This document shows, piece by piece, positions 1-64,000 of a DNA stretch of 64,000 nt (position 1 is its first letter; each line of letters opens with the position of its first letter). This DNA is from a virus (lineage: Duplodnaviria > Heunggongvirae > Uroviricota > Caudoviricetes), in the IMG/VR virus record IMGVR_UViG_3300033121_000823, positions 19,348-83,347 of that record; one strand, 5' to 3'. The notes under the pieces were generated by a model, which ran no database searches, had not been told where the DNA came from, and saw nothing but the letters and a program-made list of their open reading frames with translations. The position numbers and the translations under genes were made by a program.

Positions 1-275
1 TCAATTATTTCAGTTGCAAACGCCGTTAATTCACCATTCATATCGCTCTCATGGAAGGCATATGTTTTATATCCTAAGTTTTGGACATATACAAGAGCCT
101 TCCTAAGTTTTTCTTCCGTCTTTTCACCAAACATAATGATGTATGGATGAACGTCGTAGGTTTGGTCATTCATGACTTCAACTATAGCATGTCCAGCCTG
201 GACAGCTTGTTGTGGCCCCGATAAATCTCTTCTTACGAATACGTATAATGTTGGTTTGTGCTAACATTCTGACAT
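1..275 (-). CDS. PTH2-like peptidyl-tRNA hydrolase, partial (runs off the window start); in-frame TAG at codon 5 (+261..263)
   Basis: Minus-strand RBS GAGGTG then ATG at 275..273, codons M-S-E-C-TAG. The frame then continues HKPTLYVFVRRDLSGPQQAVQAGHAIVEVMNDQ..., which matches the PTH2 motif VVRxDLxMGxGKxAAQxxHA and has no alternative start before that motif. Confidence 0.45.
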
Positions 276-286
276 AGAATTTCACC

Positions 287-607
287 TCATTTAAGATATA
301 TCTTTAAATCCTCTAATTCTTCATCTGTTAATGTTTTCAATAGTTGAAGGATTCGTTTGTCCTTGTCTGATTCTATATAGTCAATTTTAATTGGTGTTGC
401 AACATAGTTGTCTAATAAATATACTACACCGTCAACTTCTACTACTTTTCTAGCTTCTACCGGAGCAAGTCCACAAAAATATCCCTTCCCCTTAGAAAAG
501 AATTCTGCATCCTTCTTAGTAGAGAAGAAATGTGTAGGAATTCCCCTACTTCTATCATTCTCTTTTGTATATACGGCGTAAACTATTTTTATTTCATGAT
601 ACATCAT
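287..607 (-). CDS. hypothetical protein
   Basis: 106 aa ORF, TGA stop, tightly packed with neighbours. Confidence 0.5.
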   Translation of the reverse strand: MMYHEIKIVYAVYTKENDRSRGIPTHFFSTKKDAEFFSKGKGYFCGLAPVEARKVVEVDGVVYLLDNYVATPIKIDYIESDKDKRILQLLKTLTDEELEDLKIYLK

Positions 608-1485
608 AAATCCTTTAGGAAAGCATACTTAGCATATTCAAAATCTATATTAGTTAGGACGGAATTGTAGTTAGTATAATCATACTTAGTTGTATATTCA
701 TTATTAGATACTCTATCTGGCGTAGCTTGAATAAAATCTGCATAATATTCTTGAGTAATTGAATACATAGCATGTGTAGGATTCCTAAATATCATAGCTG
801 CTAACAAATCATGCATCTTCTTACTAGCATGTTTAGCGAAGTATAGTTGCAGGAAGTCTAATAAAAGAAATCCGGCCCTACTTTGTAGGTCGTATAACCA
901 TAAATCTTCCTTCGTAAATTCAAAGGCGTGACATACGTTCTTCCCAACATATCTCTTAAACGCCGTCGTATTAAACATCCAATCGGCCGCGCTATGGTCT
1001 CCATTAAAGTTAAATGTTGGCATTGATTCTTTACCGACAAACTTTTCAAGTTTTATGGATGGAGTTGCAATCGAGTATGGACAGAATCCGCCCTGTATTA
1101 CAACATCGGCCATAAGATGTTCTTTCCCGCCGAATAATTCGCGAAGATTAGTCATTGGCCCGATACTGAGCACGCGGCACATATCATTAATAGTTATTTC
1201 GCCGTCATCTTGGCAAGATAGGTCCGCCCCATACATCTTTAAAAGTTTATAGTGAGTCCCGCCGCTACTACTTTTACCTATCCTTTTTTCTCTATTACCC
1301 TTTGGAATCTTTATATGGAAGTTTAGTCCAAAGTACGTTCGTACAAAGTCGGCGATAGCAATTTGGTCTGTATCACCTGGTGTAATACATACTACATTTG
1401 GAGCTAATCCCTTGTGGATTAGGTATAATAATGCTATTAAGTCATCCGGGTCTCTACCTATGTCAGTTTCAAGTACTATCTTCAT
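604..1485 (-). CDS. nucleoside hydrolase (IU-NH family)-like protein
   Basis: N-terminal METDIGRDPDDLIAL resembles the IUNH aspartate cluster DxDxxxDD; 293 aa. Confidence 0.55.
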   Translation of the reverse strand: MKIVLETDIGRDPDDLIALLYLIHKGLAPNVVCITPGDTDQIAIADFVRTYFGLNFHIKIPKGNREKRIGKSSSGGTHYKLLKMYGADLSCQDDGEITINDMCRVLSIGPMTNLRELFGGKEHLMADVVIQGGFCPYSIATPSIKLEKFVGKESMPTFNFNGDHSAADWMFNTTAFKRYVGKNVCHAFEFTKEDLWLYDLQSRAGFLLLDFLQLYFAKHASKKMHDLLAAMIFRNPTHAMYSITQEYYADFIQATPDRVSNNEYTTKYDYTNYNSVLTNIDFEYAKYAFLKDL

Positions 1486-1802
1486 ATTAATCCAAGTACT
1501 TTCTTCTCCTCTTCAGTAAGCTTAGCTAGAGCCTTTTCTCTAATAAGAGATGTTGGATTAAACGTATCCAATTCTACAATTCCAACTACCTCGTGGTATA
1601 GATTATCTACTTTTAGTAAATTGACCTTTACTATGCTACCACAACCGATTATTGGTGAATTGTCAAGAAGTAGTGTTTGGTAATCAGACGCCAACTGCTC
1701 TTTTGAGAAGTAAAAGTATCTTCTTTCTGTCATATTATAGATTTTATATGCAGTTAGATACTTAATCACCTTAAGCTTTGGGGGGTTTACTGTCGCCATC
1801 AT
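1482..1802 (-). CDS. hypothetical protein
   Basis: 106 aa ORF overlapping neighbours by 4 nt, operon-like. Confidence 0.4.
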   Translation of the reverse strand: MMATVNPPKLKVIKYLTAYKIYNMTERRYFYFSKEQLASDYQTLLLDNSPIIGCGSIVKVNLLKVDNLYHEVVGIVELDTFNPTSLIREKALAKLTEEEKKVLGLI

Positions 1803-2019
1803 CTAATAACCTCGTCTTTTCTACCTTAATTTCATCAATTGGAATGTCGTGAATAATGTCAACACTGCCTGGACCTGTTAAGCCCCATACTTCAGCGGTA
1901 ACCGTTCCATCTTTCTTTTCTATTACTTGGCCGGTTGCAGGATAGCCTCTAGTGTTAAATACTGATTTAAAACTTATTAGGGAACCTTTCATATGGATTC
2001 TCCTCTTAATGAAATACAA
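1771..2019 (-). CDS. hypothetical protein
   Basis: 82 aa ORF. Confidence 0.3.
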   Translation of the reverse strand: MYFIKRRIHMKGSLISFKSVFNTRGYPATGQVIEKKDGTVTAEVWGLTGPGSVDIIHDIPIDEIKVEKTRLLDDGDSKPPKA

Positions 2020-2447
2020 ATTTTATCTTTGACCTGCACTTTATAAACTACTTCCTGTGCCGATGACTGAAACTTAACATCCATACTTTTATTAACTTCA
2101 TCATATGATAGGAATTCTAAAACTATCTTATCAAAAACTGGTTGTACATCTATTAAGGCATCGAATTCTGGAGTTCTTCTGTATGGAGAACATTTATCAA
2201 TTGCCGCACAACATCTACGTAATGATACGGCAAGCGGTCCACTTAAGTTTTCAATAAACGCGTTACGCGCTGCAATCCTGTATAAATCATGAGCATACAT
2301 TCTATCCGTAAGGTAGGATAAACCTAAAGCCTCAAATAACTTAAGTTCTTTTTCTGAATAGTCAGTTTTATAGTCCATTATATTATTAACTTCTTCATAT
2401 ACATTCATCATATCTAGAACGGAATGCTCTATAAGAGCAAGTTTCAT
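1989..2447 (-). CDS. hypothetical protein
   Basis: 152 aa ORF. Confidence 0.4.
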   Translation of the reverse strand: MKLALIEHSVLDMMNVYEEVNNIMDYKTDYSEKELKLFEALGLSYLTDRMYAHDLYRIAARNAFIENLSGPLAVSLRRCCAAIDKCSPYRRTPEFDALIDVQPVFDKIVLEFLSYDEVNKSMDVKFQSSAQEVVYKVQVKDKICISLRGESI

Positions 2448-2761
2448 CTTGGTAAGCCTCTTTGGCGATTCATCTTATTTACTATTTCTTCAATTAATAG
2501 ATGGTGTGGCGTATCCACTACAATTTCCTCAATATCAAACCGTTTAAGCCATCGACCATCTTTAGTTTCTTCATAGGTGTATGAAAGGATATTTCCTCCG
2601 GTTCCTTCAAGCGGACCACATAATTGTGTAAACTTCTTTATATTTATTCCTAGACTCTTCTCTACCTCTTTCAAGGAAGAAAAGACGCCTAGCATCAATT
2701 CATCAATAAATAACTTGTAAGTATCCACTACTTCCAAATGTGTCAGTACGTAAACTGTCAT
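2444..2761 (-). CDS. hypothetical protein
   Basis: 105 aa ORF, 4-nt overlap coupling. Confidence 0.4.
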   Translation of the reverse strand: MTVYVLTHLEVVDTYKLFIDELMLGVFSSLKEVEKSLGINIKKFTQLCGPLEGTGGNILSYTYEETKDGRWLKRFDIEEIVVDTPHHLLIEEIVNKMNRQRGLPR

Positions 2762-3072
2762 ACTAGGATTCCATCCTTATATAAGTAGAAACTATGAGGA
2801 CGTCCACAACATTCACATCCTTCATCTTCAGAATTTTGTCCAGTAATTTCTTCCCATTCTGCAATAGCTTCTTCTAAGGATAGTCCTTCTCTAGTAGCTT
2901 CTTTGGCTAGAGCGCCTAGCCATCGTCCATCTTCACACTTCCAATATTTAACGTAATGTTCATCTTCACGTATCCACTTTACTTTCCATCCGGCAGATTC
3001 TAAATTTTTCCAATCATCATCGGAAAGCCACCAGTCTCCACCGCTATTATTACTTGAATATTCCACTATCAT
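2758..3072 (-). CDS. hypothetical protein
   Basis: 104 aa ORF. Confidence 0.4.
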   Translation of the reverse strand: MIVEYSSNNSGGDWWLSDDDWKNLESAGWKVKWIREDEHYVKYWKCEDGRWLGALAKEATREGLSLEEAIAEWEEITGQNSEDEGCECCGRPHSFYLYKDGILV

Positions 3073-3348
3073 TTACAAACTCCTTAACTTTCTTAAGAAA
3101 GTGCTCTTTAGAACAATGAAATGCTTCCAAAAGTAGAAAGCCATATACACTACGCCAAATGGTGCAAATATCATTACTAGTGGTATACAACATACCATAA
3201 GCATAGCACCAACATTACATGAAAGTTTAATTGGTAAGTCGTCCGTAAGATAGTCTACTACATCTGACGCTAGACATATAAGCGTCATCATACCAACGAA
3301 GTAAAATAGTGCTACAAAAATAGTTACTAATGTTATAATAATTGCCAT
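3073..3348 (-). CDS. small membrane protein
   Basis: 91 aa with two or three hydrophobic helices. Confidence 0.45.
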   Translation of the reverse strand: MAIIITLVTIFVALFYFVGMMTLICLASDVVDYLTDDLPIKLSCNVGAMLMVCCIPLVMIFAPFGVVYMAFYFWKHFIVLKSTFLRKLRSL

Positions 3349-3349
3349 A

Positions 3350-3538
3350 CTATTTTAAAACCTTTTCGACGTAAAATTTAAGTGATGCATGTGCTTCCTC
3401 TTTAGATGTAAACACATGAAGTGCTCCTAACATACCAGTTTCATCAAACCACACGTATCCATCTTTATCACACATATAATCCTCTATTCTTTCCCCAACT
3501 TTTACCTTATATACATGAGGTAATTCTGCCTTTTCCAT
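3350..3538 (-). CDS. hypothetical protein (TAG stop)
   Basis: 62 aa ORF; stop is TAG at 3350..3352. Confidence 0.4.
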   Translation of the reverse strand: MEKAELPHVYKVKVGERIEDYMCDKDGYVWFDETGMLGALHVFTSKEEAHASLKFYVEKVLK

Positions 3539-3822
3539 TGTTAATCTCCAACATTACATTCTTAAATTTGAGTGAACCCTTCGTATGAGGGTTATTCGGT
3601 GTTTGTTTAGTAGAGAAAGAAACATTGGCGAATTCTACTTCTTCCAAGTAAAATGTTTCGCCGCCCGTCTTAACTACCCACATAGGGATTGTCGGGTCTT
3701 CTAAGTGTTTCTTGTTAAAGTGAAATACTAGTTCTTTGCAGTGCTAGAGCATTTAAAAATCCATATTGTTAGAGGAGTGAATTCAACTGTAGGTTATACC
3801 AATTAATATAACATCATACGAG

Positions 3823-4218
3823 TTACCACTTTACATGTATGAATGGATAGCCATATCCGGTATCAATACTAACAGTAAAGTTACCTCTATCTTTTAGATA
3901 GATTGCTACTTTATCAACTATAAGTTGCTGCTCTTCTTTTGATATAAAAGAACGACCCGTTTCTGATAAGTCTATACAACTTTCTCTGTGACCACACTTT
4001 GCACTCTTATATAATGCAGTATCTATTTGTGACATTACATATTGAAGAGATTTGCTAAATCTTTCAGTATTATGAGAGTCGGCAATACTTAATAAATCTT
4101 TATCTTTTAAGTTACTAATCATATGCCTAGTTTCCACATTTTTCACATGATACACATATAGTGCATACGATATACCGATACCGACCGAACAACCACAGAA
4201 AAATCCAACTATTACCAT
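3823..4218 (-). CDS. hypothetical membrane-anchored protein
   Basis: 131 aa with N-terminal hydrophobic segment. Confidence 0.4.
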   Translation of the reverse strand: MVIVGFFCGCSVGIGISYALYVYHVKNVETRHMISNLKDKDLLSIADSHNTERFSKSLQYVMSQIDTALYKSAKCGHRESCIDLSETGRSFISKEEQQLIVDKVAIYLKDRGNFTVSIDTGYGYPFIHVKW

Positions 4219-4293
4219 TATTTATTCTCCTCAAAATATTTTACAGTGGCCTGTACAGTTTCCTTAGTATTATACTATCTATCGACCACCGTG

Positions 4294-4623
4294 TCAAGGG
4301 GTCTTTTTCTTTAATAGGCCCTCTTTTTCTATGAAAGAACGGAGGGACTCGCCGTCCAAATATAAGTCTCCGACAATCCTGTTAAAACTGTTGATGTCCA
4401 TTAAGTTTACAGGGTCGTTAGATGGGATAAAAGCTATTACTTCCTTAGCATTCATTACTTTATCCATGACTATTTTTTGAACCGTCTTACCCTCTGGGGT
4501 TGATAGTTCTGGCGTATCTACGCCGCGAATTCTAATAGAAAATTCCCTAGTAATCAATACTTTTATAGTATCTCCATCATGTACGGATATTGGATGAACT
4601 TTAAGTGCTATTCCCAGTTCCAT
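4294..4623 (-). CDS. SNase-like thermonuclease
   Basis: HDGDTIKV ... IRIRGVDTPE matches the staphylococcal nuclease motif GDT..(V/I)RL.GIDAPE. Confidence 0.55.
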   Translation of the reverse strand: MELGIALKVHPISVHDGDTIKVLITREFSIRIRGVDTPELSTPEGKTVQKIVMDKVMNAKEVIAFIPSNDPVNLMDINSFNRIVGDLYLDGESLRSFIEKEGLLKKKTP

Positions 4624-4852
4624 TTAGTTTTTCCCCTAGCTTAAATAAGTAGTTACATGCTTTAGCCGCTTCCACAATCTCTTCATTCGTTAGCTCGATG
4701 AGTAATTCCTCTTTAAAGATTGAGGCGACCTTTTGAACTTCCTCTAAGGAAGCCCAGTTGATGTCGCCCAAGAATGTTTTCCCGGCGGCCCTCATAGCTA
4801 ACGCATCTTTATACGTTTGGATGGCCATCATTTCTACATTAGAATTCTGCAT
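4601..4852 (-). CDS. possible small MazG-like NTP pyrophosphohydrolase
   Basis: 83 aa with EE-rich helices (LEEVQKVASIFKEELL, NEEIVEAAK); weak resemblance to dimeric MazG. Confidence 0.25.
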   Translation of the reverse strand: MQNSNVEMMAIQTYKDALAMRAAGKTFLGDINWASLEEVQKVASIFKEELLIELTNEEIVEAAKACNYLFKLGEKLNGTGNST

Positions 4853-5321
4853 TATCCAACACCAATTCCAAGTATGAACGAGCCATTAAATATAGTTTTC
4901 TTTTATTACCTGTAACAGTTTCCAAGTTATGGTTTAAATCGGCAATCTTTACAAGTATTGCGTATGTATCTACGGATAATCTTTCAATATACTTGTGATA
5001 TTCCTCATCTGGAAAGTGAGTCATACTTTTAACTGCACCACCAATAACCACTCCAAACTTATCATAGATTTCATCTATGGTAGTTGGTGTATCCTCGACG
5101 ATGTCGTGGAGAAGTCCAACAATACTAACGATTTCCTTAGTACGTTGATAGAAGGCTAGTTCCTGAGCATCTTGGCTTACCCTAACCAAGTGAGTCGAAA
5201 AACAATCCGACCCGTCCCATCTTTTTTGTCCCTTATGACGTTCCTTCGCCAAGGCATATGCCTTAGCGTATAATTCTTTATATTCCACTTTACATTTCCT
5301 TATTAAATGATGACCAACCAA
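4839..5321 (-). CDS. HD-domain (p)ppGpp hydrolase (SpoT/Mesh1-like)
   Basis: HKGQKR...THL and LLHDIVEDT are hallmark RelA/SpoT HD hydrolase motifs. Confidence 0.65.
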   Translation of the reverse strand: MVGHHLIRKCKVEYKELYAKAYALAKERHKGQKRWDGSDCFSTHLVRVSQDAQELAFYQRTKEIVSIVGLLHDIVEDTPTTIDEIYDKFGVVIGGAVKSMTHFPDEEYHKYIERLSVDTYAILVKIADLNHNLETVTGNKRKLYLMARSYLELVLDNAEF

Positions 5322-5676
5322 ATACTCGAACTGCCAAATACATCATATAGCGTTTCCATAGAGGAACCTTTAATGTTCGCATAGCATCTAAAAAGATGGC
5401 ATCTGCCAAAATTCTACTAAACTTGCAGCGTTTACGATACATATAATCGTGGATTACTGCGGCCTTGCCGTGTTGTCCATCTGGCTGAAATATAAACCAT
5501 AAAAAGCGTGGAACGCTAGCAAAGTCTGTATAGAACCCTGCTGGCACATCAATATAGATTCCAGAACCCTTTCCACCAACTTCATATGAAAACTTTTCCA
5601 ATACCTTGTAGATTGGACGCCCGCTAACTGTTTTTTCCGTTGCCTCAATACGTAACGGTGACTCAAAAGTACCCAT
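5290..5676 (-). CDS. DUF1353-family protein
   Basis: YTDFASVPRF ... HDYMYR pattern typical of DUF1353. Confidence 0.45.
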   Translation of the reverse strand: MGTFESPLRIEATEKTVSGRPIYKVLEKFSYEVGGKGSGIYIDVPAGFYTDFASVPRFLWFIFQPDGQHGKAAVIHDYMYRKRCKFSRILADAIFLDAMRTLKVPLWKRYMMYLAVRVFGWSSFNKEM

Positions 5677-5961
5677 TGGGAACTCCCCTTATTTGTATCC
5701 TTTTAAGTCCTTCCTATTTTTTAGATAGCCTCATAGCCGCGATTCTGCTTCTAAAATTACATTTATCTACGAATAAAATTCGTGGGCTAGTATTATCTAT
5801 TCCCTGCCATAACCCGTTCTCATAGGACAACCGACATCCTCGAACTGTTTATGTTGCTACTTCTGAGGTGTACGGCATTTAGCCTCCCTCATTAGGTTGT
5901 GTAGTCGCGAACTTAGCTCTAGAACACTCCAGCGTAATTTCGAGCTATCTACTTATTATAT

Positions 5962-6504
5962 TCACCCAAATACAGTTCTTCTAATTGTTTTGGATACTTC
6001 ATCTATCGAGGAAGTTGTCATATTTTCTTTTGGAATTAGGTCAATATAGTGAACTTTTAAATCAAGAAGAAGTTTCTCAATTTTCTCATGAATTTCATCA
6101 GCTTCTTTTTTAGTTTGATTTCTACCAACCGATTTATATTCCCATGTTCTATGTAATAGAAAGTTGTAATTATTATGTTTAATAAAGATATCTTTCACCG
6201 CTTGTCTAAATGATAGAGGCCACTCCTCTTTGGTGTATATTAAAGAGAGGAGAAGAGGAGAATCAGTAATTATAACATCTACTTTGCCAATAAGTCTTTC
6301 TATTTTATGTAATTGTTTACCAAAAATGTAAGGTTGGACCCGTAGGTCTTCATGCCTCTTTGACCAAGTAAGGTCTTTAGCATATTCAGTTACAAGTTCA
6401 CAGTTATATCCTTGTACTTTTAAGTCTGATGTCAGTCTCATAGCGACTGTAGACTTACCACTACAAGGAGCGCCAAACAGGTTAATTACCTTAGAAAGAC
6501 TCAT
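5962..6504 (-). CDS. P-loop nucleoside/nucleotide kinase (AAA_28/NadR-kinase-like)
   Basis: Walker A GAPCSGKST, 180 aa; could be a nicotinamide riboside kinase-like enzyme. Confidence 0.45.
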   Translation of the reverse strand: MSLSKVINLFGAPCSGKSTVAMRLTSDLKVQGYNCELVTEYAKDLTWSKRHEDLRVQPYIFGKQLHKIERLIGKVDVIITDSPLLLSLIYTKEEWPLSFRQAVKDIFIKHNNYNFLLHRTWEYKSVGRNQTKKEADEIHEKIEKLLLDLKVHYIDLIPKENMTTSSIDEVSKTIRRTVFG

Positions 6505-6506
6505 TT

Positions 6507-7181
6507 ATGGAATTCCTCCACGGAATAAAAGATATATTAGTTGGGATATTCGGTCCTACAGCCGTCAGTATACTTTTCGTAAGTATAGGGCTCATAATAC
6601 TTTACAAATTCTTGAAGCCAATACTTATATCTATCTGCTCTACAGCATGTAGTTTGAAAAACCGCTTCGTAAATTTACTATCCATTACTGAACAATTCCA
6701 GAACAATCATGGGTCATCCATGAGAGATGCTATTGACGCAATTCATAGCAATGTAATTGACATTAAGAGGGATATAAAAATAATTGACGGCCGAACTACT
6801 ACTATTATGAGTATTATTGGCGACAACCAAATGTCTGTAGGCATGTATGAAACAGATAAGCATGGTAACTGTATCTTCGTTAACGGACGGTGGACAGAAA
6901 TTACTGGAATGTCGATTGATGATGCCCAATCATATGGATGGGTAAATTCTATACATCCAGACGATAGAGAAAAGGTACAAGAAAATTGGGATTATGCTCT
7001 TAGACACTCATCTAAATTCGATATGATTTATTCTATAATAAACATTAAGACACAGAAAACTACCAAAGTCAGAGGATATGCACTACCAATAAAAAGTACC
7101 GACAATTCAGTTATAAGATTTGTCGGCGCTTTAATAGTTATGTCTTGTACTGTATGTCCAGTACATAAGACTACTGGATAA
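6507..7181 (+). CDS. membrane-anchored PAS-domain protein
   Basis: Two N-terminal TM helices then a PAS-like core (GMYETDKHGNCIFVNGRWTEITG ... WVNSIHPDDREKVQENW); only sizeable plus-strand gene in the first 18 kb. Confidence 0.5.
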   Translation: MEFLHGIKDILVGIFGPTAVSILFVSIGLIILYKFLKPILISICSTACSLKNRFVNLLSITEQFQNNHGSSMRDAIDAIHSNVIDIKRDIKIIDGRTTTIMSIIGDNQMSVGMYETDKHGNCIFVNGRWTEITGMSIDDAQSYGWVNSIHPDDREKVQENWDYALRHSSKFDMIYSIINIKTQKTTKVRGYALPIKSTDNSVIRFVGALIVMSCTVCPVHKTTG

Positions 7182-8385
7182 TTCGCTTGTCCTGACCTTC
7201 CAAAATATATCTTGGGCGACCAGAGAAATCAGTAAACTGAGTTGATGGTGGAATGTCCATATGATTTAGGATTGTACTTAGTAAGTTTACTGGGTAATAT
7301 GGTTGTCCCTTTATTTCAAAGGCATTTCTATCCATTTCACCGATTACACCACCAGTGTATTTTCCACCAGCTAACAGTAAAGGCACGTTTTTTGCCCAAT
7401 GGTCGCGGCCAGCATCCTGGTTGATTGGCGTTCTTCCAAACTCAGTAGAAACGACTACCATAGTAGTCTCTAGCAATCCACGTTCCTTCAACTCGTTGAT
7501 GAGGGTAGATAATGCCTTGTCTACCTCTGGGACTAACCGTTCCATTCCATCTTTTATATTGGAATGCATATCCCAACCGCCGTGTGTAACCGTAATAAAG
7601 CGGGAACCTCGTTCTACTAACCTTCGAGCCAGCAACAAGTTACGTCCAACATCAGTATTGCCGTACGCGAAACGTACATTCTCAGACTCCGCTTCAATCT
7701 TAAAAGCTTCCGATGAAGACCCGAACATAATATCAAAAGCTTGCTTTTTATGTTCATCGACAATCTTCAATCCGTTAATAGAAGAAAAGTTAGTGTCTAA
7801 ACTTTTTAAGACTTGGTGCCGCTGAGTAAAGCGTTCTACCGGAATATTTATGGCGAGATTCTTTTTACCTTCCGAATCTATTGTGAAGGGGTTATTTTGG
7901 GCACCTAGATAGGCCGCGTATAGGCCAGTCATACGCGAATTAGATACATAGTTTGGAATGCCATCGCGGCCGTTCGCCCCATACATCTTATTCACAACAC
8001 TTCCATATGAAGGATGTGTTTGGGCCGCCCCTTGATTTTCATCATTAAAGTTATAACCCGTTGATACCCATACACTTCCGCCTTGATGGCCAGCATTTTG
8101 GTGGCTAAAATTGTGGACTAACGTATAATCGTTGAATTGACTAAGATTATTCCATACGCCGCCCAAATATCTTCCATCTTTTGTTTTAACGTATCCATTT
8201 ACGCTCTTATAGCGGTCAATAGCATCTGGACTAGCATTAAAACTTTCAGCGTGGGACATACCACCAGCTAGAAATAGGAAAATGATACTTTTTTGGTGGT
8301 CTTTAGTGGCCGAGCCGACTAAATTGGGTAATCCAACCGCACTTAGCCCAAGTGCTCCACTTTGTAGGAATGTTCTTCTTAGCAT
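7171..8385 (-). CDS. DUF1501-family protein with twin-arginine signal
   Basis: N-terminal MLRRTFLQSGALGL is a TAT motif; FLAGGMSHAESF and C-terminal TEFGRTP...GRDHW...LAGG match DUF1501 hallmarks. Confidence 0.7.
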   Translation of the reverse strand: MLRRTFLQSGALGLSAVGLPNLVGSATKDHQKSIIFLFLAGGMSHAESFNASPDAIDRYKSVNGYVKTKDGRYLGGVWNNLSQFNDYTLVHNFSHQNAGHQGGSVWVSTGYNFNDENQGAAQTHPSYGSVVNKMYGANGRDGIPNYVSNSRMTGLYAAYLGAQNNPFTIDSEGKKNLAINIPVERFTQRHQVLKSLDTNFSSINGLKIVDEHKKQAFDIMFGSSSEAFKIEAESENVRFAYGNTDVGRNLLLARRLVERGSRFITVTHGGWDMHSNIKDGMERLVPEVDKALSTLINELKERGLLETTMVVVSTEFGRTPINQDAGRDHWAKNVPLLLAGGKYTGGVIGEMDRNAFEIKGQPYYPVNLLSTILNHMDIPPSTQFTDFSGRPRYILEGQDKRIIQ

Positions 8386-8424
8386 CTCTTATTTCTCCTA
8401 TACATTTTTTCTTCTATTAACTGA

Positions 8425-8516
8425 TGGCGGATATTTTCGGAATTGAACCGAACCCGGATTTTACTCGCGGACAGCTTAGCAGACTGTTGTAACGAACCAA
8501 TAGTTACCTAATATCC
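8425..8516 (-). tRNA. tRNA-Ser(GCU), type II, CCA encoded
   Basis: Acceptor GGATATT/AATATCC, T-arm TTCGG-TTCAATT-CCGAA, anticodon stem ACAGT/GCTGT with loop CTGCTAA, long variable arm. Confidence 0.55.
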
Positions 8517-8533
8517 CTACGTAATAATACGCC

Positions 8534-8809
8534 TTATTGATGGTCATTATCTCTTGGGTCAAAAGATGGTTTTATCTTTTTATATTCAATTGGTTTGAAT
8601 TCTGATAGACTATCTATTTTCCAAACAAGAGTACGAATCTTACACTTCTTACATTCATAAAATCGTAGATGTTGGAACATTAGAATTGGAGCTATTGTTT
8701 CCTCCTCATTGAGGACACGTACTATTCCACACTTACATTTACATATGTATTTTTCGGTTATCTTACGCATCTTTTCCCCTAGAGCAAAGCATACATACCA
8801 TTCCATCAA
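8534..8809 (-). CDS. hypothetical Cys-rich protein
   Basis: 91 aa with CKCKC and CKKCK motifs. Confidence 0.35.
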   Translation of the reverse strand: MMEWYVCFALGEKMRKITEKYICKCKCGIVRVLNEEETIAPILMFQHLRFYECKKCKIRTLVWKIDSLSEFKPIEYKKIKPSFDPRDNDHQ

Positions 8810-9518
8810 AACGTAAAACGTATTTATAGGTTAAATATCCACAACTATAAAGCAAATCATAAGATTCTGCTATATTTCTTACTTTTACTAATTGTCCACA
8901 CGTATATGTATAATATGAATTCTCATACTTTACCAAATGTTTATCACAATATCCTTTGTTGAAATCAGTCATAAAGGAAATTATGAGACAGTCGGATGTT
9001 TTAACTAACAAATTCTTAATAGTCTTATCCGTTAAGTGCTGGCACACATTGAATATAACGGTAGTAGCATCTTTTGGCAAGTCTGACGGCAAGTTCTTTC
9101 CGTCATATAGTTCAGTTCCTAGGGTTCGAAAGACAACATCAAAACCCCAATAGTCAACACTATGCGGAATAAACTTTTTAAGTGCTCCATAGCCACAACC
9201 AATGTCGATTACAGTTTTTGGATTAACCTTTGTCAAAAATGATGGAACTTCCATATCTTCCATCAACATCCTATTCATAGTATTACACTTATCTATATCG
9301 CCAGTCATTCCACCGCCAACTATTGACGAACTATCAATTTTAGCAGCGGCCGTCCAAAATTCTTTAAATGAGAAAGAGTCGTCATCTTGATTTAGTGCAG
9401 ATAGATGCTTTTCAGTCACTCCATTTGTTTTCAACATGTTAAAATATTCTGTATTTGAAGCGGCGTCAAATATACCAATTTCATCTAATTCTTTCATTAG
9501 AAAACTCCACGAGAACAT
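8763..9518 (-). CDS. SAM-dependent methyltransferase
   Basis: VIDIGCGYGAL matches motif I; 251 aa. Confidence 0.55.
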   Translation of the reverse strand: MFSWSFLMKELDEIGIFDAASNTEYFNMLKTNGVTEKHLSALNQDDDSFSFKEFWTAAAKIDSSSIVGGGMTGDIDKCNTMNRMLMEDMEVPSFLTKVNPKTVIDIGCGYGALKKFIPHSVDYWGFDVVFRTLGTELYDGKNLPSDLPKDATTVIFNVCQHLTDKTIKNLLVKTSDCLIISFMTDFNKGYCDKHLVKYENSYYTYTCGQLVKVRNIAESYDLLYSCGYLTYKYVLRFDGMVCMLCSRGKDA

Positions 9519-9724
9519 ACTTCAGAATTAATCGTTATGCAACTTTTTATTGCGTCTTGTATACATTTACCACCATTCCAGTCTTTTACAAATTGTTTAG
9601 TTGGAACTAGTGTAGTAGCATCGTTTATCCAAATAACTGTATGAATGTCTATTTTTGGACGAACAACACTCTTTCTATCAATCGTATTTAAGATTGTTCT
9701 ACTATCTATATAGATTTTAGACAT
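9497..9724 (-). CDS. hypothetical protein
   Basis: 75 aa ORF. Confidence 0.3.
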   Translation of the reverse strand: MSKIYIDSRTILNTIDRKSVVRPKIDIHTVIWINDATTLVPTKQFVKDWNGGKCIQDAIKSCITINSEVCSRGVF

Positions 9725-10179
9725 AATTCCTCACTAGTCATAACGTCCTTAGACGTTTTATACTTTAAAACTTGTCGTGCATTAGCTATAGAGTCTTCCA
9801 AATCCTTCAATTTTTCAAGGATTGGCCTGCCATCCTTATAAAAAAGCTGAAAGGCTTCGCATAAAACGCTATGCGTAGCTATCCATTTTACGAGAAAGCT
9901 TTCACTCGTTTCGGAGGAAAATGAAGCAAGCCCCGGCGAAAGAATCTTCATCATCTTATCAAGGAATACCCGCTCATCCTCACGAATTTCCATCTTTTTA
10001 CTTATATAGCAGTTAAGAAGTTCTTCGGCATTTATCAGTTTTCCATGGTAGAAATTCATAGTTTCAGTAAGCTTTTTTACATTCTTTTCTATGTCTTCAC
10101 GCTTACAGACATGTTCTACATTATTAAACATATCGGATGTAATATTAACATCACATATATCACATAGTATTAGACACAT
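9706..10179 (-). CDS. hypothetical protein, paralog of 10609..11079
   Basis: Shared N-terminal C-x-C...H-x-C..ED motif and conserved KW..(I/A)..(V/I) helix. Confidence 0.45.
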   Translation of the reverse strand: MCLILCDICDVNITSDMFNNVEHVCKREDIEKNVKKLTETMNFYHGKLINAEELLNCYISKKMEIREDERVFLDKMMKILSPGLASFSSETSESFLVKWIATHSVLCEAFQLFYKDGRPILEKLKDLEDSIANARQVLKYKTSKDVMTSEELCLKSI

Positions 10180-10556
10180 CCATAACCCCCTATACCAATT
10201 TTTAAATCATCTTGCAGTGTTGCTGTAAGCCCAAGTTTATTAAAGTTAAATATAAGAATCCAAATATCTACGTATACTTCATCACAAGCATAAGCATCCA
10301 ACTTGTAGAGTTCTGGCACTTCAATACCATTTTTCACAGCAAACTGTCCGATTTCAAGCGAAATTACATTATCTTCATAATCATTACAATAGTTAGTAAT
10401 ATCAAATCCGCTTTCTTTGACGCCGCTTATATAAGCCTTCTTAATTAATGATTTTGTAATTTTTCTTTTAAATTTATCTTCAATATCAACAGAAAATGTA
10501 CTAGTTTTTCCGTGACCATCATTAGATTCATCGCCGACAATTAAAGTAATAACCAT
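10170..10556 (-). CDS. hypothetical protein
   Basis: 128 aa ORF. Confidence 0.4.
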   Translation of the reverse strand: MVITLIVGDESNDGHGKTSTFSVDIEDKFKRKITKSLIKKAYISGVKESGFDITNYCNDYEDNVISLEIGQFAVKNGIEVPELYKLDAYACDEVYVDIWILIFNFNKLGLTATLQDDLKIGIGGYGCV

Positions 10557-10608
10557 TTTTAATTTCCTATATTAGGAGTATAGTCCATATTCACCAATTT
10601 GAAAATCC

Positions 10609-11079
10609 TTAAGATACAATCGCGTCAACAATATCCTGAACCGTCTTATCTAAGACTACATCCGTAAACTTCATAGGCTCTAATGATTCAATACATGCTT
10701 CACGAATTTCTTCCAAAATTTCCTCAGGACGTTTACCATGTCTATTTTGGAATAATCTATATGCGTGGAATGCAATATCATAGATTGCCGACCACTTATG
10801 GATAAATGAGTCGATATTGTCATATTGAAAAGAACCACTAACAGTATTTAGAAGCATAAGTTCAGACAAAAAATCCTTCAAAGTTTCATCAGTAATCTTA
10901 CTATAGTTAGAACTTATGTAATTATACAGTACATCTTCAACACGATGCTTTTTTCGAATCGACGCAGCAATCTGCTCATTAAGATTTCCAATGTATTTTC
11001 TAACGTCTTCCATATCACAAATATGTGTATCTAATTCATTAGTTATATCTTTATTGCAACAATCGCATCTTATCAGCAT
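10609..11079 (-). CDS. hypothetical protein, paralog of 9706..10179
   Basis: See the paralog entry above. Confidence 0.45.
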   Translation of the reverse strand: MLIRCDCCNKDITNELDTHICDMEDVRKYIGNLNEQIAASIRKKHRVEDVLYNYISSNYSKITDETLKDFLSELMLLNTVSGSFQYDNIDSFIHKWSAIYDIAFHAYRLFQNRHGKRPEEILEEIREACIESLEPMKFTDVVLDKTVQDIVDAIVS

Positions 11080-11346
11080 GTTATTTTATCCTATTTTGAC
11101 CTATTCGGCAGTAACAGCACATCATCAAAATCCAATTCTACTTCATTACTTATAATCATGCCTCACCAATAATTCTCATCTTCTTTGCTAGAACTACCTG
11201 CGTATTCCTACGGTCGAAACCGTAGATGAATTGGTTACAATATTCAACCTTAAATAAGGTGCCACGTCCGTCATATTTTCTACCATCATCACGGTTCCAA
11301 AGTATATGGAATCCTGTCATATAAGTCTGGTTTGCATCACTACGTG

Positions 11347-11571
11347 CTAGGTCGGCTCGGCTAAATCATCATATGTGTCGATTGTAGAACCACCAGCCAT
11401 CTTTGTTAGTCGAAGGTCTACTTCCATATTTGGAAGAATTTCTTCGCATAATTCTGCTAATCTACGTGCTGTTTCTCCATAGGCTGGAGCACATAAGGAA
11501 AGATGAGATGCAATAAAACTGTGTGTTCCGCCGCCGTAAATTACGATTTTCTTTTTCATTAGACGCTCCAA
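11347..11571 (-). CDS. truncated Rossmann-like ORF, possible frameshifted gene
   Basis: KKIVIYGGGTHSF N-terminal motif then TAG after 74 aa. A 54-codon ORF in another frame follows at about 11160..11340. Confidence 0.3.
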   Translation of the reverse strand: MERLMKKKIVIYGGGTHSFIASHLSLCAPAYGETARRLAELCEEILPNMEVDLRLTKMAGGSTIDTYDDLAEPT

Positions 11572-11939
11572 AAACCTACAGAATTATATTTTTCTGGCAA
11601 TGTGACACAAAATAATTCACCATTATGGTGATAACTTTTATCTTTAAGCAAATCATTTAATTCTTCATCAATATAAATTTGTTCTTCTTTTACCTTGAGA
11701 TAGTCCAAGGAATTATACCAATCTGTCATTTTATAGACAAGCGGATTTTGATTTACATAATAATAGCCAGTAATACCTAAATTAATTAGCTTACAAAGCT
11801 CTAATTTTGATATTTCTCCATCTCTTCTAATGAAGATACTTTCAGCTATATCTGGAAGTAACTTTGCGAACGTAATATAGAAGTCATTATCGCCAAATTT
11901 TACGCCAAACTGTTTCATTTTATTCCCTTGGAATTTCAA
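11559..11939 (-). CDS. hypothetical protein
   Basis: 126 aa ORF. Confidence 0.4.
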   Translation of the reverse strand: MKFQGNKMKQFGVKFGDNDFYITFAKLLPDIAESIFIRRDGEISKLELCKLINLGITGYYYVNQNPLVYKMTDWYNSLDYLKVKEEQIYIDEELNDLLKDKSYHHNGELFCVTLPEKYNSVGFWSV

Positions 11940-12279
11940 TTTTAGAAAAAAGCATATTACTCAGTGCTGCAAATATATCATTTACAGCAGTAACATCTTT
12001 AATTTCAATTATTTCTTTATTTATACTATTAACTATTTTGAACATTGGAGTCAAACCTTTTCTATATACTATAGAAAATTCATTATAAGTTCCGTGTGTT
12101 TTATATAATAAAAATGGGTATAACTCTTTATTGTAAGACCTATAATGATATTCTATGTTATCATCTGCATATTCACGTTTTACAATGGTTATAATAGAAA
12201 GAATATCTTTCTCTTTTTCATTTTTACAACAAAAATAATAACCTGGACTATTTGGAAGTCCTTTTGTAAATTTACTCAT
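11920..12279 (-). CDS. hypothetical protein
   Basis: 119 aa ORF. Confidence 0.4.
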   Translation of the reverse strand: MSKFTKGLPNSPGYYFCCKNEKEKDILSIITIVKREYADDNIEYHYRSYNKELYPFLLYKTHGTYNEFSIVYRKGLTPMFKIVNSINKEIIEIKDVTAVNDIFAALSNMLFSKIEIPRE

Positions 12280-12298
12280 ACATTAATCCTTATTAATA

Positions 12299-12410
12299 GT
12301 GGTCACCCTTGGAATCGAACCAAGATACGTCCATTAGTAGTGGAATTTAAAATTGCTGAAGAAGATTAACTTCTATATACTGCTTTATCCATTAAGCTAA
12401 GTGACCAAGG
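12299..12410 (-). tRNA. atypical tRNA-like gene (about 108 nt)
   Basis: Acceptor GGTCACT/GGTGACC, D-arm GCTT-AATGGATA-AAGC, T-arm CTTGG-TTCGATT-CCAAG; about 34 extra nt between D- and T-arms. Confidence 0.35.
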
Positions 12411-12451
12411 GCGGATTAAACCGCACTAACATTACACCAATACACCGTTTA

Positions 12452-12829
12452 TTATCTTTTCCTAATCATTAACATTTCATCAGCTAAAACTGTATGTCCT
12501 CTATCACTATAATTTTGTTTACCAATTCCTCTAATTTTTCCAAAATTAACCTTAACTAAGGTTCCACTTCCATATCCATAATTAATAGCATCTATTCTTT
12601 TTAAGAAAATATGAAAACCTGATGTATATGTATGAAAACCTGATGTATATGAACGATTAGAATTACATACTACAGTAGTACGTTTTGCTTTAAGCCATTT
12701 ATTAAATTGATAAGGCTTTCCAAGCAAGTAAGGTACTTTACCATATATACGGACTGACTTCCATCCAACGCCAGCCGCCAAATTTCTTCTTTCCTCATCA
12801 TCAAGTTCATGCACAATTTGTAAACACAT
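12452..12829 (-). CDS. hypothetical protein with internal tandem duplication
   Basis: Protein repeat YTSGFH x2 encoded by tandem about 19-bp DNA repeat near 12607..12650. Confidence 0.4.
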   Translation of the reverse strand: MCLQIVHELDDEERRNLAAGVGWKSVRIYGKVPYLLGKPYQFNKWLKAKRTTVVCNSNRSYTSGFHTYTSGFHIFLKRIDAINYGYGSGTLVKVNFGKIRGIGKQNYSDRGHTVLADEMLMIRKR

Positions 12830-12830
12830 A

Positions 12831-13388
12831 TCACTTTTCCCTTCTTGCAGAAGCTAAAATCCTATCAATTCCAATATTCTTATCAGACCACCAAGTTAGG
12901 CGAATCTTATCACGAACCTTATACGTTTTTTCTCTCGTTCCATCTTTTACAAAATTAACTTCATCTTCATCAACAAACTTATACTTCATACGACGTTTAG
13001 ACTTACCATTTATATCTCTGTAAGATTCCACATAGTCAAAAACGGGTCGAGTAATCTTACGTCCTGTATATACCTTGCGGTATTTTGGAACTGTTCTAGT
13101 TTCACTCTTATTCAGATATTCCAATCTGTATGGAATGTCTTGTCTATTCAATTCACTAGTAATATTCCATTCATAATATGAGTAGTAGTCAAAAACAATT
13201 GACCGTTTCTTTCCACGGCCCTTTTGACGTTTAGACTTTTTATGTGGACGAGAAGGCATATCATCCCACGAATTAGGAATATTTCTTCTCTTCCCACGGA
13301 CAAAGTCCGTATGGTCTTCATCACAGTTATAACGACGCTCTTGAGTAGTTCGTGGGCGTCTATATGAGGAAGTCATATGATGTTTCAT
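12831..13388 (-). CDS. highly basic hypothetical protein
   Basis: 185 aa, Arg/Lys-rich. Confidence 0.4.
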   Translation of the reverse strand: MKHHMTSSYRRPRTTQERRYNCDEDHTDFVRGKRRNIPNSWDDMPSRPHKKSKRQKGRGKKRSIVFDYYSYYEWNITSELNRQDIPYRLEYLNKSETRTVPKYRKVYTGRKITRPVFDYVESYRDINGKSKRRMKYKFVDEDEVNFVKDGTREKTYKVRDKIRLTWWSDKNIGIDRILASARREK

Positions 13389-13399
13389 AGAAAATTCCT

Positions 13400-13780
13400 T
13401 TACTTTACGGTTTCAACTCCAACAACTTCATAGTCAGAAGTAAGTATATATGGCTTGATTACATATTGTGTGTAGTGAACTTTAACTTCCTTACCAACAT
13501 TTTCTTCCATCTTCTTACCGACATCTTCAGATGTCGTTGAACATGACCAATAACCAAACATTGGCTTATCAGTACCTTGATTTAGTGGAACATCTACAAG
13601 TTGTAGTTCAGCATCATAGCTTTTAAAGAATAAACCCTTTTTTGATACCTTAATTAACTTACCACCCCTTGTTCCCTCAGAATATCCCTTACCAACTCCA
13701 CCCATACATGAACAACCGCCCACAACACATAAAAATAGTATAAAACATACTACCACACATCCAATGAATTTTTCCATACT
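13400..13780 (-). CDS. putative lipoprotein
   Basis: Track ORF 13400..13990 probably starts at internal MEKFIGCVVVCFILFLCVVGGC, a lipobox-like signal. Confidence 0.35.
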   Translation of the reverse strand, partial: SMEKFIGCVVVCFILFLCVVGGCSCMGGVGKGYSEGTRGGKLIKVSKKGLFFKSYDAELQLVDVPLNQGTDKPMFGYWSCSTTSEDVGKKMEENVGKEVKVHYTQYVIKPYILTSDYEVVGVETVK

Positions 13781-13787
13781 TGTATTC

Positions 13788-14102
13788 CTAAATAATAAGA
13801 GATTTTGTCGGTAAGACAATTCCGCCAAATTGGGCACTATACATATCTCGAAGTTGTTCGACAATTGGATATGGTTTAACGATAAGTGATTCCCCACTAA
13901 CTTCCAATGTTTTTTCAGAATCAGAAATAAATTGGGGCCAAGGTTGAGCGGAAAGCTGTGTATTGCCAGCTCTATCTTGAGCCATTCCAAGTGTTATTGG
14001 ATTTTGTACGCAATATGTGTCAGTAGATGCGTCATGTGATAACACCTGTGCAATCACAATTTCCCCCGATAAAAACTTAAACGCCCTGATTTCATTTATC
14101 AT
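13788..14102 (-). CDS. hypothetical protein
   Basis: 104 aa ORF. Confidence 0.4.
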   Translation of the reverse strand: MINEIRAFKFLSGEIVIAQVLSHDASTDTYCVQNPITLGMAQDRAGNTQLSAQPWPQFISDSEKTLEVSGESLIVKPYPIVEQLRDMYSAQFGGIVLPTKSLII

Positions 14103-14637
14103 TCTTTAGCTCCTTACCAATTTCTATAATCATTTTATATATTTTGGTATCTAAAACACCAGTAATAATATTTCTTACGTCCGTTAATATTAACCCAAGT
14201 TTATTTATACCCCAGTCATCAATATTATTTAAAGCATCTTTTTCGCTATATCCAATACCCCAAATTCTATCAGTTGGACTAGCTTCGACTAGCAAATCTG
14301 GATATGTGCCTAGAAGTAAATCTCTTAAATCTTCATGATAAGAAAATTTACATAGACATCCATAAAAAACTACCTCTGAAGATATAGCATCCCATACCTT
14401 AGCATCAAATCCATTAACCAATCTACCTAAACGCTTTTGCTCTCTAGGAGAATTAGTATTCATAATAGCATTGAATGATTCCTCGTCATTGAAGCATAGA
14501 GCCTTATTAGCCATCATATACTGCTCAACACAGTTAAATGTGGTCGGCTTTTCAAGCCGTTTAATAGGAGAAAAAGCAGTAGTGAATGGCGATTCATGCC
14601 AATTACTCAGCGGGCCGCCCCAGAAAAAGTGATACAT
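14092..14637 (-). CDS. NADAR-domain protein (YbiA-like)
   Basis: SNWHESPF ... VEQYMMANKALCF ... NSPREQKRLGR ... LVEASPTDRIWGIG match the NADAR/DUF1768 family. Confidence 0.65.
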   Translation of the reverse strand: MYHFFWGGPLSNWHESPFTTAFSPIKRLEKPTTFNCVEQYMMANKALCFNDEESFNAIMNTNSPREQKRLGRLVNGFDAKVWDAISSEVVFYGCLCKFSYHEDLRDLLLGTYPDLLVEASPTDRIWGIGYSEKDALNNIDDWGINKLGLILTDVRNIITGVLDTKIYKMIIEIGKELKNDK

Positions 14638-15200
14638 TAGAAATAGTTCTCCATATATTCCGCGACCTGTTTACATAGGTCATCTATTGACATAACAAGA
14701 TTAATTTCATCTACAGTTCGTATGTCTTGATTGAATCTTTCTGTTTGTACAATCAAGTCCAACTTTCTAATATAATATGGATGAAATCCAGCGAAAATCT
14801 TCTTATTACTTCGTCCAAGTTCCTTACCATACTCAAAGAGAGTTATTGGACAAAGTGTTTCGGCCGGGAACCAGAATAAGATATAGTCGGCAACCTTGAT
14901 TTGGTCATACTCCCAATGAATCTGGGCGGCTGGATTAGGTAATCCATCACGTCGCGGATTAACAATATTTAATGGATACCCTTTTAAGATATTAAGGAGT
15001 TTTTCGGCGACCTCTTCCTGCCAGTTTGGGCAATTTGAAATACCTCCAGCTAAAAATAGACATCCCCAATCATTTTTTGGAACGTCTGGACACTTAAAGT
15101 ACTTCGCCATACTCAGCCTCCTCAAAAATTTCATCTTGACACGCTTGACATAGGCCAGAAATTTTATACTCGCGAATAGATAAATTATCCCTAAAATCAC
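14637..15200 (-). CDS. nucleoside 2-deoxyribosyltransferase-like protein
   Basis: CLFLAGGISNC ... NPRR resembles the PF05014 YLAGP core. Confidence 0.45.
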   Translation of the reverse strand: MILGIIYLFASIKFLAYVKRVKMKFLRRLSMAKYFKCPDVPKNDWGCLFLAGGISNCPNWQEEVAEKLLNILKGYPLNIVNPRRDGLPNPAAQIHWEYDQIKVADYILFWFPAETLCPITLFEYGKELGRSNKKIFAGFHPYYIRKLDLIVQTERFNQDIRTVDEINLVMSIDDLCKQVAEYMENYF

Positions 15201-15297
15201 TCATGATTATATCACACTCGCAAAGTGGACATTTCTTATTACGTACTAAAGACGTTTCACGAATATATCCAACCTGCTTCATAATTTCTTCATTCAT
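15094..15297 (-). CDS. small zinc-ribbon protein
   Basis: CPLCECD ... CQACQDE. Confidence 0.35.
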   Translation of the reverse strand: MNEEIMKQVGYIRETSLVRNKKCPLCECDIIMSDFRDNLSIREYKISGLCQACQDEIFEEAEYGEVL

Positions 15298-15755
15298 GGC
15301 TTAAATCCTATTTTTCGCGTAGAGTCGCCGAAAATACTTCTTGGAATATTATGCGGGTGAAAGATACCGTCTTTTCGCGAGCAAAAGACGAATTCGGCGG
15401 TTGCTACACATTTTTTCTCTATTAATTTTCTAGATTGAGAGTGTACTTCGACACTTATAGTTATAGCCTTTGTTCTAACATCAGTAATTCGACATTTAAT
15501 GTAAACAATATCACCCATTTGGGCGGCAGCATGAAACGTGCCGTTGAATTTATGAGTTACTGCACTATCACACTCTGTAAGAGTAAGGATTTGAGATACG
15601 CAGCAGGCAGCCGCTAAATCCATTTTAGAGAAGAGGGCACCACCGAAAATCATTGGTTGCATATAGTTAGTATCGGCGGGCATTACAACAAAGTTTGTTT
15701 CAAAAGTTAGGAAGTCATTCCAATTTTTATTCATATTATCCCTTTCAATATTCAA
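15294..15755 (-). CDS. hotdog-fold acyl-CoA thioesterase-like protein
   Basis: 4HBT-like core MPADTNYMQPMIFGGALFSKMDLAAA ... HAAAQMGDIVYI. Confidence 0.5.
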   Translation of the reverse strand: MNIERDNMNKNWNDFLTFETNFVVMPADTNYMQPMIFGGALFSKMDLAAACCVSQILTLTECDSAVTHKFNGTFHAAAQMGDIVYIKCRITDVRTKAITISVEVHSQSRKLIEKKCVATAEFVFCSRKDGIFHPHNIPRSIFGDSTRKIGFKP

Positions 15756-15757
15756 AG

Positions 15758-15835
15758 TTTGGTGTGCCAGAAGGTGCTCGAACCCTTCTCTGTTGCTCTT
15801 CAGGCAACCACTTTACCATCTAAGTTACTGGCACC
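15758..15835 (-). tRNA. tRNA-Phe(GAA), CCA encoded
   Basis: Acceptor GTGCCAG/CTGGCAC, D ACTT-AGATGGTA-AAGT, anticodon stem GTTGC/GCAAC with loop CTGAAGA. Confidence 0.6.
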
Positions 15836-15846
15836 TACTTCATAGG

Positions 15847-15919
15847 TCGTACTAGTAAGAATCGAACTTACATCTTGATTGTATCAGAATCACGTCTTAA
15901 ACCATTAGACGATAGTACG
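15847..15919 (-). tRNA. tRNA-Ile(GAU)
   Basis: Acceptor CGTACTA/TAGTACG, D GTCT/AGAC, anticodon stem TGATT/AATCA with loop CTGATAC, T-arm GTAAG-TTCGATT-CTTAC. Confidence 0.6.
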
Positions 15920-15920
15920 T

Positions 15921-16027
15921 TGGCGGGGAAGTTTGGATTTGAACCAAAATATATAGATTTTCAGTCTATTTTTTACCTTTTGGTATTTGCTGATATAGCA
16001 TATACAGGCTACATTTTTCTCTTCCCC
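15921..16027 (-). ncRNA. tRNA-like element with T-arm, CCA and embedded ATCAGCAA motif
   Basis: TTTGG-TTCAAAT-CCAAA then CTTCCCC-G-CCA; anticodon-like hairpin ATAGA-CTGAAAA-TCTAT. Matching acceptor GGGGAAG lies 107 nt away with a TATATCAGCAAATACCAAAAGG insert. Confidence 0.3.
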
Positions 16028-16032
16028 ATAGT

Positions 16033-16103
16033 ACCCAATAAGCGAATCGAACGCTTGCTTCAACCTTGTAAGGATTGCACTCTAACCACTGAGTTAATCG
16101 GGC
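16033..16103 (-). tRNA. tRNA-Val(UAC)
   Basis: Acceptor GCCCGAT/ATTGGGT with two GU pairs, D ACTC-AGTGGTTAG-AGTG, anticodon stem CAATC/GGTTG with loop CTTACAA, T-arm AAGCG-TTCGATT-CGCTT. Confidence 0.5.
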
Positions 16104-16104
16104 A

Positions 16105-16317
16105 TTATACATCATCAAAAATTTTTGGAGGATTTTTTAACATTAAAGTTATAACTACTGCTCCGCTAGCAAACATTAGTCCAACAACAGATGCGTGCTG
16201 TGCATCAATATTTCTTTCAAAGTTCCAGCCGCCAATATACAGCGGAATGAATGGAATAATAAAACAAAAGATAGCATTAAAACCTGCCCAAAATATACCT
16301 TTCATATGAATCTCCAA
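16105..16317 (-). CDS. small membrane protein
   Basis: 70 aa with two TM helices. Confidence 0.4.
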   Translation of the reverse strand: MEIHMKGIFWAGFNAIFCFIIPFIPLYIGGWNFERNIDAQHASVVGLMFASGAVVITLMLKNPPKIFDDV

Positions 16318-16728
16318 TTACATTACAACCTTACTTTCCACAAATATATCTTGCAACGATTCAAAGTAACCCTTCCAAGGTGGATACTTTTCAACCTTCT
16401 CGTAGTAAGTTTCATCGCTCACCGAGTCAATGATTGCTTGAGCATCCTTTTCATTTTTGTAAATTCCAACAATACAACCGTGTCCTTCAGAGTTTCCAAA
16501 GGAATCACCAGTACTATATCTCGCTAATACAATGTACACAGTTTGTCCACGAACTACATCAAAAGGAACTTCCTTAGTAATTGACATTGGAAAGGGTGCT
16601 ATTCGAATTTCTCTCAATTCGAAATTGTAGATTGATGTACCACGATACGACCAAGCTCCACCATCTTCCTCTGCTCCAATACCACTTTCTTCACACCATT
16701 CATCAAAGTCAACATATAGTGACGTCAT
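16318..16728 (-). CDS. hypothetical protein
   Basis: 136 aa ORF. Confidence 0.4.
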   Translation of the reverse strand: MTSLYVDFDEWCEESGIGAEEDGGAWSYRGTSIYNFELREIRIAPFPMSITKEVPFDVVRGQTVYIVLARYSTGDSFGNSEGHGCIVGIYKNEKDAQAIIDSVSDETYYEKVEKYPPWKGYFESLQDIFVESKVVM

Positions 16729-17255
16729 CGTATAATCCTTTTACATAACATTGAATAGTTTGATTCAAGTATCTCCTTGCCGAACCATGTAGGAATTTTA
16801 ACTACTGGAAATTCAATCTCAGTACTACTTAATAATTCTAATTCTAGAATAATCTTACAATTACTAAAAATATCTACATAAACTGAAAATGTTTCATAAA
16901 GATGTACTTTACGATTGAATCCTAGATGCCACTCAAAATTATTGGAATCTAATTTAAATCTTGTCTTAAAGAGATTTGCTGTTGGAAGAGATTCTAATAT
17001 TGTATAGGCGTCACGACTAATTTCATATTCTCTTTCATACTTTTTATACTTCTGTGTTATAAAATATACAGTGTTATTTTTACTTTCAAGTTTTCTTATT
17101 CTAGTCTTTCCATCATCTAAGTACTTTTGAGTTAACTGATAAGAATCAACAATATAAGGGACACAATGTTTTATAAAATTTTCAGTAGATAATTCAAATT
17201 TTTGCTCAATTTCAAACACTGTTGTATCCTTCTTTATATGCTCTATTAAGAGCAC
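16725..17255 (-). CDS. hypothetical protein
   Basis: 176 aa ORF. Confidence 0.4.
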   Translation of the reverse strand: MLLIEHIKKDTTVFEIEQKFELSTENFIKHCVPYIVDSYQLTQKYLDDGKTRIRKLESKNNTVYFITQKYKKYEREYEISRDAYTILESLPTANLFKTRFKLDSNNFEWHLGFNRKVHLYETFSVYVDIFSNCKIILELELLSSTEIEFPVVKIPTWFGKEILESNYSMLCKRIIR

Positions 17256-17517
17256 CGTTAAAGTTTAGACTTCGTGGATTTCCAAGTTCTGCATCCATTT
17301 TACCCATCTCACGAGTATACTTACAGAGTAATTTTTCTACTTCCAATGTATATGGTTCTTCTGACATATAAAATGCTGTCCCATGAGCGGGACAGTTCAT
17401 ATGCATTTCTTCTCTCTTACATCCAGAACATTTCGTAACTCTAGGTAAGTATGGTGAAGTAACGCTACTACGTAGCGAAAGTTCTCTATGCCTTTTCATA
17501 CGATTTATCCAAATCAA
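17212..17517 (-). CDS. hypothetical Cys/His-rich protein
   Basis: 101 aa with CSGCK..HMNCPAHG. Confidence 0.35.
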   Translation of the reverse strand: MIWINRMKRHRELSLRSSVTSPYLPRVTKCSGCKREEMHMNCPAHGTAFYMSEEPYTLEVEKLLCKYTREMGKMDAELGNPRSLNFNGALNRAYKEGYNSV

Positions 17518-17695
17518 ACGGAGTAATGTGGTATATTGATTCTTCAGTCCATAGGATAGTATCCTTTTCTCTTCTATCCCATAGTTCTTCTTTATAGTTT
17601 AAGGCATTAATAGCCATTTCTATAGAAGAAAAAACTCCAATTATACTAGTATCGAAGTATTTTTTACAAGTACGAGTCAAAATATATAATTCCAT
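17486..17695 (-). CDS. hypothetical protein
   Basis: 69 aa ORF. Confidence 0.35.
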   Translation of the reverse strand: MELYILTRTCKKYFDTSIIGVFSSIEMAINALNYKEELWDRREKDTILWTEESIYHITPFDLDKSYEKA

Positions 17696-17712
17696 ATATA
17701 CTCCTTAATAAG

Positions 17713-17784
17713 TCCAGCCAGCAGAACTCGAATCTACTTAATGAGGGCCACAACCTCACGCATTACCATATATGCTATGGCTGG
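17713..17784 (-). tRNA. tRNA-His(GUG)
   Basis: Acceptor CCAGCCA/TGGCTGG, anticodon stem TGAGG/CCTCA with loop TTGTGGC. Confidence 0.55.
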
Positions 17785-17835
17785 GAAGGTGAGATAGGAT
17801 ACTATTGAGGTATCATTTCAACGCAGTAGCGTTGC

Positions 17836-17862
17836 GTTTTATCTGTAAGGACTTTTGTTTAT
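17836..17862 (+). terminator. hairpin plus T-run (plus-strand-oriented intrinsic terminator-like)
   Basis: CAACG-CAGTAG-CGTTG followed by CGTTTTAT. Confidence 0.3.
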
Positions 17863-17907
17863 ACAGTTTGCCATTAAAACTACTATCTCATTTATAGGAA
17901 TATACAT

Positions 17908-18132
17908 TTACTTACTCTTCCGAAGGAAGGGAATACTTCCCCAGCGTTCCTTAGTCTTTTCAAGTCCAACTTCTTCAGAAATCTTCTTCGCCTTAAGCGA
18001 AGCATCAGTCGAAAGTTTTGTACTTTCCAACTCAACCTTTTTATTGAGATGAATGACCGTTCCAATAATGCCCACTGAAAGAACAATGGCAAGACAAACA
18101 ATTCCACACAACTTTACTTCATGTGACATTTC
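17908..18132 (-). CDS. small membrane-anchored basic protein
   Basis: Track ORF 17908..18249 overlaps tRNA-Arg; likely starts at internal MSHEVKLCGIV... Confidence 0.35.
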   Translation of the reverse strand, partial: EMSHEVKLCGIVCLAIVLSVGIIGTVIHLNKKVELESTKLSTDASLKAKKISEEVGLEKTKERWGSIPFLRKSK

Positions 18133-18164
18133 AAAACTCCAAAAATTAATAGGAAAAGAAATAG

Positions 18165-18236
18165 TGCCCTTCATAGGATTTGAACCTACTCTTATACTTT
18201 CGTAGAGTATCGTGCTCTCCGTTACACTAAAAGGGC
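18165..18236 (-). tRNA. tRNA-Arg(ACG)
   Basis: Acceptor GCCCTTT/GAAGGGC, D GTGT-AACGGAG-AGCAC, anticodon stem ATACT/AGTAT with loop CTACGAA. Confidence 0.6.
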
Positions 18237-18364
18237 ATAGCACACTCAATTGGTTTGTCCAATATCTCTACTAAACTTAAAAAGTAGAAATGTTATGATA
18301 TTCATGAGTATCATTATTACACCATAAGTGTGTAAGCTTGTTAGAGGTACATATGATAGTTCTA

Positions 18365-18445
18365 ACTTACTCAGCGGAAGCGCAGAAAATCGAATTCTGG
18401 ACCCTTTCGGGCACTGTTTTCAAGACAGTTTAGCACGCCAACTGC
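18365..18445 (-). tRNA. tRNA-Ser(UGA), type II
   Basis: Acceptor GGAAGTG/CGCTTCC, anticodon stem ACTGT/ACAGT with loop CTTGAAA, variable arm GCCCGAAAGGGT, T-arm CAGAA-TTCGATT-TTCTG. Confidence 0.55.
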
Positions 18446-18509
18446 AATCACTTCCTGGTCGCGGATTCTTACGCTCATGAAACGTAAGTTTGCTAGCTTA
18501 ATCCGCAAG

Positions 18510-18595
18510 CGTTCCACTGGGGAATCGAACCCTATCCTTCCAACCAACGTATTTAAGGAATCAACTTAGAAGATTGATGTCGGCTACAGTGGAAC
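18510..18595 (-). tRNA. type II tRNA, anticodon unresolved
   Basis: Perfect acceptor GTTCCAC/GTGGAAC, T-arm TAGGG-TTCGATT-CCCCA, about 86 nt with long variable region. Confidence 0.4.
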
Positions 18596-18602
18596 GTAAA
18601 CA

Positions 18603-18668
18603 GACATCACTTTTTAAACAAAAACCATTGTTATTTTGATAGTTGCTGATGATGTCTTAGTACCGTGT
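18603..18668 (-). ncRNA. conserved inter-tRNA element A (hairpin AGACATCA...TGATGTCT containing ATCAGCAACTAT)
   Basis: Shares TTTTGATAGTTGCTGATGATGTCTT with element B (22444..22499) and ATCAGCAA with 15975..16032; sits between tRNAs. Confidence 0.35.
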
Positions 18669-18670
18669 AC

Positions 18671-18742
18671 GGGTAACGCCCCCGTCTCATCAGATTGAAA
18701 TTCTGAGAACCTCACTTGAAGTTAAACACGGCATATTATTTT
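18671..18742 (-). tRNA. tRNA-Glu(UUC)-like with atypical T-loop
   Basis: Acceptor GCCGTGT/ACACGGT, D AACT-TCAAGTGA-GGTT, anticodon stem TCAGA/TCTGA with loop ATTTCAA, T-arm ACGGG-GGCGTTA-CCCGT. Confidence 0.4.
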
Positions 18743-18797
18743 TGGTGTATACTATATAGGCACCATTTCTGGAAACTTTTATCTATAGGAGAATCAA

Positions 18798-19382
18798 ATG
18801 TACACCTGCAAATGTGGGACTATATTCACACAAACAAAACATAATCAAATTTATTGTAGCAAAAAATGTAAATATAAATTTAAAAGATTAAAAGTATTAG
18901 CAAATAAAAACAAAAATAATTTTTGTATTGTATGTAATACAAATACATATAATCCAAAATATTGTTCTAAAAAATGTTATTTATCAATAAATAAAATTTC
19001 TAGTCCAAAATTAAAAGATGTTTTTTGTAAAAAGTGTAATACGTTTCTTAGAAACGGTTCTACATTATCCCAAATAAAAATTTGTAATAATTGTAATCCT
19101 AATTATGTTGATTGGTCAAAAATAACAAAAATAGAAATGAGAAATAAATATAAAAATTCATTGCAATATCATTCAAGACTACGTTCTTTAGCAAGAAAGA
19201 AGTGTAAAGATAATACCTGTAAAATATGTGGATATACATTACATATTGAAGTATGCCATATACGTCCTATATCAGATTTTCCAGACACAGCTTTAGTTTC
19301 TGAAATAAATGATATGTCAAATCTTGTAGCTTTATGTCCTAATTGCCATTGGGAATATGACAACGGATTAATAAAACTTTAG
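18798..19382 (+). CDS. HNH homing endonuclease, free-standing in tRNA cluster
   Basis: Multiple CxxC zinc fingers; C-terminal HIEVCHIRPISDF ... LVALCPNCHWEYDNG is an HNH His-Me finger; plus strand among minus-strand tRNAs. Confidence 0.75.
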   Translation: MYTCKCGTIFTQTKHNQIYCSKKCKYKFKRLKVLANKNKNNFCIVCNTNTYNPKYCSKKCYLSINKISSPKLKDVFCKKCNTFLRNGSTLSQIKICNNCNPNYVDWSKITKIEMRNKYKNSLQYHSRLRSLARKKCKDNTCKICGYTLHIEVCHIRPISDFPDTALVSEINDMSNLVALCPNCHWEYDNGLIKL

Positions 19383-19383
19383 C

Positions 19384-19452
19384 AGCGGAACCTGGAATCG
19401 AACCAGGGAGGTTAGCTTATGAAACTAACGAGATACCACTTCTCAATTCCGC
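19384..19452 (-). tRNA. tRNA-Met(CAU) (could be fMet, Met or Ile-lysidine type)
   Basis: Acceptor GCGGAAT/GTTCCGC, anticodon stem TTAGT/GCTAA with loop TTCATAA, T-arm CCTGG-TTCGATT-CCAGG. Confidence 0.5.
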
Positions 19453-19455
19453 AAG

Positions 19456-19529
19456 TTTCACTAGTTGGACTCGAACCAACGCTGTCGCGGACTATTAATC
19501 CCGCCGTTCTACCACTGAACTATAGTGAA
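19456..19529 (-). tRNA. tRNA with 8-nt anticodon loop (ATTAATAG), identity unresolved
   Basis: Acceptor TTCACTA/TAGTGAA, classic D-arm GTTC-AGTGGTA-GAAC, T-arm GTTGG-TTCGAGT-CCAAC, anticodon stem GCGGG/CCGC(T). Confidence 0.45.
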
Positions 19530-19671
19530 TCCTCCATTATTAGTAGCGATGGATTGACACTCATTTTAGTCGCCGTAACTTTACACCAATAACTCCGACT
19601 CAAAGTGTCGTTGTGTTCATATACAGCCAAAGTAATCATATTTTAATTCCCATTACTGGGGAATCGCGCGA

Positions 19672-19710
19672 GTAGTCCGGGTAGGAATTGAACCTACGAC
19701 TTCCACTTTA
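19672..19710 (-). tRNA. 3' exon of intron-containing tRNA (anticodon likely UAU or GAU)
   Basis: Anticodon 3' stem AGTGG, variable AAGTC, T-arm GTAGG-TTCAATT-CCTAC, acceptor CCGGACT complementary to GGTCCGG at 20021..20027. Confidence 0.45.
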
Positions 19711-19992
19711 TCTTACCACTATAGTTTTCACTACCAATAAATTGTTTGTGGTCTGGACTTTTTCTTTATCATGATATTATTTCTAATATTTTAGATATTT
19801 CCCGTAAAGTCTCTGCACTTTTTGGCGTCTTCAATCAAGAATTAGACAAATGTATACTATTGTGTCATAATTGTCACTGTGAAGAACATGCCAACTTAGC
19901 TCAAGATTGCCATGATAGTTAGTAACTATCGAAGGTTTCCTTGAATTTGAGAAATTCTACTTTTACCGTTTCCAGTAAAGCACTCATAAATC
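19711..19992 (-). mobile_element. group I intron in tRNA anticodon loop (about 280 nt, no intact ORF)
   Basis: R-like GTGCAGAGACTTTACGGGAAA and S-like AAGAAAAAGTCCAGAC (compare td R GTTCACAGACTA, S AAGATATAGTCGGAC); 5' exon ends in U, intron ends in G. Confidence 0.45.
19795..19920 (+). pseudogene. remnant HNH-like ORF inside the tRNA intron (antisense)
   Basis: Short ORF ending ...ELDKCILLCHNCHCEEH resembling the C-terminal LCPNCH HNH motif of 18798..19382. Confidence 0.25.
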
Positions 19993-20027
19993 TAAGAATG
20001 GCGCTCTAACCACTGAGCTACCGGACC
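19993..20027 (-). tRNA. 5' exon of intron-containing tRNA
   Basis: GGTCCGG-TA-GCTC-AGTGGTTA-GAGC-G-CCATT-CTT; no downstream complement for anticodon stem until 19702..19706. Confidence 0.45.
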
Positions 20028-20159
20028 ATACGGCCTATCGGCCGATATATTCTTTACTACAAACTAAATATATTCTATATGAGTGGACACTGTGGGAGTC
20101 AAACCCAAAAAACTTCGTTGCAAGCGAAATCCCTACATCGGTAGGACCAGGCCCATTAT

Positions 20160-20354
20160 TTATATCTTCACAAGATTATTAGGTTCAAAAGAGGCGAAAG
20201 TCTGTTTATTACTTCGTCTCATATACTCAACTCTAACACGCTTTTCACTAAAACCGCAGATGATACCGCGTTTAAGTCGTGTTGTACAACCAATCTTTAC
20301 AGGCATTACAACCTCATCACCAAGCGATAGTTCTTTTCCGGCAAAATCTTTCAC
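20160..20354 (-). CDS. hypothetical small protein
   Basis: 64 aa ORF. Confidence 0.3.
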   Translation of the reverse strand: MKDFAGKELSLGDEVVMPVKIGCTTRLKRGIICGFSEKRVRVEYMRRSNKQTFASFEPNNLVKI

Positions 20355-20614
20355 ATTACATTCCTTATATGGGCCTTTGTCTTCTCAATTCTTTCAAAGT
20401 TAGCTCTGCCATCATTACATGATAAACAGGCAACCCAAATATCTTCATCATACCAGCCTAGTCTACCATTACATCCAAGACACTCTTTATCAATATTATT
20501 GCAATATTCCTCATATTGTTTTTGTGACATATCTCCATCAATGTCACTCGGTAGTCTTCCAGGTTTTGCCAACAGTTTATCTGGTAGTTGTTTCATGTGG
20601 TTTCCATTTTTCAT
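20351..20614 (-). CDS. small zinc-finger protein
   Basis: CLGCNG ... CLSCNDG. Confidence 0.35.
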   Translation of the reverse strand: MKNGNHMKQLPDKLLAKPGRLPSDIDGDMSQKQYEEYCNNIDKECLGCNGRLGWYDEDIWVACLSCNDGRANFERIEKTKAHIRNVM

Positions 20615-21200
20615 AAATTAAATTATCAATTTTAATTTGCATTTCTTTTTTAAATTCATTAATTTCAGTTAATTTATGATGATTAGGACATAATGGTATT
20701 AGATTTTTAACGTCATTATTACTATGATTATAGTCAATATGATGCACTTCTACAACTTTATCCCAGTCACATATTGCACATTTATACTCCCAATATTGAA
20801 AACAGATATGTCTATAAATAGTTCTTGTTTTAGAACCTTTAACAAACATTCCAGTTTTATACTGACCGTTATTTTCCCCGCTTCTAAAGAATGTATTCGC
20901 ACACGCTCTAGAACAAACGCTTTTTTCATCCTTATGATTTGTTTTAGTTTGAAATTTAATATTGCAAACTGGACAAACCTTTTCAAGTATTATATACTTT
21001 CTCGACCATGCCCATTTATCAAAATGGGAAATATTTAAGTTATTTTCAACAATAATTTTTTCAAGCTTTTTAAAACCATTACCATTTATTGGTATATTTA
21101 AAGCTCTAGCAAACTCACTTTTACTTTTTGATTGATTAGCTATTAATTGTAAATTTTCTATAGACTGCATAGTATATCTCCTTAATATACTATACACCAA
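20577..21200 (-). CDS. HNH homing endonuclease
   Basis: CPVCN/CSRAC zinc fingers and VVEVHHIDYNHSNNDVKNLIPLCPNHH HNH motif. Confidence 0.7.
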   Translation of the reverse strand: MVYSILRRYTMQSIENLQLIANQSKSKSEFARALNIPINGNGFKKLEKIIVENNLNISHFDKWAWSRKYIILEKVCPVCNIKFQTKTNHKDEKSVCSRACANTFFRSGENNGQYKTGMFVKGSKTRTIYRHICFQYWEYKCAICDWDKVVEVHHIDYNHSNNDVKNLIPLCPNHHKLTEINEFKKEMQIKIDNLIYEKWKPHETTTR

Positions 21201-21226
21201 TTTTAGTCTAACATCAAAGATTTCGG

Positions 21227-21304
21227 TCTAGTAGGTCGGATTTGAACCGACGTAATCTCCTGTTCCCAAAACAGGCGAGATAAACCAAACTCCTCTACTA
21301 CTAG
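21227..21304 (-). tRNA. tRNA-Pro(UGG)
   Basis: Acceptor CTAGTAG/CTACTAG, anticodon stem CCTGT/ACAGG with loop TTTGGGA, T-arm GTCGG-TTCAAAT-CCGAC. Confidence 0.55.
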
Positions 21305-21308
21305 TTGT

Positions 21309-21408
21309 TCGCGAATATAGGATTCTAACCTATTCTCAGTTCCGTAAACTGCACTAGCCTCATGCACCAGAAAAGAAGTTCTAATCATCGTCATGACAAA
21401 CATTCGCG
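21309..21408 (-). ncRNA. atypical tRNA-like element (100 nt) flanked by 7-bp inverted repeat CGCGAAT/ATTCGCG
   Basis: T-arm-like ATAGG-TTAGAAT-CCTAT and anticodon-like CAGT-TTACGGA-ACTG; no canonical D-arm. Confidence 0.3.
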
Positions 21409-21411
21409 AAG

Positions 21412-21485
21412 CTCCATCCCTACGTAACGCTCGTAGCAAAGCGGGTGTTAACAGCACCCCGGATTCACTTGCTTCCTCGGATGGA
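21412..21485 (-). tRNA. tRNA-Asn(GUU)
   Basis: Perfect acceptor TCCATCC/GGATGGA, anticodon stem GGGTG/CACCC with loop CTGTTAA, T-arm CTACG-AGCGTTA-CGTAG. Confidence 0.5.
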
Positions 21486-21550
21486 ATAATACATAAGTGA
21501 TTGTTATCTTGAGTAATTAGCTACTTTACTCTCATCCAATGTTATGTAAG

Positions 21551-21623
21551 CGATGTATACGGGAATTAAACCCGCAGCATCGTGTTCGACAAACACGCCT
21601 CATTATCGTTTGAGTCATACACC
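21551..21623 (-). tRNA. tRNA-Asp(GUC)
   Basis: Acceptor GGTGTAT/ATACATC, D CTCA/TGAG, anticodon stem CGTGT/ACACG with loop TTGTCGA. Confidence 0.6.
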
Positions 21624-21627
21624 ATTA

Positions 21628-21715
21628 GTATCGACAACAGGATTTGAACCTGTATGGTATTTTTATAACCGGCACGTTCTAAGCGTGATGCGTCTGCCTT
21701 TCCGCCATGTCGACA
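21628..21715 (-). tRNA. tRNA-Leu(UAG), type II
   Basis: Acceptor TGTCGAC/GTCGATA, anticodon loop CTTAGAA, long variable arm, T-arm ACAGG-TTCAAAT-CCTGT, 88 nt. Confidence 0.55.
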
Positions 21716-21804
21716 TACTTTCTACCGAAAGTAGTAAAGACAAAATATAAAGCTTAAAATAAGCGAAATAATTATAACTGCTAGAAGCACAAATATAGCA
21801 ATAA

Positions 21805-22020
21805 TCATTTACAATAAACCTTTACCTCTTCTTTTTCTCTATCAACTTCTTTATATCCACCTTTTCTAGCAACATCAGTAGTTGGAGACTGAACATTTCT
21901 ATCTTCAAACCAAACTGTGCAGTCTTGCTCGCCTTGTCCTTCAAACCAACTTGCTAAAATCTTAGCTTGTTTAAAGGTTAACCCTTCAAAAATACAACGT
22001 GCCATAATTATTCCTTTCAA
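21805..22020 (-). CDS. hypothetical protein within tRNA cluster
   Basis: 71 aa ORF with upstream spacing consistent with RBS. Confidence 0.4.
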   Translation of the reverse strand: MKGIIMARCIFEGLTFKQAKILASWFEGQGEQDCTVWFEDRNVQSPTTDVARKGGYKEVDREKEEVKVYCK

Positions 22021-22025
22021 TTTAT

Positions 22026-22099
22026 TGGTGGAACCATAGAGAATCGAACTCTACTATTCTGGGTAAGAGCCAGAAGCATCACCACAATGCTTTGGTTCC
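22026..22099 (-). tRNA. tRNA-Lys(CUU), CCA encoded
   Basis: Acceptor GGAACCA/TGGTTCC, D GCAT-TGTGGTG-ATGC, anticodon stem TCTGG/CCAGA with loop CTCTTAC, T-arm TAGAG-TTCGATT-CTCTA. Confidence 0.6.
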
Positions 22100-22197
22100 A
22101 ACTACGTTGGTATTATAGTTACAAAACTGACTAGTGTTCCACATAATGGATTGGCCTCCCAATTTAATTGCTTGGAAATTTTTGCTGAACTAGTCAA

Positions 22198-22269
22198 GTA
22201 GGGCCGCAGGGACTTGAACCCTATTCTTCTTGTTAAAAGCAAGAAGCTTCACCGTAAAAGCTTCGACCC
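22198..22269 (-). tRNA. tRNA-Lys(UUU)
   Basis: Acceptor GGGGTCG/CGGCCCT, D GCTT-TTACGGTG-AAGC, anticodon stem TCTTG/CAAGA with loop CTTTTAA. Confidence 0.6.
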
Positions 22270-22368
22270 CAAATATTGCACATACATTGAATATTAAAAC
22301 TCTTATTATAGTTTGCAGAACCATAATAATTGCCAATGTCATCTACTGCATTATTAGATGGTGCAAGT

Positions 22369-22439
22369 GGATTGTGAAGGATTTGAACCTCCATCACCGG
22401 CTAATTCGACGGTGCATTTTTCATTATGCTAACAACCCA
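22369..22439 (-). tRNA. tRNA, anticodon arm non-canonical (unresolved)
   Basis: Acceptor GGGTTGT/ACAATCC, D GCAT-AATGAAAA-ATGC, T-arm GGAGG-TTCAAAT-CCTTC; anticodon region ACCGTCGAATTAGCCGGTG. Confidence 0.4.
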
Positions 22440-22443
22440 TTAG

Positions 22444-22499
22444 AACAGACTACGAATCGCATCAATTAACAGTTGATAATTTTATAGTTGCTGATATAG
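22444..22499 (-). ncRNA. conserved inter-tRNA element B (hairpin AGACTA...TAGTCT containing ATCAGCAACTAT)
   Basis: Aligns with element A over TTTTATAGTTGCTGATATAGTCTT. Confidence 0.35.
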
Positions 22500-22502
22500 T
22501 CT

Positions 22503-22575
22503 TGGCGGGCGGGGTTGGTTTTGACCAACAACTCTAACTAAAGTTAGTGTATTTCTTTATACTACCCACCCATAA
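22503..22575 (-). ncRNA. tRNA-like gene with 4-nt anticodon loop, CCA encoded
   Basis: Acceptor GGGTGGG/CCCGCCC, D GTAT/ATAC, T-arm GTTGG-TCAAAA-CCAAC, GCCA 3' end; CTAAC-TTTA-GTTAG hairpin replaces the anticodon loop. Confidence 0.35.
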
Positions 22576-22633
22576 ACAGATTACACTAATCATTGATAAT
22601 TAATGTTTGATTAGATTTTGCTGAGGTAATCTT

Positions 22634-22721
22634 TAGTGAGCCATAAGGGAATCGAACCCCTTGCCTGCCAACACACATAATAAAGGCAACTGTTTTACAG
22701 ACAGCCGTGTGTAATATGACT
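22634..22721 (-). tRNA. type II tRNA, possibly Tyr(GUA), atypical D region
   Basis: Acceptor GAGTCAT/ATGGCTC, anticodon-like GCTGT-CTGTAAA-ACAGT, long extra arm, T-arm AGGGG-TTCGATT-CCCTT. Confidence 0.35.
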
Positions 22722-22736
22722 CATTATTTCTTCCAA

Positions 22737-22818
22737 GTATCGCCGGTGGGATTCGAACCCACAATCCCGAAGGCAGGAATTTTTAAGACTCCTGTGTATA
22801 CCAGTTCCACCACGGCGA
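22737..22818 (-). tRNA. tRNA-Leu(UAA), type II
   Basis: Acceptor GTCGCCG/CGGCGAT, anticodon stem GGAGT/ATTCC with loop CTTAAAA, variable arm with TTCG hairpin, T-arm GTGGG-TTCGAAT-CCCAC. Confidence 0.5.
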
Positions 22819-22833
22819 CATACATTCTTTTTA

Positions 22834-22907
22834 GTACTAGTTGTCGGAATCGAACCGACTCTTTTTCCGTTTTACAAGAACGGTGCCTTCCCATTCGGCC
22901 AAACTAG
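22834..22907 (-). tRNA. tRNA-Thr(UGU)
   Basis: Acceptor ACTAGTT/AACTAGT, anticodon stem CCGTT/AACGG with loop CTTGTAA, T-arm GTCGG-TTCGATT-CCGAC. Confidence 0.55.
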
Positions 22908-22921
22908 TGAAATAGCACTGG

Positions 22922-23539
22922 ATGGCGTATATAGTAGTATACACTTCACATAATCCAGTAAAGAGGTCAAAAAAAATGAACAAGTGCGAACAATGTCAAA
23001 ACGATTCCAATGGTAGATTTTGTTCTAAACGATGCTGTATTATTTGGAATAATAAAGCTAGAGCCAAACCTAAAAAGGAAAAAGTACAAAAACTTTGCCT
23101 AAACTGTTCAAAGCCAACTAAACGTAAATATTGCTCAAGTGATTGTTCACAACAATATAAAAAGCAAAGCTTATGTTTAAATTGTAACAATAAAACAAAA
23201 AGAAAATTTTGTTCCACAAAATGTCAAAGACAATTTTTAGATAAAAAAATATTTCTCAATATAGAGTCAGGAGTTAACTTATGTCTACATAGCAAAAAAC
23301 GCTATCTAATACATAAATATGGTGACAAGTGCTCTATATGTTCGGTTGAAACATGGCTCGATAAACCACTCGTGAAGATTTTAGACCACATTGATGGTAA
23401 TTCATCAAATAATGATATTACTAATCTTCGTTTAGTTTGCTCAAATTGCGACTCTCAACTACCAACATACAAAAGTAAGAATAAAGGAAACGGTAGACAT
23501 TACAGACGTGAACGATACAAAAACAATCAATCATACTGA
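22922..23539 (+). CDS. HNH homing endonuclease
   Basis: Repeated CxxC/CSxxC zinc knuckles; C-terminal HIDGNSSNNDITNLRLVCSNCD HNH motif. Confidence 0.7.
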   Translation: MAYIVVYTSHNPVKRSKKMNKCEQCQNDSNGRFCSKRCCIIWNNKARAKPKKEKVQKLCLNCSKPTKRKYCSSDCSQQYKKQSLCLNCNNKTKRKFCSTKCQRQFLDKKIFLNIESGVNLCLHSKKRYLIHKYGDKCSICSVETWLDKPLVKILDHIDGNSSNNDITNLRLVCSNCDSQLPTYKSKNKGNGRHYRRERYKNNQSY

Positions 23540-23597
23540 CCGTTGCCCTGTCCCACTATTATACTACCTTAGTACCTCTCAGTCAACGGGGTCAAAT

Positions 23598-23622
23598 TAT
23601 TCAGTAAAAGGTCCGGCGGTCG
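23598..23622 (-). terminator. GC hairpin plus T-run downstream of 23656..24072
   Basis: CCGGCG-AC-CGCCGG followed by ACCTTTTAC on the minus strand. Confidence 0.35.
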
Positions 23623-23655
23623 CCGGTTGTCCGCTCATTATACTAAGTGGAACCC

Positions 23656-24072
23656 CTACTGTCCAGTGGTCAAAAGTTTAGCCTGTTCTTCCAAAATTAT
23701 TCTTTCGGCAATTCGTTCTATCAATGCTCGTATCCGATTAAGTAGTCGGCAACGTCCTCTTCTCAATTGTAGGTCAACCGTAGAAGTCACGATTGCACCG
23801 CTTTCTCCATAGCTTACATCAGCCCTATAATAAAAGCTGTTTACGCGACCATGTGGCGATAAAGTTTTCACTTCAAGATAGCCAATATTTGTCCTAGTAT
23901 ATACTTTACAAGTAACTTCTAAATCTGCATCCTTAACAATCGGCGGAATATTTTCCCGTATCTTTTGGAAGACCGGATGGTCCTCACTAATCCTAACAGT
24001 CTTACTATCTTCGGCTGACGCCTCAGTTAATAGGAAAAAAGAAAGTAGGGCCGCCGCGAATATCTTATACAT
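23656..24072 (-). CDS. secreted hypothetical protein (contains 40-bp repeat copy)
   Basis: Signal peptide MYKIFAAALLSFFLLTEASA; RBS GAGGAAAAAT; internal GESGAIVTSTVDL encoded by the repeat. Confidence 0.5.
   Translation of the reverse strand: MYKIFAAALLSFFLLTEASAEDSKTVRISEDHPVFQKIRENIPPIVKDADLEVTCKVYTRTNIGYLEVKTLSPHGRVNSFYYRADVSYGESGAIVTSTVDLQLRRGRCRLLNRIRALIERIAERIILEEQAKLLTTGQ
23769..23808. repeat. 40-bp perfect direct repeat, copy 1 (inside secreted-protein gene)
   Basis: GTAGGTCAACCGTAGAAGTCACGATTGCACCGCTTTCTCC is identical to 45421..45460. Confidence 0.8.
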
Positions 24073-24092
24073 ATTTTTCCTCTATTAACGAA

Positions 24093-24120
24093 AAAAGGGA
24101 AGCCGTAGCCTCCCTTTTAT
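24093..24120 (-). terminator. bidirectional intrinsic terminator
   Basis: GGGAAGCCGTAGCCTCCC: 7-bp stem with TACG loop, flanked by A-run upstream and TTTTATTT downstream on plus, TTTTTTCG on minus. Confidence 0.5.
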
Positions 24121-24269
24121 TTGGGTATGTTATAGCTACGCATTAACACTGTGGAGTAGGAAATAATGGTGAGGAATTTATACGGAGCGACGCTTCGACG
24201 CAATCTCTCTCATGTTTATAATTCTTTTTATTATTCATAGTTTCTACCTCCACTACTATATACGCCAAG

Positions 24270-24611
24270 TTAATCAACTTCCTTGTATAATTTAGCATAA
24301 TCATCTTCTTTTAAGGAACTTCCAGTCTTTAAGACTGCTTCCATAACTTCTTTTCCATGCTCGCGGAAGTCCTCACCAAGATTATCTCTTGTGATTCTTC
24401 TAAGTGCTACTCTTTGGAAAACTCCAGGACTTTTAGCTACCTTTACCGCTTCGCCAGATGAAGTCTTACATTCTCTAAATCTTGCAATAATCTCTGAAAT
24501 AATTGCGATGAATCCACTTATTGTAGCAGGGTCTAAAGCAGCCTGCCTATTTCCAGTTAGTTCGCCATAATTAATGGCTGTTGCCGAAGCAACTTCTTGT
24601 AATTTACTCAT
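24270..24611 (-). CDS. hypothetical protein
   Basis: 113 aa ORF. Confidence 0.4.
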   Translation of the reverse strand: MSKLQEVASATAINYGELTGNRQAALDPATISGFIAIISEIIARFRECKTSSGEAVKVAKSPGVFQRVALRRITRDNLGEDFREHGKEVMEAVLKTGSSLKEDDYAKLYKEVD

Positions 24612-24943
24612 TATCGTCTCACGCTTCTTTGTACACTTCTAAAGCGTCCGTTTCTTTGTACAGACTTTTCAACCTGTACGTTTTGACGAACTACTTGTTT
24701 CTCTACAACAATAGCAGCGCCATGATGGCCGACAACCTGTCGTTCAACAATAATTCGTTGCGGATGTGAAACCTCAATGAATTGTACATGAGGTACTTCT
24801 ACAAACTCAACAAATCTTTGAGGATGCGCCACAACCTGTCTTTGTACAACTACATTTTGTTGACATACGTTTTGTCTACAATCTGTAGCAGATGCTACAC
24901 CAACAAAACCGAATGCGATTAGTAATCCTAAGATATACTTCAT
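24611..24943 (-). CDS. secreted low-complexity repeat protein
   Basis: Signal peptide plus degenerate repeats VVxHPQRxVE / QVVxHHG. Confidence 0.45.
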   Translation of the reverse strand: MKYILGLLIAFGFVGVASATDCRQNVCQQNVVVQRQVVAHPQRFVEFVEVPHVQFIEVSHPQRIIVERQVVGHHGAAIVVEKQVVRQNVQVEKSVQRNGRFRSVQRSVRR

Positions 24944-24955
24944 ATTTTTCTCCTA

Positions 24956-25555
24956 TTAATTTTTTGACTTTATTGCTAATGCTTTACTATGCATCCACAG
25001 CTTTAATGTCTTTACTTCTTCATCTGATAGTGGTGGGGAACCCTTTGGCATTCTAGCTTCGCCTTCCAATAATAGGGAGGCATCACTTCTATGAAAGACT
25101 AATTCTCTATTAGCTAATTCTAGGGAATCATCAGAAGATACTACTAATTTTCCATCCTTAACCAAAGTTAAGTCACCATCTTGTTTTGTATCACCATGAC
25201 ACTTTGCACATTTCTCAACATATAAGGAAAGTACTTTACTTTCCAAAGCATCTACTGGTTTTTGTTCCGGCTCGACTGGCTTAGCTGGTACTTTTCCAGC
25301 TACATTACCGAGTGTTAATGATTGTAAGGCAAGCGTCATCTTCTTTAACTCTTCAACTTGCTCACGAAGAATCTTTAATTCTTCATCCTTCTTAGCATTA
25401 TCTTCAGCTACTAATTTTTGTCCATGACTATAATAGCCTTGAACTCCTAAATATGTATTTGGGTCAAATTGAACAACTCTCTGACGTACAATTACGTCAG
25501 TAGCCATAACTGGCATAGTTAGTAATCCAATAAATAATGCTAGTAAGTACTTCAT
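24956..25555 (-). CDS. secreted PSCyt1-like (Planctomycete cytochrome-C-type domain) protein
   Basis: Signal peptide, coiled coil, then VEKCAKCHGDTKQDGDLTL ... MPKGSPPLSDEEVKTLKLWM matching the PSCyt1 CxxCHG...L motif. Confidence 0.5.
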   Translation of the reverse strand: MKYLLALFIGLLTMPVMATDVIVRQRVVQFDPNTYLGVQGYYSHGQKLVAEDNAKKDEELKILREQVEELKKMTLALQSLTLGNVAGKVPAKPVEPEQKPVDALESKVLSLYVEKCAKCHGDTKQDGDLTLVKDGKLVVSSDDSLELANRELVFHRSDASLLLEGEARMPKGSPPLSDEEVKTLKLWMHSKALAIKSKN

Positions 25556-27267
25556 TACTGTTTAACCTCATAGTTCTTATCTTCAATCCAACCTTCTGTT
25601 CCATCGGCTAGCTTAACTCTAAGCCATCCGGGTTGAGACTGTCCAGAATCTACAATTGCAGTAACTTTTGTACCGGCTTCAATTCGTTTGATAACGACCG
25701 TCCCCTCCTTATAAATATTACACCCATTCTTGATAATTCCAAGATAAGTGTCAAATTTTTCGGTAGTTATCTTGGTAAGACCGTTCAAAATAATCATCGT
25801 TTGTTGGAAAAGGCCGGGTACTCCATCAGTGTTTGCATCTTCCCACAAGTCACGCGGAATAGACTGCTTATTTGCAAGTAGTAATGATAGGCGGCCAGGA
25901 ATCTTATAATTGATATCCTGTAAACCTTCCTTACATTTATCATTCAATTCTTGTTCGGTTACTCCACATTCATGTGCAACCTGCTTAATATCTAATGGCT
26001 TATTATACCATTGGATTACACGATAGTAAGCCTTTAAGTTATCTTCAGGTGAAGTTCCATTACTTTTCTTCAATGCTTTTGCGTATAATTCTTGATTTTC
26101 CTTAACAGAATCTTCAAAGCGGTCAGACAGATAGGCCCTTTCAACTCTTAATTGGTCTGCCTTATCCTTATAGTATACTAAACCGCGACTCTTCAAATAT
26201 TCCTTAATAGTATTCTCTGATGGTAGTGGACCTACAGCATGACAATCAAAACATCCATGTGGAGTAATTACGCGGGCATCGCCTAAAACATCACTTAAAT
26301 GACGAACAATTGTAGCGTCAGCAAAATCAGCAAGATTTTCTTTTGCGTCATATAAATCATACGTCTGAAGCTTTAATTGATTAGTTGCGAATATTTCACC
26401 ACCATCAAAAGTGTCAGGTGGCTTACCACCAAATGATGGAAATCTCTCAATATAATCTCTATTACCAGCTTGAAATTTTACGTCATAAGTCTGATATAGC
26501 CAACCAAGTTCAGTTCTATAGCCAAATAAAATTCTATTATGTCTGGCTACATTCTGTGAGGCAGTTACTATAGTTGCAAACTCGTTACCAATTTCTCTAC
26601 TCTTAGCAATATCTGGAAGCCCCCAGGCTGCCCTAAAGTCTTGTACTGTCTTGGGTTGCGTAATATTTGCATACAATAATGTACGATATATTGAGATATT
26701 TTTAGGGTCTCTATCAGATTGCTTAGTTCCAAGGCTAGCATTATATACAAGCCAGTCAGCACGAACGACAGCATTGCCAGCCATAAGACGTAACAAAGCA
26801 TTATTTTCATGTTGGATGATTGGCTCTAACATATAACCGTCAAACTTAGTTATTGATTCCCAAGCTTCTGGTGTCCAATTATAATTTCTAATATCTATCC
26901 AATACATAGTGTCGGAAATTTTATTAAGCTCGCGTATTTTCTTAAAATCCCACGCTTTTTCTTCTTCGTCATATTCAGCTAATGCTAGAGGATAAAAACT
27001 TCCTGCCGATAGTGCTTCACCCTTAGTTGGACCACTCATAGAGTGTAATAGAAAAGAAAGTGTAGTAAGCATCGGCGGCCGCAATTCTTCCGGAACGGCA
27101 TAAGTTGTTATGCCGCGAATATATTGTCTATCTTCCGCCGGTTCATATTTTTGGAGAAATACTAAAAAGGATTCAACCTCAGAGTTTGGCGTCTTTAGTT
27201 TTTGTGGTTGCTCTTGGGCGAGTAAACTTCCGCCGATAAGTATAATTCCTACAAAGTATTTCCACAT
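25555..27267 (-). CDS. secreted 570-aa protein with CxxCH motif and C-terminal SH3b-like domain
   Basis: Signal peptide; HGCFDCHAVG; C-terminal GTKVTAIVDSGQSQPGWLRVKLADGTEGWI. Confidence 0.45.
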   Translation of the reverse strand: MWKYFVGIILIGGSLLAQEQPQKLKTPNSEVESFLVFLQKYEPAEDRQYIRGITTYAVPEELRPPMLTTLSFLLHSMSGPTKGEALSAGSFYPLALAEYDEEEKAWDFKKIRELNKISDTMYWIDIRNYNWTPEAWESITKFDGYMLEPIIQHENNALLRLMAGNAVVRADWLVYNASLGTKQSDRDPKNISIYRTLLYANITQPKTVQDFRAAWGLPDIAKSREIGNEFATIVTASQNVARHNRILFGYRTELGWLYQTYDVKFQAGNRDYIERFPSFGGKPPDTFDGGEIFATNQLKLQTYDLYDAKENLADFADATIVRHLSDVLGDARVITPHGCFDCHAVGPLPSENTIKEYLKSRGLVYYKDKADQLRVERAYLSDRFEDSVKENQELYAKALKKSNGTSPEDNLKAYYRVIQWYNKPLDIKQVAHECGVTEQELNDKCKEGLQDINYKIPGRLSLLLANKQSIPRDLWEDANTDGVPGLFQQTMIILNGLTKITTEKFDTYLGIIKNGCNIYKEGTVVIKRIEAGTKVTAIVDSGQSQPGWLRVKLADGTEGWIEDKNYEVKQ

Positions 27268-27280
27268 GTTTCTTTTCCTA

Positions 27281-28147
27281 TTAACTTATTTTAGATATAC
27301 GATATCCAGGAATTTCTATTTTAGAAATTTGTCCACTTAAAATAATCGTAGTATTTCCTGTTGGAATTGGCGTTGGTGTTGGGTCAGGCTTTGGATTAAC
27401 TTGTGTTGGTGGCCCATATCTTAAGTCATTCAACTGTCTAATATCTTCTTTCATAGGCTTATTAATTGACGGATTGTAAAATGGGTTAATTAGGCTATTT
27501 GGAACGCTTACGTGAGATACACCAATACCATGCATCGTTTCATGACATACTACATTCTCTAAATATATTCCTCGGCCATTTTTTCCAAATGGAATCCATG
27601 TTTCATCTAAGTCAAATTTACCAAATAGCTGTCCTCTATATGAGGAAGAGGATGGTAATTGAAACCAAGCTAGTGTTCCACTAGACCCATCAAAATCATC
27701 TTGGCGACCTCTACCAACATCATATACTAAATTTGCTTCATTAGCAGATGAAACTTTTATAAAGGTTAAACCGCATACAGCACTAATATTATCTAGTGCA
27801 ACCCTAATAGTTTGTTCCCAATCTTCGCGAGACATTTCTTCATCATATCCACTTATACAATAAGTAAGAGTTTTCATGCCCCATTTTGGGACAGAGCCAG
27901 CCTCCTCAATTAAAAATTCATGGTCGGGCAATGAACATCTTGGAGATTCCATCGCACGTACTAATTTACCATCAATAGTTTCACTTGAAAAGTCTAAACC
28001 GGCAGTCTTTTTAAGACGTATAATGCCGCTCGCAATATCTTCGAGCGAAAATGTATCCTTAATATAACCATACTTCTTCAAATATGTATATACTCTTGAA
28101 ACATCTAAATCCTTATTAGATAAGAACTTACTAATTTTATCTAGCAT
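27281..28147 (-). CDS. zinc metalloprotease (zincin HExxHxxGxxH)
   Basis: VVCHETMHGIGVSH motif; Pro/Thr linker then C-terminal domain. Confidence 0.55.
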   Translation of the reverse strand: MLDKISKFLSNKDLDVSRVYTYLKKYGYIKDTFSLEDIASGIIRLKKTAGLDFSSETIDGKLVRAMESPRCSLPDHEFLIEEAGSVPKWGMKTLTYCISGYDEEMSREDWEQTIRVALDNISAVCGLTFIKVSSANEANLVYDVGRGRQDDFDGSSGTLAWFQLPSSSSYRGQLFGKFDLDETWIPFGKNGRGIYLENVVCHETMHGIGVSHVSVPNSLINPFYNPSINKPMKEDIRQLNDLRYGPPTQVNPKPDPTPTPIPTGNTTIILSGQISKIEIPGYRISKIS

Positions 28148-28159
28148 AGAATTCTCCTA

Positions 28160-28186
28160 TAAAAAAAGCCCACAATTAGTGGGCTT
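28160..28186 (-). terminator. intrinsic terminator after 28206..28757
   Basis: AGCCCAC-AATTA-GTGGGCT hairpin followed by TTTTTTT on the minus strand. Confidence 0.5.
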
Positions 28187-28205
28187 TGGATACACTCAGT
28201 TTAAA

Positions 28206-28757
28206 TTATGGATTTGTTCGTGGTTTGTAATTGTCATTTACTGGAAGCGGAGCACCAGTCTTATACGTTAATTCACCTGGAACATCATTTGTACTATATA
28301 GAACTGCATGGTCAGCACCAAAGTCAACTGAATCTCCAGCATTAGCACCCTTAGTTACAGCTCCAGTAACAGCATTCCAAGAATCTTCATCTAATCTTCT
28401 TGTTGTTGTTAAAGAGTTTACACTCCGAGCACCGCCAAAGTCAGACCCGCCAGATAGTAAAACTGTATTTGCTGTTCCATTGATAGTAGTTGCCAATTTC
28501 TTAGCAATGTATACACCAGGAGTATTACCCTTATTAAAAGTTCCATTTGTTAACCCTTTAAAAGTACCAAGATTTCCGCTTGAAGTTGGAGATACAGCTA
28601 ATACTACTTTTGAGCCATACGATACCTCTCCAGATACATTATCTCTTAGAGTTCTAGCATTTACGGCTAAGTCTGCATTTGCAACCTCACCAGCCTTTAC
28701 GATGGTACATCCATTATTCTTTTGAGGATTACCACTAATTGCTTTTGTAACAGTCAT
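28206..28757 (-). CDS. hypothetical Gly/Thr/Asn-rich protein
   Basis: 183 aa; composition resembles structural or adhesin-like proteins. Confidence 0.35.
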   Translation of the reverse strand: MTVTKAISGNPQKNNGCTIVKAGEVANADLAVNARTLRDNVSGEVSYGSKVVLAVSPTSSGNLGTFKGLTNGTFNKGNTPGVYIAKKLATTINGTANTVLLSGGSDFGGARSVNSLTTTRRLDEDSWNAVTGAVTKGANAGDSVDFGADHAVLYSTNDVPGELTYKTGAPLPVNDNYKPRTNP

Positions 28758-28824
28758 TTATTTTCTCCCGATTGGGACATTCCTAAAATCCACGCATTGT
28801 CCTATCCAACTATATATACACCTT

Positions 28825-29283
28825 TTAGGAATTTTTAATCTTATTCACGAGAGATATAACTCTTAGTCGCATACCTTCAGTCGTTATTCCATAAATCTTA
28901 CTAAGTTCTGCATTCGTATATTTCATGACAAACCGTTCATTAAACAATTTCTTTTCTTCTGCTGATAATCCATCTAAAATATCTATTATTTCTGTAGAAA
29001 AATCCTTAAAGGAAATATCAATATACTCATCAATATTTTTGTCATGCGGTTTATAGTAAGTTACATAAATGTTATAACACTCCCATTTTATCCTCATAGT
29101 AAGGTACGTCTTAAATGACATACCCCTATCATTCTTAAAATGTGCAAGCGCATTCATAAGTCCTATCATACCAGCACTTTTTCGTTCTTCTGGAGATAAG
29201 TTTTTTCCAAAAAATCTAGTTACTGATTCAATAGTATGTTTATTCTCAGAATACTTTGATTCGAAAGTAGTATTATCTATCAT
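28825..29283 (-). CDS. sigma-70 family sigma factor (regions 2 and 4)
   Basis: Region 2-like GMIGLMNALAHFKNDRGMSFKTYLTMRI; region 4 HTH LSAEEKKLFNERFVMKYTNAELSKIYGITTEGMRLRV. Confidence 0.6.
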   Translation of the reverse strand: MIDNTTFESKYSENKHTIESVTRFFGKNLSPEERKSAGMIGLMNALAHFKNDRGMSFKTYLTMRIKWECYNIYVTYYKPHDKNIDEYIDISFKDFSTEIIDILDGLSAEEKKLFNERFVMKYTNAELSKIYGITTEGMRLRVISLVNKIKNS

Positions 29284-29924
29284 ATTAGATTACATTTCGT
29301 TTTAGAAGTTAAAAATATACCATTACTAAACTGATATGCAGTAAGGAGTTCCGATTTTTTCTCCTCATACATTATATCGTTTGATATATTCGTTCCCGTA
29401 TAATCATACGAGGCATTTGGAAAAATATAGATGCACCAATCCTTAAAATTAGACTTAAGCGTATCTAGTATTTCCGATAACATCTTTCCATCTTTTAATG
29501 GAATATTCTTAACCTCTAATCCACATACTCTCTGTTGAATATCTAGTTTTACTTGTGTCGTATCAAATAGACTTCCAATAGCAATTATAAATCTATACCT
29601 AGAGATTATTCTTAATACTTCAACACCAGGAGTTTTCTTTATAGTCTCTCTAGAAACTTCACCAATTGAAAAGTTAGTATGACCCATCCAGAATTTAAAT
29701 TGTTTCATTGGATGCAGCGTATCATCAATCTTCCATAGTCCAAATGGAGTCATTGACATCTCTTGAACTGGAATCATATCATCAAGTTGAAGTAAGGTAT
29801 CTTCTTCAGCCGTAGAAAAATCAGACTTTTCTTCTTTTAATAAGGTATTTTTAATTGGACTATAGTCATAGTGCATACTTTCCCAGTGAATTTTACGTTC
29901 CATCTGTTTTTCCTCCAGTAGCAA
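29280..29924 (-). CDS. hypothetical protein
   Basis: 214 aa ORF between sigma-like genes. Confidence 0.4.
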   Translation of the reverse strand: MLLEEKQMERKIHWESMHYDYSPIKNTLLKEEKSDFSTAEEDTLLQLDDMIPVQEMSMTPFGLWKIDDTLHPMKQFKFWMGHTNFSIGEVSRETIKKTPGVEVLRIISRYRFIIAIGSLFDTTQVKLDIQQRVCGLEVKNIPLKDGKMLSEILDTLKSNFKDWCIYIFPNASYDYTGTNISNDIMYEEKKSELLTAYQFSNGIFLTSKTKCNLI

Positions 29925-30228
29925 AAACTAGCTCAGGGTCAACTATTGGAACCTCTTCACCATTTTCATCTTGATTAATATACTTCTTCTGTTCTTCTAT
30001 TAGGCTATATACGTCTAGCAATACATCTGAAAGAGTTTTCACAACTACAACTTTTAATGCTTTTAATTGTTTCGTATCTACTTTATCAGCGGCGGCCGTA
30101 TATACATCAGTAAGTAGTGACGTATTCATAATACGTCTTAGGGCATTACCAAACTTATCTATATCGGTAAACTCTACATCTATCATTATATTGTCTATAT
30201 CTTCAAAGTCAAATGTAATTTTATTCAT
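29893..30228 (-). CDS. hypothetical acidic protein
   Basis: 111 aa ORF. Confidence 0.35.
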   Translation of the reverse strand: MNKITFDFEDIDNIMIDVEFTDIDKFGNALRRIMNTSLLTDVYTAAADKVDTKQLKALKVVVVKTLSDVLLDVYSLIEEQKKYINQDENGEEVPIVDPELVFATGGKTDGT

Positions 30229-30766
30229 TGGCTTCCTTTATCTTATCCAGGCTCTTATTAATTATAACTGAAACCCTGTTTTTTGAAATGTTATATTTCG
30301 TAGCAATTTCAGACATAGTAGCATTATCGAAAAAATACATACGAATCATTTCTTGGTCTCTATCAGATAGAGACGAATTATTAAGTAAATAGTCAATATA
30401 TTCTCTATCTATAATAGATTTCACATCACTACTTTTCGCTTCTAAAAAGTTATATAAGTTTGTATTTTCACTTAATTCAAAGTCAAGACTCTTTATTAAA
30501 CAATCTTTATACTTAACGTATTCAGACTTTATGTTTTTTACAGCAAATTTATAGTTTAGATTTCTATAAGCATCTCTATCTGCCGATTTTTCTGGGTCAT
30601 ATCTTTTATCGGCCATCATTCCATAATATGCAACGTATGCAATAGCATCACTATCCTTACTTCTTATATTACAATATTTCCTTAAAAAATTTCTAGCATC
30701 TCTTAAATACTGCTTTAGTGGAAGGTACTGACTACACATCTTAATATACTTGCACTCCTGTCCCAT
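30221..30766 (-). CDS. second sigma-70 family-like protein
   Basis: Region 4 HTH LSDRDQEMIRMYFFDNATMSEIATKYNISKNRVSVIINKSLDKIKE; weaker region 2. Confidence 0.45.
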   Translation of the reverse strand: MGQECKYIKMCSQYLPLKQYLRDARNFLRKYCNIRSKDSDAIAYVAYYGMMADKRYDPEKSADRDAYRNLNYKFAVKNIKSEYVKYKDCLIKSLDFELSENTNLYNFLEAKSSDVKSIIDREYIDYLLNNSSLSDRDQEMIRMYFFDNATMSEIATKYNISKNRVSVIINKSLDKIKEANE

Positions 30767-31761
30767 GTCAACGGGGGTGGTTGAATAGTTTTCGGATTTT
30801 TGTAAAAATTACGCATCAACTCGACCGTCGCATCAAAATCCGGCTCTACCCATTCCCCCTGGCCAAAAAACCATTTTCCATCCTGTGCTATTACCTTCTT
30901 GGTATATGGAATAGCATATTCCTTTAATACAAATTCAGACTGACCGGCATAATCTGTCATAATAACAGGCTTTCCACAGCCCATCATTTCACACGCTTCC
31001 AAATTCCAACCTTCGGCACGCGAAGGAAATATTCCACAATCAGCATGTCTCATTAAGTTTGCTACATCTGAATCAGTAGCTAAACGTGGAATTATCTTTA
31101 TTTTATGTCCAAGCTTGGAAGCTTTATACTTTTTCTCCCACTCTTTATTCTTCTCATCGGAATAAAAAGGATTATGGTTACACATTAATAATTCAACATC
31201 ATCTTTATCAGTGAATGCAGCATTAAAAATGTCAACTAATATATCGTGTCCCTTTCTTATTTCCCACTTCCCCATGTTAAGAAAGCGTACACGCCCTATC
31301 GGGCGGTTAATAGGGAAAAAATGTTCATTATAGCCGAGTGGCACAATGCTACTATTTATTCCATACTTAAGAAGTACTTGGGCCGCCCACGCTGAGCATA
31401 CTATATTGTGGTCACACCTTCCTAGTAAATTCGCTTCCTTCTCTGTTAGTCTATCTAGTTCAAATATAGACCAGCCAATATGGGCACCTTTTCCAACAAA
31501 CATTGACATATCAAATTGATGCCAAAGTCTTACACAGGGTGCGTTTACATCATATGTATCTGCCCTTCTAATCATATCGGCCATTTCAGACTTTTTATAT
31601 AATGGGACTTCTGGCTGACCAATTGGAAATAATGCTACTTCTTCAAGTCTATTATAGGCAGACGCGATTTCTGTTCCTACACGACCATATCCTAATGTAT
31701 TTATCGGTGCTATAAAATTTAAGCTCATCCACCAGCTCCCCATAGTGCATAAACGCGGCAC
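30715..31761 (-). CDS. GT-B fold group-1 (GT4-like) glycosyltransferase
   Basis: FPSRAEGWNLEACEMMGCGKPVIMTD is the EX7E motif region. Confidence 0.55.
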   Translation of the reverse strand: MPRLCTMGSWWMSLNFIAPINTLGYGRVGTEIASAYNRLEEVALFPIGQPEVPLYKKSEMADMIRRADTYDVNAPCVRLWHQFDMSMFVGKGAHIGWSIFELDRLTEKEANLLGRCDHNIVCSAWAAQVLLKYGINSSIVPLGYNEHFFPINRPIGRVRFLNMGKWEIRKGHDILVDIFNAAFTDKDDVELLMCNHNPFYSDEKNKEWEKKYKASKLGHKIKIIPRLATDSDVANLMRHADCGIFPSRAEGWNLEACEMMGCGKPVIMTDYAGQSEFVLKEYAIPYTKKVIAQDGKWFFGQGEWVEPDFDATVELMRNFYKNPKTIQPPPLTWDRSASILRCVVSTFH

Positions 31762-32273
31762 TTAGTAAAATCTGTAAGTGTAACATTTAACACATTAATT
31801 CCGTAATCTTGTAATTCTTTTCTAAGAAGGTCAGTTAATACTTCATCAAAGTCCTCGTGAGATTCCTTAATATCTGTGTAAGTCATACTAGACATCGCAT
31901 TTTTAATTGCGGCGAGTGCAAAATCTTTTACAGTATCATCATACTCAAATGATTCGGTGAGAAGTTTTACTACATCAGAAACTTCATAAACTACTATACC
32001 ACTTACACCTACAGCAATATCATCCTTAGTAGTAACGTACTGTGCAACCAAGTTTACTGTTTGGCGTTTTACTGGCACTACTTCTACCTCAGTAACTATA
32101 GGCCAGTAAAAGTGTACGCCAGTCTTAAAAATACCATTTTCGGCCGACATTAGTTGCGGATATCTACCACTCCTAAAGCGAACACCAGAATGAGTACTCC
32201 TAACAATCTTAATATGAGGTATAAAAGAAAGTATTGCATCGAAAAATTGTCCTATCCAGTTTAATGCTTCCAT
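31725..32273 (-). CDS. hypothetical protein (possible SPFH-like)
   Basis: 182 aa; weak band-7-like beta-rich pattern. Confidence 0.25.
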   Translation of the reverse strand: MEALNWIGQFFDAILSFIPHIKIVRSTHSGVRFRSGRYPQLMSAENGIFKTGVHFYWPIVTEVEVVPVKRQTVNLVAQYVTTKDDIAVGVSGIVVYEVSDVVKLLTESFEYDDTVKDFALAAIKNAMSSMTYTDIKESHEDFDEVLTDLLRKELQDYGINVLNVTLTDFTKCRVYALWGAGG

Positions 32274-32763
32274 TTATACCTCCAGTGGACCATGCGGATA
32301 ATGAGTCCGCGTCCTTAACGGCTTATAAAAAGCTTCTACACGCTTATTAGGGTGTATTCGGAAACCCCAAGAACCTATGATGTTATAACTTTTCCTCTAT
32401 TACATCCATTTTGAGTTAAGCACAGACTAATCAGTAGTCTGACAGAGTAATATCATTACCATAGATTTGTTTTTCCGGTAAATCACACCGTCTGCAATTA
32501 AGCAGCCAAGGCTAGCGAAGCTTTGCCAGTTAAAAAATTTTGCCTAATTTTTACGTAGATAAGACTTCTACGGCGTGCTACTTAGTACTAAGTAACGTAA
32601 GTCGATTCAATTTATGGCCCATGTAATTTTTGGTTCTATAATCTTAGTTTCTTGTCCACATGATGGACACCTATGAATATATACGCCAGTAATAACTATA
32701 TGCATTGGTGGATTATGTGATGGATGAGTACATATATCCTTAATCCATGTTCCATTTTCTGTT

Positions 32764-33573
32764 TCATTGTACATAGTAATGTCCATTATAAAGTGCTATT
32801 AGAGAAGGATTTACGATGATTTTATATCCCATAAAACGTATCTGATTACATACGGAAATATGTTCACAATCTTCATTAGAATATTTAATGAAATTCTTTG
32901 TAAATAGCAATCCTCTGTATATTGACATGCCTCCAAAGGCAGCTTTTACTTCATAATGAGGCTGCCCACGCTTTAAGTCTAGAAGATTATAGTTATCTCC
33001 TTTTTCTTCTAAAGGACGGTATGTCCAACTATCATAGTATACCTTTGATTTTGAACCATCATCAAGTTTGGAATATAGTAGACCGTTAGCAGTTACAGCC
33101 CCAAAATCCTTATAAATATGAAGTAATCCAAATGAGTGGAATAACCCTTCATACGAAAAGCCGCCCTTAATGTCGAAGTCATAGACTATTGTATAGTCAT
33201 ATGGAATATCTGGAACGTACTTATTACGCATGTCTGCCATAGCAGTTCTACGTAACAAACCTTTACCGGTCATTTTTGGCGTTCCGATATTATACGACTG
33301 ACCAAGTTGGTTATTTAAGATATATTCCCGCGTTCCATCAAAAGAATCGTTCTCAACAATATCAAAAGTAATATCTATGTTTAGTGCTTTAAACCTTTCA
33401 ACATTGTCATGTAATTCTTTTATACAATCTCTTGCTAGTCCACATACTAAGATTTTTGGTCTAGTGGTATATAAATATGTATACCCGGCATTTAAAATAG
33501 CTGAATATTCTAATATATTTTGTGGAGGAAACATAGATTCTGGAAACTGTATTCCAAAATAATTAATCTGCAT
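32764..33573 (-). CDS. hypothetical protein, possible nucleotide-sugar transferase
   Basis: 269 aa; weak GT-A-like features. Confidence 0.2.
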   Translation of the reverse strand: MQINYFGIQFPESMFPPQNILEYSAILNAGYTYLYTTRPKILVCGLARDCIKELHDNVERFKALNIDITFDIVENDSFDGTREYILNNQLGQSYNIGTPKMTGKGLLRRTAMADMRNKYVPDIPYDYTIVYDFDIKGGFSYEGLFHSFGLLHIYKDFGAVTANGLLYSKLDDGSKSKVYYDSWTYRPLEEKGDNYNLLDLKRGQPHYEVKAAFGGMSIYRGLLFTKNFIKYSNEDCEHISVCNQIRFMGYKIIVNPSLIALYNGHYYVQ

Positions 33574-34120
33574 ATATTTTATCCATATTGAAGAATCTCC
33601 AGCCTCTATCGTTTATTGTGCCATCATCAATATTATCTAAATATTCTAACATTTCGTTAAATGTTGAAAAAAATCTTTCGTGTGGTAAAATTCCATATAG
33701 CCAAGGTGGAATATTATCCTTACCCTGCTTACATACAATAAGACATGGCTTTTTCTGTTGACTAGCAACAATTAATTCATGATATGTCCCGCACATATGA
33801 CATTCTTTATTAACGAGTACTATTAGAAAATGTGCCGCGTCAACCATTGCAAGGTCGGCCCTAACAATTTCTTTCATAGTTTCATGAAGTTTATCATACT
33901 GTTTTTTCTCTATTAACTCTTTTCTAAATAATACAAATTTTTCATCTTCATTTAGAGCTGGATTATTAATGGTACTCTTATCTAGTGGATTTAAAATGCC
34001 GACTCCATATGTTCTTAAATATGAATCTACTAATATTCTCCAACTCTTTCCTCTGTCCTTACAATCATCAATTGGTCCTGCAAGATATGCTATTTGCCCT
34101 TTGAGTTTTCCCATATCCAC
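33563..34120 (-). CDS. nucleoside 2-deoxyribosyltransferase-like protein
   Basis: GQIAYLAGPIDDC core typical of PF05014. Confidence 0.5.
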   Translation of the reverse strand: MDMGKLKGQIAYLAGPIDDCKDRGKSWRILVDSYLRTYGVGILNPLDKSTINNPALNEDEKFVLFRKELIEKKQYDKLHETMKEIVRADLAMVDAAHFLIVLVNKECHMCGTYHELIVASQQKKPCLIVCKQGKDNIPPWLYGILPHERFFSTFNEMLEYLDNIDDGTINDRGWRFFNMDKIYAD

Positions 34121-34305
34121 TCCTGTTTATTCTTTTCTAGTGCTGATTTACACTTATCTTCAATACGAGCAAAGAAATAACCAATCATCCAATGATATCT
34201 TTTCATATTAAAATTCTCAATATCATGTGATGATTCATGAGGACAATCCTCACTATCTAATCCATCATAATATGCATTATAGCCAGCCTTGTGAGTTTTG
34301 TTCAT
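34090..34305 (-). CDS. hypothetical small protein
   Basis: 71 aa ORF. Confidence 0.3.
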   Translation of the reverse strand: MNKTHKAGYNAYYDGLDSEDCPHESSHDIENFNMKRYHWMIGYFFARIEDKCKSALEKNKQEWIWENSKGK

Positions 34306-34393
34306 AGGTTCCTTTCATATTGGAAAATAGTTTTATAGTTGGCCGTCCGATTTTGCTTCGGATTAATCGTCTAGAACGGCCAATCTTTTGATA
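34306..34393 (-). promoter_or_regulatory. nested hairpin element in rIIB-downstream intergenic region
   Basis: GGCCGT...ACGGCC outer stem enclosing TCCGA-TTTTGCT-TCGGA. Confidence 0.25.
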
Positions 34394-35443
34394 TTAGAAC
34401 TTTGCAACACCTAGTGGTATTGATTGAATATCATAAATATAATCAGTCTTAAACGACCGATAATTGCCTGCTGACTTATCATCTGAAGTCATGTAGAAGG
34501 TAAATACATCACAATCCTCATTATCGTGTAGAACACCGCACCGTGTTTCTTCCTCGCCGTCTTCCTTAACATATGTAAAGGAATAGTGCTTGTTAAGAGT
34601 CATATCATCTGTAGTCAACTCTTCTACGTATTCAGACTCGTCTACTACGGTAATATCCTTAGTATCGTAATCATCGCCAACATTACCACTATAAACTGGA
34701 GCGTTTAACGGAGCCTTATAATCTCCAACTACAGTATATGCACAAGTTCTCAACTTTTGGCAGTTATGGTCATTAGGAACACTAACAACATCCTCAGGAG
34801 CAACCTTACAGATGATTACCTTATCTCCACTGGAATGATACCAGCCGGTAGGCCCACTGTAAGCTAACGCTCCAACGTGGAAACCTTGTGAACAATGTCT
34901 TGTGAAGTCATCATCCACTTCATTACGCGGCATACGCATAGTAGCTCCAGGCTTATTATCATAAGTTCCTGAATACTTATCTAAGTAGTTTCCACGAACT
35001 GACTTATATGCTAGAAAGCATCCATCCTCAGTTAACATTAATCCATTTACTTCCAAGAAGCCCCACAATTCCTTCACACTTCGTGAAGATGGATTTTGTA
35101 GAAGCCGCTCGAAGAACTTTACCAAAGGAGTAAAGTCGAAACCGTTAGCCATCATTGACATGATAGCCTTAGAGACGCTATTACTTACAGGATTTCCGTC
35201 AACATAAACTCCTGTGGAATCTACAGTTACACGGTCTAACGTCCCAATTCTTTGGTTTACTACTTTCGCGACCTCTTTTACGGTGTCTAAATTCTTCAAG
35301 AAAAGGTCTGCATCCTTTTCATTAAAAGCCTTCCGTAGGACCGCATATTGCGGATGGTCCTTAGCAACTGTATATGCTGAACCATCAACAAGAACATTCA
35401 AAGTACCATCACCAATAACCTGACGACCAATCATTCTACTCAT
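34394..35443 (-). CDS. rIIB: rIIB
   Basis: FLAYKSVRGNYLDKYSGTYDNKPGATMRMPRNEVDDDFTRHCSQGFHV aligns with T4 rIIB FYAWKVVRSNYFDCHSNTFDNSPGKVVSMPRNSVNDDDTQTCSRGLHV. Confidence 0.8.
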   Translation of the reverse strand: MSRMIGRQVIGDGTLNVLVDGSAYTVAKDHPQYAVLRKAFNEKDADLFLKNLDTVKEVAKVVNQRIGTLDRVTVDSTGVYVDGNPVSNSVSKAIMSMMANGFDFTPLVKFFERLLQNPSSRSVKELWGFLEVNGLMLTEDGCFLAYKSVRGNYLDKYSGTYDNKPGATMRMPRNEVDDDFTRHCSQGFHVGALAYSGPTGWYHSSGDKVIICKVAPEDVVSVPNDHNCQKLRTCAYTVVGDYKAPLNAPVYSGNVGDDYDTKDITVVDESEYVEELTTDDMTLNKHYSFTYVKEDGEEETRCGVLHDNEDCDVFTFYMTSDDKSAGNYRSFKTDYIYDIQSIPLGVAKF

Positions 35444-35473
35444 AAATTTTCTCCAAATAAAAAAAAACGAAAT

Positions 35474-37447
35474 TTACTTACTATCTATCATACGAACATA
35501 ATTTTTAACGGCAGGCGTCGTATAATTCGACGCACTAACATATTGAAGCATAGGATATAATTTTTCTATCTTATCGTTCAATGTTTTAACTTTAACTTTA
35601 GCATCATCAACCTCTTTAATTTTTTCACTAAAGAAAGATTGATACATGTCATATAGATACTTATAGTCACTATCGTAATCTAACGACTTAATTATATCTA
35701 TTTCATCCTTCGAAAGGTTCTTTGACGGAGTATTAAATAGATTTCTATTTAGTATAGGATATGACGCATCAATTTTGTAAAGATTATTCTTTAATATTGT
35801 ACGAGTCTCATCTTTTAAATAATCATCAATATGAGTCCATCCAGCATTCTTTGCAGAATCTATTAGTTTTGATTTTAGACCAAAAATTGAGTCTAATACT
35901 GCTGAACAATTGTTCAGTTGCTTGATAAGTCGTGACATTGAATACCAATTCATCTTCGCATTTTTAATATCAAAACCGTGTAACTCGCAGTATACACCCT
36001 TTTTAGTAAAATCTATCGTTTCAGATACCCAACTTTTAGTTATATACGAACTTTGTTGATATCGCATTCCTTGCGAAGTTTTTGCTCTAGCTACACCTTT
36101 CTTTCTAGTTGGCTGATAAGTAACAGAACTTATTGGAAGTATAATTGAGTCATCACAACCTAGAGCATTAATGACAGACTGCTTATCCTCAAATAGATAA
36201 GCGGCTTTTCCAGTATTTGCTACATAATTGCGTAGACGGACTACTGACCCCTTCTTCTTAATAGCTGCTAAATCATCATAAAAAATGGTAAATTCTTGAT
36301 TTAGAGATATATATCTATGATTAACAGTAATCTTCGTATTTGAAAAATTCTTATAGCATTTACGACAATCATTAACTGATAAAGTAAATCCTGAGTCAGG
36401 AAATAATTGCTGATTATTATATTGAAAAGCTGAAACATTCAATATTCTTTGCAAAGTATAATCAAGCTTAGAATAATACTCAATGAATGTTAGACGCGAT
36501 TCATATAAGTTTTTACTATTCTTATAGGACTCAGATGCCATATTCTGAATAGAATTCTTAACCTTGTTCAAGGTATTCTCTATGAATGCTATAGTCTTAG
36601 CGTCATAGGATAAGCCCTCGCGAGAAACTTCAATTGATACATCTCCAGTTTCTACAAAAATATCTATTCCGGCAGAAGTAATAGCATTATTTATGCTATG
36701 ATTTACTACTGGATATGCAACTGATGCCATAATAATGCGGCAGCCAGTACCATCGCCCTTTCTAATACCCCAATTATCTTTCTTTAAAGAATATTCGGGA
36801 TTTACAATATTCAATTTATTTCCAACCATCTTTGGCTTAACAGTAAAATACTTATATAAGTCTGTTGCCCTATTAGCAAATGCTGATTCATCACCACGAA
36901 CAGTTGGAAAGCTAATCTTTACACCACTTCTTTCCGGCGAATGAACTTCGGAAAGTAGAGATAATGACGGAACTCCATCCTTGTTTAGGAAGGCTCGCCA
37001 TTCATACTTAATACCATTATACCAACTTGTAATATTGAATGTTCGTGTATGATATGAGAATGGTGTTTTCGACCCAAGTCCAAGACATCCATTAAATAAG
37101 TTAGAATTATCCTTACTAGACATTCCGTATGTGCTGAATACTTTTTGAATCGTTTCTTTGGACATACCAGTTCCAAAGTCGCGAATGTAAAATTCTGGCA
37201 TACTCCAAGTGGGGATATGTACCTCAAAAGCTTCAGCAGCGTTTCCATTTGCTATATGACTATCAAGAGCATTTGTACTTAGTTCACGGATGCAGGCTCG
37301 AATCTTATCAGAATATAATCCATCCGACAAAATATGGAACATTTTCGGCCCCATACTTATGGAGAATGTACTAGTTTCAAATGTATCGTCGTCTAAATTT
37401 ACGACTCTATTACCTTCATTCAATAACTTCATTAGAATTTTCCTCAA
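35474..37447 (-). CDS. rIIA: rIIA
   Basis: [38 protein letters not shown] aligns with T4 rIIA [47 protein letters not shown] also shared; 657 aa. Confidence 0.85.
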   Translation of the reverse strand: [657 protein letters not shown]

Positions 37448-37853
37448 TTATAGAATTAACCCAACTGTCTACACTCTTTAATACTTTTAATTGTTCTGAA
37501 TCAGGAACAGAATTCCTAACCCAGTTTTTAATGACGGACGGCATAAATAGTCTTCCATCTTTAATACCGTACGTTATACATCTATCACAATACTCAAAAA
37601 CGCTATCTTCATCATAGGATGTAAGTATTAGCTGTGGTTTTCCGGCTATTGCGTAAACTACTACAGCACGCTGTATTCTACCTAAACCAGTAATATACTT
37701 TATAAGGAAAGGGTCAACTATCGGCGTAACATCATCTTTTTTCTCTATTACCCTTACTACACTTTTCCCAAATTCATATCCGCAGGGACAAACTTTTGTC
37801 CTAACCCCTACAGAGCGTTTACATTCTGAGCATATCTTTTTTCCCTTACTCAA
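37416..37853 (-). CDS. zinc-ribbon protein
   Basis: CSECKRS...CPCGYEF. Confidence 0.4.
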   Translation of the reverse strand: MSKGKKICSECKRSVGVRTKVCPCGYEFGKSVVRVIEKKDDVTPIVDPFLIKYITGLGRIQRAVVVYAIAGKPQLILTSYDEDSVFEYCDRCITYGIKDGRLFMPSVIKNWVRNSVPDSEQLKVLKSVDSWVNSIIEENSNEVIE

Positions 37854-38070
37854 GTTCTATACCCGCCTTCCTGATAACCGATGCCGTATCAAATACCTTA
37901 TCTTCATCATGCTTAGAAAAACCAATTTCAGATACCACTATATCTTTATCAATAGAGTAGGATTCGTCTAAATATAAAAGTAAAACATTTATTGCAGCGT
38001 CTAAGTGATTGTTAATTTTATCGTTACAGATAACTACTCGTAAGTTACCGGAGCTAACATAGTACTTCAT
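37846..38070 (-). CDS. hypothetical protein (same frame as upstream ORF, separated by TAG plus 4 codons)
   Basis: 74 aa; weak RBS. Confidence 0.35.
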   Translation of the reverse strand: MKYYVSSGNLRVVICNDKINNHLDAAINVLLLYLDESYSIDKDIVVSEIGFSKHDEDKVFDTASVIRKAGIELE

Positions 38071-38082
38071 ATGTAATATACT

Positions 38083-38472
38083 CTAATTTTGAGTCTCCGT
38101 CAACGGGGCGTACAATTTTTCACAGTCTTTTATTATTTCCTCGTCAGTTTTTTCACTAAAATCTTCAAGAAATTTTGGGACATTTTGTATGGCTATGGAA
38201 GGTGGAAACCTACAGTTTTGTGCGATATGTAAAAGCCACACAGCTTCTCCATTCAGTCCATCAAAATTAATAGAGAAAAAATCACATGTGCGTGCAGCGT
38301 TTACGTCGTGAATGTCTATTCTAGACTTCGTTGAAACGATTATAGTAATCTCTTTTAGTTTCGAGCCGAGTTGTTTGGCTAACCCGCTAGCCCACTTAGC
38401 CGGTCCCTTTATAAATACTGCGTTTGGCGACATGCCTACTGGCGGCTTCCATTTATTTGGAGTTATAGACAT
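38083..38472 (-). CDS. hypothetical protein (TAG stop)
   Basis: 129 aa ORF. Confidence 0.4.
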   Translation of the reverse strand: MSITPNKWKPPVGMSPNAVFIKGPAKWASGLAKQLGSKLKEITIIVSTKSRIDIHDVNAARTCDFFSINFDGLNGEAVWLLHIAQNCRFPPSIAIQNVPKFLEDFSEKTDEEIIKDCEKLYAPLTETQN

Positions 38473-38517
38473 TTAAGATTATTCCTACAATAATACCAAT
38501 TATAATACCAGCCACAA

Positions 38518-38826
38518 TCATACATTTTCTAGCTCATTCGAAATCATTTGCTGTTTGATAGAATTATAGATACAGAGGGCTGGCCAAATCATATTTAATT
38601 TAATTATCTTTAAATCTGTATCTGATATATCAAGATTTTCTCTCATATCTCTTTCTATAGCATTTATAGTATCTTTAAGAGTATTGAAGAGTTCTAAATT
38701 CTCATCTTTGAATTCATCAACTAATTTAATAAATAGCTTATATGGAAACTGTGTATCCTCTAATTTCATCTCTTTTACCGACTGCTCATAAAAACTCTCA
38801 AGTAGTTCTTTTTTAACTTTTATCAT
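38518..38826 (-). CDS. hypothetical protein
   Basis: 102 aa ORF. Confidence 0.4.
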   Translation of the reverse strand: MIKVKKELLESFYEQSVKEMKLEDTQFPYKLFIKLVDEFKDENLELFNTLKDTINAIERDMRENLDISDTDLKIIKLNMIWPALCIYNSIKQQMISNELENV

Positions 38827-39320
38827 AAATAGAAGCTCCTTACTGTTATACCCTTACGAACCCAGCAGTCATTGATTAGTTCTTTAATGAAATCCCAATT
38901 ACCACCTGCTAATGCAGAACCAAAACGTGGACAGACAATCTCATACGTTGCACGACTATCATTCGCCATATCTGTAGATATACTTACAGCTACGCTCTCC
39001 ATACATCGTACAAGATGATTATAGAATAACGGTCTACCTCCACCAAGTGTTTGGGCACACATGTTAGCTACTACTACCATTCTATACGAATGATTCGTAT
39101 CCATATGATTTGAGCATGGAATTAGTTGGGTTTTTCCTAACATCTGAAGATACGTCTCTTCATGATATCGTTTTTTAGCTTCTGGATATAAACGTCCTAA
39201 AGGGACGACGAAACCAGCTCCCCAAGCATTTTTATTATTCACTATATGTGGAATATATAAGACTTTTCCAAGACTGTTTCCAACGTATTCAAATAAATCA
39301 CCTTGTGTTTCTGTAAACAT
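38823..39320 (-). CDS. macro-domain-like protein
   Basis: TQGDLFE ... HIVNNKNAWGAGFVVPLG ... VCPRFGSALAGGNW resemble the MacroD motifs VQGDIT, VNAAN..LGGGGV, FPAISTGVYG. Confidence 0.45.
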   Translation of the reverse strand: MFTETQGDLFEYVGNSLGKVLYIPHIVNNKNAWGAGFVVPLGRLYPEAKKRYHEETYLQMLGKTQLIPCSNHMDTNHSYRMVVVANMCAQTLGGGRPLFYNHLVRCMESVAVSISTDMANDSRATYEIVCPRFGSALAGGNWDFIKELINDCWVRKGITVRSFYL

Positions 39321-39321
39321 A

Positions 39322-39714
39322 TTATTCTGGCACCTTTAAGTTATAGTCTTTAGCTACTAATAGATATTCATACCTAATATCCTCGATATATTCTGGATTA
39401 CCCAACAAATCTATAAGTCCATCATGAAGACGGATTTGAAACCTGCTTAAGCGGTAAGAATTTAATGATTGCCTATCAATATCAAACCATTGTGGATAAT
39501 ATTCACATAGTGCTGGAAAATCTGGATTACCAATAATCTTACTAATTTGTTCTTCAGATAGAGCTAATCCTACTGCACAATTTCTAACTTCACCATCCAC
39601 AGTTACTTTATATAAGCATGTATCACCATCACTGGTTGCCGGTTTACCACACTCAACAACAAACTTTCGCCACGCCTTATCAAAAATATCTTGCAAAGTA
39701 ATTTTCTTATTCAT
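39322..39714 (-). CDS. hypothetical protein
   Basis: 130 aa ORF. Confidence 0.4.
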   Translation of the reverse strand: MNKKITLQDIFDKAWRKFVVECGKPATSDGDTCLYKVTVDGEVRNCAVGLALSEEQISKIIGNPDFPALCEYYPQWFDIDRQSLNSYRLSRFQIRLHDGLIDLLGNPEYIEDIRYEYLLVAKDYNLKVPE

Positions 39715-39916
39715 CTTCTTTCTTCCTCAATTGCATCATAGTAATGATTGGGCCGCCAGCACCGATAACGGCCATTACAACCTTTTCCCTTAACTCATCC
39801 TCAAATGGAAGTGTTCCTATCATGTAGACCATTGCAACACATACGCCACCAAAAATAGCATAATTCAAAGTAATAGTAAATGTCTTTACGATATAACGAT
39901 TTAATTCATCATTCAT
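39707..39916 (-). CDS. small membrane protein
   Basis: 69 aa with two TM helices. Confidence 0.4.
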   Translation of the reverse strand: MNDELNRYIVKTFTITLNYAIFGGVCVAMVYMIGTLPFEDELREKVVMAVIGAGGPIITMMQLRKKEDE

Positions 39917-39951
39917 TAGATTTCACCTTAGTATAGTCGTATCCACTTCTT

Positions 39952-40269
39952 TCATAGTTTCACCTTCTTCAAAATAATGTCGTCGGCGTCACCAAAATTC
40001 TTATTTGGGCCAGCAGAGATAGCAGTAATCGTTGTGTCAGTACTGGTTAGCTTTACTAAGGTTCCATACGAGTCGATTTCTAAAATCGAATCTTTTAATG
40101 CATTTCTAAGAATTACTTTGGTCGCCTCAACTTTTTCCACATCAACTACCTTAATCTTTTCATTAGCTGCCTTTCTAGCAGCCATAACGGCTGGAAATAG
40201 TTGGGCACAAAGTATTCCAACTATTGCTATAAGCACTAATAATTCAACTAAAGTGAATCCACGCTTCAT
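39952..40269 (-). CDS. prepilin-type (type IV pilin/pseudopilin-like) protein
   Basis: MKRGFTLVELLVLIAIVGILCAQLFPAVMAARKAA is a class III signal with N-methylation motif; resembles Planctomycete DUF1559 N-termini. Confidence 0.6.
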   Translation of the reverse strand: MKRGFTLVELLVLIAIVGILCAQLFPAVMAARKAANEKIKVVDVEKVEATKVILRNALKDSILEIDSYGTLVKLTSTDTTITAISAGPNKNFGDADDIILKKVKL

Positions 40270-40874
40270 TGGTTATATTCCTTACTAATAATTTTGTAGA
40301 TTACTCGTTCACCCTTTGGGCTTTTACGTTCATAGAGTGGCCGTACAACTACCCCTTCCATCACATTTGTCGCATTTTGTACACGGCTCTTTCCGGCCGC
40401 TAACAAAGTTAATTCTTGGAACGAGTGTGGAAACTTTCCTATGAATGGAGGACGTAATACATTATACGTATTGAACATCTTTTCCCTCTCATCAATATCT
40501 AGGAATCTTTCTTCATTACGGTCATATATGTCGAAAGCATAGAAAGCTCGCTTACCACCTTCAAGACCATACTTAAATCCCTTAACATTTCCAGTTGCTT
40601 CGCCATACAGCACGAAGTGAGTATTCTCGCGGAGAAAATTCTTACATGCTTCACTTAAAGTGTGGAAGCATGTCCAATGCTCACTTTTAAAAGATTCTTC
40701 TACCCAGTGATTTCTAGTTCCTACTTTAAATGTAGTATTTTTACTATCATAGTAAACTCTACAATTAGAGTTATGTACAATAATTCCATTTGCTATAAAA
40801 TTATTGTTATATTTTACTTCAATATCACAAGCTAAATATACTTCTTTTAAATAGTCTTTTTTATGTAATCTCAT
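40266..40874 (-). CDS. C-intein (35 aa) fused to C-terminal half of Rnl2/Rnl5-type RNA ligase
   Basis: MRLHKKDYLKEVYLACDIEVKYNNNFIANGIIVHN|S resembles split DnaE IntC (…VYDIGVERDHNFALKNGFIASN). Downstream EGVVVRP and KIISKEY resemble ligase motifs IV and V. Confidence 0.6.
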   Translation of the reverse strand: MRLHKKDYLKEVYLACDIEVKYNNNFIANGIIVHNSNCRVYYDSKNTTFKVGTRNHWVEESFKSEHWTCFHTLSEACKNFLRENTHFVLYGEATGNVKGFKYGLEGGKRAFYAFDIYDRNEERFLDIDEREKMFNTYNVLRPPFIGKFPHSFQELTLLAAGKSRVQNATNVMEGVVVRPLYERKSPKGERVIYKIISKEYNQ

Positions 40875-41601
40875 ATTTTTCTCTATTAGTTTTTAAACAA
40901 CTATCTGTAAATTTCACATCTTTGATATTAGATAAATCTAAATTATTTGACAATTTACTAATCCAAAATTTAAACTCTGACTCCTGCATATTCCCTTTCA
41001 TATAATTAATTCTTTTATGTACAATGACTATATTACTTTTAATATAGCCAATTTCTGGATTAATCCTATCAATTGATGCAGTCTGTTTTGTTACTTTATT
41101 ACTATCTGGATAGAAATTAATATTTATTCCAGAATAATAACATTTAAAATTTTGTTTTTCAAATTGACTCCAAATATCTTCCATAGATATATCTATAAAT
41201 ATAAGTCTTTCTTCGCAAGATTGTAATATTCTTCTATAATATGAATATGATATGTCTTTATATCCATTTTTCCTACATTTAGATATCTTATCACATCCAC
41301 AACTTTTTGTTAAGTTTCTTTTTAATGAACTTATATTTATAATTTTTTTATTTCCACAATCACACGTACATAAAAATTTAGCCTTATTATGTCTATCTAA
41401 TCCATGATATGACTCTACAATTAGTTTATTAAACTTTTTACCTATAACAGACATATCTACACCAGAATCCTTTTTTCTTCTTATACCATATTTTTTCATT
41501 TTTTTATATATAGTATGAGTAGTTGTGTTTAATATTCTAGCAGTGGCAGTTATATTGTTATAACTTAATAATTCTTGTAATTTTTCTTTTGTTATATGCA
41601 T
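40861..41601 (-). CDS. Mob-like HNH homing endonuclease between intein halves
   Basis: N-terminal HTH, CTCDCG...CGC zinc finger, ASIDRINPEIGYIKSNIVIVHKRINYMKGN variant HNH motif; paralogs at 50483..51094 and 61077..61787. Confidence 0.55.
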   Translation of the reverse strand: MHITKEKLQELLSYNNITATARILNTTTHTIYKKMKKYGIRRKKDSGVDMSVIGKKFNKLIVESYHGLDRHNKAKFLCTCDCGNKKIINISSLKRNLTKSCGCDKISKCRKNGYKDISYSYYRRILQSCEERLIFIDISMEDIWSQFEKQNFKCYYSGININFYPDSNKVTKQTASIDRINPEIGYIKSNIVIVHKRINYMKGNMQESEFKFWISKLSNNLDLSNIKDVKFTDSCLKTNREKYEIT

Positions 41602-41643
41602 AATTTGGTCTCCTTACCAAAATATACATAGTAAAGAAAAGAA

Positions 41644-42429
41644 TCACAAGTGTACTACATCATCTTTTTCTGTTAATTCTCCAGCGGAGACATAACCTCT
41701 ATTTTTTGTAAGAATAGGATGGTCAACTGTACATATCAGTTCTTTACCATTATCAAAATGTAATTTTAACCAAGACTTTTCTAACCTTTCAAACTTTGTT
41801 GCTAATACTACATCTTTAGTGTATGTATCATTTTCTATATCATAACTTATAATATTTTGCCCGGATTTAATATCCTTAATTTTAATATCTCCATCTGGAG
41901 TTGATACTAATGTATCCTCATGAACGCAGCCATGAATCTTCTCTTCAACCCACACTAACTCATTATCTTCAAAGTACTTATGGAGTTTTACGCCACTATC
42001 AATATCATACTTTGATAGTGATTCTCCGCTCGTAAAATTACCGCCGCTTGAAAGGTGTAGTTCTGGCTCCCAGTGTTTTACGCCAAGAACTTGGGATAAA
42101 TCGTCGCCCTCCTTAACTGTAAGTCCATCCGGAACTTTTACTAGGCAGCCGTCACTTAAATAACCGCGTAGTTTAACAGCCTTAACGCGTACTTCTTGCA
42201 CGCCGTCATTCTTGTTTAAGAATGTAAATGGTTCCTTCCAACAATCTACGACCGATTGTGGTTGAATCCAAACGGCTAACTCGCCATCCTGCCAACTATC
42301 CGTATTTACGACTACTTGAACAGTCCCCTCAAATAGACGAACTATAGATAACTTTTCGGCGTCTGGATGTTTTTCCTTCTTGACGACTACGACTGGCGCC
42401 TGATGTGTAAACTTTGTCATTCTTTCCAT
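41644..42429 (-). CDS. N-terminal half of Rnl2/Rnl5-type RNA ligase fused to N-intein (about 94 aa)
   Basis: About 165-aa N-extein ends in nucleotidyltransferase motif I EEKIHG. Intein block A CVHEDTLVSTPDG and block B TVDHPIL follow; the ORF ends in TGA without a C-terminal splicing block. Confidence 0.6.
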   Translation of the reverse strand: MERMTKFTHQAPVVVVKKEKHPDAEKLSIVRLFEGTVQVVVNTDSWQDGELAVWIQPQSVVDCWKEPFTFLNKNDGVQEVRVKAVKLRGYLSDGCLVKVPDGLTVKEGDDLSQVLGVKHWEPELHLSSGGNFTSGESLSKYDIDSGVKLHKYFEDNELVWVEEKIHGCVHEDTLVSTPDGDIKIKDIKSGQNIISYDIENDTYTKDVVLATKFERLEKSWLKLHFDNGKELICTVDHPILTKNRGYVSAGELTEKDDVVHL

Positions 42430-42656
42430 CCTTCTTCAATTACTATTGCGTATAACGATGCTGGATTAGTTAATGCTAGCTCAGTAGTTATACTTATCCA
42501 AGTACCATCATCTAATTGTAGATGAAGAACATTACATGCTATTGCATCAACTGATATTATTTTTTTTCCTATTAATTTTTCAGGGTCAATCTTCATTTTA
42601 CATTCCCCACGGTTATATGATATGAATCGAATGGATACCGATACTTTGGAAGACAT
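42417..42656 (-). CDS. hypothetical protein
   Basis: 79 aa ORF. Confidence 0.35.
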   Translation of the reverse strand: MSSKVSVSIRFISYNRGECKMKIDPEKLIGKKIISVDAIACNVLHLQLDDGTWISITTELALTNPASLYAIVIEEGWKE

Positions 42657-42967
42657 AACTTACTTCTAATGTCGGCTATTCCATCAGAATAAGCCTTTAG
42701 GAAGAAGTATGGTTTCTGTTCATAGATGTATGAACTATAGGAAAATCCTATTTTCCTTCCATTCATATACTTCCAATTCATTCGTCCTGGCTCTTCCTTA
42801 CCAAGACGAGTAATCGTAATATGTGCTCTGTATGCTTGTCTCTGTACATACCATGCCTTTGGAATTAGGGAATAATAATAATCTACAATTCCTTGGTCTA
42901 TTTCCAACGTAACATAGTGATTATGATACTTTACGCGACCTACGGATGAAAACACGTTTAACTCCAA
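42593..42967 (-). CDS. 2H phosphoesterase (LigT/CPDase-like or Acb1-like)
   Basis: Two H-x-T-x motifs, AHITITR and YHITVGN; 124 aa. Confidence 0.6.
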   Translation of the reverse strand: MELNVFSSVGRVKYHNHYVTLEIDQGIVDYYYSLIPKAWYVQRQAYRAHITITRLGKEEPGRMNWKYMNGRKIGFSYSSYIYEQKPYFFLKAYSDGIADIRSKLCLPKYRYPFDSYHITVGNVK

Positions 42968-44032
42968 TCATAATACTGTTGTTTTATCCTTATAAGTTGT
43001 TCCATAACTCTTCCACTTGATTGGTGATGAAATTAATGACTCTGAAAAACCTTTCGGCTTCTTATCGCACCAAGTTAAGAATATTCCGTCAGGTTTAACA
43101 ATTCTTTCAGCATTTTGAAAGATTCTTAAATTGTCACCAAATGTTCCATACTTGATTGGACCTTGATTTTTGTTGAATTTATTATGGTCGTCACCTAAAT
43201 TAATTCCAATTTCGGATTCGTTGAACGGTCCATCACCATGCCTTGAAAAGAATGTACGAATTACTCCAACAATTTCGGCGGTAATCCCTCTTAGTTTACA
43301 AAAATCTAGTGCATATCGAGGAGTTACACTGCTCCAAGTAGTGTACGGAATCATTCCATAAACTTCATCTAATCCAAAACCTTGAGTTCCCTCAAAAATA
43401 TAACACTTAAAGTGTTCTTCATATGGAGCTTCAAACATTTCAAGCGTTTCACCACACCATGACCACGGATTAAAGCTTATTAGCTTTTCAAGTATTTCAT
43501 AAGTACCAGAATAATTATAAAAAGAATCTATATATCTCTCTTTCATGAGATAAAGCTTATCTAGCTTATCCTGTACAGAGTCTCCATAAAAGATTGCGTC
43601 ATTGCCATACTTTAGGAAATATTCCTTAGTCTTTCCAACTCCAACTCCACAACTTAAATATCCATCATGGAAATCCATATATTTTTGGAGTGGAGTAGTT
43701 ACTAAACATTTAGGATGTATCCTCATTACATCTCTAAAATTTACAAAATTCTTCAACGCTTCATATTCACGACGCATTGCCAATGGTTCTACAATAGAAT
43801 TCCTATCATGCAATGTTTTCACCCCATGAAATGTTCCACTTCCAAATTGTGAGAAGATATGACTATGACCACTTGGTAAAACTACTCTATGTCCAGCCTG
43901 ATGGCCACCACAAAATCTGACATTTACTACGTCAGATGGAAAGTGCGTCTTAACGGCGTTAGCCGTAAAATAATCTACTGCTGTACCCTTTCCCTCATCA
44001 CCGAATCCCATACCAACTACAATTTTATTCAT
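42968..44032 (-). CDS. adenylosuccinate synthetase family protein (PurA-like, possibly PurZ)
   Basis: GFGDEGKGTAVDY (P-loop GDEGKGK), CGGHQAGHRVV (GGHNAGH), FEGTQGFGLD (FEGAQG); IMP-site motif GTTGRGIGP diverged to CGVGVGKT. Confidence 0.7.
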   Translation of the reverse strand: MNKIVVGMGFGDEGKGTAVDYFTANAVKTHFPSDVVNVRFCGGHQAGHRVVLPSGHSHIFSQFGSGTFHGVKTLHDRNSIVEPLAMRREYEALKNFVNFRDVMRIHPKCLVTTPLQKYMDFHDGYLSCGVGVGKTKEYFLKYGNDAIFYGDSVQDKLDKLYLMKERYIDSFYNYSGTYEILEKLISFNPWSWCGETLEMFEAPYEEHFKCYIFEGTQGFGLDEVYGMIPYTTWSSVTPRYALDFCKLRGITAEIVGVIRTFFSRHGDGPFNESEIGINLGDDHNKFNKNQGPIKYGTFGDNLRIFQNAERIVKPDGIFLTWCDKKPKGFSESLISSPIKWKSYGTTYKDKTTVL

Positions 44033-44056
44033 GGTTATGCCTTTAGATAGATATTG

Positions 44057-44461
44057 TCATACATTTTTTTTAGTAATATCAAAATGTATGCCTTTCATAT
44101 ACTTATTAAGCTGTTTTTCTTGAAAGAAAAAAGTATTTCTTAGTCGTTCTTTAATAGAACTTTCTTCATCAAGAAGAACATAATAGTCGTCTATTTTACT
44201 ACCATTTTTTATAAATGGAATTACGATTGAAAAAATTTGTAAATTGTTGGTAAGATAATATTCTTTTAGCTCATTTGCATACATTTTGTATTCAAAAGAT
44301 GGTACATCTATAGTAAAAACTTTTAATGAGCTATTCAATGAATATGGAATATATACGCAAACTCTAGAATAAGAACCTCTTCCAAAGCGAAATCTTCCAC
44401 TATTCCAAATTTCTAGACCAAGTACTTCTCTTAAAAGCTTCCTATTCGTTGGAAATGACAT
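44057..44461 (-). CDS. hypothetical protein
   Basis: 134 aa ORF. Confidence 0.4.
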   Translation of the reverse strand: MSFPTNRKLLREVLGLEIWNSGRFRFGRGSYSRVCVYIPYSLNSSLKVFTIDVPSFEYKMYANELKEYYLTNNLQIFSIVIPFIKNGSKIDDYYVLLDEESSIKERLRNTFFFQEKQLNKYMKGIHFDITKKNV

Positions 44462-45405
44462 TAACCAAGCTCCAATTTAGAGACCGACATCTTATTTGTT
44501 GATGGAGTCTTTACCTTTACTTCACTTAAAGCCTTACTAAGGCTAGCTGTATGATGAGAGGATAAAGACATTTTCTTTGCCGTATCCTTCACATGATATC
44601 CTTCATTAGCTCCAATAATACTGGCGATTGCCTCACATACCAAGTCTGGATTTTCAAGCTTAATTACACGCTCTCCAAAAAGCTTCTTCCAAAAATCATT
44701 AACATCCCTATCATCATAGTAAGACGATAGGTTTGGAATAATAAAGTAGACTTCATACATTTCATGTAATTCATTAACTAAATTTTCCAATTTCATATTT
44801 TCAGCTAAACCGCCAATATGGTCTACAACATACTTAGATGATACATCGCGAGCCTTCTCATCTCCAATAATGAAAAGATATCCTTTCTTTCCACGCTTTT
44901 CCCAAGAATCTAATACTGTTCTACGAGCCATAAAGTACATAGCTAGTTCGTAAGATTCAAACTTTTGCCCGCCACCACCGCCTTCCAAAAATATCTTTCC
45001 CAAATCTTCATCAATACGAACATCGGATTCAAACTGCCCAATCTGGATTGGAACAGTATCACATGTAGCATCTCCAATGCCACCAGTAAGAATTTGCGGG
45101 CCTTCTACATACTTTTGTTCTAAAAGAATAGAAAGAAGTTTTGGAAGCTTTGTTTGCAATGTTCTAGGAACACTACCCATACTGCCGGTAACATCAAATA
45201 ATACTGCGACTGGAGTAGTAATAGGATGCTCGTCGCTGTCTCTCGATTCACGAATTTTCCCCTTAATATTTAGGTCATTATGTAGTGCTGATGCCCTACC
45301 AGCCCTTACATCAACATCATGGGTAAAGCTAGTACTATAGCCACTACTCTTAACTGCTCGCTGTCTTGCGTCATATGCATCGTCTGTCCAATTTCCACCA
45401 CCCAT
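44461..45405 (-). CDS. vWA-domain protein
   Basis: MIDAS-like LFDVTGSMGS; likely true start ATG at 45405 after RBS AGGAGA (track start at 45429 is TTG). Confidence 0.55.
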   Translation of the reverse strand: MGGGNWTDDAYDARQRAVKSSGYSTSFTHDVDVRAGRASALHNDLNIKGKIRESRDSDEHPITTPVAVLFDVTGSMGSVPRTLQTKLPKLLSILLEQKYVEGPQILTGGIGDATCDTVPIQIGQFESDVRIDEDLGKIFLEGGGGGQKFESYELAMYFMARRTVLDSWEKRGKKGYLFIIGDEKARDVSSKYVVDHIGGLAENMKLENLVNELHEMYEVYFIIPNLSSYYDDRDVNDFWKKLFGERVIKLENPDLVCEAIASIIGANEGYHVKDTAKKMSLSSHHTASLSKALSEVKVKTPSTNKMSVSKLELG

Positions 45406-45406
45406 A

Positions 45407-46336
45407 TTAAATCTCCTTATGTAGGTCAACCGTAGAAGTCACGATTGCACCGCTTTCTCCCATATTGAATTGTCTAAAAGTTCTCTTACCAATCTTCTTT
45501 GCTAATACTTCGTTAAACTTATCATGAAGTTCCCACGCGTCATCAGCAACAATAGTTGTCATATCAAGCACGAACTGAATATCTTCCTTCCTTATAAGTT
45601 TTCTTGCTATTTGTTTTACAAGACAAACATCAAAAATTTTGGAAGACATAGTCTTCTTTTCATACTCATCGGAATAATACGCTCTTCCGATGTATTTTTT
45701 CGTCAAATATCTTGGCCGTTCTCCTGACGGAAAAATATTAGACCATCCCAATAAAGTTCCGCCGTGCGTCTCACAATTAATTAAGAAGTGTTCCGGCGTT
45801 AAGTTCGCGGCGACCAAATTCTTACTATGTAAGTAGCCAAGTATTGTCATAAGACGATTAAGCATCCAAGCGGCGTCCCTAATATCTATTCCTCCCGTGT
45901 ATCGTTTTAATACGTCGGCCAGACTACATGTTTTTTCCCTATTAAATACTTGGACCGTTAAGTCAGCTCCATAATTTGTATTAATAGAGAAAGAAGTAAT
46001 GGGTACTGGTAACAGTTTGTCAAAAAATATGTCACCGCGAACCTTATTAAGTGTATCCAGGCCGTCCTTTAAGAATTTATTGGCCGCAGGATGTTTGGCC
46101 ACCTTTACAACTACATCCAAGTTTCCATACACTGTAGTTAGGTCGCCGTCTGTCATCTTATATACTTTGTACGGCCCAATTACAGTTGGATTTTTCCAAC
46201 TTTCATACAGTTCTTGTGTCGACTTGAATAGTTCGGCTGAACCACCATGGTCAGGATGATGCTTTATCTTTAAGTCACGAAAGATTTTATCGGCGTCACC
46301 TTTTCCAAAGACATCACACGGTAATATATACGTCAT
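45407..46336 (-). CDS. J-domain plus protein-kinase-like fusion protein
   Basis: IKHHPDHGG is a J-domain HPD motif; HSKNLVAANLTPEHFLIN is a kinase catalytic-loop-like segment; C-terminal 13 aa encoded by the 40-bp repeat. Confidence 0.4.
   Translation of the reverse strand: MTYILPCDVFGKGDADKIFRDLKIKHHPDHGGSAELFKSTQELYESWKNPTVIGPYKVYKMTDGDLTTVYGNLDVVVKVAKHPAANKFLKDGLDTLNKVRGDIFFDKLLPVPITSFSINTNYGADLTVQVFNREKTCSLADVLKRYTGGIDIRDAAWMLNRLMTILGYLHSKNLVAANLTPEHFLINCETHGGTLLGWSNIFPSGERPRYLTKKYIGRAYYSDEYEKKTMSSKIFDVCLVKQIARKLIRKEDIQFVLDMTTIVADDAWELHDKFNEVLAKKIGKRTFRQFNMGESGAIVTSTVDLHKEI
45421..45460. repeat. 40-bp perfect direct repeat, copy 2 (3' end of J-domain/kinase gene, just upstream of vWA gene RBS)
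   Basis: Identical to 23769..23808; encodes GESGAIVTSTVDL on the minus strand in both contexts. Confidence 0.8.
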
Positions 46337-46480
46337 AAAATTACCTTTTTATTACAATGATTACAAATTATATACTTGTATGATAATGTAAAATATACAT
46401 CCTCAATAACCTCTATTTGAATTTTATTATCAATATTTTTCAAACAAAAATTACATAACATGTTTAAAAATTCCATAGTT

Positions 46481-46678
46481 TTACCATGTTTTTAGCATTA
46501 CACCATTAGAGCAGTTTGGACATGTAATATAGTTATAGCCACTAGGACATCCACTATAATCAGTGTATGTTTGCTTTTTAACGTCATTTGGAACATACTC
46601 TAATGTAGCTCCACAATGTGAGCACACAATACGCTTTACTACACTTTCATGTGGATTTGTACTAACTACTTTAACCAT
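46481..46678 (-). CDS. zinc-ribbon protein
   Basis: CSHCG ... CPNCSNG. Confidence 0.4.
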   Translation of the reverse strand: MVKVVSTNPHESVVKRIVCSHCGATLEYVPNDVKKQTYTDYSGCPSGYNYITCPNCSNGVMLKTW

Positions 46679-46710
46679 GTTTTACTCCTTCTGAAGTTCC
46701 ATATATATTG

Positions 46711-46781
46711 GCGTAGCGAGTAGTCCCGCAGGGAATCGAACCCTAGAAGCCGACTTTATAAGAATCAGCCGTACAACCAGT
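46711..46781 (-). tRNA. tRNA, anticodon probably UAU (Ile-AUA type)
   Basis: Acceptor GGTCCTG/CGGGACT with GU pairs, anticodon stem TGATT/AGTCG with loop CTTATAA, T-arm TAGGG-TTCGATT-CCCTG. Confidence 0.4.
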
Positions 46782-46815
46782 AGCCAGGACCATACTGCCT
46801 TTCGGCAGTTTTAAT

Positions 46816-47160
46816 TTACTTATTACTTGAAATGAAGTTATGTAAATTAATATATAATGTTTTTATTGGGGCAAGAATTAAACTTCTAAGAGAAAGGCAT
46901 TCTTCTTTACTCATAAGTAAATCAAGACAGCCAACAAAGTCAAGTGAGGATTGACATAATGTAGGTAGCTTTACTACATCATTTTCTTCGTCAATACTAA
47001 ACTTATAACATTCTAAGATATCTGCATAGTTATGATAATCCTTCTCACGAAGAAAACCAATCACAATATCTAAAACTTCAATCTGATTTTCCTTGCAAAT
47101 TTGCAATGTACTCATGTTTGTAACATCCTTAAAAAGATAAAGAATTGTAATCCCGAACAA
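46816..47160 (-). CDS. hypothetical protein
   Basis: 114 aa ORF. Confidence 0.4.
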   Translation of the reverse strand: MFGITILYLFKDVTNMSTLQICKENQIEVLDIVIGFLREKDYHNYADILECYKFSIDEENDVVKLPTLCQSSLDFVGCLDLLMSKEECLSLRSLILAPIKTLYINLHNFISSNK

Positions 47161-47276
47161 AATAGCTGAAAAAAGAACAGATACAGATATGAATCATATT
47201 TGGTCTTTTCATAATTATCATATGCTTGAAAGGCAAAGAATAGTGCCATAAACATAAAAGCTAATGACAACAACAT
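47104..47276 (-). CDS. small hydrophobic membrane protein overlapping SPFH stop
   Basis: ATG overlaps TAG of 47278..48105 (TAGTATG); about 57 aa MLLSLAFMFMALFFAF... Confidence 0.3.
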
Positions 47277-47277
47277 A

Positions 47278-48105
47278 CTACTTATCCTTTAAAGGAAGTT
47301 GAATAAATGGAGTTCCATTTGAGCCGCTAACCATAGGCAACTTACCATCCCACTTTTCCATAGCCTTGTAACTTAGAAGTTCCGGCGAAAGACTCTTAGT
47401 AATAGTTTCATTAGCTTGAGCTTCTGCTCGTGCTTTTTCCAAAATTGATTCTGCTTCACCTTTTGCCTTAGCAATTGCTTGTGCTGCTTCAGCTTCAATC
47501 TGCTTAACTTTATTCGCTGCTTCAATAGCTCGCTGCGAACTTTCAATAGTCGCGGAAATAGAATCCTTTACTTTTTCCGAAACTTGAATCTTTCCTACAA
47601 AGGCCAGCATATCAAATGCAAAGCCACGCGGCCCCAATTCTTTGCGTAAATCTGCCAAAACTTCATTAAGTAGAAGTTCACGTTTTTCACCCAACATCTC
47701 TACAGCTTTGTACTTGCCGGCGTGGCGAGTAATAGCGTCACGAACCTTTGAACGCATATAGTAATGTGTAATGTACTTTGCATCTTGTCGTAGTTCCTGA
47801 AAAATCGTTGGAATGAACTTTTCTTCAATACTATAGGATAGTGCCACATCAGCTTTTAGGACTTCACCCTCTGACGAGTTAAATGAAATCGCTTCATCAA
47901 TTGGACTCCCCTCATTAATATCTTCAGTCCAAACTACATTTTGGGTAAATGTAGGGAATTCGTAAATACGAGTTGTCCACTTATTGTAAGGAATACGACC
48001 TCGCAATAGTTCGGACGCAGTTCCCTTATCGCCACCCCAATAATTTACTTTAACACCAACCCAACCGGGCTCAATTGTTTCACAACCAACACTCATAACC
48101 AACAT
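47278..48105 (-). CDS. SPFH/band-7 (HflC/stomatin-like) protein
   Basis: N-terminal TM, SPFH core, C-terminal coiled coil EAEAAQAIAKAKGEAESILEKARAEAQA. Confidence 0.6.
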   Translation of the reverse strand: MLVMSVGCETIEPGWVGVKVNYWGGDKGTASELLRGRIPYNKWTTRIYEFPTFTQNVVWTEDINEGSPIDEAISFNSSEGEVLKADVALSYSIEEKFIPTIFQELRQDAKYITHYYMRSKVRDAITRHAGKYKAVEMLGEKRELLLNEVLADLRKELGPRGFAFDMLAFVGKIQVSEKVKDSISATIESSQRAIEAANKVKQIEAEAAQAIAKAKGEAESILEKARAEAQANETITKSLSPELLSYKAMEKWDGKLPMVSGSNGTPFIQLPLKDK

Positions 48106-48154
48106 ACAGAATACAAAAAACAGTACAATACCACCAACTGCAAACTTAAACTGA

Positions 48155-48340
48155 TTAATCGTTTAGATACTCCTTGAAAAACTTTGGAACGTAATGATAT
48201 AATAAGAGGAACCATACAATTAAGGTTAAAATTCCACCAGTTAGTGCAAAATCCATGGAAGCTGCCATAAAACTGGTAGATACTTCAATAATTAGTGCAG
48301 TCAATAAGACTGTGCCTACTAGGCGAATTAAATGCTTCAT
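48155..48340 (-). CDS. small membrane protein
   Basis: 61 aa with two TM helices. Confidence 0.4.
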   Translation of the reverse strand: MKHLIRLVGTVLLTALIIEVSTSFMAASMDFALTGGILTLIVWFLLLYHYVPKFFKEYLND

Positions 48341-49431
48341 AATACACGAGTTACTTTCTCGGGCGATGCCCGCATTAAGGTTATTGGATTTATGTCAGTC
48401 TCTCCATTGTCGTACTTCGTCTTAGCCTCGAATAGGAAGTTATTGAAAGGACAATCCTTTATTGCCAACGCAAACTTCTTTCGCGACTTTTCATCCTTAA
48501 AACAGAACCAATGATTAGACATTGTTTCCATTATTTTTTGAAGTTTTTCCTCTAAGGCTCGTGCCTGCTTCTCAACATATGGAAAATAACATATTACTTC
48601 ATCAAGTTCTCCATTCAATATATATTCGATTAAACGTGATTCCGACTGTATATTCCCATTGTTTGCCATCCGGTGGAGCATTAAGTAGGTGGAATTTTTC
48701 ATCTTGAACCGCAAATTATTGCGGTCGCGAAGAACAAACCCCTCAAAAGTTTTATCCGTTCGCTCTAGATTTGCTATGAACGCCTCAACATCCATGATAT
48801 CGCCGAAAGAATATTCTTCAGGCATCTCCACACCTATTTCTTTTCCTATTACTTTTGTGATTGGATGAAGTAATTCAACTTCTCCATCAAATACCGTTAA
48901 TAGGAAAAGAGATGGTGTATTGTATAGGCGAACAACTTGATTATATCGCGAACACAATTCAAAGACATATGTCTTCGTTTTTTCCAATCGTTGGAAGAAG
49001 TTTTCCGGGGCGGCTAACATAAATAGTTGTCGCCACGTTATAAAATCATTTACATTCCTGCCGCCAAAACTTCCACGCGTTTGTACGTGCCATTCTCCAT
49101 TCCAATAGTAAACTACGATATACGAGCCATCTTCCTTGAAAGTTGCTACGCTTTCCTCAAACTGAAATTTCTTCATTTCATTAGGATATTCACCCCAATT
49201 AAAGAAACGGTAAAAACCGCGAGCACATAATGACCAATCTTTGGAATCTAGAGTAAGTGCCCGACATTCACGAACTATCGGCTCAAACTTCATCTTAGAG
49301 GAAGCTATTTGGCCATAGTTGAGGATTACTCGACTATCCGTTGGATGCTTTATAGCATTTATTCCATAATAATGGTTTAAAAGAGATAAGTCTCCATTAT
49401 TCTTTATTAGAAACTTTTGAACGTCGAGCAT
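48337..49431 (-). CDS. RNA ligase 1 (Rnl1-like)
   Basis: FKEDGSYIVVYYWNGEWHVQTRGS aligns with T4 Rnl1 [24 protein letters not shown] around Lys99. Confidence 0.65.
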   Translation of the reverse strand: MLDVQKFLIKNNGDLSLLNHYYGINAIKHPTDSRVILNYGQIASSKMKFEPIVRECRALTLDSKDWSLCARGFYRFFNWGEYPNEMKKFQFEESVATFKEDGSYIVVYYWNGEWHVQTRGSFGGRNVNDFITWRQLFMLAAPENFFQRLEKTKTYVFELCSRYNQVVRLYNTPSLFLLTVFDGEVELLHPITKVIGKEIGVEMPEEYSFGDIMDVEAFIANLERTDKTFEGFVLRDRNNLRFKMKNSTYLMLHRMANNGNIQSESRLIEYILNGELDEVICYFPYVEKQARALEEKLQKIMETMSNHWFCFKDEKSRKKFALAIKDCPFNNFLFEAKTKYDNGETDINPITLMRASPEKVTRVL

Positions 49432-49688
49432 TATTCCTCAACCTTAATCAAAAGTGAATCTTCAGTAGGTTGCGACACAGTCAATCCAAAAGAAGTTAAC
49501 TCAACATGAACACGACTAATAATGTCAAGATTGTCATGATAAAAGGTGAATGTTGGGGCTTCGCCACAACCATCCCACTTTTCAATCTTTTCATATAATT
49601 GGTCATATAGTTCTGACGCGATAGCGTTACATTGCATACCAAATGCCACTCTCCGTTCTTTAACCAATTCTTTAATATCTTTATCCAT
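49431..49688 (-). CDS. hypothetical protein
   Basis: 85 aa ORF. Confidence 0.35.
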   Translation of the reverse strand: MDKDIKELVKERRVAFGMQCNAIASELYDQLYEKIEKWDGCGEAPTFTFYHDNLDIISRVHVELTSFGLTVSQPTEDSLLIKVEE

Positions 49689-49696
49689 TTTTACCT

Positions 49697-50047
49697 CTAA
49701 TCAGATGAGTCTACATCCCAAATTTTTCCACACACTGTACAAATAAGACGATTATAGCATCGTCCTAAATTTTCCAAATGAACATAGTTATGTCCAGGAC
49801 ATGACTCTTCGTTAGGAATAATTCCACTTCCATGGCATGAAGTACATATACAGCGGAAGTGACTATGTAAGTGACGATTTTTCGAAGTATTCTTATACCG
49901 TCCTTTAATTCGATATGCATTTATGCGAAGATTCCACCCGCCATATCCGCGGCATACATGGCACACCTTATGTGTATGTGGAATTTTAAGGCGACGAATT
50001 GGAAAATCTAAAAAGGCATCTTTATCATTTGGAGTTAGATACTTCAT
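49697..50047 (-). CDS. Cys/His-rich zinc-binding protein
   Basis: CHVCRGYGGW ... CTSCHGSG ... CTVCG. Confidence 0.4.
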   Translation of the reverse strand: MKYLTPNDKDAFLDFPIRRLKIPHTHKVCHVCRGYGGWNLRINAYRIKGRYKNTSKNRHLHSHFRCICTSCHGSGIIPNEESCPGHNYVHLENLGRCYNRLICTVCGKIWDVDSSD

Positions 50048-50508
50048 AACAAATTCCTATGTTTACTTACCACTGATGAAATTTCTTCAAAAGCTCGCCT
50101 ATACGCATCTTCCTTAGGAACTATTTGTTTTAAGTCTCCATAGTGCATCTCAATACATTGAAAGAGAAGGTCTTTAATTTCAGCTTCTCGTGGAACGTAT
50201 GGAAGAGTACTTTCTTGATAAGCCTTTTCAAGGCGTTTTTCCGATTCCTTAAAAAATTCTCTAATCCAATTTTCTCCCACATCACCACGGCGAATTGCCT
50301 TCATTAGTTCTTTAGCTCTGGTTAAGTCTATTGTTCCAAGAGTAAGAATTTGTTCAACTTCGTCGAGTAAGCGAACTACGTGGTATAAAAATTTTACATC
50401 TGTCATGTATATTTTTCTAGATTCAAATCTTTTTGATTTTTTCATACCTTTATTAAAAAGAAGGTAATATTCTATTAATTCATTATCCGTTAAATTTTGC
50501 AAGCTCAT
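50044..50508 (-). CDS. hypothetical protein
   Basis: 154 aa helical ORF. Confidence 0.4.
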   Translation of the reverse strand: MSLQNLTDNELIEYYLLFNKGMKKSKRFESRKIYMTDVKFLYHVVRLLDEVEQILTLGTIDLTRAKELMKAIRRGDVGENWIREFFKESEKRLEKAYQESTLPYVPREAEIKDLLFQCIEMHYGDLKQIVPKEDAYRRAFEEISSVVSKHRNLL

Positions 50509-51094
50509 ATTTAGCTACCTTCATACATAAATCTTTAAAATCTTGATTATTATAAACATTTTTTAATTTATTAATATCTTTATGAACCCACTGAACATTC
50601 CCTTCAATATAACCTAATTTTGAATCTATTCTATCAAGAGATGCGGTATGATTACTTAAGCTTAAAGAAATATCTTCTCCAGATAAAGCACATTTTTTAT
50701 TTTGTTTTAAATATAGTTCATAAATATATTTTTCTGTAATTTCAAATATAATATATCTCTGTTTTGCATTTGAAAAAATAGAACGAAAATATGTTTTTGT
50801 TAGTTCTTTATATCCTTGAAAGTTTCTTTTAGATTGTATGCCCTTTTTACAACCACATGTTTTAGTTTTTCCATTCCTTAAATCACTTCCACATGCTATA
50901 AAAATTTTCCCACAAATGCACTTACATTCCCAATATGCTAAATTTCTTGCCCGTTTTGTTTTAAAGGTTTCTGGAGCAATAACTTTTCTTATGACTATAC
51001 AACTTCCATAACTTTTACCAGTTTCGTTCTTTAAATTAGATGCTTCTTTTTTCTTTTTTGTTTTCATGTATATCTCCTTTGTATAGAGATACAC
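50483..51094 (-). CDS. Mob-like HNH homing endonuclease paralog
   Basis: CKCICG...CGC and ASLDRIDSKLGYIEGNVQWVHKDINKLK. Confidence 0.5.
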   Translation of the reverse strand: MYLYTKEIYMKTKKKKEASNLKNETGKSYGSCIVIRKVIAPETFKTKRARNLAYWECKCICGKIFIACGSDLRNGKTKTCGCKKGIQSKRNFQGYKELTKTYFRSIFSNAKQRYIIFEITEKYIYELYLKQNKKCALSGEDISLSLSNHTASLDRIDSKLGYIEGNVQWVHKDINKLKNVYNNQDFKDLCMKVAKYELAKFNG

Positions 51095-51110
51095 CGTTTA
51101 GGTTATGATA

Positions 51111-51728
51111 TTAATCTTTGACTACGATATTTCGTCTATTTATTTCATTTTTAATATCTTGTAGAGTTGTTTTGTGAGAAACGCCTAATCTTTTTTCAAG
51201 ATTGTGTATTTCTTTTATTTCTTCCATATCTTTAGTACTAGAAGCTTTATGAATTTGCGAAAATGCGTAACCTTTAAACGAGTGCCATGCTTTCTTACTT
51301 AGGAATAAGTCCCTTCTTTCCCTAACTAGATTTCCGACCTGAGTAGAATGGATAACACACTCCAATGGAGTGTATAACGAGTCAACCATGTTGGGATTGC
51401 ACTCGGAAGCTAAGGCAAAGTAGTCAACAATATTGTATATCGTGACATCATACTGCTTATCTTCATCCTGAATGTGATGAAGTTGATAGGAAGAGAAACG
51501 ATTATTCAATGTACGCCACTTTCCAAAACCGACAAGTTGTCGGTCAAGATGTGGGAATAGTTCACTTTTTGGAGGGATACAAAATCCATATATGTCGACG
51601 TCTGACCCACCATTACTTACATGGTAGGCTTGACTGCCCATAATTGTTAGGTAATGAATATTATCAACTATCCATGCTTCGCATCCCGGCAGTAACTTCT
51701 TATCATATAACCGTTTAATCAAATTCAC
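51111..51728 (-). CDS. Pol-beta-superfamily nucleotidyltransferase, unknown substrate
   Basis: GSQAYHVSNGGSDVDIYG fits the GS-x9-DxD minimal NTase motif. Confidence 0.45.
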   Translation of the reverse strand: MNLIKRLYDKKLLPGCEAWIVDNIHYLTIMGSQAYHVSNGGSDVDIYGFCIPPKSELFPHLDRQLVGFGKWRTLNNRFSSYQLHHIQDEDKQYDVTIYNIVDYFALASECNPNMVDSLYTPLECVIHSTQVGNLVRERRDLFLSKKAWHSFKGYAFSQIHKASSTKDMEEIKEIHNLEKRLGVSHKTTLQDIKNEINRRNIVVKD

Positions 51729-52179
51729 ACAATACCTCGCTTAAATCAATTTCTAGTTCACTTTCTATAAATGGAACATAAATAGCACGTTCAAATGTAT
51801 CATTCCATTGGTCTTCATTGAGGCATTGGATAAAAAATTCATCCAACAATCCATCATCAATATCTAAGATTTCCATACATATTCTATGTCTTGCAGCATA
51901 CTCTTTACAGTCTAACTTTCCTTCAGCATCATACGTTTCGCCTTCGTAAAGGAAGGCAAAATGCCAAGATGATTGAGGAACATCATTGAAAGTACCAGCA
52001 ATCCACTTCTTATTACATTCAATTGGATATTCAGTTGACGCAAACTGAATTACCTTGAATGATGACATGTCACAGCCATTCTTTTCCAAGTAAAGATAGG
52101 CGGCGTATACACCTACTAAGCAGCCACCATTATTAATTGTTGGAATTTGAGATGTTACTTTGAAGAAGTTATAGAGCAT
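51715..52179 (-). CDS. hypothetical protein
   Basis: 154 aa ORF. Confidence 0.4.
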   Translation of the reverse strand: MLYNFFKVTSQIPTINNGGCLVGVYAAYLYLEKNGCDMSSFKVIQFASTEYPIECNKKWIAGTFNDVPQSSWHFAFLYEGETYDAEGKLDCKEYAARHRICMEILDIDDGLLDEFFIQCLNEDQWNDTFERAIYVPFIESELEIDLSEVLCEFD

Positions 52180-52182
52180 ACT

Positions 52183-52443
52183 CTACTCCGTAATATTCCA
52201 AGCTTTCTTAATTTTGGAAACCGTATCTTCATCAACATGTTGAATCAAATAACATTGGTCTAGAAATGCCTCATTAGAGCCTCCAGATTTATGGACACCA
52301 CCATCTGTCATATCTAAGAATGTAACTACATCAAAACCATAGTCAGCATCAAAATGTGTTTCCTTAATACAGACACATACGTCCATACCGTAGGAATCGC
52401 CAGTCAATACTACATCGCCGACTTTACAGTTATAAAGGTTCAC
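52183..52443 (-). CDS. hypothetical protein (TAG stop, same frame as next gene)
   Basis: 86 aa ORF. Confidence 0.4.
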   Translation of the reverse strand: MNLYNCKVGDVVLTGDSYGMDVCVCIKETHFDADYGFDVVTFLDMTDGGVHKSGGSNEAFLDQCYLIQHVDEDTVSKIKKAWNITE

Positions 52444-52585
52444 TTTTTTGCCCTTCTATTTGAAATCACTTTTAATCAACATTCTATGTTCCTAAAGCAT
52501 ACGAAAATATTTTTCGAAATAAAAAGTGCCCGGAGGTTCCGCCATTATACTTGGAAGGAACCTACCGGGCAAGGGGTCAGAAAAA

Positions 52586-53158
52586 TCAGCAACTGCATGT
52601 GAAGAACGAGCCGCCACCGTCCTTATTCTCGTACTTTGTTCCCTTAATTCCATCTAACTCATTATAGTGAGTCCAAAATTCGTCGGGAACAGATTCACCA
52701 TCAAAGCGTGGGCCGTGATTTACGTAATCCCCATATTCAACATATCGCTTTCCATACTCGACAACCTCATCAAAATCCATTCCATAACATGCTGCCCATT
52801 TGGTAATCCAGCCAATATGGCTATCCTCATATCTTTTTTCTAGTTTTTTAGAATATGAATCATGGTCGAAAGAGTCATGTTCCCATGCATGGCGTAATGA
52901 AGAGATACTACCGGGATACAAACAAAGGAGGCACGTATCGTCATACGTTTTATCCTTCTCAAATGGATTAACTACTGCTACGTGAGGTCTAAATGAACAT
53001 GAGACATAGTATGTTCCGTCAATTTTCTTAATGCCAACATGGTCACCGGGCCATACAGGTTCACGAACCTTAGCAACAATGACCGCAATATGTAGAGCAT
53101 CTCTTACGCCAACATCCTCATCAGTCAACTTTTTCAAAAATAGATTATCCTGCGACAT
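52586..53158 (-). CDS. hypothetical protein
   Basis: 190 aa ORF. Confidence 0.4.
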   Translation of the reverse strand: MSQDNLFLKKLTDEDVGVRDALHIAVIVAKVREPVWPGDHVGIKKIDGTYYVSCSFRPHVAVVNPFEKDKTYDDTCLLCLYPGSISSLRHAWEHDSFDHDSYSKKLEKRYEDSHIGWITKWAACYGMDFDEVVEYGKRYVEYGDYVNHGPRFDGESVPDEFWTHYNELDGIKGTKYENKDGGGSFFTCSC

Positions 53159-54629
53159 TACTGCGAACCTCCTTTAAAGTATACTCTTTGAGTAATTTTC
53201 CATTAAGAAAAACTGGTTGCATAATATTCCACATCTTAAAAGATGCATTATATTCTTCCTTCGATAAATCTTCAACAAGCTCAAGTTTGGAAGTACGTTT
53301 TACTCCAAGTAAACCTCTCGCAGACTTCTTAACTCCATCATCAGTCTTTGGGTCTTTAAATACGTTGATAGACTTCCCATCTACTTCTCCATAAGTAGTC
53401 TTAACTGCAAATCCAAACGTATCTCTAGTAGTATACCTATAAGTGAATGAGCCAATTCCAAGAACAGGGATATTACTTGCGAAACCCTTACGTTTTAAGC
53501 CCTCTAAAATATCTCTTTGACGTTCCAAAGTAATTGAATCGCCATAAATAATTCCAATGTGTGGGTCAAGACTCTTGTAACCCTTACGAGTAAAGGAACC
53601 GCCGAAAATCTTATGCATCATTTCAACAGAACCATAATACTCTGGAGTTCCAAATGTAGCATCTTTATCGCCACAAATAATTTTAGTTGGATTACCGGAA
53701 TCGGGCCTGATTGTAACCTTACCACTCCTATTCATAATTTCATTCTTCAACTTTGGAAGAATTTCTGTAATGACCTTCCAATAGTCATAAGAATCACATA
53801 CAATGGAAACTATTCCATCTGGATATACTTCAGTGATTAACCGCTTAAACTGTTCGAGTTCTCCAGTCAATAAATCTTTTCCACTCGCGAGAATTGCTAT
53901 AGTTTGTGTTGAATGCTCTGTAGCAACAACAGATGTTCCAATTAGTCCTGTAGCACCATAATAGTGCTTAAGAAATTTTACGGCAGGAACTGTATCTGTA
54001 CCAGTAAATGATAATAAGTGGCCAGCTCCACTTAAACATGCACTTTCTAAGCCAGACATCCCTCTATAAGAGAAATCATGCCCTTGCCATTGCACAAAAT
54101 CTCTATCGCCAACCGTTTCATCGGCATATTCATTAAATACCCGTCTATATTCAGCAGCAATAGTGGCGGAAGTACATGGTTCCCAAAGTACATTCGACAT
54201 ACTTGTTTCTAAGAAGTTTGTTAACCAGAAAAAGTCTGGCAATGTATTATGAATAGTATACATTGGTACACGTAGAGGAACTTTAGTGCCCTCTGGTACT
54301 GCACAAATCTTAATTGGAAGATATCCTAATGTATGTAAATCACTTACATGCTTAGATGAAATGTCGCGACCAACAAAATCACGAATATTTTCTTCATGCT
54401 CTTCGAGAACAGAGCTTTTCGGTCGATTAAAAAAGTTATCATTCCACTGACGAATCAAATAATCCTTAATGTAATATTGTAATCCAAAAAATACAACCTC
54501 ATTAATATTTGGAATACGAGACCCACGCGGTGTAAAATTTGAATAAATTCGTTCAGTGTCTTGAGGATACTGATTTCTGTGGTCTAACTTATATGAATCA
54601 GTATATGTCAATGGCATCATTTCAATCAT
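53145..54629 (-). CDS. NAMPT-family enzyme (NadV or Namat)
   Basis: 494 aa; N-terminal LTYTDSYKLDHRNQYP and overall length fit the NAMPT family. Confidence 0.7.
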   Translation of the reverse strand: MIEMMPLTYTDSYKLDHRNQYPQDTERIYSNFTPRGSRIPNINEVVFFGLQYYIKDYLIRQWNDNFFNRPKSSVLEEHEENIRDFVGRDISSKHVSDLHTLGYLPIKICAVPEGTKVPLRVPMYTIHNTLPDFFWLTNFLETSMSNVLWEPCTSATIAAEYRRVFNEYADETVGDRDFVQWQGHDFSYRGMSGLESACLSGAGHLLSFTGTDTVPAVKFLKHYYGATGLIGTSVVATEHSTQTIAILASGKDLLTGELEQFKRLITEVYPDGIVSIVCDSYDYWKVITEILPKLKNEIMNRSGKVTIRPDSGNPTKIICGDKDATFGTPEYYGSVEMMHKIFGGSFTRKGYKSLDPHIGIIYGDSITLERQRDILEGLKRKGFASNIPVLGIGSFTYRYTTRDTFGFAVKTTYGEVDGKSINVFKDPKTDDGVKKSARGLLGVKRTSKLELVEDLSKEEYNASFKMWNIMQPVFLNGKLLKEYTLKEVRSNVAG

Positions 54630-54780
54630 TAGAGTACCCCTACCAAAATTTTAATTTGTTTTATTATTTTATACAGCGTATGAAATTTCTAAACATTGAC
54701 CAACTAGTATGGTATCACTTGGAGCGTCTCCAATATCATTACATAATTGTGGGGCATTGATTTTTAATGTATACACTATA

Positions 54781-55644
54781 TCAATCCTTCAAAATATCAT
54801 AGAAAAAGTTAATACCGTCCATCTGTTCATCACGGAATGAATTAGTAGTTGCTACCCAATCAATGTTGGGAATGGGGAGTAATTTGCTAAAGATTCCATG
54901 GTATACAGCAAGACCAACATGTTTGGCACCGTTTTCCTTTAAGAGTTTTGCAGTTCCGGCAAAAGTCCCACCACCATCACATAAATCGTCTAGAATTAAG
55001 CAGTTATTAGTCGGCTTTCCTTCAACAATTGTGAATCCAGTCAACTTACCATTTGGTTCTCGTACTTTTTCACACAATACTGTATCTGATGAACGTAAAA
55101 AGTTAAAACGGTCAACAGCGCCCTTATCGGGAATAACAATGGTTGGAAAATTGTCATCGCGTACATTTTTGTATTCACTGATTGAATTATAGAAAAATTC
55201 TTGCCCTTGTATTGGAAGAATAGTATTCTTTTCAGCAAACTTCTTATTTACCAACAGGTCAAAAAAGCTTTCACTGTGTGGACAATGAATCCATACATCG
55301 GAAACACTAAGATATTCCGATAAAATATCTAAGAATACCTTTTCTGTCCACGGACTTACATACTCTGTAGTTCTGTCCATTCGTTGGGCAGATAGGTACA
55401 AAATTTCCACAATTGGTTGTGTAGCACCATTCTTAGTAACTGTATCTAAGAGCATACATAGACGAACTAAGTCATCCCCCGTCTTAATACGGGCGAAAAT
55501 ATGTGGGTCACGCACAATCTTCTTAAGTGTGAAGTGCGGCATACCATCTGGCATTGTTACCCACGAAAGTTGCATACGTCCATCGTCAAAAATGTTTTTA
55601 TACACTAGATGTTTCTCCAAGTATTTTAAGTAGTCTAAGCTCAT
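54781..55644 (-). CDS. Prs-family enzyme (PRPP synthetase or ADPR-PP synthetase Adps)
   Basis: PRPP-binding loop CLILDDLCDGGGTFAGTAKLLKENGAKHV aligns with Prs [29 protein letters not shown]; divergent N-terminal half. Confidence 0.65.
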   Translation of the reverse strand: MSLDYLKYLEKHLVYKNIFDDGRMQLSWVTMPDGMPHFTLKKIVRDPHIFARIKTGDDLVRLCMLLDTVTKNGATQPIVEILYLSAQRMDRTTEYVSPWTEKVFLDILSEYLSVSDVWIHCPHSESFFDLLVNKKFAEKNTILPIQGQEFFYNSISEYKNVRDDNFPTIVIPDKGAVDRFNFLRSSDTVLCEKVREPNGKLTGFTIVEGKPTNNCLILDDLCDGGGTFAGTAKLLKENGAKHVGLAVYHGIFSKLLPIPNIDWVATTNSFRDEQMDGINFFYDILKD

Positions 55645-56278
55645 GTGTTGAATTAGTTAAATCATGTACTTCATCGAATCCATTTACATTAAATAATCCA
55701 TGAAGAAATCGTAATGGATAGTCTTGATAAGGAATGATTTCCTTTAGTTCCTTAACAGATTTATTTTGACAATAATCATGCCCATACAAGTGTTGAGCAA
55801 TTCTCTGTATAGAGTTACGATGACAATCTAAATAGCGGCTATAAAAATAGTTACAAGCCTCATGAATTGATGGAACGGAAAATACGCGGCAGTCAAAAGT
55901 GCCGTAAAAGCCCGTCTTATCATTTCTCATTTCCTCCGTAAGGAAGATAGAACATGTAGTAGCGAATAAACTGCATAGTTTGTTGATTCGGCCCGAATAG
56001 ATTAGCTGAGACTGTTCCTCTGTTGGCCGCCAACAAAAACTTATTTCATCAGATGAAGTGAAAGCATATGGAAAATTATACTCTTCACAGATATATTCCA
56101 TACACTTTTGCATTACCCAAGAGAAATTACTATCAAATGGCTGAGTTAGTTTATGCCTTTTCAGAACTTTTGAAAAGTTAACTCCATCAACTCTTACAAT
56201 AATCCACTCATTATGAGGAGCTTGTAAATCGAGTTTCTTTTCATAGTCTTTCATACGATTCGACAAATCGAGAGTCAT
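55598..56278 (-). CDS. hypothetical protein
   Basis: 226 aa ORF. Confidence 0.4.
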   Translation of the reverse strand: MTLDLSNRMKDYEKKLDLQAPHNEWIIVRVDGVNFSKVLKRHKLTQPFDSNFSWVMQKCMEYICEEYNFPYAFTSSDEISFCWRPTEEQSQLIYSGRINKLCSLFATTCSIFLTEEMRNDKTGFYGTFDCRVFSVPSIHEACNYFYSRYLDCHRNSIQRIAQHLYGHDYCQNKSVKELKEIIPYQDYPLRFLHGLFNVNGFDEVHDLTNSTHELRLLKILGETSSV

Positions 56279-56883
56279 GTAATTGTTACCTTAAATGGTT
56301 TATTACTTGGAATATACTTTGATGTTTCTGTCAACCTAATGAATAGACGTTTACCATCTCTAATAGCAGGAGTCGCACGATGCAAGTGCTCACTATACGT
56401 ATACACTTGCAAAGGTTTAATAGAAGAAAAAATGATAGGGCGAACCTTACAAGCAAGGCCAAGTACCTTATCCCAATTTACTCGCCCCTTATCCGGCACA
56501 TATACCGTCCTATCCTCGCTTAAGAATTGTGTGGCCGAAACATCACTACTAATAAATAGATTGTGAATCTCACCGACCGGTTCTTCGATTGGATTTGGTG
56601 TACAGTCTATATGCCAAAATGGCAGGGCAGGCACATCATCTTTTTTCAAGTTATGCACTTTAATATCTACAAGTACATACTTATGAATATTAAAAATGTT
56701 GATTGAAGATAATACTTCGCGGACATAATCCGTGGTATTCTTCATTACGAAATCGTAATCGCCCCATTTATATGAGGTCGCCGGAAAATCTTCTTCTTTT
56801 GGCGGCGGCATACATTTTTTCCCTATTAACGCGGACGGTAGTCCGCTAATTGTGTATAGGGATTGATTTACTTGAATATCCAT
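56275..56883 (-). CDS. hypothetical protein, possible Fe(II)/2OG oxygenase-like
   Basis: FWHIDCTP (HxD) and later HLHRAT. Confidence 0.25.
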   Translation of the reverse strand: MDIQVNQSLYTISGLPSALIGKKCMPPPKEEDFPATSYKWGDYDFVMKNTTDYVREVLSSINIFNIHKYVLVDIKVHNLKKDDVPALPFWHIDCTPNPIEEPVGEIHNLFISSDVSATQFLSEDRTVYVPDKGRVNWDKVLGLACKVRPIIFSSIKPLQVYTYSEHLHRATPAIRDGKRLFIRLTETSKYIPSNKPFKVTIT

Positions 56884-57042
56884 CGCTCTTCCTTTGGAAG
56901 AAAGGATTGAAGCATAATAAAGTTAACAGTTTGTCTTACTAGTAAGTTTCTTACTTCTTCATTAACTTCAGAAGAAAAGATAATTTGAATTGTAAGTAGA
57001 GTAATAACAGTAATTTGAAAAATGCTACCAATTTTCAAGAAG

Positions 57043-57267
57043 TTATAAAGCATTAAGCACCTTCAATACTTCATACTTAGCACTCTCCAAGTGTTCCTCA
57101 GTCCCATAAGCAAATACATTGGCAGGACTGTTCTTACACCAAATTTCATACTGTTCATCAGTTAGAATATGCCACGAATAATTCTTTCCATTATTAAAGA
57201 CTTGTCCGACCATTCCTTTAGAACGAATAGCACATAGTTCATTGCTCAAATTAGACATGTGAAACAT
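57043..57267 (-). CDS. hypothetical protein
   Basis: 74 aa ORF. Confidence 0.35.
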   Translation of the reverse strand: MFHMSNLSNELCAIRSKGMVGQVFNNGKNYSWHILTDEQYEIWCKNSPANVFAYGTEEHLESAKYEVLKVLNAL

Positions 57268-57833
57268 TATTGTGCAGTCTCCTCATTGTGATGGTCAACA
57301 AAATTGATTGGACGGCTAGCCATAATTTCCCTAACTTCATTGAATGATAGAGGTTTTTTCCAAACGTCCCATCCAATGTCGATAGTTTTTCCGCCAATAT
57401 CCTCTAATGAACCATGTGAATGTCCATATAAGCACCATGAACCATGATGGCTTTTTTGCCATACACGCATGGCGTAATGAGACATTACAATAAATTGTTT
57501 ATTGATTCGTCGTTCTAGGAACGAATGAGTTTCCGTAAATAAGTGTCGATAATACTTTCGAATGTTATCGTCATGATTGCCATAAATAAGAATGATATTT
57601 CGGCATCGAACCATGTTTCGGAATTCTAGAACACGTTCCTTACCACCAAATGACCAATCGCCCAAATGGTACAACGTATCATTCTCATCTACATGAGAGT
57701 TGATTACATCTGCAATATGCTTCGTCATAACAAATTCATCGGCGTAGGTTCTATATCCTTTATCCCAGTCTGATACAATTGGACCTGCGATATTCTTATG
57801 AAACGCATGAGTGTCCGAAATAAAATATTCCAT
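57267..57833 (-). CDS. calcineurin-like metallophosphoesterase
   Basis: FISDTHAFH, HLGDWSF, YGNHDDN, GHSHG motifs. Confidence 0.65.
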   Translation of the reverse strand: MEYFISDTHAFHKNIAGPIVSDWDKGYRTYADEFVMTKHIADVINSHVDENDTLYHLGDWSFGGKERVLEFRNMVRCRNIILIYGNHDDNIRKYYRHLFTETHSFLERRINKQFIVMSHYAMRVWQKSHHGSWCLYGHSHGSLEDIGGKTIDIGWDVWKKPLSFNEVREIMASRPINFVDHHNEETAQ

Positions 57834-58508
57834 TTATCGTTGCTCCAACGTCGGTTTAAGCCATAAATCATCTTCAAACAAAAACCACATTCCAAATCCA
57901 TCTAGAGTCCTAAAAGAGCTAATACTATCCGCCCTGAACATCTTAAAGAGTTCTTCGCGAATTCTTTCTTTTGAAATACCAGACAAAAGACCTTTTAGGT
58001 CAGAATCATATAGAAAGGAAGAAATTTCCTTATCTAACTTAAATCCTAAGGTAATTGCGAAGCGAAATGCTCGCAAAATTCTAAGTCCATCCTCAGTAAA
58101 ACGCTTCTCTGGCGAACCAACACAACGGATAATTCGCTGAGCAATATCCTTAATTCCACCATGTGGGTCAATATACGTTCCATCGTACTTTGCGATAGCA
58201 TTCATCGTAAAGTCACGACGCTCCAAATCGTCGTAAATACTTCCAGCTTCAACCTTATCAGGATGTCTTCCATCATTATAAGCTCCATCCTTTCGACAAA
58301 GAACATAATCAGTAGTTCCAATACCTGGAATCTTAGCACGAATAGTTAGGAACTGTGGAGTTTCCAAAAAGATTGTTCCGCCAATTCTAAGAATTTCTTT
58401 CCTCATTTCATCGTATGATGATGCTTCTACAGAAAAGTCAATATCCTTACTATTCCTTCCAATAATTTCATCACGAACACAGCCACCAACCTTATAGAAC
58501 TTGACCAT
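57834..58508 (-). CDS. CCA-adding tRNA nucleotidyltransferase (minimal head domain)
   Basis: YKVGGCVRDEIIGRNSKDIDF is the class II CCA/poly(A) polymerase GGxVRD..D.D motif; likely start at MVKFYKVGG. Confidence 0.65.
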   Translation of the reverse strand: MVKFYKVGGCVRDEIIGRNSKDIDFSVEASSYDEMRKEILRIGGTIFLETPQFLTIRAKIPGIGTTDYVLCRKDGAYNDGRHPDKVEAGSIYDDLERRDFTMNAIAKYDGTYIDPHGGIKDIAQRIIRCVGSPEKRFTEDGLRILRAFRFAITLGFKLDKEISSFLYDSDLKGLLSGISKERIREELFKMFRADSISSFRTLDGFGMWFLFEDDLWLKPTLEQR

Positions 58509-58995
58509 AGAAGCCAGTCTCCGTGTCAAAAGTAATGTCCATCTTAATACCAGTTGCTCTAACGTCAAGCTTTCCACACTGCTCAATCAGATATTGAGTA
58601 TTTTGCCACCGCAAAACCATCTTATTTATGGTTCCAAATGGTACGTTATGAACGCCGCGATTAAAACATTCATCAGCATTAAATGAGAATGTTTCGTAGA
58701 AGATTACACTGGAAAAATACTTTTTAGCCAATTTAACATAATCTTTACATTCCTTCCACGTAATATTCATATTGTCGACAATTGGAATATTTCCATCAGC
58801 AAGAATCTTCTCGACTCTCTGCTTATTCAAGTTGTGAAATACTCCAAGTTTACTAGCATCAAATTGATAAGTTCCGTCCTTGATAAAGTACGAATCTGTA
58901 GAACAAATCAACGAGTTGTGATAATAGTGCATTTGGATAAAGTTAGCCAAAGTACTTTTACCACTACCCGGAAGTCCACGCATAATAATTAACAT
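58492..58995 (-). CDS. P-loop polynucleotide kinase-like protein
   Basis: Walker A GLPGSGKSTLA; 167 aa; adjacent to phosphoesterase and CCA enzyme. Confidence 0.55.
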   Translation of the reverse strand: MLIIMRGLPGSGKSTLANFIQMHYYHNSLICSTDSYFIKDGTYQFDASKLGVFHNLNKQRVEKILADGNIPIVDNMNITWKECKDYVKLAKKYFSSVIFYETFSFNADECFNRGVHNVPFGTINKMVLRWQNTQYLIEQCGKLDVRATGIKMDITFDTETGFYGQVL

Positions 58996-59039
58996 ACGAA
59001 TTCATTCTAGGCTCCAACATTATACTATGTAGAGACCTG

Positions 59040-59498
59040 TTACGCAAGGGGGTCAAAATATTGACGATAGAGTTTTGAATTGATGGGTTGTGCATACAAC
59101 CTTTTGAAAATATTTGATTCAATATACGGAACGTAGAGTTTGCTTAAAAGAAGTCTCTTGAATTCCATAATTGAAGTTACTTCAAAAAGTTTCCACATTC
59201 TGTAGTAGAAAAGGCTGTAGCAACTTCTAACAAATTGTATTCCTTCCTCATTAAATCTATTTGTAAGGAAATAAGATAGTGGCTTATTTCTTTCATTGTT
59301 GCATCCATAGCAACATGCGACGACATTCGCCGGGTAATTCTTACCACCTAAACATACAGGAATTATATGTTCTGTTGTACGAGTTGTTGGCGTCAAATTC
59401 TTATTACAGAAGAAGCATACTTTTACTTCTTTAGTTACTGGAATTATACCACTTCTTTTTCTTTTACGTTTTGATTTAACTACCATTTTAGTTTCCAC
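59040..59498 (-). CDS. small HNH endonuclease
   Basis: CFFCNK...TEHIIPVCLGGKNYPANVVACCYGCNNERNK. Confidence 0.6.
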   Translation of the reverse strand: METKMVVKSKRKRKRSGIIPVTKEVKVCFFCNKNLTPTTRTTEHIIPVCLGGKNYPANVVACCYGCNNERNKPLSYFLTNRFNEEGIQFVRSCYSLFYYRMWKLFEVTSIMEFKRLLLSKLYVPYIESNIFKRLYAQPINSKLYRQYFDPLA

Positions 59499-59731
59499 GC
59501 TTGTTCAAGATGCATTCTTTCGCGAAATATTGATAGTTCTAGCTCTATTTGATACTGTTGTTCTATCTTAGTAGATTCTTCAATAAATTTATCAAAGGTA
59601 TTCCAGCATCTTTGTGAAAGGTAGTATAAACTACCAATTCTCTTATAGTTCGGCCTATATTTCTTAACAAAGTCATTAAACAACTTATTGTTAACGTATT
59701 GTCTTTCAACAAGACGACACAGCTTAAACAT
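59480..59731 (-). CDS. hypothetical protein
   Basis: 83 aa ORF. Confidence 0.35.
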   Translation of the reverse strand: MFKLCRLVERQYVNNKLFNDFVKKYRPNYKRIGSLYYLSQRCWNTFDKFIEESTKIEQQYQIELELSIFRERMHLEQAWKLKW

Positions 59732-60068
59732 CAGTATTCTCCATCAAATTCAAGTAAGAGAATTGCGACGATTGCATATAGTGCAAACCACCAGAAACCA
59801 CACGTAAAAAGTATTGCAAGTCCAATAAGTATTACGACCAATTCAATTAGTTGCATCACTTAACCTCGTATTCAAAAGTCTTACAAAATTTGATGCATTT
59901 ATCTTTGCAAACATACCAAAAAATTGGCAAATAACGAGATTATCCTGAAAGACAAGAACTTGAGTAAATCTATCATCAACATCCTTATTGTACATTTCAT
60001 GTTCACGTCCGATATTCTGCGTAGTAAACACTTAGATGTTCCTTATGTGCGGCGAGGAGACTAGTTTA

Positions 60069-60348
60069 GCTACTACAAAAAGAAAGTAGTGATATAGCCA
60101 AATAGAAGAATAGCAAATGTTACAATATTTAGAGCTGTTAGCTTTACACACGTTGGGTATTTTTCATCATTGGGAATAAATTTCAAATTCGCTAAATTTA
60201 GAATTAACATGATTCCATACGCCTGAGGAAATGTCAACAAGGCAGTTCCAAAAGTAGTTACAATGAACCACGCCCATAAAAGCTTGAATGTAAGAGCCTA
60301 GAACATTCCTGTCAAAATAGCGTAAACAAAACTTCCAAAATGTGCCAT
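60069..60348 (-). CDS. small membrane protein with in-frame TAG at codon 17 and TAGTAG terminator
   Basis: RBS AGGAGAATTAAG-ATG, then MAHFGSFVYAILTGMF-TAG-ALTFKLLWAWFIVTTFGTALLTF... (74 more hydrophobic codons), ending TTG TAG TAG. No ATG/GTG near the start of the downstream part. Confidence 0.4.
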
Positions 60349-60358
60349 CTTAATTCTC

Positions 60359-60553
60359 CTAAGTCATAATGATAAAATCAACATCACCACCAACTTTACA
60401 TCTTTCCAAGAATTGTTTATCTGGAAAAACTATGACATTAGTTACAGTTTCCAAATCTAAAAATCCAAGATTATCACCAATTCTAGGAACGAAATTTGTA
60501 TTTTTACATACTTGTTTTAGTGTCTTGCTGCTTACAAAGATTATTCTATACAT
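60359..60553 (-). CDS. hypothetical protein (TAG stop), paralog of next ORF
   Basis: Shares PR(I/V)GD...FP.K..L with 60557..60784. Confidence 0.4.
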   Translation of the reverse strand: MYRIIFVSSKTLKQVCKNTNFVPRIGDNLGFLDLETVTNVIVFPDKQFLERCKVGGDVDFIIMT

Positions 60554-60556
60554 CGT

Positions 60557-60784
60557 TTACTCCGCAAAAACTATGGCAACGTAATCATTATTTGGATAAT
60601 TATTTCCAGGTAAATTTATTTTATTCAAATAATCTTTTGTTGGAAACAAAAGAACCTGCTTAACGACTGGAAATAATCCATTTACTTTAGGACAACATAC
60701 TAACATATCTCCTACACGAGGAATAATAGGAGCAATCATTACAAGCGATGAAGTCATACTAAAATTGGATATGTATATCTTCAT
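60557..60784 (-). CDS. hypothetical protein, paralog of 60359..60553
   Basis: 75 aa ORF. Confidence 0.4.
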   Translation of the reverse strand: MKIYISNFSMTSSLVMIAPIIPRVGDMLVCCPKVNGLFPVVKQVLLFPTKDYLNKINLPGNNYPNNDYVAIVFAE

Positions 60785-61076
60785 ACTAGCTCCTCAAACT
60801 GATTGAAGCAATTTGTACTCCATAGTAATCACCACGCATATCATATTGACGTTTATATTCATCAATAATTTTTTCAATGTCAAACTTCATTAGATAGTAT
60901 TGAGTAGTAAGTTGAATGACTACAATCAATCTGTTCGTTTCTTTTTCGATTACTAAGATTGAGTTCATGCTAATCGCGCCTTTCTAGCAAAGAAAGTAAA
61001 GTTTTCTATTATGTTGTACTTGTGATGGACGCAACGATTCTACTTCTTTTTGAGTTAGCATAAACTATTAATCCTT

Positions 61077-61787
61077 TTAAGATGTGGACGCAATTAATTT
61101 ACAATATCTAATAAATTCATCTTGTGATAACTCATTTTTCATATAATTAACAGTCCTATGTACTATTTGAATATTATCTTTAGTATAACCTAAATTATTA
61201 TTAATTCTATCTACTGATGCAGTACCATCAGTAAAAGATATTGAAATATTAGATAATATACATTTGTATTTTTGCTGAACCAGTAAGTTTTCTATGTCTT
61301 GTAATGTTATCTCAAATATTCTATTTTTCCTCTTAGATTCTCCTTTTAATTTTGAAAAATACCGTTTTATATTTTTAACTTTATTTGATGGAATAAATTT
61401 TGATGATTTATGACATAATATACATCCAGATTCATTATAATTAAATATATCTGCTTTTTTATAAGATATATTACCACAGTCGCATTTAGTTTGATAATAT
61501 ATAACTGGTCTATTTTTTATATATTCTCTTTTATATCCAATAACAGTTAATGTGCCGCGTTTTTCGCCAATTGGTATTGTTACACAATATTTACAATTAC
61601 GTTTATTATTTAATGTGTTAGCAACAATTATTTGTTCTGTATTACACTTTTTACATTTTACTAAAATAATATCTAAAGGATACTTATAGTGTTTACCTTT
61701 AGTTTTTTCTCCTACCTTATCTAAGATAGTATAGGTAGGATGATTAAGTTGTTTCCATTCATCATTAGTTTTATGTAAAGTAGTCAT
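61077..61787 (-). CDS. Mob-like HNH homing endonuclease paralog
   Basis: CDCGN...C zinc finger and ASVDRINNNLGYTKDNIQIVHRTVNYMKN. Confidence 0.5.
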   Translation of the reverse strand: MTTLHKTNDEWKQLNHPTYTILDKVGEKTKGKHYKYPLDIILVKCKKCNTEQIIVANTLNNKRNCKYCVTIPIGEKRGTLTVIGYKREYIKNRPVIYYQTKCDCGNISYKKADIFNYNESGCILCHKSSKFIPSNKVKNIKRYFSKLKGESKRKNRIFEITLQDIENLLVQQKYKCILSNISISFTDGTASVDRINNNLGYTKDNIQIVHRTVNYMKNELSQDEFIRYCKLIASTS

Positions 61788-61840
61788 TGTATATCCTATT
61801 CATGGTTTATCTATCCATGAATATATACACCTAACTACTT

Positions 61841-62566
61841 TTATTTTTGCCTTTTTAAGGCATATAAAGCTCTTACAGCATCACTATTCTTTTTTTGCTG
61901 CCCATGCAAAACGAGACAAAAACTTTCTTCTTTCGTCAGTGGATTTGCAGCATGACTATCATCCTCGTCGATAGGCATATTTCCAGCCTCATGACGATTG
62001 AAGATAACCTTTGAATAACGAAGATTATTTTCAACAATCATGTGGTCAAGTCTACCTCCATACGAGGCAGTTAATACGAAATTGGCAGGAATATCCTTAA
62101 TTTTATTTGACCAAACTTTGAGATTCTTTGTGTAAGCATAGAATAGTCTATCGCTATGTAGCTCTGCCATTCTTACCCACGCATCAAAATATGCCTGAGA
62201 AAAGAAATCGCCCGAACTATGTATTCTACACACTCCTAGATTAGAAGGCATCGAGTCATTTAATAGAGAAAAAATGTGTGAAGATGTTTTTGCCGACCTA
62301 ACCAATTTCGTATTATGGTCGTCCGACGCAAACTTTGCCTTATACAATACTTCCAATGAGGCCGCGTAACACCTAAACTTTGTGTGCGGCCCGTCCACTA
62401 TCTTCCCATCAACAACCTTAGATAGACACTCATTACTATAGGGGCAAGTATGTCCCGCCAGTAAGTCGAGCGAATATATCTTTCGGTCGCCGCCTAAATA
62501 CTTCTTAATCCAAGGAGCTTTAGCAAGCTTTTGTAGCTTGCTGTTTGCCTTGGAAAACTTCAACAT
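61841..62566 (-). CDS. hypothetical protein
   Basis: 241 aa ORF. Confidence 0.45.
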   Translation of the reverse strand: MLKFSKANSKLQKLAKAPWIKKYLGGDRKIYSLDLLAGHTCPYSNECLSKVVDGKIVDGPHTKFRCYAASLEVLYKAKFASDDHNTKLVRSAKTSSHIFSLLNDSMPSNLGVCRIHSSGDFFSQAYFDAWVRMAELHSDRLFYAYTKNLKVWSNKIKDIPANFVLTASYGGRLDHMIVENNLRYSKVIFNRHEAGNMPIDEDDSHAANPLTKEESFCLVLHGQQKKNSDAVRALYALKRQK

Positions 62567-62582
62567 ACTTATTTTTCTCCTG

Positions 62583-62789
62583 TTACCACCAAAGTGTTTT
62601 CTTTTTCTTTACAATCACATATTCTATCTCAGATAGAGCGATATTCATGATTTGAATATTTTTGTCGAGAACTATCAATTCCATGGAATTTATAGAATCG
62701 CCCGAATATTTAATCTTAAACTCTTTAAACCATATGGAGATAGAGTTTCCACTTTTAAAGCCAATTTCAACTAGTGAAGCTTCTTTCAT
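62583..62789 (-). CDS. hypothetical protein
   Basis: 68 aa ORF. Confidence 0.35.
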   Translation of the reverse strand: MKEASLVEIGFKSGNSISIWFKEFKIKYSGDSINSMELIVLDKNIQIMNIALSEIEYVIVKKKKTLWW

Positions 62790-62833
62790 GTTTTTTCTCT
62801 ATTAACTTTTGATAAATCTGAATAATCGCGAAG

Positions 62834-62905
62834 TGTCTCTACTAGGACTCGAACCTAGATTTTGGGATTTAGAGTCCCTCGTATTTCCAATTATACGATA
62901 GAGAC
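62834..62905 (-). tRNA. tRNA with anticodon CUA (putative amber suppressor, or sense-UAG decoder)
   Basis: Perfect acceptor GTCTCTA/TAGAGAC, D GTAT-AATTGGAA-ATAC, anticodon stem AGGGA/TCCCA with loop CTCTAAA (C32 U33 C34 U35 A36 A37 A38), T-arm CTAGG-TTCGAGT-CCTAG. Confidence 0.5.
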
Positions 62906-63001
62906 AGCCTTTCAGGATGTATTACCTACTATCTAAGTAAAACGACCATCCAAGCAAAATCATAAAACAAACTGCGCCAATTAACAAGCATATAGCTTCC
63001 A

Positions 63002-63358
63002 TTATGCACCCAACTTTCCAAGCGCTCTGAACAATGCAATCTTAGTTCCTTCCTTTCGCACGAAAGGCTTCTTCTTTGGGAAATTGTACTTTGCTGAAGT
63101 TGTTACACCATCAGGCGTTGTAACTTCAACATGAGTAAATCCACCATGCGGCAATACAACGTCCCCATACTTTTTACTATATGTGACTTGATAAGGTCGT
63201 AATGGAAACTCCAATTTTCCTTCCTTTAGCTTTTCCTCATACTCATAACGAGAAAAAAGCCAGTTCCAATTTTCATCACATACAATCGTATCTCGCACAT
63301 GAGTAACACGAACCTTGTAACCCTTCTGACGTAGCTTTTCAACAGTAACTTCACTCAT
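63002..63358 (-). CDS. hypothetical protein
   Basis: 118 aa ORF with RBS AGGAGG. Confidence 0.45.
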   Translation of the reverse strand: MSEVTVEKLRQKGYKVRVTHVRDTIVCDENWNWLFSRYEYEEKLKEGKLEFPLRPYQVTYSKKYGDVVLPHGGFTHVEVTTPDGVTTSAKYNFPKKKPFVRKEGTKIALFRALGKLGA

Positions 63359-63461
63359 AAAACCTCCTGGAATTCATAGTAATTGTTGGACTTTTCACGC
63401 TTTTTCAACTCAAGACGGCGAAGTCGTTCGAACTTGTCCGTCTTTTCACGCTTTTTCTTTT
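63359..63461 (-). CDS. small basic repeat protein (unlisted short ORF)
   Basis: MKQNKIFEERQRRNHQKKKREKTDKFERLRRLELKKREKSNNYYEFQEVL; the KKREK repeats explain the DNA direct repeat CTTTTCACGCTTTTTC x2. Confidence 0.3.
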
Positions 63462-63484
63462 GATGGTTTCGGCGTTGCCGCTCT

Positions 63485-63778
63485 TCAAAGATTTTGTTCT
63501 GTTTCATACTTTAGTTGCAATTTACGGAAATTGGATTCTGTCATACGAGACAATGTAAATGACGCCAGCATATACACTAAACTATCTACGCTATCAGCTT
63601 CATCTGCATTGATAATGTAGTAATAGTTTTTTGCAGTGATTGTAGCTTTCAGTGCTTGAAGCTTTGTTGAATCAATTTTATCGAGGATTTCTAACACCAT
63701 CTGTTCCATCTCATCGTTGTGATGGATATACTGTGATAGTAGCTCATCAATTTCCTTTTTGCTATACTGACTCGACAT
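63485..63778 (-). CDS. hypothetical protein
   Basis: 97 aa ORF. Confidence 0.4.
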   Translation of the reverse strand: MSSQYSKKEIDELLSQYIHHNDEMEQMVLEILDKIDSTKLQALKATITAKNYYYIINADEADSVDSLVYMLASFTLSRMTESNFRKLQLKYETEQNL

Positions 63779-63980
63779 ACTTAAAGTCCTCTCCCTTAAA
63801 GTTATGAATATCCGCGCCTAAATTCTTACCAACAGAAAGATGATAGGCTCTTTCACCTACAACTCCCATCATCTCTCCCGGCTCTTTCATTTCACCAATC
63901 GGTGTTTGAAGTTGGCGAAAAGCCTCGCCAATATCATCCAATGACGAAATTTCAACCGCTACATAAAGTACATACTTCAT
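63762..63980 (-). CDS. hypothetical protein
   Basis: 72 aa ORF. Confidence 0.35.
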   Translation of the reverse strand: MKYVLYVAVEISSLDDIGEAFRQLQTPIGEMKEPGEMMGVVGERAYHLSVGKNLGADIHNFKGEDFKYVESV

Positions 63981-64000
63981 TTGACTTTCCTAAATGCGAC

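Follow-up and report, generated by a model that had tools for sequence, protein, structure and literature searches.

The stretch analysed here, which we call the window, comprises 64,000 nucleotides of a virus of the Caudoviricetes (IMG/VR record IMGVR_UViG_3300033121_000823, positions 19,348 to 83,347). It contains a tRNA gene with the anticodon CUA and three genes in which the start codon is soon followed by an in-frame TAG. The relevant features are the following:

62833..62905, minus strand: tRNA with anticodon CUA (ARAGORN; Rfam RF00005, 62.5 bits at 62834-62905)
60070..60348, minus strand: gene for a membrane protein (91 aa, about three hydrophobic segments), TAG as codon 17 (phrog_2169)
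37846..38472, minus strand: possible but unproven read-through fusion, consisting of a 129-aa gene, a TAG at 38083-38085, four codons and the ATG of a 74-aa gene
3507..3752, minus strand: gene for a small beta protein of the "FHFNK" family, TAG as codon 3 at 3744-3746 (from homologs and an AF2 model)
1..275, minus strand, cut at the window edge: PTH2-like (peptidyl-tRNA-hydrolase-2-like) gene, TAG as codon 5 (phrog_3668)

A canonical tRNA with anticodon CUA had been predicted from the sequence, and ARAGORN called one at 62833-62905; its Rfam score is the joint highest among the tRNAs of the window. The anticodon loop reads CUCUAAA, the cloverleaf is regular except for an A27-A43 mismatch, and CCA is not encoded. 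The same sequence occurs without differences in seven other contigs (L001-L006 and L017). The anticodon, on which the original prediction hinged, is also retained in a diverged copy from a 184-kb relative (L016), where five substitutions all fall outside of it. By its structure this is a tRNA of the amber-suppressor type, which is predicted to be charged and to decode UAG. The nearest phage tRNA is tRNA-Gln(UUG) from L007 (67% identity), with which it has the D-arm, the A27-A43 mismatch and the variable loop AAAT in common; with G1-C72 and A73 it differs from E. coli tRNA-Gln. The amino acid is probably Gln in the window phage, although this identity is uncertain. Among phages in general the sequences of tRNA-CUA are highly diverse. 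A scan for promoters and terminators around the tRNA gave 25 sites compared with 19.1 ± 4.0 by chance, i.e. no excess. The distances from the tRNA to the amber-led genes are 2.5 kb (membrane protein), 59 kb (FHFNK) and 62.6 kb (PTH2-like); hence there is no local linkage in the window.

The membrane-protein gene has the layout that had been described for it. A Shine-Dalgarno (SD) sequence AGGAGA (60355-60360) is followed by ATG (60346-60348), 16 codons in all, an in-frame TAG (60298-60300) and 74 sense codons. The claim that no alternative start lies nearby was also borne out, since the first in-frame start past the TAG is a TTG 19 codons on, which has no SD. The gene ends in TAG TAG (60070-60075). 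These tandem stops had been taken as termination that survives a suppressor; they are present, but as suppressor-proof termination they remain one case without general back-up stops. The median distance to the next stop is 9 codons in TAG-terminated genes vs 7 codons in TAA/TGA-terminated genes, which indicates no extra back-up for TAG. The family phrog_2169, a "membrane protein" from the moron and host takeover category, aligned to residues 3-90 (E 3.4e-7); a tblastn search with the protein against phages returned a single weak match. The neighbouring genes are small ORFs without assigned function. A holin identity was not supported, as there is no holin-family match, no Pfam match and no lysis cassette. 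At the site of the TAG the strain variants L001, L002, L004 and L005 have TTT CAG (Gln), while the window, L003 and L006 have TTC TAG. Because it is polymorphic with CAG, this TAG may be a tolerated mutation and not a selected gate.

The PTH2-like gene was said to have the same layout, and it does: an SD (GAGGTGA, 282-288) precedes ATG (273-275) and an in-frame TAG (261-263), and the 29 codons past the TAG are free of ATG, GTG and TTG. The complete protein has 103 aa, as judged from L007-L011. The family phrog_3668, labeled "hydrolase", aligned to residues 9-88 (E 9e-8). Two full-length PTH2 homologs (P0005 and P0006, precomputed PF01981) have the N-terminus MYVFVRRDL, which lies upstream of the first internal Met. 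The window protein by itself matched PF01981 with E 0.091, short of the cut-off; a profile of its family matched the Pth2 structure 2zv3_A over 82 positions (E 2.5e-4), and hhalign against the annotated PTH of Phosso gave E 0.0023 with a probability of 12%. The gene is PTH2-like by sequence, and hydrolysis of peptidyl-tRNA is a predicted activity only.

The FHFNK gene is a third amber-led gene, additional to the two in the original prediction. It begins with ATG CTC TAG CAC TGC, and this leader has no recognisable SD. There are 117 homologs among 1.84e9 representatives. The full-length ones begin 4-17 aa ahead of the motif CKE.VFHFNK, so that the 20 residues from the TAG to Met21 are conserved coding sequence. 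In an AF2 model of the protein (pLDDT 93.8) residues 2-10 form beta strand 1; no match was found among solved PDB structures. The homolog P0014 (MSQQQIEY...) was not counted in favour of Gln, since it could itself come from translation with code 15. Homologs thus showed for each of the three TAGs that the codons on its 3' side are coding. For the two read-through forms proposed originally, this support comes from the PHROG alignments starting at residues 3 and 9, from the MYVFVRRDL starts and from the CAG variants.

Further loci were considered as candidates. In the diverged relative L012 the TAG, the frame and the spacing of 38472..37846 are all preserved, and the spacer differs by one synonymous change and one exchange of Ser and Gly. 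A weak match to phrog_25164 extends across the junction (E 0.0035), and no homolog spanning both halves was found. This locus might be a case of programmed read-through of the kind seen in Q-beta A1 or MuLV gag-pol. A possible fourth amber-led gene at 1137-1547 of L003 (MNLPGKGIIIFLER, stop, KVSL...) was rejected; it is an out-of-frame deletion copy with its TAG off the ancestral frame (homologs P0008-P0011). The in-frame chains at 51715-52719, 29280-29999, 27281-28195, 12452-12895 and 24270-24668 were also discarded, as each consists of an ordinary TAG stop and then a new start.

Relatives of the window indicate that the TAG outlasts the sequence around it. The PTH2-like leader of L014 and L015 is ATG CGT TAG CAC, and synonymous changes lie directly 3' of the TAG in L014; compared with the window, the leader peptide (MSEC vs MR) and the SD have changed while the TAG was kept. 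The same holds for the FHFNK gene. Its leader in L020 is GGAGAATAGC ATG TAT TAG CAC TGT; the peptide (ML in the window vs MY) and the SD differ, and again the TAG is kept. This persistence speaks for the TAG itself being selected.

The FHFNK family was then surveyed in IMG/VR. A leader of ATG, 1-3 codons and TAG is present in 106 of the 108 unique loci; the two loci without TAG are too few for a control group. An SD-like motif lies ahead of the leader ATG in 105 of these 106 loci and ahead of the codon after the TAG in 7. In 71 of the 108 loci a tRNA-CUA lies no more than 1.5 kb away on the same strand. A strict definition of a gated locus selects 104 loci, 34 of which lack a tRNA-CUA inside the 1.5-kb flanks. 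The loci are related by descent, and all of these counts are of non-independent events.

Amber leaders also occur in cultured phages. In Rhizobium phage RHph_I1_18 the TAG is codon 6 of the FHFNK gene, which ends 30 nt before an annotated tRNA-Pyl(cta). The PTH2-like gene of ME3 starts with ATG ACT TAG, and 450 nt upstream of it lies a tRNA ("anticodon CTA"); that of RsoM2USA, a phage with a reported CUA suppressor tRNA (PMC8504454), starts with ATG TTG TAG. The PTH2-like genes of Serratia phage BF, whose Erwinia-phage relatives have a tRNA-Pyl listed (PMC7760394), and of GAP32 have an amber leader as well, as do those of the uncultured 595-kb phage LR756511 and of L108. The two families do not always carry the TAG. 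In favour of a gate, both are present without it in Atu_ph07, which has an opal and not an amber suppressor; against it, in XacN1, in spite of two CUA tRNAs, the PTH2-like domain is part of a TAG-free fusion (PMC5852040). In total, two families, PTH2-like and FHFNK, hold the position of the TAG across phages with 43-72% protein identity and with differing hosts and GC contents. The finding exposes a systematic annotation error, in which amber-led genes are missed or shortened. In GenBank they are missing or truncated in Serratia BF, RsoM2USA, RHph_I1_18, ME3 and GAP32; for the PTH2-like genes in particular, the annotated records of ME3, GAP32, BF, RsoM2USA and LR756511 either lack the gene or give it in truncated form. 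They are probably missing also from the records of fHe-Yen9-03/04 and the pEa_SNUABM phages. No close relative of the window was found in INPHARED or IMG/VR with its DNA, the exact tRNA sequence or GP88 as query. Automated screens for TAG interruptions in the relatives and in RHph_I1_18 were too noisy or too strict and missed known cases; they were excluded from the evidence.

Could TAG simply be reassigned to Gln in the whole genome (code 15), the window being a standard-code early part of a phage with heavily recoded late genes? Recoded phages retain the standard code in early genes (Borges et al., bioRxiv 10.1101/2021.08.26.457843). Reassignment would also fit the suppressor tRNA(CUA), the interchange of CAG and TAG in the membrane-protein gene and a second TAG, at codon 48, in the PTH2-like gene of L108. 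In recoded phages, however, 26-71% of the genes contain in-frame stops, which are scattered along them and most frequent in structural and lysis genes (10.1101/2021.08.26.457843; PMC9523058), and genes that terminate at the reassigned stop have become rare (Borges et al. 10.1101/2021.08.26.457843; Peters et al. PMC9523058). The 119 minus-strand genes of the window end in TAG in 16 cases (13%), in TAA in 61 and in TGA in 42; TAG is an ordinary stop of many genes, as had been claimed, and there is no depletion. The same genes contain three in-frame TAGs vs 482 CAA/CAG codons. Only about 2.5% of the genes (3 of ~120) are affected, with one TAG each, and all of them are confined to the first 17 codons and not scattered. 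When TGA and TAA were put through the automated screen used for TAG, it yielded not one interrupted gene that has an SD-led ATG and lacks a competing ORF. Reading TAG as sense adds 1635 aa to ORFs of at least 100 aa, but the same operation with TGA adds more (2330 aa), and 86% of the window is covered under code 11 as it stands. The tRNA-CUA is present, while the share of in-frame TAG, the rise in coding density and the depletion of TAG terminators expected for code 15 are not seen in the window. The late genes give the same answer: in tRNA-bearing close relatives ~19 kb of them (TerL with an intein and 19 others, with 6307 codons, 210 of them for Gln) are without in-frame TAG and 98.6% coding under code 11; counted for the close relative L024, this is 0 of 20 late genes. 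Furthermore, code 11 yields a normal annotation of RHph_I1_18 and the cultured jumbo phages, structural genes included. We consider genome-wide reassignment highly improbable, in line with the original view that the phage is not recoded wholesale.

The TAG might also end a miniature upstream ORF (ATG-NNN-TAG), after which the main ORF restarts at the adjacent codon; the tRNA(CUA) would then be irrelevant. AUU is a weak bacterial start codon, known from infC. Directly after the TAG, 90 of the 106 FHFNK loci have ATT or ATC, and the leaders span only 2-4 codons. On the other hand, the codon at this position is CAC or GCT in the lineage of the window and AAT, AAC, ATT or GTT in PTH2-like genes, and most of these are non-initiating. 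The Ile after the TAG is conserved even in FHFNK members without TAG, e.g. MIELACKE. Reinitiation explains neither why 71 of 108 loci have a tRNA-CUA within 1.5 kb nor the polymorphism between CAG and TAG that sits 16 codons into a transmembrane segment, and it seems very unlikely to us. Finally, the suppressor may be present for codon supply, or as counter-defence against tRNA-cleaving nucleases, and CAG may then drift to TAG as a nearly neutral change without any regulatory role. The polymorphism of the membrane-protein TAG among strains is what one would expect in this case, and drift after gain of a suppressor is the route proposed by Borges et al. (bioRxiv 10.1101/2021.08.26.457843). Drift, however, would hit any of the ~480 Gln codons, and all three TAGs are in the first 17 codons; moreover, in two families the position of the TAG is fixed across distant phages (43-72% identity) while the leader codons vary. 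As an account of all three genes, tolerated nonsense appears improbable.

Taken together, the sequence data suggest that a small set of conserved genes is likely to be under a suppressor-dependent translational gate within a phage that uses the standard code. In the absence of charged tRNA(CUA), ribosomes would terminate or drop off after a peptide of 2-16 residues; in its presence some of them would pass the UAG and make the full protein. Since read-through needs the tRNA, the output of the gated genes would be set by how much charged tRNA(CUA) is available relative to release factor 1 (RF1), i.e. by expression of the phage tRNA. Minigene studies have established that ribosomes terminate slowly when the nascent peptide is very short; for this reason an early UAG may favour the tRNA over RF1. 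The gate presupposes that the tRNA(CUA) is charged, likely with Gln in the window phage, and that the 5' UAGs are read through. Suppression would be partial, so that ordinary UAG terminators still function and read-through there adds short tails only. The purpose may be a delayed or feed-forward expression, or a feedback sensing of suppressor activity.

The gated module may concern the turnover of tRNA and peptidyl-tRNA, a link to which the PTH2-like hydrolase and the usually tRNA-adjacent FHFNK beta protein point. A bolder version, which we find possible but doubtful, is that tRNA(CUA) and the amber-led FHFNK and PTH2-like genes form one conserved circuit across T4-like and jumbo phages of many hosts. 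Here the UAG would sense the suppressor relative to RF1, and the proteins would feed back on the metabolism of tRNA or peptidyl-tRNA, perhaps through deacylation or recycling of the suppressor or removal of drop-off products. If true, the suppressor would be held at a controlled level in a standard-code genome by a natural translational feedback similar to the prfB frameshift, and the targets missing from the jumbo-phage genome papers would have been named.

Regulation of late and lysis genes by phage stop-codon recoding was reportedly described by Ivanova et al. in 2014. The window phage resembles recoded phages in that it has a phage tRNA(CUA) in a standard-code host and an in-frame TAG that corresponds to Gln. 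Both also share the idea that stop-bearing genes stay silent until the phage alters decoding. It differs in that ~2.5% of the window genes are affected, which lie in an early-type region next to rIIA/rIIB and tRNA genes; their TAG is within the first 17 codons, TAG is still a normal terminator, and the late genes of relatives are unrecoded. This would be a second phage use of stop suppression, in which a few genes have a single UAG behind their start, in place of a code change over whole modules. The autoregulatory gene prfB (RF2) contains a programmed +1 frameshift at a UGA as codon 26. In both systems a lone early stop makes the output of a gene report the efficiency of termination at this stop. 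The prfB product is a release factor made by frameshifting, whereas the proposed escape here occurs via a cognate suppressor tRNA; the likeness is one of gene layout. The bar minigenes of phage lambda are built from an SD, AUG, one or two codons and a stop, and cause a drop-off of peptidyl-tRNA that is countered by peptidyl-tRNA hydrolase. The amber leaders share this order of SD, AUG, few codons and stop, and one of the gated genes is PTH2-like; unlike the stand-alone bar minigenes, they lead in frame into a protein. In programmed read-through, as in Q-beta A1 or MuLV gag-pol, a near-cognate host tRNA decodes the stop of a complete ORF at low frequency, which yields a C-terminal extension; the three genes differ from this by stops that follow 2-16 codons after the start and by the presence of a cognate phage tRNA.

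CUA tRNAs have been reported for large phages with the standard code, including XacN1 (PMC5852040), RsoM2USA (PMC8504454) and gut jumbo phages (PMC11662467). In silico, the authors of the XacN1 study let translation run past 18 amber terminators, which revealed no target (PMC5852040); the RsoM2USA (PMC8504454) and gut jumbo-phage (PMC11662467) papers do not name targets of the suppressor. The XacN1 study examined the ends of genes, whereas the conserved UAGs described here are at gene starts, and they offer candidate conserved targets for the amber-suppressor tRNAs of such phages. In synthetic biology, a suppressor-tRNA feed-forward loop with one or more 5' amber codons and a co-expressed tRNA acts as a low-leak AND gate (PMC7969014). 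The amber-led phage genes share the amber near the 5' end with these gates and with the reporters of genetic-code expansion; unlike them they are natural and evolutionarily conserved, and would be a natural counterpart to the amber-gated switches of synthetic biology.

The window is AT-rich (35.5% GC), carries all of its recognisable genes on the minus strand and is covered to 86% by ORFs of at least 60 aa in code 11. The predicted phage tRNA with anticodon CUA is among the 17 tRNAs found in it by ARAGORN, and it scores 62.5 bits with the Rfam tRNA model, joint best among the window tRNAs. The same tRNA-CUA occurs unchanged in all six related contigs L001-L006, while the copy in a syntenic 184-kb Logan relative has 5 substitutions and the same anticodon; the tRNA-CUAs of other phages show wide sequence differences. 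This tRNA and three genes with an early in-frame TAG are the features of interest.

tRNA-CUA and amber-led genes of the window
62833-62905, minus strand: tRNA with anticodon CTA (ARAGORN)
60348..60070, minus strand: membrane-protein gene; AGGAGA-N6-ATG, 15 codons, TAG (60298-60300), 74 codons, TAG TAG
275..1, minus strand: PTH2-like gene, running past the window edge; GAGGTGA-N6-ATG TCA GAA TGT TAG CAC...
3752..3507, minus strand: FHFNK gene, the third amber-led case; ATG CTC TAG CAC TGC

The window phage is a large T4-like phage rich in tRNA-maintenance and NAD+ genes. The context genes (34394-37447 and 53145-54629, both minus strand, and related contigs L001/L002/L016) encode rIIA-like (657 aa) and rIIB-like proteins, NAMPT, a CCA-adding enzyme, a Thg1-like protein, an AAA_33 kinase, HSP20 and a DUF7788/DUF2828 protein. 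A tRNA-rich region contains a group I intron match (19734-20017, minus strand; RF00028, 55.4 bits, gathering score 50). Oddities occur among the tRNAs at 19455-19529, 21551-21623, 22368-22438 and 46720-46791 (all minus strand): one has the 4-base anticodon 'taat' (ARAGORN), with similar 'ttaa' tRNAs in contigs L013 and L014, two are detected by Rfam only, and one tRNA-Ile(tat) by ARAGORN only. The 354-aa protein at 42968-44032 (minus strand) matches phrog_1211, '2-aminooxy adenylosuccinate synthetase' (E 8e-44); it is a predicted PurZ-like adenylosuccinate synthetase relative, and the phage could have modified (2-aminoadenine) DNA.

The amber-interrupted gene at about 60 kb has the SD, ATG, early in-frame TAG and 74 codons originally predicted, and the alignment with phrog_2169 (residues 3-90 of the membrane protein) spans the TAG. 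At this site TTC TAG is found in the window and in two further contigs, TTT CAG in four sister-strain contigs. Because of this polymorphism, and because tRNA-CUA resembles the phage's own tRNA-Gln(UUG) in D-arm, A27-A43 mismatch and variable loop, the amino acid carried in the window phage is probably Gln. The tandem TAG TAG at the gene end is present, but it is unique to this gene and the idea of back-up stops as a general feature did not hold; the median distance to the next stop is 9 codons for TAG-terminated genes and 7 for the others. A 236-aa HNH/endonuclease VII-like gene (61077-61787, minus strand) looks like a mobile homing-endonuclease insertion; the window, L003 and L006 have it, and it is missing in the L001-type variants, which also differ in small genes around the membrane-protein gene.

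The PTH2-like gene (peptidyl-tRNA-hydrolase-2-like) shares the predicted layout of SD, ATG and early in-frame TAG. Its complete product, obtained from contigs L007-L011, has 103 aa, and the family profile matches the Pth2 structure 2zv3_A (E 2.5e-4). The phrog_3668 alignment begins at residue 9; MYVFVRRDL, the N-terminus of the full-length homologs P0005 and P0006 (PF01981), starts 5 codons past the TAG and 25 codons ahead of the first possible internal start. The PHROG alignments and the homolog starts thus lie ahead of the internal starts, which supports the read-through forms. In a relative with 85% identity (AAGGAATAATCT ATG CGT TAG CAC AAA CCT) the leader, i.e. the stretch from ATG to TAG, has changed from MSEC to MR, the SD is altered and there are synonymous changes past the TAG; the TAG is kept.

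PTH2-like leaders in one IMG/VR contig, one uncultured phage and four named phages
L108 (488-kb IMG/VR contig): ATG GGA TTC ACG TAG; second TAG at codon 48
Uncultured phage LR756511 (595 kb): ATG ACT CAC TAG; record without annotation
Serratia phage BF: ATG ACG CAC TAG; unannotated
Cronobacter phage GAP32: ATG GCA CAA TAG; annotation truncated
Ralstonia phage RsoM2USA: ATG TTG TAG; unannotated
Acinetobacter phage ME3: ATG ACT TAG; tRNA 'anticodon CTA' 450 nt upstream

A CUA suppressor tRNA has been reported for RsoM2USA (PMC8504454), and tRNA-Pyl is listed for Erwinia relatives of phage BF (PMC7760394). RAS14 and XacN1 have the PTH2-like domain in a fusion with an N-terminal extension, and there the TAG is absent. 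The Atu_ph07 suppressor is opal, not amber (PMC6102473), and both the PTH2-like and FHFNK families are without TAG in this phage. A PTH2-like gene without a TAG leader in L109 (2001-2400; a 130,845-nt IMG/VR contig) shifts frame mid-gene, through either an error in sequencing or programmed frameshifting.

The FHFNK family, which we named after its motif CKE.VFHFNKKHL.DP.IPMW, has 117 representatives in a full HMMER search and no detectable fold relative. Complete members begin 4-17 residues ahead of the motif; therefore the 20 residues from the TAG to Met21 are conserved coding sequence. In a confident AlphaFold model (pLDDT 93.8) they make up the first beta strand. A distant relative has the sequence GGAGAATAGC ATG TAT TAG CAC TGT. 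Two scans of IMG/VR yielded 108 unique loci (57-75% identity), and in 106 of these a TAG lies 6-10 codons ahead of FHFN after a short ATG leader, most commonly ATG-NNN-TAG (66/106). In 105 of the 106 loci the leader ATG has an SD-like motif ahead of it; the post-TAG codon has one in only 7. A same-strand tRNA-CUA occurs inside the 1.5-kb flank of 71 of the 108 loci, usually 24-1356 nt upstream. In the cultured T4-like Rhizobium phage RHph_I1_18, whose genome otherwise has a normal code-11 annotation, the unannotated FHFNK gene reads ATG AGT GAG TTC ATG TAG AAC, and an annotated tRNA-Pyl(cta) begins 30 nt beyond its end. Another ribosome-rescue element, a permuted tmRNA (tag ANDTRFALAA; ARAGORN), lies beside the tRNA-CUA/FHFNK module in IMG/VR phage contigs L059, L061-L064 and L066, with the FHFNK gene about 540 nt upstream of it; RHph_I1_18 also has a feature annotated SsrA.

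Genome-wide reading of TAG as Gln (code 15) is contradicted, and the proposal of gating rather than wholesale recoding stands. The window has 3 in-frame TAGs against 482 CAA/CAG codons, and TAG is, as predicted, also an ordinary stop (16 of 119 genes; TAA 61, TGA 42). ORF length increases less when TAG is read as sense than when TGA is, and an identical screen of the window for TGA- or TAA-interrupted genes gave nothing comparable. Late genes were assessed in the Logan relative, where a strand switch about 12 kb past the window's right end is followed by a late-type block with a sigma factor, an intein-bearing TerL, proteins of 701, 467, 335 and 733 aa and others. This block (20 genes, 6307 codons, 210 Gln codons, 98.6% coding in code 11) has no in-frame TAG. 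The same block occurs in two other contigs; the MR*HKPT variant came from the same sample as one of them. In published recoded clades 26-71% of genes contain in-frame stops, concentrated in late genes, and the window phage falls outside this definition.

The TerL of the 184-kb relative, with its LAGLIDADG-endonuclease intein, has 1271 aa (L022 12701-16516, L024 4013-7828); L025 has a 1011-aa version. A fourth amber candidate, in L003, was rejected as a frameshifted paralog of window gene 12452-12829; compared with homologs P0008-P0011, its region (1060-1547) carries a deletion that breaks the frame, which marks either a pseudogene or a misassembly. At 37846-38472 (minus strand) a 129-aa gene ends in TAG and a 74-aa gene follows in frame 4 codons on; TAG, frame and spacing are all kept in the diverged relative L012, and this may be a read-through fusion.

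Reinitiation at an AUU adjoining the TAG fits many FHFNK loci. It does not fit CAC, GCT, AAT or AAC as post-TAG codon, and it accounts neither for the tRNA linkage nor for the CAG/TAG polymorphism. If a suppressor makes nonsense codons neutral, their drift may explain the polymorphic TAG of the membrane-protein gene; it leaves the position-specific conservation of TAG in the PTH2-like and FHFNK families unexplained.

The best-supported reading is that the early UAG and tRNA(CUA) form a translational gate. Ribosomes would initiate at the leader AUG and reach the UAG after 2-16 codons, and the full protein would be made only when charged tRNA(CUA) outcompetes release factor 1 (RF1). Minigene work has established that release factors act slowly on very short nascent chains; for this reason the early UAG would favour the tRNA, while normal 3' UAG terminators would still work. 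An early stop would also cost little when read-through fails. The gate could serve to delay expression, or to drive it in a feed-forward manner, in step with phage tRNA synthesis; alternatively, it could sense suppressor activity for feedback. A possible part of the gated genes in tRNA or peptidyl-tRNA turnover is favoured by three observations: the PTH2-like product, the usual position of FHFNK beside the tRNA-CUA, and the neighbouring families in Phosso and Atu_ph07, where the PTH2 and FHFNK-domain genes lie two genes apart in one operon.

The authors of the XacN1 study found no suppressor targets (PMC5852040), because they read through amber terminators and not gene starts. In general terms, regulation of expression by phage suppressor tRNAs together with in-frame stops was put forward by Borges et al. 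What appears to be undescribed in the searched literature is a single UAG within the first few codons of specific small gene families, in otherwise standard-code phages and often adjacent to the tRNA; cultured phage-host systems would allow a direct test of such a gate.
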